DNA of 64,000 nucleotides from Paramoeba atlantica (taxonomy: Eukaryota; Protista; Discosea). Position 1 is the first letter of the stretch. Each line of letters starts with the position of its first letter. Positions 1 to 64,000 of the stretch are shown here, in pieces. The position numbers and the translations under genes were made by a program. The stretch covers positions 744,001 to 808,000 of the forward strand of contig CDRNVI010000012.1 in the NCBI GenBank assembly GCA_977017575.1, in the 5' to 3' direction. The notes beneath the pieces were generated by a model. It ran no database searches. It was not told the DNA's origin and worked only from the letters and a program-made list of their open reading frames with translations.

Positions 1-250
1 TTTCGCATCCTGTATCAGGCGTTTGTTGTTGAGTTAAGATGGAGGCGGCATTCGCGCACCAGTCATTAGGGACATTCGCAGGAATCGGAGTTGTATATAG
101 CAGATCATTATACGTGCTTGGATGCTTGATGAGGTGTGCGTTTCCAGCAAATTGGTCCCAAGATCCAGGTAGATGTATGGATTCCTCTTGTAGGAATGTA
201 TCGTCGTCCATGAGGGGAAGTGTCTCTTCGTGTGGGCTGATACCAGACAT
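1..250 (-). CDS. 5' part of an ORF directly downstream of an SL relic (MSGISPHEETLPLMDDD...), runs off the window edge; product unknown, possibly retroelement-derived
   Basis: ATG at 250 lies about 45 nt after the SL-like sequence; 83 codons open to position 1 by manual translation. Confidence 0.4.
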   Translation of the reverse strand, partial: MSGISPHEETLPLMDDDTFLQEESIHLPGSWDQFAGNAHLIKHPSTYNDLLYTTPIPANVPNDWCANAASILTQQQTPDTGCE

Positions 251-295
251 TGAGAGTAACCCGTACCTCGGAAAGAGATGAAATAGAAAATAATT

Positions 296-331
296 CAACA
301 AGGTACAGAAACTGTATCTTTATCGTTAAAG
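296..331 (-). other. Spliced-leader-like exon relic CTTTAACGATAAAGATACAGTTTCTGTACCTTGTTG
   Basis: Contains the CAGTTTCTGTACnTTnTTG core typical of kinetoplastid/diplonemid SL exons; the same 36-mer recurs elsewhere in the window; not followed by GT. Confidence 0.75.
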
Positions 332-333
332 TG

Positions 334-3300
334 TTTTTTTTTTTTTTTTTTAGCCCGTGGAGCGCATATATTATATACGCGCCGATTACTATCAAATGTG
401 AGACATGTTCACCTTCCCCCCTTCTCTCAATTTTCAAAGAGAAACTATCCCGAAAATGAAATCTATATATTTTTATAAGCTGACTCAGCTTATAGTGATA
501 TTGTGTTTAGAACTTATATACTATATTCTTGAGTTTGCGTGCAGCCGTCTAAGTATTTCTTTAGCTGCGCATAAATCCCTAATCCATTAAGCTCCTGAAT
601 CGTCAGCTTCATTTCGAGTTCGACCTGTTTCCTGTTTAGCATGGCCGCGTCTGCTAGCGAGTGTACCAAGTTCTGCGTATTGCGGTGCAAAGCGCCTCCT
701 GCCAGTACGGGTAAACATTGAAATGAGTCTTCACGAATTAAGTTCGTACGTACATATGTGTTGGACTTTCGCTGCAGCGCGTCATTCATGAGCTGTGTGC
801 ATTTCTTTCCACGATTAGACATTGAGAGTTCGTGAATAACTGTCAGATCATAGAAGACCGCACCCGTGTTCCAATAGATCACGAGATCGGGGCCAGACCG
901 ACAAAGTTTTTTTCCTGCACAAGTCTTCTGATGTACCAACTGGTTTTCCGGACTGATTGTGGATCGGCAAGCGATGCACTTCCACGTAGAAAAGTTTCTA
1001 GGTTCCGTTTCACATGGGATGCCTGCTTTCACGCATAGACGATGTAAAAATCCGACAAGTGAGTTATGTTTCACGGTCGTATTTATACCTGAACATTGAG
1101 CACAGCCTGGGATATGGGTGAGGGCGTTTCGGTTATTGAGGAGAATACCGCACCCTGGACACAATAGACTGGTAGGTAGATCTGGGTGTTGGGCATTTAG
1201 TCGTGGCATAATCGCGAGTTTGAAGAGATGGGAAGGGATGTACTTCGCGTTGGAAAGGATCCAGTCGCTGTTTCCTTTGAAGGATGTGGCTTGTAGAATG
1301 GGCTTAATGTCGGGATCCGTTTGCAACTCTTTCAATACTTCGACATGATGAATGCTGGTGGAAGTTTTTTTGTCCACTGGTATGACTTTCATTGTCGAGT
1401 TCTTAGGAATAGACGGGTGTGATGGCACCGCGTTGTCGATCCGAGCTGAAAAAGAGTTTCGGCGCTCAAGAACCGAGTAGCGGGATGCCACATATGCCGT
1501 CTCCCTAAGGGGACTGCTCGCTGTCAAACCCATTCCTCCCTTCTTAACGGGTAATCGTACAATTTTCATTTGATCAGGAGAGAGTGGACCAATCCAAGTC
1601 TCTACCACATTTTCAACCTCTTGATCGAATTGTGATGATGCTTTCTCTGTTGTTTCGGGCGGGTGAACACGAATCAGGTATTGTTGACGAACATTGGCAC
1701 ATTTTGCTAAAAGAATCATCGATATATTATTGATGCCCATTCGTTTTAGCCGCCGAAAAGCTGTGACCTGCTTCTCTAGTTGACGCAAAAGTCGTTCACT
1801 TATTGTGTTGTTTTCTCCAATATACGCTCCGAGTACTTTGACCGCTTCGTCCTCCGACTTTACACCTTGGGTGCTCAGCGAATTCGGTATGGAATTTCCG
1901 GATTTTCCTCTGAACCAAACGCATTTTGCCTCGGCTAGTTTCACCTGTTTTTCTTCTAGGAGACCTTGGAGCCTAAAGAATGCTTTCTCCAGTTCGGTTG
2001 AATCTCGAGACACTAACGTTATATCGTCAATGTATGCATTTATTTCAATACCTGGAAATTCGGAGGCCAGTGTCTCGAGTATTGGTTGACAGAATACGCA
2101 AAAGTAAAGACTAGCCAGAGCGGACCCTTGCCGTACACCTGCTGAGCTCATTATAATGTCCGTCAGGCTGCCATCGGAGCCATAAAATAAAAGTTCGGAA
2201 GCATTTGAATATTCGGCCGCAAAGAACCTTTGAAAGGGTTTCAGTGTAGCGAAAGCAAAAACGCACTTTGCAATTTCCTCTCGTGAGGGTGAGTTGAATG
2301 CATTTTGCATATCCACAGTCAGGATTGAGTGTCCGTCAAGCCAGCGGTCCCGCAACTTGTGTACGATTCGTTCGCACCCCGCTTGAGAGAATACGCCTTG
2401 TTGCATTGGTGCAAAGAGGGGTTCTAGTGACTTTTCGTATCTTTGCAGCAGAATTATTCCAGCTAATTTGCTAAATATTTCTCCAATAGCTACTGGGCGT
2501 ACTCCCCCGTTGGGCTTGTCGATGGCTACGAGTCTTGCCCGATTTAGACGCTGTAGAACTTGTCTAGATAGGAATCCGTTGATCAGATCGCTCATCATGT
2601 GGCAAAGGCTATTGCAACATGGCTCGTCGTCTATGAGAAGTCTTACGATGCTGTCGGTCGTACCTGTAGGCCCAGGGCTCACACCTTTTGCCAGTCGTCT
2701 ACTTGCACATCTTAATTCTTGTACGGCTATTCCTGCGATAATCGGTGCATCTTCCGGAACTTTGAAATTGCAGTTTTGTTCTGGATGAAGTGCACGTAGT
2801 TTTTGGACTTTTTCTTGATCAGTCAGCGTGCTCTTCTGAAAAGAACAGTCCAAAATCCTTGAAGCCTTCGATGTACAGTTTTCTAGCACCAAACGAGTGG
2901 CCCGTTTGATTGCTCGCTTGTCCTCATGAAAAAACTCGTCTTCTGGTTGATTGTGTTCAACTGTCTCTTGTTGTATGGGTCTTCGCCGCCGTTGTCTACT
3001 ATTGGCTTGACGCACAGAAGCTAATGAAAGTTTCATTGCAGACAAAACTTTATTCCAAATTTGATTTCTTTGTACGTAGTCGCTTTCTGCATAGATGTGC
3101 ATGATGTCCCTGTATATGGCAATCACACTGGAGATAAAATCAGGACTAATGGTTTTCGCGGTTGGAATTGGGAGATGGTCTACGTCTTCAGCTCCTGTGT
3201 CCAGCTTAAGCGCTCTGGCCTTTTTAACATGTGTTTCTTCGCGGGTCTCAATAGGAAGGTTCTCGTCAATGGCTGGAGGAGCTCTGTACCAACGGATCTG

Positions 3301-4630
3301 ATATACACGGATATTTTCTTGCGGAGGAAGAAAACCTGGAAAACTTTCTTCTGCACGATGGCCGAACAGACCTTTATAGCTCAAATGTAGTTTCGACGCC
3401 CCGGTCCGATTCGCGGATCGTGTTACGGTTCCTTCGGAGATGTTCAAGGCGGTTTGTTTATCGAATGTCCACGCCACTGTGCATTTGGTTCCTTTTTTTA
3501 TTGAAGAACAAGACTTCTGTATGCGCTCGAAAGGAATGGGGAATTCGGTGTCTGGATTTATCGATTTTATGATGCCACCGATGTGGTTGTCTTGTTCCGG
3601 ATTTCCTTCGCTATAAAGTATGCTGATGACTTGATTTGTTGTTTCGGTTGGTTTGTCCTTTTCTTGTGTGTCTGGCGTGATGCAGTCGTAGAACTCGGTG
3701 TTACTTCCATACTCCTTGGTTTTGGGGCCCGGAGTCGTGCTAATTACCTGTATTTCGCTCGATGTGTCAGGTCGGAAACCTTCGTCGCCGTTGGGCGCAA
3801 TTTCGCCGTACTGAATCGGTTCGTTGTTTTGTACGCGTCCGTTTTCCTGGACGTTCTTTGTACTCTTGTTGTGCTCGTTTTCCTTTTGGATGATAGCATC
3901 CTGCAGAACTTTAGCCTTCTTACGGTAACTGTCCATGGCAACGGCCGACGGATTTAACGGTCGTAAAACGAGTTCATCCAGAGTAGTGGGATCTTTTGGT
4001 GGAGGGGTGGCCGCCTGAGCGTACGTTGGTTCCTTGCTCCAGTTCGTAAATGCTGTGTTCCGAGCGGTGTTCGTTCTTATTTTGATGCATCCTTCTGGGT
4101 GACGAATGGTTGGGCTCTCGTCTTGCGACACTTTGTCAGCTCTTGTCTGAAGAAGGTTGAGTTGTTTGTTTCGCCGATTGAAGAAATTTGAAGACAGCAG
4201 TGCGTTCTTAATTGTGACTTTGCAGTCACTTTTCGGCAGTGGGGTCGGCGATCGACGCATCGACGGAGGAGGAGATTGTGGACACTCAGATGGCGTTGAT
4301 GGTGGTGATGGCGGCGGTAGTGGCGGCGGAAGTGGCGGTGAAGTAGGTGACCGCGATGCGGCGGGGACGGGCGATGGAAGAGACGGAGTTTCAGTGGACA
4401 AAGTCGTGGGTGGTGAGGGCGGCGGGGGCGGCGGGGGCGGCGAAGGAGAAGCGCTCGGTTCGGACGGAGCCTCAGGCGGTTTCTCCTCAATTGTTTTCTT
4501 CCTGCGACGGGTCGGAGGTAGAGGCTGTACGACGGGAGCTACTCCCGTTTCTTTCGCCCGGCTCCGCGTGAACATGCCCATGAAAGTGAGAAAGTAATAG
4601 AAAATAAATCAAGCCAAGCGCATGACAAGC
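334..4630 (-). mobile_element. Full-length CRE/SLACS-clade non-LTR retrotransposon with poly(A) tail
   Basis: Single long ORF, 3' UTR with hairpins (TATAAGCTGAGTCAGCTTATA), A-tail at 334-351. Confidence 0.85.
514..4581 (-). CDS. Pro-rich N-terminus + reverse transcriptase + restriction-like endonuclease, 1355 aa
   Basis: RT motifs GVRPVAIGE, DMQNAFN, GVRQGS, AYIDD; C-terminal CPGC..H..C, KHN, RSGPDL..YDLTV. Confidence 0.9.
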   Translation of the reverse strand: MGMFTRSRAKETGVAPVVQPLPPTRRRKKTIEEKPPEAPSEPSASPSPPPPPPPPSPPTTLSTETPSLPSPVPAASRSPTSPPLPPPLPPPSPPSTPSECPQSPPPSMRRSPTPLPKSDCKVTIKNALLSSNFFNRRNKQLNLLQTRADKVSQDESPTIRHPEGCIKIRTNTARNTAFTNWSKEPTYAQAATPPPKDPTTLDELVLRPLNPSAVAMDSYRKKAKVLQDAIIQKENEHNKSTKNVQENGRVQNNEPIQYGEIAPNGDEGFRPDTSSEIQVISTTPGPKTKEYGSNTEFYDCITPDTQEKDKPTETTNQVISILYSEGNPEQDNHIGGIIKSINPDTEFPIPFERIQKSCSSIKKGTKCTVAWTFDKQTALNISEGTVTRSANRTGASKLHLSYKGLFGHRAEESFPGFLPPQENIRVYQIRWYRAPPAIDENLPIETREETHVKKARALKLDTGAEDVDHLPIPTAKTISPDFISSVIAIYRDIMHIYAESDYVQRNQIWNKVLSAMKLSLASVRQANSRQRRRRPIQQETVEHNQPEDEFFHEDKRAIKRATRLVLENCTSKASRILDCSFQKSTLTDQEKVQKLRALHPEQNCNFKVPEDAPIIAGIAVQELRCASRRLAKGVSPGPTGTTDSIVRLLIDDEPCCNSLCHMMSDLINGFLSRQVLQRLNRARLVAIDKPNGGVRPVAIGEIFSKLAGIILLQRYEKSLEPLFAPMQQGVFSQAGCERIVHKLRDRWLDGHSILTVDMQNAFNSPSREEIAKCVFAFATLKPFQRFFAAEYSNASELLFYGSDGSLTDIIMSSAGVRQGSALASLYFCVFCQPILETLASEFPGIEINAYIDDITLVSRDSTELEKAFFRLQGLLEEKQVKLAEAKCVWFRGKSGNSIPNSLSTQGVKSEDEAVKVLGAYIGENNTISERLLRQLEKQVTAFRRLKRMGINNISMILLAKCANVRQQYLIRVHPPETTEKASSQFDQEVENVVETWIGPLSPDQMKIVRLPVKKGGMGLTASSPLRETAYVASRYSVLERRNSFSARIDNAVPSHPSIPKNSTMKVIPVDKKTSTSIHHVEVLKELQTDPDIKPILQATSFKGNSDWILSNAKYIPSHLFKLAIMPRLNAQHPDLPTSLLCPGCGILLNNRNALTHIPGCAQCSGINTTVKHNSLVGFLHRLCVKAGIPCETEPRNFSTWKCIACRSTISPENQLVHQKTCAGKKLCRSGPDLVIYWNTGAVFYDLTVIHELSMSNRGKKCTQLMNDALQRKSNTYVRTNLIREDSFQCLPVLAGGALHRNTQNLVHSLADAAMLNRKQVELEMKLTIQELNGLGIYAQLKKYLDGCTQTQEYSI

Positions 4631-4632
4631 AA

Positions 4633-6211
4633 TTAATAATATATAATAATAATAATATACCACTTTCTGACTAAGTGGCTAAGTGTTCGACTATTATGAC
4701 AAAGAAATGTTGACATTATCCTTCGCTACTCCTAAATGCCGCTTACAACAGGAATGTAGACATGAGGCCTTATCACGGCACTTATGGCCGCATTCGGCCG
4801 TAGAATTTATAACTCTACACGCGGTGGTTGAGGGATTCACTGGTTCACGCACGAGTTCGACTGCTGCCTCGTTCGCTAGTTTGTCCACGAGTTCATTCAT
4901 AAAGTTTCCGCTATGAGCTCGAACTTTCACTACGAAAATCTTGTATTTCTTCAAAATCGAACGGGCCAAGCTGGAAATACGTTCAAGCAAATCTGCATTT
5001 TCCCAGTCTGCGTATTTACCCAACTGATACGGTACACGTACTTTGTGCCAAAAGTTCCAGACGTACTCCGAATCGACATGCACAACGAAGGATTCTTGCT
5101 TACCCTCCCCGATTTGCAGTGCAAGAAAAAATGCGTGAAGCTCTGATCTGATGGATGTGGCGTCCGCCTTTTGCAATGATTGTTTCTTCGAAAAGGCAAC
5201 ATACCCGTTCTGTGCCACAGCTACCGCAGCTCCCGCGACTATTTGGTTGAATTTACGTTGTGATGACCCATCACAATACATGTGCAAGAGTCCATAATCG
5301 GGCCATAACGTCGATCCCTCTTCGAAAAACTGCAAAGATTCCCACTTTTCCATCGCGCTCGCGTTTGAGAGTAAGATTTGTTCTATTTCTCGCTTTTTTA
5401 TTGACACAGGTACGTAACGTGCGGTAGGTTCAAGGTTCTCCCTTAAGCCTTCAACCAGCATACGCCATGCTGTACGATCTTGGGCCTGTTCCCATAAGTG
5501 TTCGATTTCAATGCCCAGGTCCTCCGCGCACGCTTCAGATAGTGATTTTACGCGTGAATTGGGGTCCTTGTTCCACATCATAACGTCATAAAACGGAGTG
5601 TCATGTCTTAGAAGGTGTCCTACAAGTTTGACTCTGCTTACTTTCACTACAGTCGAAAACATCAAGCCTCCTCGATAGAGAGCCTTCGTTGGGATTGATT
5701 TGTGTCCATCCCACAAAGGAGTTCCTGTAGCCAGCCTCCTCATTTTGTTGACTTCTATATCTGCTGATTTAAGCTCTGTTTTACTCGGCGTGAGAGTTGC
5801 GCACCCATATGAAAGGACGGAGCTCACCATCGCATTGAAAATACGAAGACGAAGGATAACGTTTAGACCATTGTTCCATAGTGGTTTCAATCGGTGAAAC
5901 GCCATCCATGCTAGCTTTATTCGGTTTTTCAGCGTTGCCGATGTCGCGTAGGCGCTCATCATGTGCCCTAGGTAGCGGTAGGATTCGACTCGCGGTACAA
6001 GACCCAACTCTGGTAGGATAATACGTCCTTCTTGCTTCCTAGCTGTTCGCCCAACAACCATCCACGCTGTTTTCATTGGACCTACATTTAATTTCATCCC
6101 CGCTTTCCCTGCTTCTTTGATCAATGCTAGAATCATAGCCTCGAGAGTTTCCTTCGTATTGGAAAAGAACACGATGTCGTCGGCGTAGTCAATGTCTGTC
6201 AATTTGATTTC
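4633..6211 (-). mobile_element. 3' half of APE-RT-RNase H LINE (near-identical to 25357..26929)
   Basis: YADD, RNase H CDGS/SELHAF/AHSGN, (TAT)n tail; matches the intact copy. Confidence 0.9.
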
Positions 6212-7003
6212 GAAATCCACGCCGAGGGGCTCCCTGGAAACATATACACTGATAACATATATGAATAAATGAACAACTATGAATAGCTCAATCGTAATTC
6301 AAAATGACACAACATATCATTCATTCATTTCACACGCACAAAGATGGAAAAGAAACAAGCCTGCATAAAACAACACAATCAATGTCACTCTGTTAACGGG
6401 GTTCCCCCCCACCGGAACCCTCGGCCAACCTGCCCACACACACGTCACAATAAACGCAAAATGCCCAATCACGTAGTCAAATATTAATAGATAGAAAATA
6501 TCAAAATATGCAGAGCTCACAAAAGGATAACGATAGCAATAGATGACCAGTCCATTACCACGCCCTTTACAAGCTCACACGAGCTACACAGGTTACGCTT
6601 TCAACCTCTGCCCATATACCAACTTGGGACCTAGAAGTGTGGAGCAACTAGGCGTGGTGTACGGCCGTGTCAACAATGACGCGGTTAAAAACATTAAGGC
6701 GCTAATCGCAGAGTAAAGAAAACTTTACTCACCTTTATCTCACATTGGGGAACCTTGTTTTTTTCGAAAACCAAGGCGTGAGGATAAAGTTTGTCAACCG
6801 ATTAACATCCATAACCTTCCAAAATTATAGGGACAACCTCCAAACCCCAGGACCCCGTCCGCTCTCTTTTTTTTTTTTTTTTTTTTTTTTTTCTTTTTTT
6901 CTTGTCTTTGTTTTTTTTCCTTTTTTTCTTGTCTTTGTTTTTTTTCTTTTTTTCTTGTCTTGTTTTTTTTTTTTTTTTTTTTTGTATTTGGTGATCCTGT
7001 CCC

Positions 7004-7900
7004 CTAGGGTTTTCCTTCAATATGACTGTCTAGCTTACCAATATGATGATGCTGATTATCGCTGTATTTGTCGATGTTGCCTTTATATTTCTCAACCTTC
7101 TCTCTCTCAATCTCCTTCCCGCGACTGACAGCATCCGCCGGGTTCTCATCCGTGGATATGTACGCTGCCTTGACACAAATACCTTTGTCCTCTGTCAGTC
7201 GCAGGACTTCGCGCAATTCCATTGAAACCCCCTCTGACTTGGAGATCCTCCTGTTCAGTGCAGCCTGACAGGAGGTGTTGTCAACAAAAACATCCAAGCA
7301 GGTTCCACGGGGGCAATGCGCGGAAAACTTCTCGAGGGCTAAGCGGACTGCTGCAGCTTCCGCACGGTTCACCTCATACGAGGATGACTCAGGCCACGCC
7401 TCTCCCGTAATCAAAACCTCTCCGCTGTCTAAATACATAATCGCTCCCCACCCTTTCACCGAGGCATCGGTGTAGAGACGATGCTTGTGTGGAACAACAT
7501 CGGGGTGGGGAGGTGGAGACCGTGGAACATTCTCCAACAACTCGTTTCTCCACTCTGCTAGCATGGAGCGAGTGACGACAGGGAGTGCGACCGGACGGTC
7601 ACATAACTTCGGGCAACGGTTCAACAAGTTGATACGCCGTTGCGCCACCTTCAAAGCGAAATAAAATCGCGGCATATTGAGCCGGAGAACTGCGGAGCCA
7701 TAAATGAGGCGCCCCACCACCGCCTCTAGGTCAACAAAGGAAATGTTGAAGAAAGAGTCGGCTCGCAGTTTCCTGATCACTCGCGGTCCCAGGCAGACCG
7801 TATGCGCGTTATGGTCGAACGCCACCCCATTGAACACGTACTGTGCTACAGGGGGCTGACCCCGATCTTTGAAAAGACCGTTCGCCTTGTCGCAACGCTC
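7004..7900 (-). pseudogene. RT C-terminus/DIRS-type RNase H remnant
   Basis: HRLYTDASVKGWGA, VFVDNTS, ENPADAVSR; homologous to 55023..56945. Confidence 0.85.
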
Positions 7901-8312
7901 GAATGAAACTGAGCGTTGCGAATGAAACTGAAATGGGCTGGAGCGCCTCGCCCAATTGAGTGGCGCGCGGGTCCTCGGGGGGCATTCGAAGAATCGCCCT
8001 CAGCAGCTCCTGGCGGCGTCCTCCTGGAGGCTGCGCGGCGTCGGCGGTTACGACGGCAGCGGTTTTGGCGGCGGCGGTCTTGGCGGCGGTGTAAACGGGA
8101 ACGGGAAGCCGGGGTAGAGGACGGATTGGGAGGGAGACGCTTCTGCGCCTTAGACGTAACGGGGAGAGAGGGCGGGGAGGAGGAGTAGTGCCACGCACGC
8201 GTGGCCGTCTTTCGCGCTGGCGGAGAGACGGGGAGGAAACGGGGGTAAGAATATCCACCCGTCGTCGCCTGGGACGACGGGCACGAGCAGTAATTGGGGT
8301 GGGGGGCATTTC

Positions 8313-9716
8313 CTAGTGGAAAGCCCGTGTTGCGCCGTAACGGCTGGCGCCGCCCACCACCCCGCCGCGAAAATCCTGTTGCGGGGTGCGTGTGGTACGG
8401 AACTGCCCCCCCTGCTGTTGGGACGCTTGGGGGCAGTTCGATCGGAGGTGGCCTGGCTGATGACAGCCAAAACAGAAAGGTCCTTGGCTGCGTCGACGAG
8501 GAGCACGCTGCGCAGTCCGGCCCCTCAGTTGCTCGTCAACCACAAGCTGACCGTAGCGGTCCTGAGGGTCGTCGTCACGGTGCAACCGCTGTTGCACACG
8601 CTCGACAGCAACGCCCGCCGCAGCCCAATAATGGTTGCGAAGCTCTTCGATGATGAGAAGGGCTACGGCGAGGTTGTGCTTCTCTAGCCATCCCTCCGTA
8701 TTGCACGCAGCGTACACCCATTCAGTTAACATCTTGAACAGGCGCTCACGCTGCGGCGGAGGGTTGAAGCGTACCCCAAGCTGCGGAGCTTCGCGCAGCT
8801 CACGGATGAGTTCACGTGGCTTGAACAAATCATCCGTGTCGATCCACGGTTGCCGAGTAACCGGATCGTAGGGGGAGAAGCCTTTCGGGTCCGTAATACG
8901 GACGCGTTCAAACGTGGGGATCAGATCTTCAACTGGTTTCCCACCCGGCATCTGCGCCCGAACATGGGCCAGTTCCAAAGAGTGGTAGTTGATCTCGGGA
9001 TGGGGAAAACGATAGGCAGTGTTCTTGTCCCCATCCCACTCGGCGAACAACTCAGTTGAGTTAGGGTCCTTAGGATGCGTCATATGCACCAACCCTATAA
9101 CCGTCTGCCGTAGGCCGTCACGGGGAAGGGACCATACAGCCTCGACGGTGACCTCGTAGTCCTTGCGCAGAAGCTCAATCACTTTCGTGATGAACTCTTC
9201 TTTGCTGGATTGTGTCATGATCCCACGCGCATCACAGCGTGAACGCTGAGGCAACTCGACGTGGTCAATGTCAAGGGCCTCGTAACGGCGCGGCGAGCGA
9301 GAAGCCTCAACCTGGTCGGGGTTAAGGGTTCCTCTTCGTCGCATATGGGGCTCGGGAGCCTCCAGCGGAAAAGGGTACGGGCTAGGGAGGGAGCTCGCAG
9401 GCAAACTGGGAAGGTTGGAAGGGAGAGGGCTAGGCGGTTCGCGGGCGGGGCTGAGTGCTCTTCCTGAAGGGCGTACCTTTCGGCGCGCTGGGACAGGAGT
9501 AGGGGGAATCGGAGGAGGTCGCGCGGATACCTGCGGAGCCGGCTGCGTGGGGAGAGGGGGGAGAGGGGGGCGCACGGGAGGGCACGAAAGGGACTGACGC
9601 TTAGAATGGTCTTGGACGGAGGAGGTCTGAATGGGTGTCGGCGCCCTATTCCGCTTCGGTGATCTATCGCGCTCCTGGCGTGGCTCCGACGGAGCCCGTA
9701 AACGTTGGGATCTCAT
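8313..9716 (-). CDS. Gag-like protein with zinc knuckle (CFGCHQPGHLRSNC)
   Basis: Homologous to 53135..54211 (RELREAPQLGVRFNPPPQRERLF); start taken at MRSQRL. Confidence 0.8.
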   Translation of the reverse strand: MRSQRLRAPSEPRQERDRSPKRNRAPTPIQTSSVQDHSKRQSLSCPPVRPPLPPLPTQPAPQVSARPPPIPPTPVPARRKVRPSGRALSPAREPPSPLPSNLPSLPASSLPSPYPFPLEAPEPHMRRRGTLNPDQVEASRSPRRYEALDIDHVELPQRSRCDARGIMTQSSKEEFITKVIELLRKDYEVTVEAVWSLPRDGLRQTVIGLVHMTHPKDPNSTELFAEWDGDKNTAYRFPHPEINYHSLELAHVRAQMPGGKPVEDLIPTFERVRITDPKGFSPYDPVTRQPWIDTDDLFKPRELIRELREAPQLGVRFNPPPQRERLFKMLTEWVYAACNTEGWLEKHNLAVALLIIEELRNHYWAAAGVAVERVQQRLHRDDDPQDRYGQLVVDEQLRGRTAQRAPRRRSQGPFCFGCHQPGHLRSNCPQASQQQGGQFRTTRTPQQDFRGGVVGGASRYGATRAFH

Positions 9717-9895
9717 ACACAAAACTTTAAACGTAACAAAATAACAACCTAACAAGAATATAACAAACGAGTAAACACCCCCCTCCATGCAATTAGAGAA
9801 TACTACATCATAATTTGAGAAAATTATGTGCCCCGAAGGGCCAGCAGGCAAATATATAGCCGCCCCTCGGCTAAATTTCAAAACGTGAACTATTA

Positions 9896-11119
9896 CTGCA
9901 TACCTCGGCTTTTAGTTCCAATACGTCGAAGTGTGATCCCGAATTCCGAATTCTGCATTGCTCGCTCGAGTATTCTGTCCAGACACATTATAAAAAGAAA
10001 CGGGGCAAGGACATCACCTTGAAGCACTCCAGAGGAGATGTCAAAATGATCTGTTTCCCCGAAATCGACACGGACGTATCCAGAGGGCGCATTGTACGAC
10101 GCAAGAATCATCTGCCTCAGCATTGGCGGCACTGCAAAAGCATCCAGTGCTTTTTTGATGGCGTCATGTGATATCGAGGGAAACGCGCTCTGAAAATCGA
10201 TGAATCCCAAGAAAAGATCATGTGCATGCCGAGATGCCTTTCCGAATACTTCTGTTAGAATCGCTTGTGCACCAACTGTCGATCGAAAGGGTCGGAAGCC
10301 AAACTGTGCATTACGCAGTCTTGGTTCGATTTCTGGTTGTAATCTATTCAAAATCATGTAGTTCACCAATTTGGCTATGTGATTCGTCAAACAGATAGCA
10401 CGCCAGTTTTTCAGCTGAGAGAGATCCCCTTTTTTCGGAATTGGCACATGAAGTATTTCGCGCCACGAGTCCGGCGTATATCCCTTTAAGTACACCGAGT
10501 TGATCAAACGTAATAATGTCCTGGATAACTCGTCGTGCTCGGTTAGCGCGCAGTATGCTTCTATCGGGATATCGTCAGAACCAGTGGCTTTCCTTCGAGC
10601 GATTTGCTTCTGCGCTGCCAACAGCTCCTCGAACAAAAAAGGGTCATCACACATTTTAATACCCTTAACTTGCTCAAAGTCTGTGGACGAGTTTTCTTTC
10701 ACTGGGCAATAGTTTGCTGCAAAGTGCGTTTTCAGCGTTTCAAGCTTATCTTTGACAGACTTTCCTTGTACATGAATAGCTGTCCTTTCATCCCCTATAA
10801 CCTCCTTAACCATCCTCCAGGATCCTCGCGGTCGCTTCTTAAAGTTCTCTAAATTTTGGCACTCCAACTGAACGAGGTCAGTAATTTGCTTTTCATGTTC
10901 TCGCACAAACTTATCGAAACGTTTCCTATTACTTGATAATTTGTATAAAGCTTGCAGATTTACCGGTGCGTCATTACATACTGGAGTGGCAAAACTGAGA
11001 GGAACATCTGTTTTCGGCTGAGACTTGAGACACATTTGCGCCTCCTGGATACTTGTTTTTACTGACAACCATAATTGCTCGACATCCCTGTCTTCTAACT
11101 CACTTTGAGAATGATCAGG
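9896..11119 (-). mobile_element. Internal RT part of the same LINE copy as 4633..6211 (matches about 24133..25356)
   Basis: Near identity to the intact LINE; ends exactly where the other half begins. Confidence 0.9.
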
Positions 11120-11274
11120 ACAAGCAATTAATTGAAGTGCAAAAAGACTCAACCTTAACAAATATCTTGAAGCGCACCAAGGAAGCTAATTTTTTGTTTT
11201 GGGACGTGCAAGACGGGAAGTGCGCCGCGCGCAAATAACACTGTATCGCCTAACGTGCGGTATTTGATCGAAAC

Positions 11275-12500
11275 AAATTTTTTATTTTTATTTTTTTTTT
11301 TACAAATCATATTCTGTTTTCTTCCGTTTCGTATTGGCGCTACCCCCCTTGTCAGGGGGATAGTAACTAACTAAGCTTACGCGTCTTTGTAAGCTGGCTA
11401 TTGAATAACTAAATATTAAATTTTAAACTTGCGACAACGCTTTGCCCATTTGAGCGTTCAGAATGACACCGTTTAATTCTTGTAGATGCATTCCAAAATC
11501 TCGCACTACGGTTTCACGATCACGTCCGTTTGCATCAGCTAATGCCTTCAGAAGGGCGACACTGCTTTTGTTCATGGCTCCTCCGGCAAGCACTGATAGG
11601 CATACAAATTTTTCCCGAGGAATTAGATCGGAGTTTACATAAGTGTCCAGCTTCCTTTTTTCTGCTTCCTGCATCAGTTGGGCTCCCCGTTTGTGGATGT
11701 TTGATTTCGATAGTTCATTTGTTACCGTGAAATCATAAAATATTTCACCCGACACCCAAAAGATCACGAGGTCCGGGCCGCTTCGATGGAAGGATGTGGT
11801 TCCACATGTTTTCTGATGCTCCTGTTTTCGCTGTTCGCTCACCGCTTCGGTACATTTAAGGCATCGGTATGATGTGAATTGTCGCGGTTCACGCTCGCAT
11901 GGGATCCCGGCTCGCAGACATAGATCGTATATGTGCCGAACTAGTGCATTGTGCCTTGTCGTTGCATTTGCCCCCGTGCATTTTACACAGCCAAGTAAAT
12001 GTGCCAGAGAGTGTTTAGACTCAAGGATCATCTTGCATCCAGGGCACAGAAAATTATTCGGCATTCTTCTGTGCGCGATTCCGAGTCGCGCCATTACCAC
12101 CAGTGTGAATTGGGAGGATGGGATGCATCTCGTTCTGCCTTGTAGCCAGTCGTGGTTCCCCTTCTCGCTGCACGCTTTTACCAACGGTGCTACCTCCTCA
12201 TTTTTCTTAGTGAGTTCCTGATATACCTTCTGATTTAACATTGCATCTGTCACGGCACCATCATCACTTACTACTTCGCTTTCCCGCATCATCTCTTCGT
12301 CATGCGTTAACCGAGCTGAGTTGATTTTACAGCGCTCTAGAGAAACGCGTTTCGAAGAATTGTAAGCAGCATTGCGAGTTTCGGCCGATGATGGTAGACC
12401 GAGTCCACCTTTCTTGACGGGCAGTCGACACCAGGAGATGTGTTTGTCGGACATTTTACCGAGCCATGTGCGCATTACCTCTTCAACCTCCTTATCGAAT
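11275..12500 (-). mobile_element. 5'-truncated CRE-clade element (RLE domain + 3' UTR + A-rich tail)
   Basis: LPVKKGGLG, CPGC, TRHNAL, RSGPDL, FYDFTV. Confidence 0.85.
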
Positions 12501-12504
12501 TGTT

Positions 12505-12913
12505 TACATCCTTGCAAAGCCCGCCGCATTCGTTCCGGCCCAGATCTTGCCATCATGTGGCCTCACATCGGTGAGGTGCTCTATGATTTTACAGTGGTTC
12601 ACACGTGCTGTACTAGCTATGCCAAACAAACCAGCTCTGCCCTCATGCAACAGGTCGCCGACAGAAAGTACAAGAAATATGTGGTTGAGAAAGGCGTCGA
12701 CAGCGATTCATTCAAATGTCTGGCCGCAACAGATTGCGGCCTGCTACATGTTGATACAAAGGCCCTATTAAAGGCTCTCTCACAAAGAGCGAAGCTGAAC
12801 TATGATAACGTGCGCAACGCGTTCCAACTCGAGATTGAGAAGATGACCGCTTACACGATAGTATCTCAACTCAGAGACTACATCCCGGCAGAGAAATGGA
12901 TGGGAGGACTTCG
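12505..12913 (+). pseudogene. CRE-clade RLE C-terminus, completed at 21698..21704 (GGLR|L*)
   Basis: RSGPDLAIMWP..LYDFTVVH; rejoins in frame across the YR element. Confidence 0.8.
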
Positions 12914-13109
12914 TATAAGTTTACGATAAGAAATTTAGGAGACTTTATTTTGTTGATATTGCAGATGGTGCCCCGAAAGGGGTCTAAACTGTTTTCAAAT
13001 TCTACCCCGAAATGGGTCTAAACTATTTATCTATGTACCAGGGATAGATTGAGGTAATTATAAATATACTGTATATTAGTGACATTTCCTCCTATAAACA
13101 ACAAAAACG

Positions 13110-13678
13110 TAGAACCAACCCGCCAAATGGAGCCCGCGACCCCATGGCATATCAGAAAGTTGCGCGCCAAACTCATACCAAGGGATTCGATAGCGGTGTT
13201 GATCTGTTGGAAAGCCGCGGGCCGATGGACCGAGGTAGCCGAATTGACCAAAGACCGGTTTGTCAAGGTGGACGACAACGAAGTAATTGTGTATTGGGGG
13301 CGGCAAACGAAAACCACACGACTCAACCCGTATCGGTTATCCATGTGCACAACGATAGTGGGTCCAGGGACTCCAGAGATAGCTCAACACGTCAGGCATA
13401 TGATTGCAGGGCAGCGCATAAGCGCCACGACAGTACGGGAGATGGATCTCCGAATACGCAAGATTCTGGGCCCGAAATTCGGAACACATTCCATCAAGCG
13501 CGGAGCGGTAACGTACCTGTTTCAGGAGGTTGCTCTAGGAAGACTAACAATATCAGACGTTCAAAATCTCGCAAAACATCAGCACATTACCTCCCTATTA
13601 CGGTACAACGCAAACCTGGTGACCACCGCGAGAGCGCTCGGTACACAGCGAGCTTCGGCTCTCCTGCAACTCCAATAA
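13110..13678 (+). pseudogene. Tyrosine recombinase C-terminal half
   Basis: AGRWTE (R), GTHSIKRG (HxxR), KH...LLRY (H, Y). Confidence 0.9.
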
Positions 13679-15320
13679 CACAAGCTGATGTAGATAGGTG
13701 CCTCGAGCAGGTCCGACATGTTAAGCGGTATAGCATTATTTGTGCAAGGAGAACTTCGCGCTTAGCTAAGGCGCAGGACATGCATCACCCCTTACACGTT
13801 AAGACGGGAATTCCTACTATGGAACTGGATAAAGTTAAGTCTTGGATGAGGAATGACACGCGAAGCCGACTAGAGCGCATTATGAATAAAATGTTTTGCA
13901 CCAAAGTACCACCACAGCCTGAACCATCCATTAAAGGGAATCTTCTTACGAAGGACATCAACGAACTGATCACAGCGAATGTTATTCAACGAGTTTCGGA
14001 TCAAATGGCCCGCGACATACCGACTATACAGTACCTCGTACCCTTTACGGTGGTGGAAGCTGACGAATCAGGGAAATCCAGACGACGTTTTATTTCATGG
14101 ACTAAGGATGACAATGAACGCCTGAAGGAATATGATCCGCTCGTGCCGCTGCTCCATCCGGCGAAATACCTTCATCGTGTGGAAATGGAGGTCGGGGTGA
14201 AAAGAGATCTCAAATGTGGTTTCTATCAGGTCCCGGTCCCAGAGCGCGCGCGCGCGAAGTTTCGGTTTCGTGATTCCCAAGGAAATCTCTATCAGATGAA
14301 AGTTATGCCCATGGGGCATAGATGTGCCCCGGAAGTGATGCATACTATCACGTCCGTGCTGGCCGGTGACCCGGGAGTGTGTAAACCGGAAGCGAGTTTT
14401 GCAAAGAGCAATGTTGATATATATATCGACGGGATTCGCTACACAGCGAGCAAAGAGGAAGCCATTGGATATGCCAAGCGGATTGATTCCCGCTGTAGAG
14501 AAGCTAATGGAGCCTTTAAGGAGCATGGCTCACCCCCGGAACTGGAGTATGTGTTTAATGACGTAAACTACGATCATATAGTGCACAAGGTCAGCCTGGG
14601 ACCTCGAGTACTACTGAAGTTACATCGTGATCGATTTAACACTATTACGTACGCCCAATTGGAGACGGCGGTGGGGCGTCTCCTCTACGCCTCAGCAGTC
14701 CTTGGGTATGTTATTCCGCGTTTTCATTTTACGCTCAAAATTGCGAGGCGCCGTATTAATATGTTAAACCGAAATCTTCACCTAGCGGATAAGCCGGTAC
14801 CTCTTCCTAAACCCACGAGATGCATCCTAGCCGAGTGGCGGGACGAAGTGCTAAAGAATATACCCATTGAACCACCTCCGCACCCAGACGTCGTGCCCCA
14901 TACGCACCGCCTATATACCGACGCATCGAGCAAAGGGTGGGGAGCAGTGCTATATCTCGATGACGGGGGGTACAGATTACAGGTGACTCTTGGCCCAAAG
15001 AATTTAAATATGAGGTAAATCATGCCGAGGCCATGGCCGTAACCAATGCTTTGAAGGACTTCAAACATCACTTTGAGAAGGGGACGTGTATTGACTTATA
15101 CATAGATAACACGTCTTGTCAGGGCGCCATTAATAAACGTATGGCGAATTCCGATAATATCGCTAGCGAACTGAAGAAAGTTTTACTGATGAATCAGAAT
15201 CAAGGGATTTGCATCAAAGCGCGGTACATACGGTCCGAAGACAACCCAGCAGATCCCGTGAGTCGTTTAGATAGGCATACAAAATTTCATAATCTACAAC
15301 AATTGGTCAGCCGCCACTGA
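13144..15320 (+). CDS. RT/RNase H ORF overlapping YR in the -1 frame; one frameshift in a G-run near 14970
   Basis: RDLKCGFYQV, MPMGHRCAP, YIDG, YTDAS..GWG, YIDNTS, NPADPVSR. Confidence 0.85.
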
Positions 15321-15437
15321 CTGATTGTTGCCGAAAATAGTTTTTACCAAAAAAAAAAAAAAAAAAAAAAAACAGAAAGTTAGAACTCATACTCTTCCCC
15401 CCTATTAATTGCAAAAAAAAAAAAAAAAAAAAAAAAA

Positions 15438-18400
15438 TTGCCATCACTCGGCTCCATCTGCGCACTTTCCATGAGCACCTGCAAAGACGTTCCACACTGT
15501 TGCAGATTCCTCTGGGCGAGCATCCTCACGCAATCCTTGACATCCGCAGTGAAGGAAAACACGGTAGAGGCATGGACACTTCTCGCAATGCTCCCTAAGT
15601 GTGTCCTACCAGCACCTTTCCGAGGCGGTCGCAAAGGCCACACATCATACTCTACGTACGTCGAAAACCGCATGAAACTGTGGCTAGCGGGGGAGTACCT
15701 CTTGCTATGGGAAGATGCCCAGAGGGATCATTATAAAAAGCGCTCCAGATCACGCGACTCCGAAATCGATGCAGACAGAGCGGCAATTCGAGCCGAACTC
15801 TTGGCCCGCCAGGGGGAATTTTCCAGGGGAATGGCAGCCCTAACCGCAGCCCCCATGGCGCCAGACAATGCAGATACCCTCGAAAAGCTCTTGGAGAAGC
15901 ATCCAGACCCACACGAAAATCCCTTGCAGAATGATCTACCACCGATCGAGGGCAACCCCCTACACCTAGAGGAAACAGAGGTCAAAAAAGCGATCGTCAG
16001 CTTCCGCAGGGGATCTTCAGCCGGCACGATGGGACTTCGTCCAGAGCACCTCCAGGCAGCCATCTTGGAACATGTGGACAAGGATGTGAATCCTCTCTCG
16101 GCCCTCACGCGACTAGTGAACCACATGCTTCAAGGAAAAGCGCCACAAGACGTCCAATCATTCTACGCTGGAGCCCGGCTCTGCGCCCTGGAAAAAGGCG
16201 AGGACGATGTTCGACCAATCGCAGCGGGTGAAACCCTTAGACGCCTCGTAAGCAAGGCGGCATGTATCTCGATAAAGGAGAAAGCGGGTACTCTGTTCAA
16301 CGGGCGACAATATGGTGTAGCAGCCCCCGCGGGAGCCGAACGAGTTATCCACCTCTGCCGGAGAGCCATGCTCAATAACCTGGGGAGTGACAATTTTGTC
16401 TTCTGCAAAGTGGACTTAAGAAACGCTTTCAATAACGTCAGCAGGCCTGTTCTCACCCTAACCACGCGCTTAAATTTCCCCGAACTCTCACCTTGGGTAG
16501 AGTGGTGTTACTCCAAAGTGAGCTGTCTTACCTACAGAGACAATGTCATACCCTCGGCAGAGGGGGTACAACAAGGAGACCCACTAGGCCCTCTTCTCTT
16601 CTCTCTAGTACTATCCAGTGTAACAGAAGAAATATCGTCTCGGTCGAATCTAGACACTCAACTTTGGTACCTAGATGACGGGGTACTCATAGGGGAGGCT
16701 GAGGAGGTCAGGAAGGCGCTCGATGTTTTTTCCAATGTTGGCTCCCGATGCGGACTTTTCCTAAACCCATCGAAATGTGAGATAATAACACCGCCTGCTT
16801 CATCCCATCTCACAGGATTATTTCCAGAGATACCGAAGACTAAAACTCGTACTGATGGAAATTTCGACATCTTGGGCTCCCCGATTGGGTCAGCGGAGCA
16901 TTGCGTGGAGTTTCTCAGGTCAGAAGCCATTGAGCCCGCACGCGAAACACTAGACGCAATAGGTTTCATAGGAGACCCACAAGTAGCCATGTCCCTCATC
17001 CGGCAGTGCACTGGATTCTGTCAAATGGTCTACGCACTTCGCACGACACCCCCTCAGGCGCTTTCTGAGCTTTGTAATTCCCTTGATGAAAATGTTCTAA
17101 AAGCCGCGGAATGGGCACTTTTCCCTCTGGATTCCCACGCGCGTGACCAAATCCAACGTAAGAAGCGCAACGGGGGTTTTGGTCTCAGGTCTTCGCTCCT
17201 CCACGCAACAGCAGCATATGTCTCCTCCGTTGCGCACGCCGCCGATGCAGACGATTGGGACCCTTCAGAAGCCGAGGGATTCACCATTTCCGTGCAAGAC
17301 GTGAATAGAAAGGCGGGGGTAGAACTTGTGGATCCCGGTACAGGACGCATCCCGAAACAGAATAAACCACATCCAGAGTCCAGCCAAAGACACAACCTCA
17401 CCTCGAGAAGCAAACGCCCACGACACATACTCAACAACATGGACGCGGATAAGACGGCCGAGCCGGAAATGGTTATCCCCCGGCAGCAGCAACTGAGCCA
17501 AGCCATATCGCAGCAGGAATTCACTACAGCCTACGGCCAGGCCGACCCCCGCACCCGAGCACGATGGGTTTCTCAGTCAGGAAAGGGAGCTGGGAGCTGG
17601 GCCTTCGTCACGCCCTCAAGGAGTAAAGGTTTTGCTTTCACACCAACCGAGTTCCGCACGTTATCGCGCTGGTGGTTTGGCATGGACATTTATGGCCAAG
17701 ACCGCCCCTGCCCAGCAAACGGGTGTTCCCTACCCCTACAGAAAAATGGGGAGCATGCATTATTGTGCAAGAACGGACATGGCCTCATCACGCGGCACAA
17801 TGCGCTTTGTGTAGAATTCGCCTCCTTTTGCAGCAAGGCCAACATGGCTCCCCAGCGAGAAAAAAGTCTAGGAAATCGGGGGCCAGGAGGGGGTCTCACC
17901 AGACCGGCTGACGTTTTCCTCCCCACGTACACTCTAGGGAAAGGCATGGTACTAGACTTCGCAGTCACCCACGCACAGCAAACAAAGTATTTGGACTCTG
18001 TCCGGAATGCTAGCTGGGTGGCTGCAGGGTCTTTCGCCGAGCATTACTCAGAAACGAAGGAAAAACAACGTCAAGAAGCAGAAGAAGCACAACTAGGGTT
18101 CACGGCCATGGTTGTCGAGTCTTTTGGCTCGTGGAGTAAAAGCGCAATGGCGGTCTTATGGAAGGTGGGAGCACTACGCGCCAACTCGTCAAAAGGTCTT
18201 CTCACGGATGCTCAAGCCCGAAATGACCTTCTGAAAGAGCTTAACGTCACACTCATGCGCTCTCAGGCCCGCATGATGGTCTCCCGGATAGTCGTCAGTG
18301 ACCCCCAAGCTCCCCTGGAAGGGGAGTAGGGCCCACAGGCATGGTCCTCTAGGGTAACAAGACGATTAGGGTGCTGGTCGCGTCGACAGAGTCTATACTC

Positions 18401-18868
18401 ACGCCTAGCCCGCGAGGGCTAGGTACCCCAAGTGAGGTAGTACACGGGTAGTGAATCTCCTCCCCGTCGGCCAGCATCCTGTTTCGCGACCGTGTCGCTG
18501 TCGACACAGGCCCGCGCCTGCACCCTCCCATATAGCAAGGGAAGGGTTCACAAGTCAGGCCGTGGAGTGGTCGAAAGACCCGGTCCGGAACGCGCGAATG
18601 GATTGGGTCTGTATTGCTTGTTTTAGTTTTTACTGTTTCTTGTTTGTAGTATATACTTAGGGGAGATTAAATTGCTAGTTTTGGGCTGAGAAAAAACAAA
18701 AGGTACATCTGTGGAAACAAAAAGAATTGCTAATTTGATTGCTTGTTTTTAACTCGTATACCCCCCCAATGGACCTACTTGGTTCGTCTACTGGGTCAAA
18801 ATATAGAGGCAATGCCGCGATTCATACTTCTCCCCCCTTATTAATTGCAAAAAAAAAAAAAAAAAAAA
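15438..18868 (+). mobile_element. 5'-truncated CRE-clade RT-RLE retrotransposon of a distinct family, with structured 3' UTR and poly(A)
   Basis: LRPEHL, VRPIAAGETLRRL, QQGDPLGPLLF, WYLDDG, RHNAL, RPADV; A-tail 18849-18868. Confidence 0.9.
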
Positions 18869-19505
18869 CTTTAACGATAAAGATACAGTTTCTGTACCTT
18901 GTTGTTTTCTTCCATACACGATCTTCCAGACCATGGGAGGGCACCCCCCTCAAATACACTCCTTTTTGTCGGCATCCCCCTTCCCCGTCTCGTCCCATCA
19001 CCCCCCTGCGCCGCATCCCCCCACCTCACCCTCCCTCCGCAGTGCGCTTGCCCCCCCGTTGTGTTTCTCTCTCGCGTCCCCCACCCCCGTGTCAGCAGCC
19101 AAAAGTATACAATACTTGCTCACGGGGTGGGGGCAGAGTTCCTGGCAGATGGGCCCGTGCTTCGCCTCCTCTCGCCCCTGCGTCAGTCCCCCCGTGTCTC
19201 TCTCCGCGCTCTTCTCCCTCGGCGTGACGACGTCTTTGTGTTTCGTGGCCTCCACGTCTCCCACCCTCGTACGGCAACCAAAAGTATTTATTACTGCTAA
19301 CGGGGTGGGAGCGGAGGTGCAGGACCATACGGGCCTGGGTGCATGCGGATCGGTGAGTGGGGTAGGGAGTGGGGGAAGGGAAGTACGAGAGGGCTAAGAG
19401 GAGTAGGTGTGGAAAGTATGGGGAGTAAGGGAAAGTGAAGGGCCGTAAGTGTGGAAATTGTGGAAAAGTTGGACTCCATACATAAAAAAAAAAAAAAAAA
19501 AAAAA
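18869..19505 (+). ncRNA. SL-capped, polyadenylated retrocopy without a convincing ORF; two related hairpins
   Basis: SL 18869-18904, A-tail 19484-19505, hairpins at about 19078-19133 and 19259-19310. Confidence 0.55.
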
Positions 19506-19557
19506 GCACGAAGACGCCATGATAGTCTTCAGCACGAAGACGCCATGATATCCAGGA

Positions 19558-20057
19558 CGGGTGCTGGTCGGGTCGACAGAGTCTATGCTCACGCCTAGCC
19601 CGCGAGGGCTAGGTACCCCAAGTGAGGTAGTACACGGGTAGTGAATCTCCTCCCCGTCGGCCAGCATCCTGTTTCGTGACCGTGTCGCTGTCGACACAGG
19701 CCCGCGCCTGCGCCCTCCCATATAGCAAGGGAAGGGTTCACAAGTCAGGCCGTGGAGTGGTCGAAAGACCCGGTCCGGAACGCGCGAATGGATTGAGTCT
19801 GTATTGCTTGTTTTAGTTTTTACTGTTTCTTGTTTGTAGTATATACTTAGGGGAGATTAAATTGCTAGTTTTGGGCTGAGAAAAAACAAAAGGTACATCT
19901 GTGGAAACAAAAAGAATTGCTAATTTGATTGCTTGTTTTCAACTCGTATACCCCCCCCCAATGGACCTACTTGGTTCGTCTACTGGGTCAAAATATAGAG
20001 GCAATGCAGCGATTCATACTTCTCCCCCCTTATTAACTGCAAAAAAAAAAAAAAAAA
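19558..20057 (+). repeat. Second copy of the 3' UTR of the 15438..18868 element, with poly(A)
   Basis: Near identity to about 18370-18868. Confidence 0.85.
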
Positions 20058-20264
20058 GGAAGGGTTCATAAGTCAGGCAAAAGGAAGGGTTCACAAAAAA
20101 AAAAAAAAAAAAAAAACTATATATATACGTTCTTTAGTTATTCATGCACACGTGTACGACGAGGACACGTGTTTGACGAGTGAAAGGGTGCTGTACTGTG
20201 GTTAGTTGCGTTGGGTTGTCGTGAGGGGATGGGAGGGAGAGTGAGGGAGTGAAGGGTGCGAGGA

Positions 20265-20978
20265 GAGTGGAATCAAAACACTTTCTAGCACACTTGCTCG
20301 GTTGCGTTAAATGCACAGGCGCAAATGCGACAACGCGACATCATGCTCTCGTTCGTCATATTTACGACCTCTGTCTTCAGACCGGAGTCCCATGCGAGCG
20401 GGAACCGAGACAATTCACCACTTATCGATGCCTGAAATGTAATGAATCGGTGAATGAACAGCGCAAACATGAACATCAGAAAAAGTGTGGAACCGCATCA
20501 TTCCATCGCAGCGGACCAGACTTAGCAATTTACTGGGCGTCCGGTGAGATATTCTATGACCTCACTATCATAAATGAAATATCCAAGACGAATCTCGGTA
20601 AACGGAGCAATCAGCTAATGCAGGAAGCCGAAAAACGCAAAGTCGACACGTATGTTAACTCGGATCTAATACCTCATGAAAAATTTACATGCGTATCAAT
20701 ACTCGCCGGAGGAGCAATGAACAAAAGTGGCCTGGCTCTCCTGAAATCTCTGGCCGATGCTAGCGGGCGTGATCGCGATATCGTTGTGCAAGATTTCATA
20801 ATGCACCTCCAGGAGTTAAACGGCACTGTGCTGTGTTCTCAAATGAGCAAAGCACTATCGTAGGTCAAATATTAAATATATAGAATTATAAGATTTAGCT
20901 TACAAAGACGCGTAAGCTTAGTTAGAACTACCCCCATACAATGGGGGGTAGCGCCAAAAAAAAAAAAAAAAAAAAAAG
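20265..20978 (+). mobile_element. CRE-clade 3' fragment (RLE + 3' UTR + poly(A)), same family as 11275..12500
   Basis: TRHHAL, RSGPDL, FYDLT; shared 3' UTR hairpins. Confidence 0.85.
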
Positions 20979-22007
20979 AGTGGAGGTGTGTAACGAGACT
21001 TGGTGTGCGTGGTGACGTGCGAACGGGTTGGTTCGCGACGTGGTGGGCATAACGCCCGTTCGTAAGTTACAGGGAATGTTTGCTAGGTTAAAGAGCTCTA
21101 TTTTGTGATACTTGTGATACTTAGTATATTTTATTGATTACAAAGGAAATGGGTATAGCGGGATAAATCTTCTATTTATACATGGGAAATATTGATTTCT
21201 TTGTTTACCTTATTTTACGAAGTTTATGGCAGAAGAAAGGGTCCGTTGATTTCTATAAGTTTACGATAAGAAATTTAGGAGACTTTATTTTGTTGATATT
21301 GCAGATGGTGCCCCGAAAGGGGTCTAAACTGTTTTCAAATTCTACCCCGAAATGGGTCTAAACTATTTATCTATGTACCAGGGATAGATTGAGGTAATTA
21401 TAAATATACTGTATATTAGTGACATTTCCTCCTATAAACAACAAAAACGTGCCCACCCACCCAACCCCCAACCATTTCGCGACGTGGTGGGCATAACGCC
21501 CGTTCGTAAGTTACAGGGAATGTTTGCTAGGTTAAAGAGCTCTATTTTGTGATACTTGTGATACTTAGTATATTTTATTGATTACAAAGGAAATGGGTAT
21601 AGCGGGATAAATCTTCTATTTATACATGGGAAATATTGATTTCTTTGTTTACCTTATTTTACGAAGTTTATGGCAGAAGAAAGGGTCCGTTGATTTCGTT
21701 GTAAGAAGTCAGCGGACACGTCTATCTGGAATATTTATATTTATTTATTTATTTATTTATGAGAAGCGAACTCATGTCACAAGCGAAAGGCATTTCTAGA
21801 ATGCTTAAATCATAATTCGATGCTCCTTCTAATTGGTTTCATTTTATTTATTCTTGTTCATTATGTATTTGATTGCTTTTTTTTTTATAAGACAACTCAC
21901 CGTCGAAAAAAAAGGTCTAACAAAAGATCACTATCGCATGCTAACATATATAACATGCCTATAGTTCGGCATATGATATTACATTCGCCCTTGTCAGGGC
22001 CTTCCGC

Positions 22008-22631
22008 TTACACTGGCACTGCATGCAGCTTGACATGACGCATTCGCACAATGGCTGACACCAATTTTCGGAGGAGAACCAAGAACGGTACCCATGCGAA
22101 ATCGTACGAGTGCTGGAAAAAAAGGCACAGAGCAGAAAAGGGATTTAGATGCTCAATGGGCCATAATTTTGTTGCGCTCAAAGTGATTTCTGACGGATTC
22201 CTCGGCTCCACGTAAATCTTGGACAGCAGTTTTGAAGATTGGAACAGAGCAGAAAAGGGATTTCGGCGCTCAATGAACCAATCTTCTGATCTACCGACCT
22301 TGATTTCCGTTGCCAAAATCAGCGTCGCATCATCCCAGCGAAAACTCGCTATCCGAAATAAAAGCGTTCGATTTTTTTCACTGACTCGCGTAGCGCAAAT
22401 ATGGCGAATGAAATCCTCAGGACTGGACCGAGCAGAAGAGGGTTTTACAGGCTCAAGGTCAGGCGAAAAAGAGGTCATACACTTTGTTTTCATGAATGCT
22501 AAATGCAAATGGAGGTAGTCTTGCACTTCAGATCGCGAAGAGTCACAAGGCAGGATTTGAATTGTACGAATGCTGCTGTCCGCGGCCGCTTTCTCCTTAC
22601 CACCGTCGGGGCCTTTGCCCCAGGACATATG
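22008..22631 (-). CDS. Orphan ORF (about 207 aa, MSWGKGPDGG...) preceded by a full SL relic
   Basis: SL at 22659-22694, U-rich leader, internal RNPFSAL/LNPFSAL repeat; no recognisable domain. Confidence 0.5.
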   Translation of the reverse strand, partial: HMSWGKGPDGGKEKAAADSSIRTIQILPCDSSRSEVQDYLHLHLAFMKTKCMTSFSPDLEPVKPSSARSSPEDFIRHICATRVSEKNRTLLFRIASFRWDDATLILATEIKVGRSEDWFIERRNPFSALFQSSKLLSKIYVEPRNPSEITLSATKLWPIEHLNPFSALCLFFQHSYDFAWVPFLVLLRKLVSAIVRMRHVKLHAVPV

Positions 22632-22658
22632 AAAAGTTAACTGAGTAAGGAAAAAAAG

Positions 22659-22694
22659 CAACAAGGTACAGAAACTGTATCTTTATCGTTAAAG
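22659..22694 (-). other. Spliced-leader-like exon relic
   Basis: Identical 36-mer; abuts the minisatellite. Confidence 0.75.
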
Positions 22695-22758
22695 AAGGGT
22701 CTAACAAAGAAGGTCTAACAAAAGAAAGGGTCTAACAAAAGAAAGGGTCTAACAAAAG
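22695..22758 (+). repeat. Short minisatellite array (AACAAAAGAAAGGGTCT)n
   Basis: Visible tandem units. Confidence 0.9.
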
Positions 22759-22791
22759 ACCTTTACTTTTATTAAAGCATCGTACGTCGCC

Positions 22792-25700
22792 ATGTCTGAC
22801 ACATTCAACTCGTGCGATGCCTTAAAAGTAGCGGAGGCCTCCGGTTCGGTGACCTTTGATGCAGTAGTAGAGGAGCTCAGCTGCGCCAGGTTGGGTCGGA
22901 GCAACCTGTTCTTGCCTTCGAAAGGCGGTAAGAATCGGGTTGTACCAAAGCTTCGCCCGAGGGCATTTAACCAGATGTCACTTTCTATTACACCGCAAGC
23001 GAAGATAGCTGTTGTCTGGACTATGACATTCCGCAACATTCTACATCTTTGGGAAGGAACAGCGATAAAGAAAAGGAAGAACGGGGGATGGTGGGTACAG
23101 TACGAGCGAGTTCCGGACAAGTTATTCCCATTTCCTCCAATAGATGATAGAGTTGTTGTTTGTGCAGGCCGCGTCAAGACACCGCGATCGGAAACCCGTA
23201 GGAGAAAGCGAAGGAGGTACTATCCTCGGAATGTGACTGGGCGTGGCAGTTATGAGAAACCCTGTTTGAGCAAAGCCAGGAACAAGGGTTTGGCTATTAT
23301 GACATTAAATGTAACGACATTGGGGCTGGACGGGCCTGATAGAATTTCATTGCGGAGATGTGCCAGGTTGCGTCTAGTTCTTCGGCTGCTCGTTTTACGT
23401 GACGTACAGATCTGCTGCCTACAGGAAACTCGCTTTACATGCGCGGAGTCACTGTTTCGAACAATTCGAATTGGGACTACTAAATTCTTCTTATACTTCT
23501 TGTCTGCCAAAAATGGGTACGGCGGACTGATGTTCATCAGTCGGTTTGCGATAGATCGTATCGTCAGCGTTTCAGAGAGAATAGCATATGCTCAAATTGA
23601 CATGAAGCCTTTCCAAGCCGCGATATACAACGTGTACGCTCCAACGGCAACTGTTTCGGAAGAAGAACGCAAGGAGTTCTTGTTGCGCCTTAGTGATTCC
23701 TTCACGCGAAGCAAATATCCATTGAAAGCTGTTATGGGTGATTTCAACGCACCCTTAACACAAGATTTGAAGGGAAAAGAATCCTCGCCTGCGTACTGTG
23801 GACTGCGAACGTTCTTGGATAACATAGATGCTGTCTCTGGATTCGAAGTTTGTCCTGCTTCGAGAGACTGGACCTTCATATTTCCGAATGGCTACAAGAA
23901 ACAGCTCGATCACATTATTCTGAACCGACGATTTGCGTCTGCAATTTCACGGCACCGAGTTATCTACCCTCCCATTTGCACAGGACATTATGCCGTGGAA
24001 GCGCACATTAACATCAAATGGAAAGTGCATAAAAAGAATCCACACATGCATCCTCCATGGTATCAATTGCGTGATCCTGGAATTCGACAACTGTTTTCCG
24101 CCAGCGTTGCAGCTCACTTTGACCCACAACCTGATCATTCTCAAAGTGAGTTAGAAGACAGGGATGTCGAGCAATTATGGTTGTCAGTAAAAACAAGTAT
24201 CCAGGAGGCGCAAATGTGTCTCAAGTCTCAGCCGAAAACAGATGTTCCTCTCAGTTTTGCCACTCCAGTGTGTAATGACGCACCGGTAAATCTGCAAGCT
24301 TTATACAAAATATCAAGTAATAGGAAACGTTTCGATAAGTTTGTGCGAGAACATGAAAAGCAAATTACTGACCTCGTTCAGTTGGAGTGCCAAAATTTAG
24401 AGAAGAACTTTAAGAAGCGACCGCGAGGATCCTGGAGGATGGTTAAGGAGGTTATAGGGGATGAAAGGACAGCTATTCATGTACAAGGAAAGTCTGTCAA
24501 AGATAAGCTTGAAACGCTGAAAACGCACTTTGCAGCAAACTATTGCCCAGTGAAAGAAAACTCGTCCACAGACTTTGAGCAAGTTAAGGGTATTAAAATG
24601 TGTGATGACCCTTTTTTGTTCGAGGAGCTGTTGGCAGCGCAGAAGCAAATCGCTCGAAGGAAAGCCACTGGTTCTGACGATATCCCGATAGAAGCATACT
24701 GCGCGCTAACCGAGCACGACGAGTTATCCAGGACATTATTACGTTTGATCAACTCGGTGTACTTAAAGGGATATACGCCGGACTCGTGGCGCGAAATACT
24801 TCATGTGCCAATTCCGAAAAAAGGTGATCTCTCTCAGCTGAAAAACTGGCGTGCTATCTGTTTGACGAATCACATAGCCAAATTGGTGAACTACATGATT
24901 TTGAATAGATTACAACCAGAAATCGAACCAAGACTGCGTAATGCACAGTTTGGCTTCCGACCCTTTCGATCGACAGTTGGTGCACAAGCGATTCTAACAG
25001 AAGTATTCGGAAAGGCATCTCGGCATGCACATGATCTTTTCTTGGGATTCATCGATTTTCAGAGCGCGTTTCCCTCGATATCACATGACGCCATCAAAAA
25101 AGCACTGGATGCTTTTGCAGTGCCGCCAATGCTGAGGCAGATGATTCTTGCGTCGTACAATGCGCCCTCTGGATACGTCCGTGTCGATTTCGGGGAAACA
25201 GATCATTTTGACATCTCCTCTGGAGTGCTTCAAGGTGATGTCCTTGCCCCGTTTCTTTTTATAATGTGTCTGGACAGAATACTCGAGCGAGCAATGCAGA
25301 ATTCGGAATTCGGGATCACACTTCGACGTATTGGAACTAAAAGCCGAGGTATGCAGGAAATCAAATTGACAGACATTGACTACGCCGACGACATCGTGTT
25401 CTTTTCCAATACGAAGGAAACTCTCGAGGCTATGATTCTAGCATTGATCAAAGAAGCAGGGAAAGCGGGGATGAAATTAAATGTAGGTCCAATGAAAACA
25501 GCGTGGATGGTTGTTGGGCGAACAGCTAGGAAGCAAGAAGGACGTATTATCCTACCAGAGTTGGGTCTTGTACCGCGAGTCGAATCCTACCGCTACCTAG
25601 GGCACATGATGAGCGCCTACGCGACATCGGCAACGCTGAAAAACCGAATAAAGCTAGCATGGATGGCGTTTCACCGATTGAAACCACTATGGAACAATGG

Positions 25701-26874
25701 TCTAAACGTTATCCTTCGTCTTCGTATTTTCAATGCGATGGTGAGCTCCGTCCTTTCATATGGGTGCGCAACTCTCACGCCGAGTAAAACAGAGCTTAAA
25801 TCAGCAGATATAGAAGTCAACAAAATGAGGAGGCTGGCTACAGGAACTCCTTTGTGGGATGGACACAAATCAATCCCAACGAAGGCTCTCTATCGAGGAG
25901 GCTTGATGTTTTCGACTGTAGTGAAAGTAAGCAGAGTCAAACTTGTAGGACACCTTCTAAGACATGACACTCCGTTTTATGACGTTATGATGTGGAACAA
26001 GGACCCCAATTCACGCGTAAAATCACTATCTGAAGCGTGCGCGGAGGACCTGGGCATTGAAATCGAACACTTATGGGAACAGGCCCAAGATCGTACAGCA
26101 TGGCGTATGCTGGTTGAAGGCTTAAGGGAGAACCTTGAACCTACCGCACGTTACGTACCTGTGTCAATAAAAAAGCGAGAAATAGAACAAATCTTACTCT
26201 CAAACGCGAGCGCGATGGAAAAGTGGGAATCTTTGCAGTTTTTCGAAGAGGGATCGACGTTATGGCCCGATTATGGACTCTTGCACATGTATTGTGATGG
26301 GTCATCACAACGTAAATTCAACCAAATAGTCGCGGGAGCTGCAGTAGCTGTGGCACAGAACGGGTATGTTGCCTTTTCGAAGAAACAATCATTGCAAAAG
26401 GCGGACGCCACATCCATCAGATCAGAGCTTCACGCATTTTTTCTTGCACTGCAAATCGGGGAGGGTAAGCAAGAATCTTTCGTTGTGCATGTCGATTCGG
26501 AGTACGTCTGGAACTTTTGGCACAAAGTACGTGTACCGTATCAGTTGGGTAAATACGCAGACTGGGAAAATGCAGATTTGCTTGAACGTATTTCCAGCTT
26601 GGCCCGTTCGATTTTGAAGAAATACAAGATTTTCGTAGTGAAAGTTCGAGCTCATAGCGGAAACTTTATGAATGAACTCGTGGACAAACTAGCGAACGAG
26701 GCAGCAGTCGAACTCGTGCGTGAACCAGTGAATCCCTCAACCACAGCGTGTAGAGTTATAAATTCTACGGCCGAATGCGGCCATAAGTGCCGTGATAAGG
26801 CCTCATGTCTACATTCCTGTTGTAAGCGGCATTTAGGAGTAGCGAAGGATAATGTCAACATTTCTTTGTCATAA
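22792..26874 (+). CDS. Intact LINE polyprotein: N-terminal domain, APE endonuclease, RT, RNase H, Cys-rich tail (RTE/ingi-like), 1360 aa
   Basis: TLNV, LQET, NVYAPT, GDFNA, LDHI; PKKGDL, QFGFR, QGDVLAP, YADD; CDGS, SELHAF, AHSGN. Confidence 0.92.
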   Translation: MSDTFNSCDALKVAEASGSVTFDAVVEELSCARLGRSNLFLPSKGGKNRVVPKLRPRAFNQMSLSITPQAKIAVVWTMTFRNILHLWEGTAIKKRKNGGWWVQYERVPDKLFPFPPIDDRVVVCAGRVKTPRSETRRRKRRRYYPRNVTGRGSYEKPCLSKARNKGLAIMTLNVTTLGLDGPDRISLRRCARLRLVLRLLVLRDVQICCLQETRFTCAESLFRTIRIGTTKFFLYFLSAKNGYGGLMFISRFAIDRIVSVSERIAYAQIDMKPFQAAIYNVYAPTATVSEEERKEFLLRLSDSFTRSKYPLKAVMGDFNAPLTQDLKGKESSPAYCGLRTFLDNIDAVSGFEVCPASRDWTFIFPNGYKKQLDHIILNRRFASAISRHRVIYPPICTGHYAVEAHINIKWKVHKKNPHMHPPWYQLRDPGIRQLFSASVAAHFDPQPDHSQSELEDRDVEQLWLSVKTSIQEAQMCLKSQPKTDVPLSFATPVCNDAPVNLQALYKISSNRKRFDKFVREHEKQITDLVQLECQNLEKNFKKRPRGSWRMVKEVIGDERTAIHVQGKSVKDKLETLKTHFAANYCPVKENSSTDFEQVKGIKMCDDPFLFEELLAAQKQIARRKATGSDDIPIEAYCALTEHDELSRTLLRLINSVYLKGYTPDSWREILHVPIPKKGDLSQLKNWRAICLTNHIAKLVNYMILNRLQPEIEPRLRNAQFGFRPFRSTVGAQAILTEVFGKASRHAHDLFLGFIDFQSAFPSISHDAIKKALDAFAVPPMLRQMILASYNAPSGYVRVDFGETDHFDISSGVLQGDVLAPFLFIMCLDRILERAMQNSEFGITLRRIGTKSRGMQEIKLTDIDYADDIVFFSNTKETLEAMILALIKEAGKAGMKLNVGPMKTAWMVVGRTARKQEGRIILPELGLVPRVESYRYLGHMMSAYATSATLKNRIKLAWMAFHRLKPLWNNGLNVILRLRIFNAMVSSVLSYGCATLTPSKTELKSADIEVNKMRRLATGTPLWDGHKSIPTKALYRGGLMFSTVVKVSRVKLVGHLLRHDTPFYDVMMWNKDPNSRVKSLSEACAEDLGIEIEHLWEQAQDRTAWRMLVEGLRENLEPTARYVPVSIKKREIEQILLSNASAMEKWESLQFFEEGSTLWPDYGLLHMYCDGSSQRKFNQIVAGAAVAVAQNGYVAFSKKQSLQKADATSIRSELHAFFLALQIGEGKQESFVVHVDSEYVWNFWHKVRVPYQLGKYADWENADLLERISSLARSILKKYKIFVVKVRAHSGNFMNELVDKLANEAAVELVREPVNPSTTACRVINSTAECGHKCRDKASCLHSCCKRHLGVAKDNVNISLS

Positions 26875-26926
26875 TAGTCGAACACTTAGCCACTTAGTCA
26901 GAAAGTGGTATATTATTATTATATTA

Positions 26927-29165
26927 TTAACAAAAGAAAGGGTCTAACAAAAGAAAGGGTCTAACAAAAGAAAGGGTCTAACAAAAGAAAGGGTCATAAC
27001 AAAAGAAGGGGTCTAAACAAAAGAAAGGGTCTAACAAAAGAAAGGGTCTAACAAAAGAAAGGGTCTAACAAAAGAAAGGGTCTAACAAAAGAAAGGGTCA
27101 TAACAAAAGAAAGGGTCTAACAAAAGAAAGGGTCTAAACAAAAGAAAGGGTCTAACAAAAGAAAGGGTCTAACAAAAGAAAGGGTCTTAACAAAAGAAAG
27201 AACAATTCTATTTTTTTTCAACCGACTAGCGAAACATTCTTTTTTTTAGTCGATCAATGATTTAATCTTTTTTTTTACGACTTTAACTTTTTTTTTTTTT
27301 ACAAGCTCACAAAAAAAAAAAAAAAAAACCTTTTGATCCACATACTTTTTTTTTTTTTTTTTTAAAGTAAAGGTCTTAATAAAAGTAAAGGTCTAAAGAC
27401 GCGTTTATTTTTTTTTAGTCGATCAATGATTTAGTCTTTTTTTACGACTTTAACGTCTTGTTGTAGTATACAATGGCAGTATACAATGTTGCTGTATACT
27501 CAAAATAATAGTTTCACGTGTTTTCCGTTCCTTTATTTATTCACATGTTACTCAAAAAAGCAAAACAGTAATAGCCGAATGCTGAAAGCAGCGAAAGAAA
27601 GGGTCTTAACAAAAGAAAGGGTCTTAACAAAAGAAAGGGTCTTAACAAAAGAAAGGGTCTTAACAAAAGAAAGGGGCATTAACAAAAGAAAGGGTCTTTA
27701 ACAAAAGAAAGGGTCTTTAACAAAAGAAAGGGTCTTTAACAAAAGAAAGGGTCTTAACAAAAGAAAAGGTCTTAACAAAAGAAATGGTCTAACAAAAGAA
27801 AGGATCTAACAAAAGAAAGGGTCTAACAAAAGAAAGGGTCTAACAAAAGAAAGGGTCATAACAAAAGAAAGGGTCTAACAAAAGAAAGGGTCTAAACAAA
27901 AGAAAGGGTCTAACAAAAGAAAGGGTCTAACAAAAGAAAGGGTCTTAACAGTCTTTGCGCTACGCGAGTCAGTGAAAAAAATCGAACGCTTTTATTTCGG
28001 ATAGCGAGTTTTCGCTGGGATGATGCGACGCTGATTTTGGCAACGGAAATCAAGGTCGGTAGATCAGAAGATTGGTTCATTGAGCGCCGAAATCCCTTTT
28101 CTGCTCTGTTCCAATCTTCAAAACTGCTGTCCAAGATTTACGTGGAGCCGAGGAATCCGTCAGAAATCACTTTGAGCGCAACAAAATTATGGCCCATTGA
28201 GCATCTAAATCCCTTTTCTGCTCTGTGCCTTTTTTTCCAGCACTCGTACGATTTCGCATGGGTACCGTTCTTGGTTCTCCTCCGAAAATTGGTGTCAGCC
28301 ATTGTGCGAATGCGTCATGTCAAGCTGCATGCAGTGCCAGTGTAAGCGGAAGGCCCTGACAAGGGCGAATGTAATATCATATGCCGAACTATAGGCATGT
28401 TATATATGTTAGCATGCGATAGTGATCTTAATACTTAACAAAAGAAAGGGTCTTAACAAAAGAAAGGGTCTTAACAAAAGAAAGGGTCTTAACAAAAGAA
28501 AGGGTCTTAACAAAAGAAAGGGTCTTAACAAAAGAAAGTTTTTTTTTTTTTTTTTTTTTAAATCCCTTCGAACAATTCTATTTTTTTTCAACCGACTAGC
28601 GAAACATTCTTTTTTTTAGTCGATCAATGATTTAGTCTTTTTTTTTACGACTTTAACGTCTTGTTGTAGTATACAATGGCAGTATACAATGTTGCTGTAT
28701 ACTCAAAATAATAGTTTCACGTGTTTTCCGTTCCTTTATTTATTCACATGTTACTCAAAAAAGCAAAACAGTAATAGCCGAATGCTGAAAGCAGCGAAAG
28801 AAAGGGTCTTAACAAAAGAAAGGGTCTTAACAAAAGAAAGGGTCTTAACAAAAGAAAGGGTCTTAACAAAAGAAAGGGGCATTAACAAAAGAAAGGGTCT
28901 TTAACAAAAGAAAGGGTCTTTAACAAAAGAAAGGGTCTTTAACAAAAGAAAGGGTCTTAACAAAAGAAAGGGTCTTAACAAAAGAAAGGGTCTTAACAAA
29001 AGAAAGGGTCTTAACAAAAGAAAGGGTCTTAACAAAAGAAAGGGTCTTAACAAAAGAAGGGGTCATAACAAAAGAAAGGGTCTAACAAAAGAAAGGGTCT
29101 AAACAAAAGAAAGGGTCTAACAAAAGAAAGGGTCTAACAAAAGAAAGGGTCTTAACAAAAGAAAG
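26927..29165 (+). repeat. Minisatellite arrays (17-19 bp unit) at about 26927-27200, 27596-27950, 28434-28538 and 28797-29165, interleaved with duplicated AT-rich blocks
   Basis: Unit (T)0-2TAACAAAAGAAAGGGTC; blocks 27203-27600 and 29165-29560 are near-identical. Confidence 0.92.
27954..28428 (+). pseudogene. 5'-truncated second copy of the 22008..22631 orphan gene, embedded in satellite
   Basis: Near identity to the reverse complement of about 21925-22400. Confidence 0.85.
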
Positions 29166-29309
29166 AACAATTCTATTTTTTTTCAACCGACTAGCGAAAC
29201 ATTCTTTTTTTTAGTCGATCAATGATTTAATCTTTTTTTTTACGACTTTAACTTTTTTTTTTTTTACAAGCTCACAAAAAAAAAAAAAAAAAACCTTTTG
29301 ATCCACATA

Positions 29310-31945
29310 CTTTTTTTTTTTTTTTTTAAAGTAAAGGTCTTAATAAAAGTAAAGGTCTAAAGACGCGTTTATTTTTTTTTAGTCGATCAATGATTTAGTC
29401 TTTTTTTACGACTTTAACGTCTTGTTGTAGTATACAATGGCAGTATACAATGTTGCTGTATACTCAAAATAATAGTTTCACGTGTTTTCCGTTCCTTTAT
29501 TTATTCACATGTTACTCAAAAAAGCAAAACAGTAATAGCCGAATGCTGAAAGCAGCGAAAAAGTGACGACTCAAAGCAGCGAAACGGTAATAACCCAAAG
29601 CAGCGAAACAGTAACAACCAAGAGCTGAAAGCTGCGGAACAATAATCACCAAGCAGCAAAACAAAAATAACCAAAGGCTGAAACCTAACCAAGCAGCGAA
29701 ACAGTAATCACCAAAGGCTGAAAGCAACGAAACATTATTAATCACCAAAGGCTGAAAGCAACGAAACATTATTAACGAAATGTTAAAAGCAGCGAAAATG
29801 TAATATTCAGAGGAGTGTTTAAAGACGGAGTCCTCCTACCCATTTCTCGGTTTCTATATATTGGCGCAATTGAGAGACGACTGCATAGGCTGAATATTTT
29901 TCCAGTTCAAGTTGAAAAGCTTCTCGTACAATCTTGTAATCAACATCATTTCTTTTCGCCAATGTTTTCAGCAAAACCTTTGTCTCTTCATGTAGTACTC
30001 CACAATCTGTCACAGCTATGCAGCGAAAGCATTCTGGATCAAGACCTTTTTCTTTGACATATTTTGCTATCTTCCGCTCTTCCGCACTCTGCAGCAGGGC
30101 ATTGCTGCTCTGCTTTGCATAGCTGCTGCAGCACGTATGTACCACGGTAACGTCGTATAAAATTTCTCCAACATCTGGCCACATAATCGCTAGGTCTGGG
30201 CCAGATCTAATTCGACGCGCTCGGCAAGGATGGTATTCCGCCGCTTCTGGGGAAATTGAGCACTTGCATTTGGTGCAAAAAAAGGACGCATGAATACGAG
30301 GTTCGATCGCACATGATGATGATGATGATGTATTGGGCCTTTTGACTCCGAAAAGTTATGGCCCCTCAACTCCCCAAACGGGCAGTCCGAATACGTCTTG
30401 CGACGTATCCGGAGAGCCAGCCATAGCAAGCTACGGCTGACCTCCGCTTGGCGAGGAGTTAGGTTACAGCTAGGGAGGTGGGGTGCGCTATACCCCTGCG
30501 CCTTAGGTAATGCAAATAAGGCGCCCCTTGACCAAAAAAAAACCACTCTATCTTTTGAGGGTGGATAAAAAAAAAAACACAAACACATTCCAAAGATTAG
30601 CCCGAATGGCACCCACCCTAGTTTCTTAGTACCTTGTTATATTCGGTACCGGGCGGTGCCACCCATTCTACGTTGCCAGAATGACATCCACCCTAATTAT
30701 TTAGTGCCTCGTTTTACTGGCACCGGGTAGTGTCATCCATATTGTCTTCGTTGTGCTCACCCTAGTTCTTTAGCGTCTTGTTATGCGACGCCGGGTGAGT
30801 TAGCTCGGGAAGCTGGGATCGCTAAGTCCCATCATCCGACATAAGCCGGATGCCCTGACATTCGATCGCACATGGAAGACCAGCTTTGGAACACATTTCG
30901 GCAATATAGCGTACCAAATGAGAATGTTTTCTCGTGCAATTCATGCCAGCACATCGTGAACATCCCGCTACGTGAGGAATGATTTTGCTTGATGTTTCGA
31001 TTGTTCCACATCCAGGGCATGTAATCTCGCCTGACACATTACTTAGAGCAATTCCTAGGCGCATCATTAGAGTGTAACGAAAAAGATATGGATTTACGTA
31101 GTTGCACGTTGAATCTAAGTGATTGTTCGCCTCCTTCGTTCGCTTTATGATATTCTGGAATCTCGGTATTGCATTCAATTCTGCTGCTGTCTTCTCGTGT
31201 TCATTCTTCATGCTCTTTCTTAGCTGGGTGCGTGCAGCTTGTGAATTCGTTCGTGTGCTGTCGGCTTGTTTCTTGCCTCCCTTATCTACCGGAGCATTAA
31301 TGGGTTTCGATCGCTCATCAATAGATTTTAGGGACGCTTCGAAAAAGTAGCGTTGCTTTAGAACGGTTGAGGTGATTCCTAGACCTCCCATTTTACATGG
31401 GAGGGCAGAGAGTTTAAGTGCTTCACTATCTGCACCACACCATTTCTTTAAGATCTCATGGATTTCCTCGTCGAACACCTGGGCAAGAAGAAACGAAGCT
31501 CCAAGTTTGTGGACTCGAAGGTGGTAATCATGACGGGGTATGGTACATCGCTTGAGAATCGCTAGTGACAAGTTGCTGGGACCCATAGCGCGAAGTCTTC
31601 GAAATAAACATTTATGTTTCCCTAACTTCTCCAAGAGCTTTCGTTCAACGGCTTTATTATGCCCGATGTATGCTCCTAGGACCTTGATGGAATCCACACA
31701 GTCTTCCACCCCAAATTCCTTGAGATCCATCCCTCGATTATTCGTTGAACTGTTGCCTTGGAATACTTCGCATTTACGGGAATTAATTTCAAGATTCAGA
31801 CCACTTGCTAGTTCTTTGAGGTGAAGGAACGCAACTTCCAAAGACGACTCATTTTTGGAGCTCATCGTCACATCGTCCTGGTAGGCTCTGATAGTAACCT
31901 CTGGATAGAGCTTCGCAATTTCTTTCAAAGGACCTTGTAGCAGTG
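29310..31945 (-). mobile_element. 5'-truncated CRE-clade element (YQDD family) with repeat-rich 3' UTR, interrupted by a SINE-like insert
   Basis: AYQDDV, LPCKMGGLG, CPGC, RSGPDL, GGLRL*; ORF rejoins as CAIE|PRIH. Confidence 0.85.
30315..30860 (-). mobile_element. 546-bp non-coding SINE-like retroposon with (CAT)n tail
   Basis: 13-bp TSD TTCGATCGCACAT at 30302-30314 and 30861-30873. Confidence 0.85.
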
Positions 31946-31946
31946 C

Positions 31947-32690
31947 GCAAAAGAAAGGGTCTTAACAAAAGAAAGGGTCTTAACAAAAGAAAGGGTCTTA
32001 ACAAAAGAAAGGGTCTTAACAAAAGAAAGGGTCTTAACAAAAGAAAGGGTCTTAACAAAAGAAAGGGTCTTAACAAAAGAAAGGGTCTTAACAAAAGAAA
32101 GGGTCTTAACAAAAGAAAGGGTCTTAACAAAAGAAAGGGTCTTAACAAAAGAAAGTTTTTTTTTTTTTTTTTTTTTTAAATCCCTTCGAACAATTCTATT
32201 TTTTTCAACCGACTAGCGAAACATTCTTTTTTTTAGTCGATCAATGATTTAGTCTTTTTTTTTACGACTTTAACGTCTTGTTGTAGTATACAATGGCAGT
32301 ATACAATGTTGCTGTATACTCAAAATAATAGTTTCACGTGTTTTCCGTTCCTTTATTTATTCACATGTTACTCAAAAAAGCAAAACAGTAATAGCCGAAT
32401 GCTGAAAGCAGCGAAAGAAAGGGTCTTAACAAAAGAAAGGGTCTTAACAAAAGAAAGGGTCTTAACAAAAGAAAGGGTCTCAACAAAAGAAAGGGTCTTA
32501 ACAAAAGAAAGGGTCATTAACAAAAGAAAGGGTCTTTAACAAAAGAAAGGGTCTTTAACAAAAGAAAGGGTCTTTAACAAAAGAAAGGGTCTTTAACAAA
32601 AGAAAGGGTCTTTAACAAAAGAAAGGGTCTTTAACAAAAGAAAGGGTCTTTAACAAAAGAAAGGGTCTTAACAAAAGAAAGGGTCTTAAC
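31947..32690 (+). repeat. Minisatellite arrays 31947-32156 and 32413-32690 around an AT-rich block (copy of about 28538-28800)
   Basis: Visible tandem units. Confidence 0.9.
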
Positions 32691-34003
32691 ACATGAAAGG
32701 CTCCTTCGACAGGTAAACAAACATGATGACGGGTTTAGGCGGCTAAAGAAAATGGGTATAAATAATATTTCTCTTCTGCTGCTGTCTAAATGCGTAAACA
32801 TTAGACTGCAATACCTCATGCGCGTTCACGAAGCGGACACCACAGACACTGCTACTGCGGAGTTTGATCAAAAAGTCGAGGATGTCGTGGAAGCCTGGTT
32901 CGGGCCGTTATCATCAAATCAAAAGAAAATCATCCGTCTTCCATTCAAAAAAGGGGGTTTCGGATTAACAGCCAGTAATCCCAATAGAGCGAATGCGTAC
33001 GCTGCTTCGCGTTTTTCAGTTCTTGAGCGCCAAAGATCTTCTTCAGCTCGGACTGTAACAAACACCACAGCTGCACACAAATGCATTCCAAAGAAATCTA
33101 GTCTAAAAATTACACCTGTTGACGACGAAACATCCAACGTGATTCAACATGAAAAGGATTGGAAAGAATTGCTGCTAAATCCCGAACTTAAGCCCATACT
33201 TCAAGCCACTTCCTTCAAAGGCAACAACGACTGGCTCACGTCACATGTACGAAGTATACCGTCACACCTATTTAAGCTTGCGGTTATGCCTAGGCTAAAT
33301 GCTCAACATCAAAATCTTCCGACCAACCTTCTTTGCCCGGGATGTGGCATTGTTCTCGACAATCGGGATGCTCTGTCACATATCCCAGGATGCGTTCAAT
33401 GCTCAGGATTCAATTCAACGGCGAAGCACAATGCACTTGTTACATTTCTACAGCGACTATGCCACAAAGCTGGATTGCCATGTGAAAAGGAACCCAGAGC
33501 TTTCTCGTCATGGAAATGTCTGCAGTGCGGAGATATAATTAGTCCAAGCAATCACGTAACTCATCAGAAAGTTTGCACTGGAAGACGGCTATGCCGATCC
33601 GGACCGGATCTCGTTATTTATTGGAACAACGGCGAGGTATACTATGACTTAACCGTAATACACGAGCTTTCGCAGAGCAATAGGTCTAAAAAATGCATCC
33701 AACTAATCAACGACGCGATCAAAAGGAAACATAACACGTACGTGCAGACGAATATTATACGAGAAGAATGCTTCCAATGCTTGCCTGTTCTGTCCGGAGG
33801 TTCTTTACATCGCAACACGCAAAGTCTGATCCATGCGATAGCAGATGCTGCCTTACTAGACCGGCAGGGGGTTGAACAGGAATTTAAACTACTGGTGCAG
33901 GAATTAAATGGTCTAGAAGTTTATTCCCACCTTCGGAAATACCTAAACGAAGAAGGCGCTACGCAGGAATTCAGTCTATAAATCAGCTCATTAGTTTTTA
34001 GGG
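32690..34003 (+). mobile_element. 5'-truncated CRE-clade element related to 514..4581
   Basis: LPFKKGGFG, CPGC, KHNAL, RSGPDL, YYDLTVIH; stop at 33981. Confidence 0.88.
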
Positions 34004-34283
34004 TAGGGGGGACCTTCGATGAGTACTCATCGAAAGTCTACAACTTTCCGTGAGTCTCATCGAAAGTCTCGAGAAACACTGATGTTTCTCAAGTTTTCGG
34101 ACGAGAAGAGCACTTATCTCTGCACGTTGCCCAATGTAGGCGCCGAGAATTTTGATAGTTTTGTCACACAATAACTCCAAGTCATCCGCAGTCGCCGCCA
34201 CAGCAGTTGGAGTCAGCACCACCTTCGCCGTTACCATCACACGCGTCGCTGCGACCTTCTCTGCCGAATCATCCGCAGTCGGT

Positions 34284-35463
34284 GATAGTGATAGTGATAG
34301 TGATTACAGGCGGTTACCCTAGTACAAGGATGTCGCCTCCCCTGAGAAAGCAGGGGAACTTGGGGGAAGGAGCCTGGTCGCTGGATCATCGAAACTCTTG
34401 CGAGTTTCGAATAGGGTATGCAAATCGGTGAGCGATTTGCTGCCTCCGCAGATCCTAGGACTTCCTTCCCCGGGCACGTGGAGAGCTAAGCCCTCGCTAT
34501 TCGGCGAACTGGGTGTTAGCCCTGATTCATTCCGAATGCCCCACGTCTCCCGAAGGAGAAACTAGTGCCATATTCGGGAGTATCAAGTCTCAGCTTCAAC
34601 GGTTTTTGGCTCCTCAGCTTCAACGGACCAAGTCTTCTAGGGTGTTATACCTTTGAGCGGACTTGGCTCCTCAGCTTCAAAGGGCTAAACCTCGGCTTCA
34701 ACGAGCTCGTGTCTCTCCGAATTATGACCCTATCCCTGGAAAGCTAAAAATAGGGAGCGAACAAACACTATTTTTTCCGTATCGCGAATGGAGTTTTGCG
34801 TGTTCTTTTAAGATTAGTTTCTGACTCGTACAATTTAATTGCCTTATACCAGCATTTCTTATTTTGTGCTTTTGTTTTCCAATGTATGATAGGTCCCATA
34901 TCTGCTCTTGAGAGCGCTGACTCTATGTTTCTCTGATATGTATGGGTTGTTTTCCTAGAAATGTACCTTGCCAATGTTTTGGCTTTGTATTTACCGAAGA
35001 GGATTTTATTTGGTACTCTTTCAGATCCCATTCTGGCGATGTGGCCCACAAAATGGAGTAGTCTGATATCAATTTTTGCCTGGAGTGGCCCCATACCGGA
35101 TAATCTTCATACCGGATACATCATCATCATACCGGATAATCTTAGGCTTTCTTTCTGGGAGATGTACCTTGTCTTCTGTGACGCTGTTATTTCCTGCTTA
35201 TGGTTTCGGCATCGTTGAGGTGTATTTATCACCCACGGTATCCCCATTGCTACCTTCACTAATCTGATGTAAGTTTTGTTAAGCTTCTTGAGTAGTTGTA
35301 CCGTCAGTGCCCAAGAAATGCATCCAAACAGTAGTCGGGATACGACGCATGCTTCAGAAATCCAGTTCGTGCTTTCACGTACATTAACAAAGAATATGAA
35401 AAGATATATTAAGAAGAAATATAACAACAAGGTACATAAATTAAGAAATATAACAACAAGGTA
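34284..35463 (-). mobile_element. 5'-truncated RTE-like LINE with (ATCACT)n tail and two SL remnants at its 5' end
   Basis: RLLHFVGHIARMGSERVPNKILFG; 14-bp TSD CATCCGCAGTCGGT at 34270-34283 and 35464-35477. Confidence 0.8.
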
Positions 35464-35879
35464 CATCCGCAGTCGGTACGTTCGCCGCTACCATCGAACA
35501 CGTCAGCGCGGTTGTTTGCGACCCCAATTCATTCGCAATCGCCGTTACCACAGGCACGGTCGACACCATTGCCTCTGACATCGCACGTGCGATCGTCTCC
35601 GATGCCACATCATCCGCAATCGCCGCCACCTTCGCCACCGCAGCCACCTTCGCCACCGCTGCCGCAGTCGCAGTCGGTACCGTCTTCACCTCCACCATCT
35701 CACGCACCGTTGCAAATCAAATCTCCGACGCACAGTCATCCGGGATCTCCACCGCCACCTTTATCTCCACCGCCGGTGCCAACGCCGAAGCAGTCGGTCA
35801 AGAATCCGCCAAAGAAACCGTCCTTCTACGACACACTCGCCGCATGTGAAGGGCACTGGTCGAGCTCCATTGTGGTCGA

Positions 35880-36218
35880 GCTCCGCTGGTGAGAGAGCCT
35901 CGCAAGCTCCACACACCCTAGCGTGAGTCATCCCTGGTGGTGGAACAGAATATAACGACTGATCCACTACTTCTTTGCCCTAGGATGCGAATCCATCGGG
36001 CATTGAAGTCACGGATGACGAGTCAGGCCACGCAACCTGACAGGTATTGCTTGTCTATCTGCGAGTGCGGCATCCCACTGGGAAAGTCTGCGCGCGACTG
36101 ACAGCGTACCACCCACGGAGTACGGTAATACCCGGTGCCGTTTCGCACGAGCACTAAATAACTAGGGTGTACTCTGAACCCATAGCCAGTCATGGCCAAA
36201 CGGGTTAAACAACAACAA
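35880..36218 (+). mobile_element. Short non-coding retroposon-like segment ending in (CAA)n; 5' boundary uncertain
   Basis: Microsatellite tail; carries the structured motif at about 36128-36170. Confidence 0.45.
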
Positions 36219-37418
36219 CAACAACTTTCGATGAGTACTCATCGAAGCGTTTTTGAGCGACTCTAATAGCGATTTTCGAGCTTTTTTTATTACTCACCGA
36301 AGCGTTTGCGGCAAACAAACTGGAGCATTTGTGGAAAACAAATTCGCAATCCTGCGGAAGGGGTAGACACAGGTTCTCAGCTGCTGGAGCGCACGGGTCG
36401 CCAAAAAATATTATTATGTCCCAGGGCTACGCTCACAGTTGGGCCTTGCTTGCAAACAGGGGCTTTTGCCTCCAGAAGTGGGCTACGCTCACAGTTGGGC
36501 CTTGCCTCTGGACAATCCTGCGGAAGGGGTAGGTAGACGGGTTGGGGGTACGTTCGTTTAGTTCTCAACGAACGGAAATTTACGGTGGAAGTCACGGACT
36601 TTTGCATAAGTCAAGGACTTTTGTGGAACACCCAATAATTTTTTTTGATTTTCTTTTTCCGTGCGTTCAGTATCCTACACTTCGCTACATACGTTGACAA
36701 CGCCTGCGTAGCGAAAACTACGAAATTCAGTGAGCTTCGCAAATTGCTTCCCACTAACGACACAGGGGAATCCTACGCGGGGTACGGCTCAGGCCCGCTC
36801 ACGCGGTCCCTCGCCGTTTCGCGGCCGCGCGCACCCCCGCTCACGCGGGGGCCCCCGCGCGGCCAAAATGGGTACTAAAATTTGTTATCAAGGTAGTTGG
36901 GTTTCGCCAATTGCTTCCCACGAATGGGTACTAAAATTTGTTAAGTTAACGAAGTTAACGAACAGTTGGGCCTTGCTCGCAAACGGGGGCTTTTGCCACC
37001 AGTATTGGGCTTCGCTCACAGTCGGGCCTTGCTTGCAGGCGTGGGCTTCGCTCACAGTTGGGCCTTTCTTCCTCCTCCCTCTAAGGACCTGCAGATTTTT
37101 TACGGTCACAGGGTACGTTCGTTGAGTACTCAACGAAAATCCGGATTTTCGTTGAGAAATCAACGAACGTACCCCCAAGCAGGGGTAGACACAGGTTCTC
37201 AGTGCGCGACCCGCACGCTGGAGCGCACGGGTCGCCAAAAAATATTATTATGTCCCAGGGCTACGCTCACAGTTGGCCCTTCGCAAAAAATTGATAAAAT
37301 ACGAAAAATTGAAAAAGTCAAAAACACCTTCGATGAGTACTCATCGAAAGTCTACAACTTTCCGTGAGACTCATCGAAAGTCTACAACTTACGATGAGTA
37401 CTCATCGAAGGTCCCCCC

Positions 37419-40199
37419 TAGCCGAACATCTTAGTGAGGCACAACGTCTGGAATTGGAAATCGACCGTCGCTCGATAAGGAATGCACTACAAGCGGCCAA
37501 GGCGGACAACCTCAGCAAGGCAACAAGAATTCTAGACAATATATACAAAGATTCATCCCTCAATGCCGATGGGAAGTCGAACAAGCTTAGCGACCTTCAC
37601 CCCAAAGGTCCCTTACCACAAAACATCGATGGAGACTTCCCTCGAATCGGGGTAGTTGATCAATCGGAGTTGCGTCAAGCGACGGCAAGGCTATCAAAAG
37701 GAGCATCGCCAGGGCCCACAGGATTCAGTGAAAACATGATGAGACTTCTGGTAGAGGATGAGGAATCGTGTCTCGCACTCTGTCACATGTTCCGCGACGT
37801 CATCAACGGAGATCTCGCAGAAAACATTCGTCAACGCCTAACTCGCTGCAGGATCATCGCGTTAGCAAAACCTCAAAACGGGATACGACCAGTGGCAATG
37901 GGAGACACTATCCTCAAGATCTGCGGAACGATTCTTTTAATGCGACACAGCAATACAGTGGAGAAATTTTTCCAGCCAGTGCAGCGAGGTATTCTTCAAC
38001 GGAATGCGTGTGAATCAATAGTTCATCAGCTTTTGGACGAACACGACGCCGGCTACACGATTCTCACAGTGGATTTTAAGAATGCCTACAACACACCGCA
38101 TCGTACTGCAATTGCTCAAGCCCTACTACAACAGCCTTCGATCTTCAAACCTTTCATGAGAATGTTTCACCTAGAATACGGCAAGCCTTCAGATCTCCTT
38201 TTCTTCGCAAACAATTCGTTACACTCCGTGATTGAATGTTCTTGTGGGGTCAGACAAGGGTCCGCCTTATCCTCGCTCTACTTTTGTGCGTTACTGCAGG
38301 GTCCTTTGAAGGAAGTCGCCAGTCTTTACCCGGAGGTCAAGATAAGAGCATATCAGGACGACGTCACAATGAGTTCAACAAATACGACATCCCTAGAAGC
38401 AGCATTCCTCCATTTGCGAGAATCAACTCAGGATTTGAACCTAGAAATCAATTTCAACAAGTGCGAATGGTTCAAGTCTTCAAAGACACAAGAATTTGAC
38501 GCTTCACCTCTACGAACGCTGGGAGTTAAAAAGTGTGATGATTCAATCAAAGTTCTAGGGATACATCGGCAGAGATAAAATAGTAGAAGAGAAGCTCCTC
38601 GAGAAAATGTCAAAACACGAATGCCTGTTTCGAAGGTTGCGCATCATGGGTCCGAGCAATTTGTCATTAGCAATTCTAAAACGATGCACAGTGCCGCGTC
38701 AAGATTATCACCTTAGAGTGCACAAACCAGTGGCAACCTTTTCATTGGCAGAAGAGTTCGACAAAGAAGTACAATCTGTCATGATGAAATGGTGCGGAGC
38801 GAATGGTGACTCCTTAAAACTTGCCACTTTGCCATGTAAGTTGGGAGGTTTAGGTATTATTTCGACTGTTGTGAAGCAACGATACTTTTTTGAGGCCTCG
38901 CGGAAATCTATCGAAGAGCTTTTAAAACCCGCTAACGCTCCGGTAGGTTGCACGGGAACTCAGAAGAGTCAGAGCCTCATGAAGAGTCAGAATCAAGCAT
39001 CACGCACCCAACTAAGGAAACAAATGAAAAGCGAACACGAAACACTGGCAACAAAACTGAACGAAAATCCTAGCATTGCTCGCATCACGAAGAGGTCAAA
39101 AGAGTCCAACGTGCATTTGGACTCGACGCACAACTACGTAAACCCCTATCTTTTCAAATACACGTTAATGATGAGACTAGGTGTCAGCATCACAAAAGCG
39201 CCGAAAGATATTGCTTGCCCTGGATGTGGAGTCATGGAAACGCCAAGCAGTATTATGTCCCACGTAGCAGGATGTTCGCGTTGTTCTGGAATGAATTGCA
39301 CTCGAAAACATTCTCACATTGTTCGTTACCTGGCCGATTTATGTACGAAAGCAGGCCTTCCGTATGCAATAGAACCACGAATCCATTCGTCCTTCTTCTG
39401 TAAAATGCAAGTGCTCTTTTTCTTCCGAGGCGGCGGAGGATCACCCGTGTCGCGCTAGGCGTATCCGATCAGGCCCGGATTTGGCCATTATGTGGCCCAA
39501 TGCGGGCGAAATGCTTTACGACATTACGGTAGTGCACACATGTTGCAGCAGTTACATCAAGAAAACGAGTTCTGCCCTCCTTCAAAATGCGTTAGACAGA
39601 AAGAAACAGAAGTACATAGAAGAGAAAGGACTTGACCCTGAATTTTTCCGATGCATTGCTGTCACCGACTGTGGTTTATTGCACGACAACACCATGAAAG
39701 CATGCGAAAGTAATTTTGAAGACCATTGTATCGAATGAGAAAATGTACATAGAAGGTTATTTTGGAGACAGTCATAATTTAAAAATTCAATTGATTGACA
39801 TTGGCCTTTTTTCACTACTCATAGTTTAAAATTTTTGGAGGGTGCAGACTTCCCAGTCGTTAGTTCATGGTGTTTTTAGTTTAGACAGCGCGCATCATAC
39901 TCGATGATTATGAAGATATTTTGAAATCTATTGTAATAGCAACAAAGATCACTATCAGATTACAACGAAACATTAAATGATTGAGATACAGTTTATTTCA
40001 ATACAGTTTACTACCTTTTTTCTATGGCGAAAAAATTAAAAATCTAATCAAAACCCTAGCGAACAGAGCGGACCTTAGTTTCGAAGCTACACGCCAAGCC
40101 TTTCAGTTGGAGATCGAAAAATTCGCTGCGTACACAGTGGTTTCACAACTGCGAAATTACGTATCAGAAGAGAAATGGGTCGGAGGAATACGAGCTTAA
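37419..40199 (+). pseudogene. CRE-clade RT-RLE ORF (YQDD family), 5'-truncated, frameshifted, with an insert of about 330 bp near 39700-40035
   Basis: GIRPVAMGD, DFKNAYN, GVRQGS, AYQDD, CPGC, SGPDL, KWVGGIRA*. Confidence 0.85.
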
Positions 40200-40769
40200 A
40201 TTCAGTGTTCGTTTGAATGCGATGAAAATATTTGAATGAAAGTGTGTGTTAGAATTTGAATGAATTTCCCGAATCTCCTCTTCTGCTGGTTCTATCTCGA
40301 TTTTGGTTTGTTCGTTATTTTTTTGAGGCTTTTTGGAGATATGATTCAGGTATGTAATCACCTCCAGGCTCTTATTCTGTTGCTATCTGGTTTTTGATCG
40401 AACTACGGCACTGCCCGGTACCAAACATAACAAGGTACTAAACAACTAGGGTGAGTGACCTGCATGCTTATTTTCATGTTTTCTTATTCTACATTTCACA
40501 TTGTAGATTCTTTTATTGCGCTGTCCGGTTTCGATTTGATTGTGGCACCATCCGGTACCGAATATAACAAGGTACTACACAACTAGGGTGACTGCCACAC
40601 AGGATTTCTTTTCTTTGACGCTCAGCTCCCTGCTGCGCGGGGTATGGGATAATATATTAGGTTATCAAAAAAAAAATGTCATATTCTTTTAGGATATTAC
40701 TTCATCTTGTTTTAAAAAAAATGATATTTTATTTATAAAAGGATTTTCTATAGACGCAAATAAGCAAAT

Positions 40770-41348
40770 TTCCCGTTGGATGCGTTCGTTTATCCCATGA
40801 TACCCAATCATAGCTTTGGTAGCACGTCTGTTTAGAAGTAGTCCTACGCCGTTTATAAACTTTTTCTTCGTTCCGTGACCACTATGTAGTAATGTCCAAG
40901 GACCATTCTCTGTTACGATTTGAATTCGGTTGACACCGGGAATGCGACATTCCTGAACACCAAGTATGTCGATGTCCGCTTGCGTTGCTAGCCTAGCAGT
41001 GTTCGACGCATTAGTTACCCAGCAATCTGATGTATCATTCAACCGGCCACCCCAGGAGCGTACATTGTAGGTTCCTAAACAGAAACTATTCCTTTCAGTT
41101 GCCTGAATTTTTAGTTTGTCGTTCACGAGCACACTTTGTTCTTCGGGCTTGCTTTTGCCAAAAGACGAGGGGTTATTTTCATTCTTTTTTTGTTTTTGCG
41201 TTACATTTTCATTCCTACGTTTAAGCTGGCGGTCTGCACCCTCGGTTGATCGTTTTGCTCTTTTTCCCATTCACGAAAACGTGTCTACCGTGCTGTGATG
41301 TGTCATGAAAATTGTTAGAGGTGTAAAAAAAAAACAACAAGGTACAGA
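40770..41348 (-). mobile_element. 5' end of an APE-type LINE with a truncated SL relic
   Basis: GTYNVRS, ILGVQECR, NGVGLLL; TCTGTACCTTGTTG at 41335-41348. Confidence 0.8.
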
Positions 41349-41349
41349 G

Positions 41350-41760
41350 CGACGCAATTGCCGCCTTTGTCATCACAGAAGAAATTTCCCGACAAGCCAC
41401 CGAGCGACACGCCCCCACAGAACTCATCGCCGAACGCTCCTCCACCGCAGGCCCCTCCCCCCCCTCAACCCCCGCAATCGCGACCTACGCAGTCACCACT
41501 TCCGCAGTCGCCTCCGCAACCGCCCCAGCAGTCCACCCTACCCCTGCCTCGGGCGCCGCTCTCTCCGCCACCTCCGCTTCCAAATTCAATAACACCTCCT
41601 TCTCCGAAGGCACACCCCAAACGTGCGAACCAGCAAAACAGTGGCATGACAGAAGGAAACGGGTCCACGGAAGGAAACGGGTCCACGGTTAAAATTAAAA
41701 CTGCACACCTGCCGTCCAATACATTTCGTCGCCTTGGCAAGAGGCTAAATCTCATGAACT
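41350..41760 (+). pseudogene. Pro-rich N-terminal fragment of a CRE-clade ORF
   Basis: VKIKTAHLPSNTFRRLGKRLNL resembles VTIKNALLSSNFFNRRNKQLNL in 514..4581. Confidence 0.65.
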
Positions 41761-41764
41761 GTCC

Positions 41765-44700
41765 TATCCTATCCTATCCTATAAGACCGATTTACATCGG
41801 TTAAGAACACATCCGTTTTTGTCGTCGCTTCGACGTCTTTCTCTCAGGTGAATTCGCCCTTTCATGCTCCTTGTCCGCTGAACCGGGCGTGGTACGTCTT
41901 TCATGCAACTTTTTATTTTTGGCATCACATTCCTCAGGCAAACACTCTTTCTTTTCAGGAGAATCCACTCCAGTCTCTACAGGTGGCGAGGTACCCTTTT
42001 TGGAGAGAGGATCACCTTCTGCAATCTTGAAGTAATCCCGTCTTTTCCCTAATGGCTTAGGTATTTGGCCACAGTGTTTCCGAGGACGATTCATGGTTTG
42101 GACGGTTTCTGAGCTAACCCTTTGAGCTTCTGAGGCACTTGTCGCAGTCTTTCTCCTCTTTATTTCTGAGGCTGGGACTATTTTTCTCGACCCTGCAAGC
42201 GCCAAGGTGTCTGCCTTCTCATTGTAAATGTTCCCGTTGTGGGATTTCACTTTGCACACGTAACACCTTTTATCCATCGATTGGAGCGTTCGAATTTCCC
42301 GATCCAATTTCTCAAGGATACCCCCATTCGGTAGATTGTTATACCCAATGATTCGCCGTCGTAGACGAGTATGATGGAAGAAATTCCATACATATAACGA
42401 ATCGGTGTGTATGACAACTGTTTGAGCCTCATTAGGTATCCTTTCCAGCGCTTCCCTCAGCGATTCAACCTCAGCTCTCTCAGCTGAGCCAGCATCCAGT
42501 GCTATGGAATAGTATTTGTCTTCTGTTCCACTCATTCTCAGAACTATTCCCGCACCGGATCTTTGTTCCTTGGACCCCCGCAACTGCCGAACAGAGCCAT
42601 CAATATACATATGAACCTCACCCTCACTCATGGGGAACGGATCCGAGCCTTCCTCCACAAATTGTAGCTCATAAGAGCTTTTGCTTTTGACCGCTTGAGT
42701 GTGTTTAGTTTTCCACCTTGGAGACCTTAATACCTCATACATCGGAAGTGGTTCAAGTTTCTGCCTGAGCTCATCGCATAGCTTTTGCCAGTGTATCCGA
42801 TCCTGCGAGTAAACAAGCGCCTGCTCCAGAGTGACCCCTAGATCATTAAAACTTGCTTCGCTAGGAGAAATATTTCTTGTTTTTTCCGTGCTATTCCATT
42901 GAACGAGCTCGCGAAACGTAGAGGAGTGCCTGAGCATGTGGCCAACGATTTTCGCACGGGCAACACGATGCACGGTCGAAAATCGAGGCGTACCACAATA
43001 CAAGGACTCTAATGGGTAGCAGTGTCCGAAATCGTCAAGCTTTGCTGAGTTACAAGCGAATCTCCTCATCATATTTACCTCAACCTCCGTTTTTCGAAGC
43101 ATTTTGTTAGAAAGAGAAAGACAGGCTGCACCAAACGTTAAAATAGGGTAGATCAAGCAGTCAAACAGGCGTATTTTCGTGGCAGCACTCAGAGGAGAAG
43201 CCCAAATGCCACTGAGTTTACGAAATGCTGCCCATGTGAGCCTTAGCCTGTCCTTGATGGGGGATGATGCTGTAGCATCTTGAAGATGACCAAGATGCCG
43301 GTAGGAATCCACAAGAGGAATTTTGCCAAGCGATCCTGCTCGAAGTTCTCGCGTCCCCCCCGGAACTTTCCCAAAGGCCATCCACGCAGTCTTGGTTTTC
43401 CCCACGGCAATCCTCAGATTAGCTGGTTTTGCCTCATTTGCCGTAGCTTCGATCATTTGCGATATTTCATGTTTCGTGGAAGCTAAAAGTGCTATGTCGT
43501 CTGCGTAGTCGATGTCCTTTAGTCTAAACTCTTGAATTCCCCTGCTTTTCGTCCCGCTGCTCCTTAGAAGAATCCCGAGCGGCTTGTTATCGAGTGCTTT
43601 GTTGAGAATCCTATCGATTACAAGCACAAAGAGGTAAGGAGCAAGCACGTCCCCTTGAAGAATTCCTGTTTCAATGGGAAAAGAATCCGTATTTCCGTAT
43701 GGTGTGCGGACTATTCCTTTTAAATTCGAGTACAAGGACATTACCATCCTAGTAAGCGCGGGTCCGACATGAAAGGCATTCAATGCAGCACGGATGGCAT
43801 GAAACGATACCGAGGGAAATGCTTTTGCGAAGTCCATGAATGCCACTGCAATGCCTTTCTTGCCCCTGGTCGCACGAACTCTTGCATCATTCATAATGAT
43901 TTGCGCCCCTGCCGTGGACCTTTCTGGCCGAAAACCAAATTGACTGTCGCGAAGGAGCGGCTCGATGGATGGTCTGACTCTTTTCAGGATCATTGCATTC
44001 ATCAATTTAACCGCACTGTTCACGAGACAGATTGGCCGCCAATTCGCTATTTGTGTCAGGTCGCCTTTTTTTGGAATAGGCACCTGAAGGACAATTTTCC
44101 AGGACGCAGGCGAAACCCCTGTTCGATGAACCTCGTTTATAATATGTAATAAGGATTTTCTCAGCTCAGCATGTTCTGTGATCATTCTGAGTGCCTCCGC
44201 CGGAATTTGGTCTATTCCAGGTGCCTTGTTGCGCGCTAGTCTACTGATGCCGTCCTCGAGCTCTTCTACAGTGAAACTTTCATCGTTGATTGGTACTTTC
44301 GGGCTGACTACTTTGTCAAATTTTATATCTTTATCTCCGCGATCATCGGACCCCATACGAGCAAAGAAATCTTTAACAAAAGAGTTTCCCTTGTCGACGA
44401 GGTCTCGATGCAAAGAGTCTCCCTGTACAAACCGCAAATTCTACGTAGCGTACGCCACGGATTAGAACGGTTTCGCCGCAGACCTGCTTCAATTTCGTCG
44501 CATTCCTGCCCAATCTGCGCCTCAATTTCTTCTCCGTGCTCTTTTAGCACTTCCTTGAAGTGGTCCGGTTTTCGACTCTGAAGAAATAAGTCGCGAAACC
44601 CTGAGATGCGCAGTGTTTCTGTACCCGGTGGTGTGTTTTCTGTCCCTGTAGGCGCGTTGGTCGTTTTTGTGGTTCGGTCCATTTTTGAGAGTCTTTTCGC

Positions 44701-44880
44701 TGTGTGTACCATATTTTCCGATAAGTGTTCCCATGTGATCTCTTCCTCTTTCTTCGCCATTTCCCACACTGCTTGCTGGAAGGATGCCTTCCTCTCTTCA
44801 TCTCCAAGTCTTGGCCAGGGTACCTTGCTTTGTCCCCCTGTACCTTTAGAACGCCTCTTGATTTTCTTTGGTATGTGGGT
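41765..44880 (-). mobile_element. Second-family LINE RT + RNase H (3' two-thirds) with (TAGGA)n tail and one frameshift near 44390
   Basis: PKKGDL, QGDVLAP, YADD, YIDGS, AERAE, HTDS, SHNGN. Confidence 0.88.
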
Positions 44881-47800
44881 CATAGCGCTAGCTGCATCTA
44901 ATAGAGTCCTGCAACCTGGGCACAGTAGAGAGTCGGGAAGTTTGGGATGACGAATACCAAGCCTTGGCATCACAGAAAGCGTAAATTGCATTGGAGAGAT
45001 GTATCTTTCGGTGGCGTGTATCCATTGGTAGCTTCCTTTTCTGGACGTCGCTGATATAATTCTACCGATTTTGGGATCTTTACACAGCTCTTCTTTCACT
45101 TGTTTGTGCAACTTGAGATCTACTGCCCCTTCTTCGTCCGGCACTACCCTCGAGATCGACATCCCCAAGTGTCTCCCATCCTGAGCTGAATATACTTTTC
45201 GGCGCTCTAAGGATGCGTGACGAGAAGCTGCATATGGTGTTTCATTGTTGAATTGTTTCCGGTACATTGGACGCATCCCGACACGTGCGTTATCGCATTT
45301 TTTGAGGATAGTAACATTTGACAACCGGGACAATTTAGATGATCCGGCAAGCGGGGATGCGCAATGTCAAATCGCGGCATGATCGCTAGTGTAAAATGGC
45401 GTGGAGATACGAGCCGTGTGCTGGAAGTCAACCAGGTGTAATTACCTTTTTGGCTTGTTGCGCGGATTATTGCTGCCTTTTGCTTATCTTTCATAAGTTC
45501 GCTCCGTGTTTCCTCATGGTATAAAGCTTCCGAGACGGACTCTTCGTTCGGCAGTGTTTGCGAAGAAGTTTCCTCCGCGCGCGATGCACATGCAAGGTTT
45601 CCTGCCAGAGCTGAAAGATGCTTTGGTCGCTCCAGTGCAGTTTGCCTTGATGCTGTGTAGGATGCTTCACGGATGTGTTCATATGCTGTGAGGCCGAGTC
45701 CTCCTTTTTTTAGTGGAAGGCGTGTCCATTTAATTTTCTTGTCGGAAAGATTACCGAACCACGTACGAACGACGCTGGCTACCTCGTGGTCGAATTTTTG
45801 CGTAAGCTTTAATGATTCGTCTGGGTTTTGAACTCTGATGTGATAGCGATGCCGAACATTGATGGATTTTGATAACAGCAAAAGGGAAACATTGCTCGCT
45901 CCCATTTGTTTGAGACGGCGGAATGCTGTGCTTTGTTGAGAATCCTATCGATTACAAGCACAAAGAGGTAAGGAGCAAGCACGTCCCCTTGAAGAATTCC
46001 TGTTTCAATGGGAAAAGAATCCGTATTTCCGTATGGTGTGCGGACTATTCCTTTTAAATTCGAGTACAAGGACATTACCATCCTAGTAAGCGCGGGTCCG
46101 ACATGAAAGGCATTCAATGCAGCACGGATGGCATGAAACGATACCGAGGGAAATGCTTTTGCGAAGTCCATGAATGCCACTGCAATGCCTTTCTTGCCCC
46201 TGGTCGCACGAACTCTTGCATCATTCAAAATGATTTGCGCCCCTGCCGTGGACCTTTCTGGCCGAAAACCAAATTGACTGTCGCGAAGGAGCGGCTCGAT
46301 GGATGGTCTGACTCTTTTCAGGATCATTGCATTCATCAATTTAACCGCACTGTTCACGAGACAGATTGGCCGCCAATTCGCTATTTGTGTCAGGTCGCCT
46401 TTTTTTGGAATAGGCACCTGAAGGACAATTTTCCAGGACGCAGGCGAAACCCCTGTTCGATGAACCTCGTTTATAATATGTAATAAGGATTTTCTCAGCT
46501 CAGCATGTTCTGTGATCATTCTGAGTGCCTCCGCCGGAATTTGGTCTATTCCAGGTGCCTTGTTGCGCGCTAGTCTACTGATGCCGTCCTCGAGCTCTTC
46601 TACAGTGAAACTTTCATCGTTGATTGGTACTTTCGGGCTGACTACTTTGTCAAATTTTATATCTTTATCTCCGCGATCATCGGACCCCATACGAGCAAAG
46701 AAATCTTTAACAAAAGAGTTTCCCTTGTCGACGAGGTCTCGATGCAAAGAGTCTCCCTGTACAAACCGCAAATTCTACGTAGCGTACGCCACGGATTAGA
46801 ACGGTTTCGCCGCAGACCTGCTTCAATTTCGTCGCATTCCTGCCCAATCTGCGCCTCAATTTCTTCTCCGTGCTCTTTTAGCACTTCCTTGAAGTGGTCC
46901 GGTTTTCGACTCTGAAGAAATAAGTCGCGAAACCCTGAGATGCGCAGTGTTTCTGTACCCGGTGGTGTGTTTTCTGTCCCTGTAGGCGCGTTGGTCGTTT
47001 TTGTGGTTCGGTCCATTTTTGAGAGTCTTTTCGCTGTGTGTACCATATTTTCCGATAAGTGTTCCCATGTGATCTCTTCCTCTTTCTTCGCCATTTCCCA
47101 CACTGCTTGCTGGAAGGATGCCTTCCTCTCTTCATCTCCAAGTCTTGGCCAGGGTACCTTGCTTTGTCCCCCTGTACCTTTAGAACGCCTCTTGATTTTC
47201 TTTGGTATGTGGGTCATAGCGCTAGCTGCATCTAATAGAGTCCTGCAACCTGGGCACAGTAGAGAGTCGGGAAGTTTGGGATGACGAATACCAAGCCTTG
47301 GCATCACAGAAAGCGTAAATTGCATTGGAGAGATGTATCTTTCGGTGGCGTGTATCCATTGGTAGCTTCCTTTTCTGGACGTCGCTGATATAATTCTACC
47401 GATTTTGGGATCTTTACACAGCTCTTCTTTCACTTGTTTGTGCAACTTGAGATCTACTGCCCCTTCTTCGTCCGGCACTACCCTCGAGATCGACATCCCC
47501 AAGTGTCTCCCATCCTGAGCTGAATATACTTTTCGGCGCTCTAAGGATGCGTGACGAGAAGCTGCATATGGTGTTTCATTGTTGAATTGTTTCCGGTACA
47601 TTGGACGCATCCCGACACGTGCGTTATCGCATTTTTTGAGGATAGTAACATTTGACAACCGGGACAATTTAGTTGATCCGGCAAGCGGGGATGCACAATG
47701 TCAAATCGCGGCATGATCGCTAGTGTAAAATGGCGTGGAGATACGAGCCGTGTGCTGGAAGTCAACCAGGTGTAATTACCTTTTTGGCTTGTTGCGCGGA

Positions 47801-50599
47801 TTATTGCTGCCTTTTGCTTATCTTTCATAAGTTCGCTCCGTGTTTCCTCATGGTATAAAGCTTCCGAGACGGACTCTTCGTTCGGCAGTGTTTGCGAAGA
47901 AGTTTCCTCCGCGCGCGATGCACATGCAAGGTTTCCTGCCAGAGCTGAAAGATGCTTTGGTCGCTCCAGTGCAGTTTGCCTTGATGCTGTGTAGGATGCT
48001 TCACGGATGTGTTCATATGCTGTGAGGCCGAGTCCTCCTTTTTTTAGTGGAAGGCGTGTCCATTTAATTTTCTTGTCGGAAAGATTACCGAACCACGTAC
48101 GAACGACGCTGGCTACCTCGTGGTCGAATTTTTGCGTAAGCTTTAATGATTCGTCTGGGTTTTGAACTCTGATGTGATAGCGATGCCGAACATTGATGGA
48201 TTTTGATAACAGCAAAAGGGAAACATTGCTCGCTCCCATTTGTTTGAGACGGCGGAATGCTGTGCTTTGTTGAGAATCCTATCGATTACAAGCACAAAGA
48301 GGTAAGGAGCAAGCACGTCCCCTTGAAGAATTCCTGTTTCAATGGGAAAAGAATCCGTATTTCCGTATGGTGTGCGGACTATTCCTTTTAAATTCGAGTA
48401 CAAGGACATTACCATCCTAGTAAGCGCGGGTCCGACATGAAAGGCATTCAATGCAGCACGGATGGCATGAAACGATACCGAGGGAAATGCTTTTGCGAAG
48501 TCCATGAATGCCACTGCAATGCCTTTCTTGCCCCTGGTCGCACGAACTCTTGCATCATTCAAAATGATTTGCGCCCCTGCCGTGGACCTTTCTGGCCGAA
48601 AACCAAATTGACTGTCGCGAAGGAGCGGCTCGATGGATGGTCTGACTCTTTTCAGGATCATTGCATTCATCAATTTAACCGCACTGTTCACGAGACAGAT
48701 TGGCCGCCAATTCGCTATTTGTGTCAGGTCGCCTTTTTTTGGAATAGGCACCTGAAGGACAATTTTCCAGGACGCAGGCGAAACCCCTGTTCGATGAACC
48801 TCGTTTATAATATGTAATAAGGATTTTCTCAGCTCAGCATGTTCTGTGATCATTCTGAGTGCCTCCGCCGGAATTTGGTCTATTCCAGGTGCCTTGTTGC
48901 GCGCTAGTCTACTGATGCCGTCCTCGAGCTCTTCTACAGTGAAACTTTCATCGTTGATTGGTACTTTCGGGCTGACTACTTTGTCAAATTTTATATCTTT
49001 ATCTCCGCGATCATCGGACCCCATACGAGCAAAGAAATCTTTAACAAAAGAGTTTCCCTTGTCGACGAGGTCTCGATGCAAAGAGTCTCCCTGTACAAAC
49101 CGCAAATTCTACGTAGCGTACGCCACGGATTAGAACGGTTTCGCCGCAGACCTGCTTCAATTTCGTCGCATTCCTGCCCAATCTGCGCCTCAATTTCTTC
49201 TCCGTGCTCTTTTAGCACTTCCTTGAAGTGGTCCGGTTTTCGACTCTGAAGAAATAAGTCGCGAAACCCTGAGATGCGCAGTGTTTCTGTACCCGGTGGT
49301 GTGTTTTCTGTCCCTGTAGGCGCGTTGGTCGTTTTTGTGGTTCGGTCCATTTTTGAGAGTCTTTTCGCTGTGTGTACCATATTTTCCGATAAGTGTTCCC
49401 ATGTGATCTCTTCCTCTTTCTTCGCCATTTCCCACACTGCTTGCTGGAAGGATGCCTTCCTCTCTTCATCTCCAAGTCTTGGCCAGGGTACCTTGCTTTG
49501 TCCCCCTGTACCTTTAGAACGCCTCTTGATTTTCTTTGGTATGTGGGTCATAGCGCTAGCTGCATCTAATAGAGTCCTGCAACCTGGGCACAGTAGAGAG
49601 TCGGGAAGTTTGGGATGACGAATACCAAGCCTTGGCATCACAGAAAGCGTAAATTGCATTGGAGAGATGTATCTTTCGGTGGCGTGTATCCATTGGTAGC
49701 TTCCTTTTCTGGACGTCGCTGATATAATTCTACCGATTTTGGGATCTTTACACAGCTCTTCTTTCACTTGTTTGTGCAACTTGAGATCTACTGCCCCTTC
49801 TTCGTCCGGCACTACCCTCGAGATCGACATCCCCAAGTGTCTCCCATCCTGAGCTGAATATACTTTTCGGCGCTCTAAGGATGCGTGACGAGAAGCTGCA
49901 TATGGTGTTTCATTGTTGAATTGTTTCCGGTACATTGGACGCATCCCGACACGTGCGTTATCGCATTTTTTGAGGATAGTAACATTTGACAACCGGGACA
50001 ATTTAGTTGATCCGGCAAGCGGGGATGCACAATGTCAAATCGCGGCATGATCGCTAGTGTAAAATGGCGTGGAGATACGAGCCGTGTGCTGGAAGTCAAC
50101 CAGGTGTAATTACCTTTTTGGCTTGTTGCGCGGATTATTGCTGCCTTTTGCTTATCTTTCATAAGTTCGCTCCGTGTTTCCTCATGGTATAAAGCTTCCG
50201 AGACGGACTCTTCGTTCGGCAGTGTTTGCGAAGAAGTTTCCTCCGCGCGCGATGCACATGCAAGGTTTCCTGCCAGAGCTGAAAGATGCTTTGGTCGCTC
50301 CAGTGCAGTTTGCCTTGATGCTGTGTAGGATGCTTCACGGATGTGTTCATATGCTGTGAGGCCGAGTCCTCCTTTTTTTAGTGGAAGGCGTGTCCATTTA
50401 ATTTTCTTGTCGGAAAGATTACCGAACCACGTACGAACGACGCTGGCTACCTCGTGGTCGAATTTTTGCGTAAGCTTTAATGATTCGTCTGGGTTTTGAA
50501 CTCTGATGTGATAGCGATGCCGAACATTGATGGATTTTGATAACAGCAAAAGGGAAACATTGCTCGCTCCCATTTGTTTGAGACGGCGGAATGCTGTGC
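43594..50599 (-). repeat. Three tandem copies of a 2334-bp chimeric unit (CRE-A / CRE-B / LINE)
   Basis: ORFs recur at offsets of 2334; GTGC microhomology at 43594, 45928, 48262, 50596. Confidence 0.93.
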
Positions 50600-51269
50600 G
50601 ATGTTTCTCAAGCTTCTGGACAAGTTTCTCGCTAACGCGCGCAGTCTCTCCAAGGAAAGCTCCAAGAATCTTGATAACGTCGGCTTCGGCGGTGATGCCG
50701 TGATTATTCAGACTGGACGGCATCGGTATATCGTTCTTGCCGCCAAACCAAACGCATTTTTGTGGTGCCAACTCGATTAACCTGTCGTGCAAAAGGTCGG
50801 CTAGACGCGTATAAGCACTAGACAGAAGATGTGCCTCGGTGGAGACAAGATACGACAGGGATTTCAACTTGAGATTGAAAAGATGTCCGCATACACGGTG
50901 GTATCTCAACTACGTGAGTACATTCCGAAGGATAACTGGATAGGTGGACTTCGCTTCTAGAGGGTCACTAAGTGTGTTCGAATACTCTCTCTCCCCCAGT
51001 CTTCTCTCACTTTGCTTCTTCTTTCTAAAAGTTTACGGATTGAAATTCAGGAGGGATTATATTTGAATAGGGTTTGTTAATAATTATGTACGTGTATGAA
51101 CTGTATGCATTTTCGCGTGAAATTGATTTTATTCTTATGTGACTGTATTAGTGACTATTCTATTTGGGTAAAGCTTCAAAAAAGGCCGCGCTTGCCTTGA
51201 TTGGAGGGGATGTTGTCTTTTTATCTAGCGGTAAGTGTAGGATACCTTGTGGACCCTCAAAAAAAAAAA

Positions 51270-52215
51270 AAAAAAAGACAAGATTAATATCGTCAATGAA
51301 TGCAAAAATGCGAATTCCTGGGAATTCGTCGTGGAGTGTCTCAAGGATCGGTTGTAGGAACGCACAGAACAGAATGGATGATAGAGGCGATCCTTGTCTA
51401 TCTCCTGCAGAACTCTTGAGAATCTTGAACAGTTGCCCATCGCTGCCGTAGTAAAGCAGTTCCGAGGGGACTCCGTATTCGGCGGCGAAAAGTCTTTGGA
51501 AAGGACGCAAAGCATGGAAGGCAAAGACGGCTTTTGCAACATCATCGCGCGAAGGCGAATTGAACGCGTTTTTCATGTCAATAGAGAGAATGGCGCAACC
51601 TTTCATATAGTGTTCGGTAAGCTCGTGGATGACGTGTTCGCATCCGGACTTTATCATCACCCCGTATTGATGCGGTGTGAAAAGAGGAGCCAGTTTCTTC
51701 TCGTGGCGTTGTAGAAGCACAACCTCAGCCAGTTTAAGCCAGACCTCTCCGACCGCTATGGGGCGAACTCCGTTTGATGGTTTAGGAATGGCCACAAGGC
51801 GTGCTCGCTTAAGGCGGTTCATGATTTCTTTGGAAAGTAGTCCGTTGATGAGGTCTGTCATCATATGACAAAGACTCAAACAACAAACTTCGTCATCCAG
51901 CAAAAGGCGCAGAATAGTGTCCGTTGTGCCTGTAGGCCCTGGTGAGGCACCTTTGGCCATTCGCCGCCCAGCTTCTCGTAATTCCAGGGGTGTGATGCAA
52001 GCTGTTAGTGGGGCATCGCTGGGCAGTCGAAAGGTAGTGGCTACTTCCGGATGGAGAAGCTTCAACTTCTCAGCAGTTTCTTCGTCGGATAGGATCCTTT
52101 CTCGAATTTCCTGATCGAGCACTCTGGTTGCTTTCCTCACACAACCGTCTAAGACAAGACTAGTGGCTTTCTTAATCGCACGTTTGTCCTGCTGCTGGTT
52201 CCTGTTCTCATCTAA
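51270..52215 (-). pseudogene. CRE-clade RT fragment
   Basis: GVRPIAVGE, DMKNAFN, RQGSPLS, FIDD. Confidence 0.85.
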
Positions 52216-52972
52216 GTCTTGCGGTTGGGAAGATCCCCACAGGCACAAGAAAGAACTACGCAAAGACCGGTGTCGGCCACGCAGAGACCGGTGGCGGCCA
52301 CGCAGAATCGTACTCAAGCCACGGAAAATACGGCAACAGATCCGTCGTCCCCATTTCAGAAGTTGCCGTCTCCGCTACCGGTTACGAATATTTCCGTTGC
52401 AGAACTCATGTCTCCACAATATTCTTCTCCACCACCCTTTCTGGTAACAGAAGCCACCCCTAGACCCTTGACACCCGGTATCATGTCACCTGATGATGTG
52501 TTAAATGAATTTCTGGATTGCGATAGCCCGCCGACAGCACATGAGCAGCAGAGATTCGAAAAAGAAGATTTGCGAATCACAGATACATCAGGAAATGTAA
52601 ATGCGGTCACCCGGATAGTTCGAGCGCTTTACGCTACGGTGCGGATTGATGTTGACTTCCCCCTGAGCCCAGAACGAATAGCGCAGCAGACGAAAGACGC
52701 TCGACGAGGGAATGAATGCGTAGTTGCATGGAGTTTTGATCGACAGCCCTTGTTGAATATCTCGATTGGAGTGGTGGATTCAGTTAAAACAAGAGCGGGC
52801 ATTCGCAAAATAGCTATCGACTATCAGGGGATTAAGGGTCATCAAGTACAAGAAGCTTTCGTGGGGACCTTACCACCGCAAACGAATGTTAGGATATACA
52901 GAATAGTGTGGATGGATGGACAAGTCGGACCGGAAGCCCAAGGAAATCCTGGCGACTCACCCACTACAAATC
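52215..52972 (+). pseudogene. CRE-clade N-terminal region, continued at 57811..57910
   Basis: CVVAWSFDRQ..LPPQ aligns with 514..4581; in-frame rejoin TTNQSD..DLEPIPTVKSI. Confidence 0.8.
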
Positions 52973-53134
52973 TAGAAGTTCACGGAAGGAAATTTAGGAG
53001 GGGCTTTATAGTGATGAAAATTGGCCGACGGGCATTGTACGTTTTATTTATGAATAGTTTCTATAGTGATACATGGAAATAAATATTTTATATATTTTGA
53101 TAGTAGTCTTCAAGTTTGCTAAGTACTACGAGTT

Positions 53135-54211
53135 ATGTCTGGTATCGTTGATGCGGTGCGACGGGCGGTGTCGATGACACGAGCTGAAAGTCCGCCTCCC
53201 GTCGCTCCTGATCCTCCTGCATCTCGACGTCGAGGGCCACGACGCGAGCGCAGGGATGGAACGCTGAATCCCGAGCAGGTGGAAGACCGCGAGACCCGTG
53301 TAATGACTGATGTCGAAAAAGGAGAGTTCCAAGCTCGAATAGTTGATATTTTGCGAGCGAAGCGAAAGGTTAGGATCAAGGCTGTGTGGGCGGAGCAGGG
53401 AGATGGTTTTCAGCAGGTCGTCGAAGGGTCAGTCTCTTTTAAGTTCCCCAAAAAACGAAACAATGATGAGTTGGTTGCAAAGTGGGATGACGAACCTAAC
53501 AAAAGCTATCCTTTTCCTCATCCGCGAATTCGATATTTTGCCCTTGAGATCGTGAAGGTTGATAGCTGTATGCCGGACGGTATTGAAGACGGTTCCCTCG
53601 CGGCTCAGCAGGCGGAGATGGACCTACGCGCTGTGGTTCCCGATGACCCAAAGAATTTCTCTCTGTACGATCCGACTACGTGGGGACCTTGGTTGAATGC
53701 TGGCGATGAGTTTAAAGCAAGAGATTTGATTAGGGAGCTGCGGGATGCACCCCAGTTAGGAGTCCGATTTAATCCCCCACCGCAACGCGAACGACTGTTT
53801 AAGCTCTTGATCGAATGGATTTATTCTGCCCGTGAGTGGCAGGACTGGCGGGATGGTCATTTTCTAAATATGGCAGTGATAGTTGTAGAAGAGCTTCGCA
53901 GCCACTACTGGGCCGCCGCCGGAGTGGAAGTTGAACGCGTTCATCAAAAGCTGTACAAGGAGGAGAACCCGGGAGACAAATACGGTCAAGCCATGATTGA
54001 AGAGCATTTGCGTGCTACACAGCTAAATCGTACGCGCGGACGGACATTCCGTCAACGAGTCTGTTATAACTGTCGGCAAACTGGACATTTTCGGGCCGAC
54101 TGCCCCGCCTTGAATCGACCGGGTTTCGGGCGAGGGGTGGCAAGCAGCACCGTGACCACCACCGCGGCAACGACGATGCGTGGTGCTCGCGGCGAAAGAC
54201 GGCCTTACTAG
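53135..54211 (+). CDS. Gag-like protein with CCHC knuckle (CYNCRQTGHFRADC)
   Basis: ORF track; homologous to 8313..9716. Confidence 0.88.
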   Translation: MSGIVDAVRRAVSMTRAESPPPVAPDPPASRRRGPRRERRDGTLNPEQVEDRETRVMTDVEKGEFQARIVDILRAKRKVRIKAVWAEQGDGFQQVVEGSVSFKFPKKRNNDELVAKWDDEPNKSYPFPHPRIRYFALEIVKVDSCMPDGIEDGSLAAQQAEMDLRAVVPDDPKNFSLYDPTTWGPWLNAGDEFKARDLIRELRDAPQLGVRFNPPPQRERLFKLLIEWIYSAREWQDWRDGHFLNMAVIVVEELRSHYWAAAGVEVERVHQKLYKEENPGDKYGQAMIEEHLRATQLNRTRGRTFRQRVCYNCRQTGHFRADCPALNRPGFGRGVASSTVTTTAATTMRGARGERRPY

Positions 54212-56945
54212 GAAATGGCCCCCACCCCGAATACTGCTTGTGCCCAGCCGTTGAAACGACGGCGGGTGATTTTATTAAACACGTCCTATCATTCTTCGAG
54301 ACAAGAATTCACGATGCCTCGTGCCGTGCAGCGACAAATTCGTCCATCCAACAACACGATTCGGCAAAACACCTCGACGGTGCACAGTCTGACCGCCAAA
54401 ATCATGAAAGTCGACCCAACCACAGCGACGGGGCGAATAGTGGTAACGGCTGTACAGCCTATGTGGACGCAAGGGACCTGGCTTTCGAGAAGTCGACTAT
54501 GGACGAGGATGGAAGAATTTTGTCGAAAGCAGCGAGTTCCTCTAAACGCCAATTCAGCAATCCAATTCCTTCAAAGCCTACCGGTAGCTACCTCGACACG
54601 TCACAGTTATGTGAAAAGCCTGCAGTCCGTACTCAACCTGATGTCGTACGAAGTGACCCCGCTAAAATTGTACTCAAGAGCTCTTCAAGCCCAAGGCGCA
54701 CTGGAGCCACAAAGGCAGATGCTGCCCGTCACGCCTTATTTACTAAAGAAGCTAGCTTGTCGAGTGACAGCGCCGGAATGGATGGCGATACTAATTTGTT
54801 GGAAGGCGGCAGCCAGGTGGACAGAGGTTGCGCAGCTAACAAAAGTGAACTTTGTGCTAATACATCCGGAAGAAATTGTCATTTATTGGGGAAGGACGAC
54901 GAAAAGTACGCGACTCAATCCATATCGACCGTACCTATACGCAATCATCACCGGCGAGGGTACACAAGAATTGGCAAGCTACCTGATCAATCTACCCCAA
55001 CGTCAACCAGTATGCCGAACGAATGTGCGACAGATGGATCTTCACATGCGAAACATACTGGGAAACGGTTATGGCACTCATTCCATCAAAAGGGGGCAGT
55101 CACGTACCTGTTCCATCAGGTAGCTTTAGGACGAGTCACGCTGGCAGAGGTTCAAAATTTGACCAAGCACATGAACGTGGAATCCTTGCTGAGGTACAAC
55201 GCGAGCAATCTGACAACGGCTCGCGCACTCGGGACTCAAAAAGTGACTGCGTGCTTAACACTCCACTAGGAAGCAGCGACTCGCGAGGAAGGGTCCAGGG
55301 AATAGGATACTCTCTGTCGGTGGTAGGTCCTTCTTCTAAGCTGACTGGTATCGATTTGGAACAATGCTTCAAGGAAGTGCCGTATCTGAAGAGGCATTCC
55401 ATAATTCATGCGCGCCGATCTTCTCGGGTGGCCACAGCTACCGACATGCATCTTCCTTTGCAAGTGAAAACAGAAACCCCGACTATGAATTTGCAGCTAA
55501 TTCAGGAATATATGAATCCGAGCGCACGGCAGCGTTTCAAAAACGTTCTTCAAGAGCTCTTCTGGGTACCTCTTCAACCTGATTCAGAACCTACGAAACA
55601 GTCAGAAGTGCAGGAGCAGGACTTACAGGCTTTGCTGCAGGCTGGGGTGATTGAGCGAGTGGACAAGAAGGGGGAAAAAAGGTTTCCTACAAGACAATTC
55701 ATAATTCCTTTCTCGGTAGTAGAGAGTGATGATGAGGGCCGGCAGCGCCGCAGATTTATCGCATGGACCAAATCGGACAATACAAGGCTGAAGGGCTACT
55801 CTCCGGAAGTGCCTCTGTGGCATCCATCTAAGTATTTATATAGAGTACACGACGAAGTCGGACTTAAGCGAGATCTCCGTTGTGGATTTTATCAGGTTGC
55901 CGTTCCGGTTCAAGCGCGACGGAAATTTCGGTTTACGTCAGCGGCAGGGGAATTGTTCCAAATGAAAGTTATGCCGATGGGGCATCGCTACACCCCAGAA
56001 ATTATGAACACCGTCACTGCAGTTTTGGCAGGTGACTCTCGCGTATGTTCGGCGACGAGATCGTTTGGTGTAGGAGAATGTGACGTCTACGTGGATGGCA
56101 TCCGCTTTGTGGGCACGGATGCTGAGGCGAATAAGTTCGCTAGCTTTGTGGATACCCGATGCCGGGTCGTCGGAGGGGCTTTCAAGGATGTGGGCAAACC
56201 TCCGCAGAAGCAATACGTCTTCAACGGCGTGCGCTATGATCACGGGATGCATCGGGTAGCTTTGGGTCTGAAGGTAGTGTCGAAGCTCGCAACCGATCAA
56301 TTTCATCACCCGACTTTTATAGATCTGGAGGCGACGGTGGGGCGTCTCATATACTGTTCTTCAGTAGTCGGAATTGTGATCCCTAAATATCATTTCGCTC
56401 TAAAGATTGTGCAACGACGCATCAATCTTCTTAATCGGTGCCCGTGGATCGGATACAAGGAGGTCAGCTTACCTATCAAGACGCGTGCCATGCTGGCAGA
56501 ATGGCGCAACGAGATTCTGAACAACGTTCCCATAGTTCCATCACCTCATCCTGACATGGCGCCGCATCAGCATCGTCTTTATACGGATGCCTCAGCAAAG
56601 GGCTGGGGTGCTATTTTGTATCTTGATCAAGGCGAGGTCTTGATTGCCGGAGGTCCGTGGGAAAGAGGCACTGAGTACGAGGTTAATCATGCGGAGGCAA
56701 AAGCAGTCCGCTTCGCGCTTGAAAAATTTGCGGAACATTTTCCACGAGGAACCTGCCTGGATCTATTCGTGGACAATACGTCCTGTGAGGCAGCGGTTAA
56801 CCGACGTATGACCTCTTCGACAAATATTGCTCATGAATTAGAACAAGTTCTTACACATTGCAAATCTCTGGGAATATGTGTACAAGCGCGATATATTCGC
56901 TCAGAAGATAACCCCGCTGATCCGATCAGCCGAATGGAAATGTGA
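54121..56945 (+). CDS. Pol (overprinted linker + RT + RNase H), predicted to be entered by -1 frameshift from gag
   Basis: Frame open from 54070 once the G-run is corrected; RDLRCGFYQV, YVDG, YTDAS, FVDNTS. Confidence 0.75.
54215..55269 (+). CDS. Tyrosine recombinase; one base missing in a G-run at about 55092
   Basis: AARWTE, GTHSIKRG, then AVTYLF..KH..LLRY in the next frame. Confidence 0.88.
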
Positions 56946-58373
56946 GTTAAGATTCGGATTACGCATTTATGGAAGTGCAACAATAATAACTTAAATTGAA
57001 AAATAAAACAGTGCATACGTTTTTCGTCCGTAAGAGGAATTGGCCCTTCTTCTGGTTATTTGATTACGGTTATTTGATTCTGTTAGCAATACTACATATT
57101 GGATACTAGTGTTTGGGTGCAGTGACGTGTGCTTGGGTTCGGTTGGCGGCGGATCCGGACGGAAAACCCGTTCACTTAGTATCATCTACAAACAATATAG
57201 TTTTTGATTTTCTCATGATATTTCTAGACAAGCGCTTATTTTTCATAGTTTGATTTGAAGGAAGAAGGTACGAAATTGTATGTTTCATAGTACGGTTTTC
57301 ACATCTACAAGAATTTAAGTAGGTTCATATTTCAGATTTTAGAAGTTGTATTTCAATGAAGTAGGTGCCCCGACGTGAATTTCTAGAAGTTCACGGAAGG
57401 AAATTTAGGAGGGGCTTTATAGTGATGAAAATTGGCCGACGGGCATTGTACGTTTTATTTATGAATAGTTTCTATAGTGATACATGGAAATAAATATTTT
57501 ATATATTTTGATAGTAGTCTTCAAGTTTTGCTAAGTACTACGAGTTACCCACCCACCGGCCCCCGCCATTTGGCGGCGGATCCGGACGGAAAACCCGTTC
57601 ACTTAGTATCATCTACAAACAATATAGTTTTTGATTTTCTCATGATATTTCTAGACAAGCGCTTATTTTTCATAGTTTGATTTGAAGGAAGAAGGTACGA
57701 AATTGTATATTTCATAGTACGGTTTTCACATCTACAAGAATTTAAGTAGGTTCATATTTCAGATTTTAGAAGTTGTATTTCAATGAAGTAAGTGCCCCGA
57801 CGTGAATTTCAAAGTGATCCATTAATTCCAAGCGTGACCAATACGGAATGTGATTTGGATTTGGAGCCAATTCCCACTGTCAAATCGATAGGATCGGAAT
57901 TCGTCCCGTGCGTCCGATCGGAATTCGTCCCATAGCGGTTTGATGATTGATGATTTTTAGGCAATATATCTCCGAGGAGATGTTACGGGGAGGGGGGGCA
58001 CTCGATGAATATTCATCGAACGGACAGCGCGTTCGATGAATGAAAACGCAATTTTTTTTGTAAAAAAATGCTCGACGAACGGAGCTTGTTTTTTTATTGT
58101 AAGCGAGATTGAAATACCGTTGGAAAAGGTTATAGTCCTTGCGCGCACTAATAGGGATCGTGAGGACACGTACAGAAACAGCATCTTTATGTCTTGAAGG
58201 ATTAAACCTTGCTTGCATGGTATTCTTGCGCCCAAAACAATTTTTTTTTCATTTTTTTTATTTTTTTTTATTTTTTCTTGTTTTTTTTAGCCAGTCAGGT
58301 TGAGCCCTGAGTCCCAGCAAAATAAGTAATACACAAAAAAAAGACTGCGTATGAACAAATATTATAAAAAGCA

Positions 58374-60488
58374 TCATCCCTCGTAGTCTGATGCGCAACT
58401 ATCGGAACTGAGTTCCTCAAATTCTTCGGGAACAGGAAAACCGTAGTTGTCTTTTATACACTTCATTATAAACCCCCGCTCACGAATAAGTGACCCCCCC
58501 TTATTTTTAGCACATGGGGGCGTGGGTGGGTTATCATACCACTGTTTCGTTCAAAATTTCGAGATCTGCACGTTCCCGCTGTTTTTAGCTCATTTTAAAA
58601 TTTTAAAATTTAGTCAAAAAAATAATTGGCTTTTCAACTTTTTTTTCCAAAAATGACCAAATCACCATATCGGCTTCCAAAAGGGGCGCTTACGGATAGT
58701 GGTAAGGTTCTTTTGAAGATGAGACATGCAGAAGGTGTTCCGATAAAACAATTATCCCGTGATTTTAACGTCTCTAGAAGGATAATCAAAAAATATCTGA
58801 ACGAAAAAAAATCTAGCGGGGAATACACTTTGAGTCCTGTGGGTGGAGGTATTTGTTTATTCTACCAAATGACACATCTATTACAAGTAAGACGTACATA
58901 GAAACATCAAAACAGGTAGATTTCCCCCCTAATAGTGTATTTCAACAGGATGGGGCAACGGCACATACTGCCCGTGCCTCCAAAGAGTATATTGAGAATC
59001 GAATGAGTGATGTTCTAAGAAACTGCCCCCCCAACTCGCCCGACCTTTCCCCCATAGAAAACGTCTGGTCTATGGTCCAAGAGGCGGTAGACGAACAAAC
59101 GCCATCGGACAAGCCTTCACTTATCCGATGTGTACGTAAAGCATGGTCTTCTTTAACTCAAAAAGTGATCGACAAAACAGTATTAAGTTTTGATTCTCGA
59201 CTTAAGGAGTGTATAAGATTGAAGGGCGAAAAAGTGAAAAAATGTTAATTCTTCTCTAAATTGTGCGTATTCGTTTCTTTTTGTCTCATTTCTTCACGCG
59301 CAAAGTCCTTGTGTTGAGATCTGCAAAATGCAACAAAAATCAGCTCAAACGGACATTTGTACGAAAAAAAAGAGGGGGGTCACTTTTCGTGAGCGGGGGT
59401 TTATTATCAAAGCGACTCTGCCAAGACTGCTCGAGTCCATTATGAGTATCCCCATACTTTACACACTGGAGCGCGACGTTTCGCTGCAACTCCAATGTTG
59501 TTGCCCCAAAATTATAGTGTTGGAGTCTTACCCAATACTTAATGGTGTTGTGGACACTCTCAGCACCATTAGTATGATATCCCTTCTCGTTCACAAACTC
59601 CTTACTATGATTCACGGAGTAGTGACGACAAACTTGGTCTAAACCATTGTAAGCCCCCCAACAATCGCTGACTACCACGGATCGCGCACTGGCAAGATGG
59701 GGAATGATGAAGCCATGGAGGGTAGGCGTATCACGACGCTTCACCAATTTCCAATGGGTCCGCCCCGTTTTACCAGTGCCACGAGACTCCGTGACAGTTG
59801 CGAACCACCATCCCCTTTTCCGCTGTCTACGGCCCCGATTATACTTCCGTTTGCCGATGAAGGTCTCATCGACCTGCACTCGACTGAATTCATAATCAGA
59901 CATTGTTTCGTTACGGAGCGCTGCATCAGCAAGAGTGTGCAGGAGATCCTGAACCACCTTGCGATCAAGTCCACGATTACGCGTTATTTGACCCGTGCAC
60001 ATGTTGTTCGCAATGTCTGCCCATACGAGCAAGACTTGCCCTGGAGTAAGTTGCGTACGGGGAGAAATAAATGGTGACCATTTACAAACTTTCAATCGGC
60101 AACGGTTCACCTTGCCGGGTGCTCGATGCCCACACATACTTAAATTTGGTTTCCCTGGAACGTCGGACATAAAGTGGAGCCCGTGCGAAGGACAAATGGG
60201 TGGGAAAAACAAATCATGATTCCGCATCCAGTCTTCTGCATCACGTCCTTGCGGGACATCGGTAATACTCCGCCAATGAGAAACACATGTAAAAGCGGGA
60301 CAACCATGACAAAGAGGAGGAACAGGTCGTCTGCGCCAAGTAGAGAAATCGAGTTGTTCTTGTTCGGGAGGAGGTAAATCACGCAGTCCAGTAGGCGGCC
60401 GCTCGTAAGTAACAGATTCCAGGAGAGCCATAAATCGGGCGAACATTCGCTCGTTTCGGTCTGCATCATGCTCCTGGCTGCTACGTTG
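58374..60488 (-). pseudogene. Merlin / IS1595-like (ISXO2) DDE transposase interrupted by a Tc1-like element
   Basis: VQVDETFIGKRKYNRGR, SDCWGAY, VNHSKEFV, HTNGAES; C-terminus rejoins in frame at 58468..58374. Confidence 0.88.
58471..59401 (+). mobile_element. Internally deleted Tc1/IS630-like transposon, 931 bp
   Basis: TIR AACCCCCGCTCACGAA(T)AAGTGACCCCCC, TA duplication, HTH remnant and QQDGATAH..PDLSPIE (D-35-E). Confidence 0.9.
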
Positions 60489-60592
60489 ATCCATAGGACA
60501 AAAACAAATCCGAAAAGTTATCAAAAAGCGGAAGGATTCTTAAAACTATTGCCTCATAAGTTTACAAAGATAAAATCATAACAAATCATACG

Positions 60593-61160
60593 CCTGCGTA
60601 GCGAAAACTACGAAATTCAGTGAGCTTCGCAAATTGCTTCCCACTAACGACGCACAGGGGAATCCTACGCGGGGTACGGCTCAGGCCCGCTCACGCGGGC
60701 CCTCGCCGTTTCGCGGCCGCGCGCACCCCCGCTCACGCGGGGGCCCCCGCGCGGCCAAAATGGGTACTAAAATTTGTTATCAAGGTAGTTGGGCTTCGCA
60801 AATTGCTTCCCACGAATCTAGAGAGAAGCACACGTACAATAATCTTTAACGATAAATATACAGTTTCTGTACCTTGTTGATTATTTACTTTTTTTACCTT
60901 TCATGGGAGTGTTCACACGCTCCAAAGCAAAAGAATCAGGAGTAGCTCCTGAGATTTTGCCGCTTGTTTGTTGAGTACTCAACGAAAATCCGGATTTTCT
61001 CGACGAAATCAACGAACGTACCCCCAAGCCAAAATATTATTATGTCCCAGGGCTACGCTCACAGTTGGGCCTTGCTCGCAAAGGGGGGCTTTTGCCTCCA
61101 GAAGTGGGCTACGCTCACAGTTGGGCCTTGCTCGCAGACGGGGGCCTTGCTTGCACACTT
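60593..61160. repeat. Repeat-rich segment upstream of the Merlin ORF, shared with about 36690-37270
   Basis: Near-identical GC-rich block and GCTCACAGTTGGGCC sub-repeats. Confidence 0.8.
60844..60962 (+). other. SL relic (one G>T variant) fused to the 5' UTR and first codons of a CRE ORF (MGVFTRSKAKESGVAP)
   Basis: Matches the N-terminus MGMFTRSRAKETGVAP of 514..4581. Confidence 0.8.
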
Positions 61161-61164
61161 GGGC

Positions 61165-62000
61165 TTAGCGGGACGCTAAGTTTAGAGCAGAAGGTGCCGG
61201 AAAGGCAGAAATTGATGAAGTTATTGCTGGGTGTGACAATAATGAGTCCCGAAATAAGGATGGCTCTCGATGCAATGGGGGCAATGTGGAGCGTTTCGAC
61301 GTGGCGGACACGGGCACGAATATGGGAGCGCCTGTCAGCCTTTTGCACGGGAAGGGGGATACGGATAGCGGCGTTACACGCCGTGACTTTTCTTGCCAGT
61401 TTGCAGATAAGAATACAGGCGAAACTAACTTACGCCCGAACCCTCGCCTCGATATTAAACCTTGCAGGGGAAAATACGAACCCGTTAAAATTCTACGTAA
61501 AATCTCTAATGGCGGAAGGAGAGACGGAACCATGCCGTCAAATGGAACCCCTGACGCAGCAGCACATTCAGAAATTGTGGAACCACATGGCATCCCGCGA
61601 AAAACATACGCTGCTGCTGTGCTGGAAGGAGGCAAGCCGTTGGTCCGAAACGGCAGCGTTGACCAGAGAACGGTTTTACGAAGTGGCGTCCAACAGAATT
61701 GTAATTTGGTGGGGAAGGCATACGAAGACGTCCCGCCTAAACCCATATCGCCCATCCATGTATACCGTCATCGAGGGACCGGGCACGGAGGAGCTCGCAA
61801 GGTATGTAGCGCAACTAAAGCCTCTCCAACCGATGTCATGGGCTACAACTTCACAAGTGGATGTCGAGATAAGGAAAATTCTCGGATTGGGTTTCGGGTC
61901 ACATTCGGCAAAGCGCGGGGCGATCACTCTTCTTCTCGCGGAGGTGGCAAACGGCAATCTAAATTTGGAGGAGGTCCAGCATCTTGCAAAACATCAGAGC
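61165..62000 (+). pseudogene. Tyrosine recombinase fragment (element 4), truncated by insertion of element 5
   Basis: ASRWSE, GSHSAKRG, LAKHQ; -1 frame stop-free. Confidence 0.85.
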
Positions 62001-64000
62001 GAAATCAACGACGAGAGTCTTCCACATACATTAAAAACAACTTGTAAGAAAACATTGTTGTAAGAGCTAAAGAAATATATCGCTGATATCCTGAATCTCA
62101 TCCACTGCCTATATTTACTAGCTAAAGAATATTCGTATTATTGATGCAACTATCCGGATGTATATAGCGCGCAAACTATTTCAAAAGCATAATATAAAAA
62201 TATAATACGTAGTGAAGGGGCTTTGCCCCCTGGCAAGCAGCCACTGGTTGGGGGCTGGTGGGAGGGCATCGCACACTAATAAAAATAACTTGTAAGAGAA
62301 TGTAAGCTATAAAACTATACACAATCTACAGAAAGTTATAATTTAAAACATATTAAAAGATATAATAGAATTCATAATCAGAGATTATGTGCCTCGTAGG
62401 GCCATTCGAGAAAAAGGAGTCTTTTCAAATTCGTATTTGCTCTCGTCTAAATTTCCTCTCGTAAACTATCAGAAATCAACGACGAGAGTCTTCCACATAC
62501 ATTAAAAACAACTTGTAAGAAAACATTGTTGTAAGAGCTAAAGAAATATATCGCTGATATCCCGAATCTCATCCACTGCCTATATTTACTAGCTAAAGAA
62601 TATTCGTATTATTGATGCAACTATCCGGATGTATATAGCGCGCAAACTATTTCAAAAGCATAATATAAAAATATAATACGTAGTGAAGGGGCTTTGCCCC
62701 CTGGCACGCAGCCACCACCCCGATCGCTCGTCTCCTCACAACATCCTGTCTCTCGTATATTAAATCGCTGCACGTTCCACATATAAAATTCCATTGCGAA
62801 GCTGGCCAAGCTGCGAACGGAAGCTTGATAAACCTACATTTGATCATTCACTAAATACATATTATTATTATTTTTTTAAGAAGAAGAAGAAGCAATCATT
62901 TTTTTTGTGTGTGTGTGTGTTTAATCTCTAAAAATTTCTGCTTATTGGGTCCGCTGGATTTAGTTTCGTAGAAATATAATGAGCTTGAATACATATTCCT
63001 TTATTCTTTAAACTCTGTAAAATGCTTTTCAATTCTTTCGCTATGCCATCAGACTTGCATATTTTCCGATTCAACGCTACTCGACAAGACGTATTATCAA
63101 TCCAAAGCTGAACGCAAGTCCCTTGCTCGAAATATTTTTGGAATTCTTCGAGGGCGAATCGCACCGCCGCCGCTTCTGATTTGTTAACTTCGTAGGTCCA
63201 TTCTGCTGGCCAAGGTGCGCCCAAAATCTTAACCTCTCCGCTATCCATGTACAGAATTGCTCCCCATCCTTTTGAGGAGGCGTCTGTAAAGAGTTTATGA
63301 CGCGGAGGTGCAGTGGCGGGGTGAGGGGGTGCTCTTATCGGCACGTTTTTAATCAAGTCGTCACGCCATTGAGCTAAGATCACACGAGTTTTCATGGGAA
63401 GATCCACGATTTTGTCCTTTGCAAAAGGATGTCGGTTCAAGTAATTAATACGTCGTTGTACTATTTTTATCGCAAAGTGATATTGCGGGATTACCACACC
63501 AAGTATCGAAGAGCAGTACAGTAGACGCCCCACCGCCGCCTCCAGCTCTAAGAAAGTGAGTCTCGAAAAAGTATCCCGTTTCAATTTGCTCACAACCTTC
63601 GGTCCCAAGCAGACCCGGCTTGATGCGTGATCAAATTTCACTCCGTTGAACACGTATTATTTCGTCGGAGGAACGTCCTGATCTTTAAATCGAGCTCCTG
63701 CCACTCGCGCACGCGAGTCAATAAAATAAACATACTCGTCTGCATGTTTTCTAGATCCGGAAAAACGAACTCCATCTATATAGATATCAGTAGAACCGTG
63801 TTGATACGACTGGGATTTTGAGCAATAATCTTTATTTCCTGCCAACGCTGCTGTCATGCAATGCATAATTTCAGGCGCACATCTGTGGCCCATGGGTAAA
63901 ACATTCATTTCGTATAATTGCCCATCTTCTGCACGAAACCGAAACTTTGCTCGGGATCGTAAGGGTAAGCCAACCTGGTCAAAACCACACATTAGATCAC
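62001..64000 (-). mobile_element. 3' part of a VIPER/TATE-like YR retrotransposon (element 5): RT/RH + B1-A2-spacer-B2
   Basis: YIDG, FTDAS, WIDNTS; B1 62472-62715 = B2 62001-62244; in-frame TAA at 63657-63659. Confidence 0.88.

Follow-up and report, generated by a model that had tools for sequence, protein, structure and literature searches.

What fixes the relative amounts of Gag, recombinase and reverse transcriptase (RT) made by a tyrosine-recombinase retrotransposon is the question addressed here, and it is raised by an element in which the frame that leads into the RT runs, free of stop codons, across the whole tyrosine recombinase (YR) gene. The window analyzed is a stretch of 64,000 nucleotides from Paramoeba atlantica (contig CDRNVI010000012.1, positions 744,001 to 808,000 of the forward strand), and it holds the element in question, element 3, together with three incomplete copies, elements 1, 2 and 4. 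A preliminary description, made from the sequence alone, had proposed that the RT frame overprints the YR gene and that a long linker of a Gag-Pol protein runs through it.

Element 3 and its genes

Element 3 occupies 4,838 bp of the forward strand (52971-57808), and in the contigs of four runs that lack it, 52970 is joined to 57809, with exactly 4,838 nt skipped. Its 5' end is formed by the split direct repeat A1 (52971-53135, 99.4% identical to A2), and its 3' end by B1 (57143-57383), A2 (57382-57547) and B2 (57570 to about 57808), with a 22-nt spacer between A2 and B2 and 99.2% identity between B1 and B2. VIPER-like split direct repeats have been described with this same layout, A1 opening the element and B1-A2-B2 closing it (PMC6681497). 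Between the repeats, and on the same strand, lie a gag-like ORF of 358 aa taken from the ORF list (53135-54211, with its stop TAG at 54209-54211), which carries a CCHC zinc knuckle at residues 308-324 (Pfam zf-CCHC, E=6.8e-7); the YR gene (54215-55269), in the gag frame and with its ATG 6 nt past the gag stop, so that this single stop separates the two; and the RT/RNase H frame (frame 0, 55023-56945), which is at -1 to YR, overlaps it by approximately 170 nt and ends 197 nt short of B1. The Pfam matches of this last ORF to RT and RNase H-like domains are all under the Pfam curated cut-offs, while its homologues (P0002-P0014) reach scores of up to E=5e-205. In the ORFs of element 3, Pfam found no methyltransferase domain after the RNase H. 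The order gag, YR, RT/RNase H on one strand is shared with 12 related copies, as mapped by tblastn. Judged by its gene order, its split direct repeats, its frame overlap and the absence of a methyltransferase, element 3 is a VIPER-like tyrosine-recombinase retrotransposon.

The identity of the recombinase is seen best in its predicted structure. The AF2 model of the YR family has a mean pLDDT of 76.5, with residues 82-385 mostly above 85, and its top Foldseek matches in the PDB are Cre/Tre (E=7e-8, TM of about 0.6 over some 320 columns); as modeled, the protein has the two-domain fold of Cre. Sequence profiles say less: Pfam Phage_integrase matches are weak, Pfam left YR unrecognized in four intact copies, and a sequence-profile search of the PDB was marginal (E=0.003). 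Residues R235, K264, H323 and H353 are invariant and Y362 is nearly so. Three positions after the conserved His, all copies have Lys, followed at +4 by Arg or His; from our reading of the motif HSIKRGA, we take this position to be that of the second Arg in Cre. By eye, a motif MWA..TW..R is common to this YR and to that of the Crithidia fasciculata VIPER.

The sole frame break in element 3 is a run of five G (55092-55096, forward strand), at which the domain part of the RT/RNase H frame (55095-56945) takes over. Owing to this break, the C-terminal 58 codons of YR, catalytic Tyr included, are read in frame 1. A deletion had been proposed here, and the contigs of the public runs X1, X2 and X3 agree with it: all show, at full depth, an extra G behind 55091 (six G, against five in the window). 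Neither element 2 nor any related locus has a frame break at this position.

The openness of the -1 frame across YR is under selection

In element 3, frame 1 is free of stops from 54070 to 55267, that is, over 399 codons spanning the 3' end of gag and all of YR. Within it, the overprinted corridor in the -1 frame (54127-55092, forward strand) counts about 320 codons up to the G-run and continues into RT/RNase H. Element 2, which is 5'-truncated (13048-15016, forward strand), consists of one unbroken corridor plus RT ORF, relative to which its YR (13064-13678) lies in the +1 frame; over YR the stop-free stretch runs from 13064 to 13676. In element 4, a fragment of the forward strand (60975-62063) with YR at 61257-62021, no stop interrupts the -1 frame between 61169 and 62045. 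The earlier statement that this frame is stop-free over YR in elements 3, 2 and 4 was thus confirmed, with 0 stops. The same statement for element 1 holds only in part. This internally deleted copy (7006-9911, reverse strand) retains gag, the frameshift cassette discussed below (8376-8296), a YR stub and an RT remnant, and its -1 frame is indeed open for 229 codons (8535-7848) over the stub, but the RT remnant lies in a different frame.

The chance of such openness had been estimated as (61/64)^340, which is too naive. A stronger expectation comes from synonymous-codon shuffles of the YR frame, which keep both the protein and the codon usage. Over 18 YR copies, three from the window and 15 from related loci that include copies with only 32-39% RT identity, the shuffles predict 4-12 stops per copy in the -1 frame, and in no copy does P(0) exceed 0.01. 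In total, approximately 141 stops are expected over some 5,260 codons and none is observed in any of the 18, which is the stop-codon depletion that the preliminary description had suggested looking for. The +1 frame of YR, by contrast with this, has 13-30 stops per copy, as its own shuffles predict, and the -1 frames of gag and RT, taken as controls, have the expected 17-40. Because synonymous sites between copies are saturated (pS of 0.68-0.90 in gag, YR and RT alike), the copies amount to nearly independent tests. About half of them came from predicted long ORFs and are therefore subject to ascertainment bias, which is partly offset by six copies that were picked up through the similarity of their YR, irrespective of ORF length (elements 2 and 4, L004a, L005b, L010a and L010c), all likewise with 0 stops. 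From these results, the openness of the -1 frame across YR is shown to be under selection.

This open frame is continuous with the RT. In 13 of the 17 copies that keep an RT remnant, the RT lies in the -1 frame of YR and forms one ORF with the corridor, the exceptions being element 3 (through the G-run), L005b (whose RT is in a different frame), and L002 and L005a (each broken inside the RT). The stretch between the slip site described below and the point where RT homology begins is 321-438 codons long and free of stops (nine copies), and in every case the corridor plus RT ORF opens upstream of the gag stop, past the slippery site. The dN/dS and synonymous-constraint tests were dropped because pS reaches 0.68-0.90 in every pair, where constraint would be undetectable, and a comparison of identities between frames was used instead. 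One Diplonema papillatum locus (L009) was set aside, as no YR is detectable in it and its GC-rich DNA has long ORFs in several frames.

A candidate frameshift cassette at the end of gag

Near the 3' end of gag in element 3, the heptamer G_GGU_UUC (54121-54127, forward strand) stands in the gag frame as the proposed -1 slippery site, followed by a 6-nt spacer (54128-54133) and by the 5' arms of two helices supported by covariation, P1 (GGGGTGG, 54134-54140) and P2 (CAAGCAG, 54141-54147). The matching 3' arms are CCACCCC (54222-54228) for P1 and CTGCTTG (54234-54240) for P2, and the order a-b-a'-b' gives the topology of a pseudoknot. A heptamer G_GNU_UUY in the gag frame, a spacer of exactly 6 nt, P1 and P2 are found in 13 of the 14 copies that keep the gag end, with the heptamer 50-100 nt upstream of the gag stop. 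The odd one out, L008, has AUU_UUU_UGA at its gag end; counted from the gag frame upstream of this, its RT is at +1 and its YR at -1, which represents either an indel or the use of another shift. The heptamer variants G_GAU and G_GUU are non-canonical at the P site; G_GAU_UUU is the shift site of red clover necrotic mosaic virus.

In an alignment of nine copies, P1 and P2 together are paired in 95% of cells, against about 47% in slid controls, and P2 alone in 93.7%, with compensatory changes at four of its seven pairs. P1 is invariant (GGGGTGG:CCACCCC) within the main family, so that its covariation support comes from the distant copies only (L010b, L011, L012 and L008), where P1 is different yet complementary (CGGGGG:CCCCCG, GGGGGA:TCCCCC, GGGACG:CGTCCC). 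Single-sequence folds of the cassette are little more stable than shuffles (z of -0.6 to -1.7), and the scores of a custom pseudoknot scan are barely above those of shuffles in these GC-rich sequences, for which reason covariation was used as the structural evidence. The loop between the helices is long (24-90 nt), and P1 and P2 might be alternative structures instead of one pseudoknot. Rfam gave no match in the window, and sampled words of the element were absent from the single RNA run listed.

These arms also change the reading of a motif, LGNxPHPxYCxCP, that had been noted as the one conserved part of the overprinted peptide. The conservation is real, although it resides at the nucleotide level, where CCACCCC and CTGCTYG are the 3' arms of the two RNA helices; 'PHP..CxCP' is an RNA element, the 3' half of the putative cassette structure, and not a peptide motif.

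With a probability of roughly 0.8, we consider that RT/RNase H is produced as a Gag-linker-RT/RH fusion through -1 frameshifting at the end of gag, and that the corridor across YR is kept open for this purpose. Most ribosomes would translate gag and terminate at its TAG, while a fraction would slip by -1 on G_GGU_UUC, stimulated by the structure that begins after the 6-nt spacer and has its 3' arms just beyond the gag stop. These ribosomes would then read the last 28 or so codons overlapping gag, the whole of YR in the -1 frame, and finally RT/RNase H, the crossing of YR adding some 320-440 codons of linker to the fusion. YR itself may be made by readthrough of the gag stop or by re-initiation at the ATG 6 nt past it. 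With the shift site upstream of YR, any stop in that frame across YR would be lethal to the element, and the frame would thus stay open while its amino-acid sequence drifts freely, the result being a disordered, mostly basic linker. The occurrence of frameshifting, the translation of the corridor and the identity of the protein products we infer from these features. The long Gag-Pol linker first suggested for this locus therefore gains support from several sides: the frame of the RT, the cassette, the lack of an early ATG, the unconstrained peptide and the lack of a slip site at the YR end, the last three of which bear on the alternatives considered next.

The alternative that survives best, unlikely as we find it, is that the RT ORF has a translation start of its own, at an AUG or near-cognate codon inside the mRNA, or is carried by a separately trans-spliced mRNA, in which case the open stretch would be an N-terminal extension of the RT and not part of a Gag fusion. 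Alternative start sites of ORF3 have indeed been reported in some T. cruzi copies (PMC5146736). However, no ATG in the present copies is conserved in position; downstream of the slip site, 57-255 codons pass without one (911 stop-free codons summed), and the corridor of L011 has none over all its 356 codons, which makes entry by AUG initiation unlikely. Moreover, separate translation explains neither why the open frame always extends back beyond the conserved slippery site nor the presence of the heptamer, the 6-nt spacer and the covarying helices.

Less probable is true dual coding, in which the -1 frame would encode a functional domain with a constrained sequence, for instance a protease or a module that binds nucleic acids. 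A protease often sits between gag and RT in retroelements, and the corridor is long and, in the main family, basic (pI 9-11). Its peptide, nevertheless, behaves as if it were not coding: identity between copies is 0.18-0.36, equal to that of the non-coding +1 frame (0.21-0.38), against 0.41-0.70 for the YR frame, and saturation at synonymous sites reaches the same level in YR as in gag and RT. Pfam found no domain in the corridor, its AF2 model has a pLDDT of 38.8 and no secondary structure, whereas YR from the same DNA is modeled at 76.5, and no conserved D(T/S)G motif was noticed in passing. The hydrophilic and poorly conserved character first ascribed to this peptide is thereby corroborated (in element 3, GRAVY of -0.94 and 70% polar residues), and the peptide is predicted to be disordered. 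Evolution like that of a non-coding frame, together with this predicted disorder, indicates that only openness is selected, and low conservation combined with disorder would fit a linker.

Slightly less probable still is that the RT is reached from YR, by readthrough of the gag stop and a -1 shift within the YR/RT overlap, to yield a Gag-YR-RT polyprotein, the upstream openness being incidental. That overlap, with the RT at -1, and the YR-RT fusions known as single ORFs in D. papillatum would suit such a route, but there is no conserved slippery heptamer in the YR frame, YR end included, with five of 11 copies lacking any across YR, and the approximately 141 missing stops upstream of the overlap would go unaccounted for. 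Finally, an open frame arising by chance, or as an artefact of codon bias or of GC content (48-61%), as the long ORFs of L009 might suggest, is effectively refuted by the per-copy shuffles and by the stops in the -1 frames of gag and RT at the same GC.

Frameshifting at the gag end, as favored here, would turn a coordinate oddity into a testable mechanism, with a canonical frameshift cassette backed by covariation across very distant copies. The corridor would also represent an unusually clean natural example of an overlapping frame of about 1 kb selected against stop codons alone and, since selection of this kind escapes the detection of overlaps by synonymous constraint, a useful benchmark for such methods. 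In addition, it supplies an annotation rule, a Gag-RT fusion plus a hidden YR gene, for euglenozoan genomes and marine metagenomes, where gene callers now report only the long RT ORF.

Comparison with known systems

In the gag-pol -1 frameshifting of retroviruses and LTR retrotransposons, a heptamer X_XXY_YYZ, a spacer and a stem-loop or pseudoknot lead to a Gag-Pol fusion. The present cassette resembles the retroviral one in its in-frame heptamer, its 6-nt spacer and its downstream structure near the end of gag. Contrary to the retroviral case, the shifted frame would here have to pass through the entire gene of another enzyme, translated separately, on its way to Pol, and the stretch crossed carries no protease or other domain.

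The nearest named relatives of the element are hypothetical proteins of D. papillatum, not kinetoplastid ones. Being the only named ones, they hint at a euglenozoan host that is probably no kinetoplastid. KAJ9461657.1 (1630 aa) has homologous RT/RH and YR, but the YR (residues 485-731 or so) and the RT are fused in one frame, with no overprinting. As some D. papillatum relatives have both enzymes in one frame, the corridor is not obligatory for the group.

DIRS1-like elements share an extensive overlap of the pol and YR ORFs, present in about half of 28 annotated elements (PMC3266345). Their gene order is, however, gag, pol (RT/RH/MT) and YR; the 3' end of pol overlaps the 5' part of YR but not its catalytic domain, and these elements have inverted terminal repeats and an internal complementary region. 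Closer in layout is TATE, from Leishmania Viannia and other trypanosomatids, described with a gag-like ORF, YR and RT/RH in two ORFs that overlap each other, and split direct repeats (PMC12278014). It differs in a far longer YR (aligned over 982 aa) and in that some copies from Bodo saltans consist of a single ORF (PMC6681497).

The closest parallel is VIPER, a DIRS-order element of Trypanosoma cruzi and other kinetoplastids, which shares with element 3 the order gag-YR-RT/RH, the split direct repeats A1...B1-A2-B2, the CCHC knuckle of gag and the lack of a methyltransferase. In the T. cruzi consensus (ORF1 169-1509, YR 1510-2517, RT/RH 1386-4214; PMC5146736), gag and YR are likewise in one frame, and the RT ORF, at -1, covers all of YR, beginning 124 nt before the gag stop. 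Full overlap of YR by the RT ORF was thus already documented there, and the arrangement itself is not new. In searchable papers, VIPER and TATE are credited with no more than 'overlapped ORFs', and according to one review overlaps are not usual in VIPER. We found no published description of the frameshift signal, although Lorenzi et al. 2006 and Vazquez et al. 2000 might note one in VIPER.

T. cruzi VIPER apparently has the same kind of cassette. In the T. cruzi and C. fasciculata copies of supplement 10 of PMC6681497, reading by eye shows a heptamer in the gag frame, A_AAA_AAC or A_AAA_AAA, then 6 nt of spacer and a stem of 10-11 bp with the gag stop in its loop. The heptamer differs from the G_GNU_UUY found here, and a simple hairpin takes the place of two helices in pseudoknot order with a 24-90-nt loop. 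It is possible, although we would put it somewhat below an even chance, that a single RNA element where gag ends, made up of a slippery site and a structure enclosing the gag stop and the YR start, sets three translational fates on one mRNA, namely termination (Gag), -1 frameshifting (Gag-linker-RT/RH) and readthrough or re-initiation (YR), and that VIPER-like elements throughout Euglenozoa, the diplonemid-type ones and T. cruzi VIPER alike, have this switch from their common ancestor. If true, it would be, as far as the searchable literature goes, the first case shown, within the DIRS order, of an expression strategy based on recoding.

Element 3 and the open frame across its recombinase gene

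Element 3 is a single retroelement of 4,838 bp (window 52971-57808), whose exact ends, TCTAGAAG...GTGAATT with two ambiguous bases (TC), follow from contigs of four public runs in which 52970 is joined directly to 57809. Since this empty junction is deeper than the element itself in the contigs of all four runs, element 3 is nested in another repeated sequence, other copies of which lack it. The element carries split direct repeats (A1, 52971-53135; B1, 57143-57383; A2, 57382-57547; B2, 57570-57808) and its coding part consists of a gag-like ORF (53135-54211) that includes a CCHC knuckle, a tyrosine recombinase gene (YR; 54215-55269) that shares the gag frame and begins 6 nt past the gag TAG, and an ORF for RT/RNase H, which ends at 56945. 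Another four copies or fragments occur elsewhere in the window. Just upstream of element 3 there is a non-LTR-type reverse transcriptase ORF (minus strand, 51160-52317; Pfam RVT_1, E=3e-17), and a 287-aa ORF without a family match (plus strand, 52219-53082) overlaps both the end of this ORF and A1. Contigs of three runs skip 196 nt (55768 to 55965), and contigs of one run each have the 4-nt insertion ATCG after 54113 or a 10-nt deletion at 57055; all three are sequence variants among near-identical copies.

The frame at -1 to YR, described in the preliminary description as stop-free in three window copies, is indeed open in element 3 (54070-55267), element 2 (13048-15016, continuous with RT) and element 4 (61169-62045). 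RT lies at -1 to YR wherever the frame can be read, the exceptions being element 3 and one broken copy elsewhere (L005b). The frame of element 3 breaks only once, at the G-run 55092-55096, where no other copy is broken and where contigs of three runs carry one extra G at full depth, bearing out its earlier reading as a one-G deletion. Neither intact copies with stops in the -1 frame nor reads speaking against this deletion, either of which had been named as counting against the overprinting, were found.

Related copies were taken from eight loci (L001-L008), the DNA of relatives retrieved by an RT-domain protein search whose predicted proteins have N-terminal extensions of 200-400 residues, and from an exhaustive profile search that added four more distant loci (L009-L012), with usable YR copies in L010-L012 and none in L009. 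All 18 of the 18 YR copies have no stop in the -1 frame, against 13-30 in the +1 frame. Shuffles that swap synonymous codons within the YR frame, preserving protein and codon usage, predict 4-12 such stops per copy and a total of about 141 over some 5,260 codons, so that the stop-depletion test proposed earlier gives none against about 141, with a probability of zero stops of at most 0.01 for each copy. As a control, the -1 frame of gag and RT contains 17-40 stops, as predicted by their own shuffles. Because synonymous sites are saturated between copies (pS 0.68-0.90), the YR copies are close to independent trials. The six copies found through YR homology rather than ORF length are equally free of stops, and one distant locus (L010; ENA ERZ24900291 ctg3704c) holds three head-to-tail copies of a second family within 10 kb, each overprinted, with an RT 31-33% identical to that of element 3. 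The open -1 frame across YR is thus real and strongly non-random.

A candidate frameshift cassette at the end of gag

The ORF formed by this stop-free corridor and RT opens upstream of the gag stop in every case. Within the overlap, all copies retaining the gag end, except one (L008), carry a gag-frame heptamer G_GNU_UUY, which is GGGUUUC in element 3 (54121-54127) and GGAUUUU, GGUUUUU, GGUUUUC, GGGUUUU or GGAUUUC in others. After a spacer of exactly 6 nt come the G-rich arm of a first helix, P1 (GGGGUGG), and the adjoining arm of a second, P2 (CAAGCAG in element 3), whose respective 3' partners, CCACCCC and CUGCUUG, sit shortly past the gag stop; this a-b-a'-b' order is a pseudoknot topology. 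In a nine-copy alignment, P1 and P2 pair in 95% of cells, against about 47% with slid partners, and four of the seven P2 pairs show compensatory changes (CGAGCGG:CUGCUCG, CAAGCAG:CUGCUUG, CGAGUGG:CUACUCG and ACUGGCC:GGCCAGU being examples of P2). P1 is fixed within the main family, and takes the forms CGGGGG:CCCCCG, GGGGGA:UCCCCC and GGGACG:CGUCCC in distant copies. Judged from sequence, heptamer, spacer and helices have the anatomy of a putative -1 programmed frameshift site. The conserved peptide PHPxYCxCP, pointed out previously, is conserved as described, not as a peptide motif but as the 3' arms of P1 and P2 read in the -1 frame.

In the exceptional copy, a distant one (L008:940-1030; Logan SRR22388340), gag ends in AUU UUU UGA; with the upstream gag frame as reference, RT is at +1 and YR at -1. 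The copy retains the helices CCGGGGGUG:CACCCCCGG and GCCAC:GUGGC, and either an indel has occurred in gag or the U-run serves a different shift.

Routes into RT and expression of the recombinase

The best explanation, to which we give a probability of roughly four in five, is that a long Gag-Pol linker runs through YR, as the preliminary description had proposed; it now has a concrete conserved candidate signal. Ribosomes would shift by -1 at the gag-end heptamer, cross YR in the corridor and continue into RT/RNase H. Near its end, YR has no conserved slippery site in its own frame, which makes a shift out of that frame unlikely. Initiation at an AUG in the RT frame is also unlikely, since the first ATG of the corridor comes only after 57-255 codons, all free of stops (911 summed over copies), and L011 has none in 356 codons.

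That the corridor encodes a second protein is very unlikely: among codon-aligned copies its identity (18-36%) is no better than that of the untranslated +1 frame (21-38%; YR frame, 41-70%), its peptide has no match in Pfam, and its AlphaFold model is without secondary structure (mean pLDDT 38.8, pTM 0.12, against 76.5 for YR from the same DNA). The peptide is hydrophilic (GRAVY -0.7 to -1.3; 70-74% polar) and mostly basic. Together, these properties point to selection on openness alone, and the corridor would be a spacer.

The YR model, built from the family alignment (mean pLDDT 76.5), has pLDDT mostly above 85 over residues 82-385 and finds Cre recombinase as its best PDB match (E=7e-8, about 320 columns), which argues for a genuine tyrosine recombinase. 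In the motif HSIKRGA (window about 55077-55097), 14 of 14 aligned copies have Lys at H+3, followed by Arg or His; we take H+3 to be the position of Cre's second catalytic Arg.

Among 12 copies checked, every one without a disruption has gag and YR in one frame with a single stop between them. The main family uses UAG with a following G, the other copies UGA, and YR would be made either by readthrough of this stop or by re-initiation. The codon 6 nt past the stop bears on this choice: it is ATG in 5 of 13 copies (54215-54217 in element 3), TTG, ACG or AGG, one base from ATG, in four, and unrelated in the other four. In L003 (900-990), 31 nt around the gag stop are tandemly duplicated (two copies of CCAATAGGGATTGT), which places gag in the corridor frame.

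Comparison with VIPER and its relatives

The layout of element 3 matches that of VIPER from Trypanosoma cruzi. Coordinates of its Repbase consensus (ORF1 169-1509, YR 1510-2517, RT/RH 1386-4214; PMC5146736) give gag and YR a common frame and the RT ORF a -1 frame, in which it begins 124 nt ahead of the gag stop and spans the whole of YR. In a 2025 survey, VIPER and TATE are shown with "two overlapped ORFs" (PMC12278014); an earlier review holds that Viper "does not usually harbor ORF overlaps" and describes the overlap in DIRS1-like elements as sparing the catalytic YR domain (PMC3266345). That YR can be completely overprinted is therefore already documented, though little discussed. The literature searched, the 2006 VIPER description lying outside it, makes no mention of a frameshift, slippery site or pseudoknot in VIPER, and neither the conserved candidate cassette for recoding nor selection on openness alone seems to have been reported.

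By eye, similar features can be found in VIPER sequences (PMC6681497, supplement 10). In T. cruzi Dm28c VIPER, CCA UCA AAA AAC, read in the gag frame, is followed after 6 nt by a 10-bp stem without mismatches, GGGGCUGCCG...CGGCAGCCCC; its 24-nt loop contains UCA UGA AUG, where the YR start comes directly after the gag stop. In a Crithidia fasciculata copy, where YR shares the frame of gag, A_AAA_AAA is separated by 6 nt from a roughly 11-bp stem that encloses the gag UGA.

Among named proteins, those closest to the window RT are hypothetical proteins of Diplonema papillatum, and by this sequence affinity element 3 is apparently a member of a diplonemid-type branch within the VIPER-like elements. 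Unlike element 3, some of these relatives (P0173/P0172/P0097; KAJ9461657.1 and others; 1,190-1,630 aa) represent a single-ORF version without overprinting, in which YR (about residues 480-730) is fused in-frame to RT/RH. VIPER/TATE-like contigs in marine "Oceanobacter" and "Handelsmanbacteria" bins had led their authors to suspect an unsequenced free-living kinetoplastid (PMC6681497, supplement 6); the large number of relatives from metagenomes and D. papillatum suggests diplonemids as their likely source.
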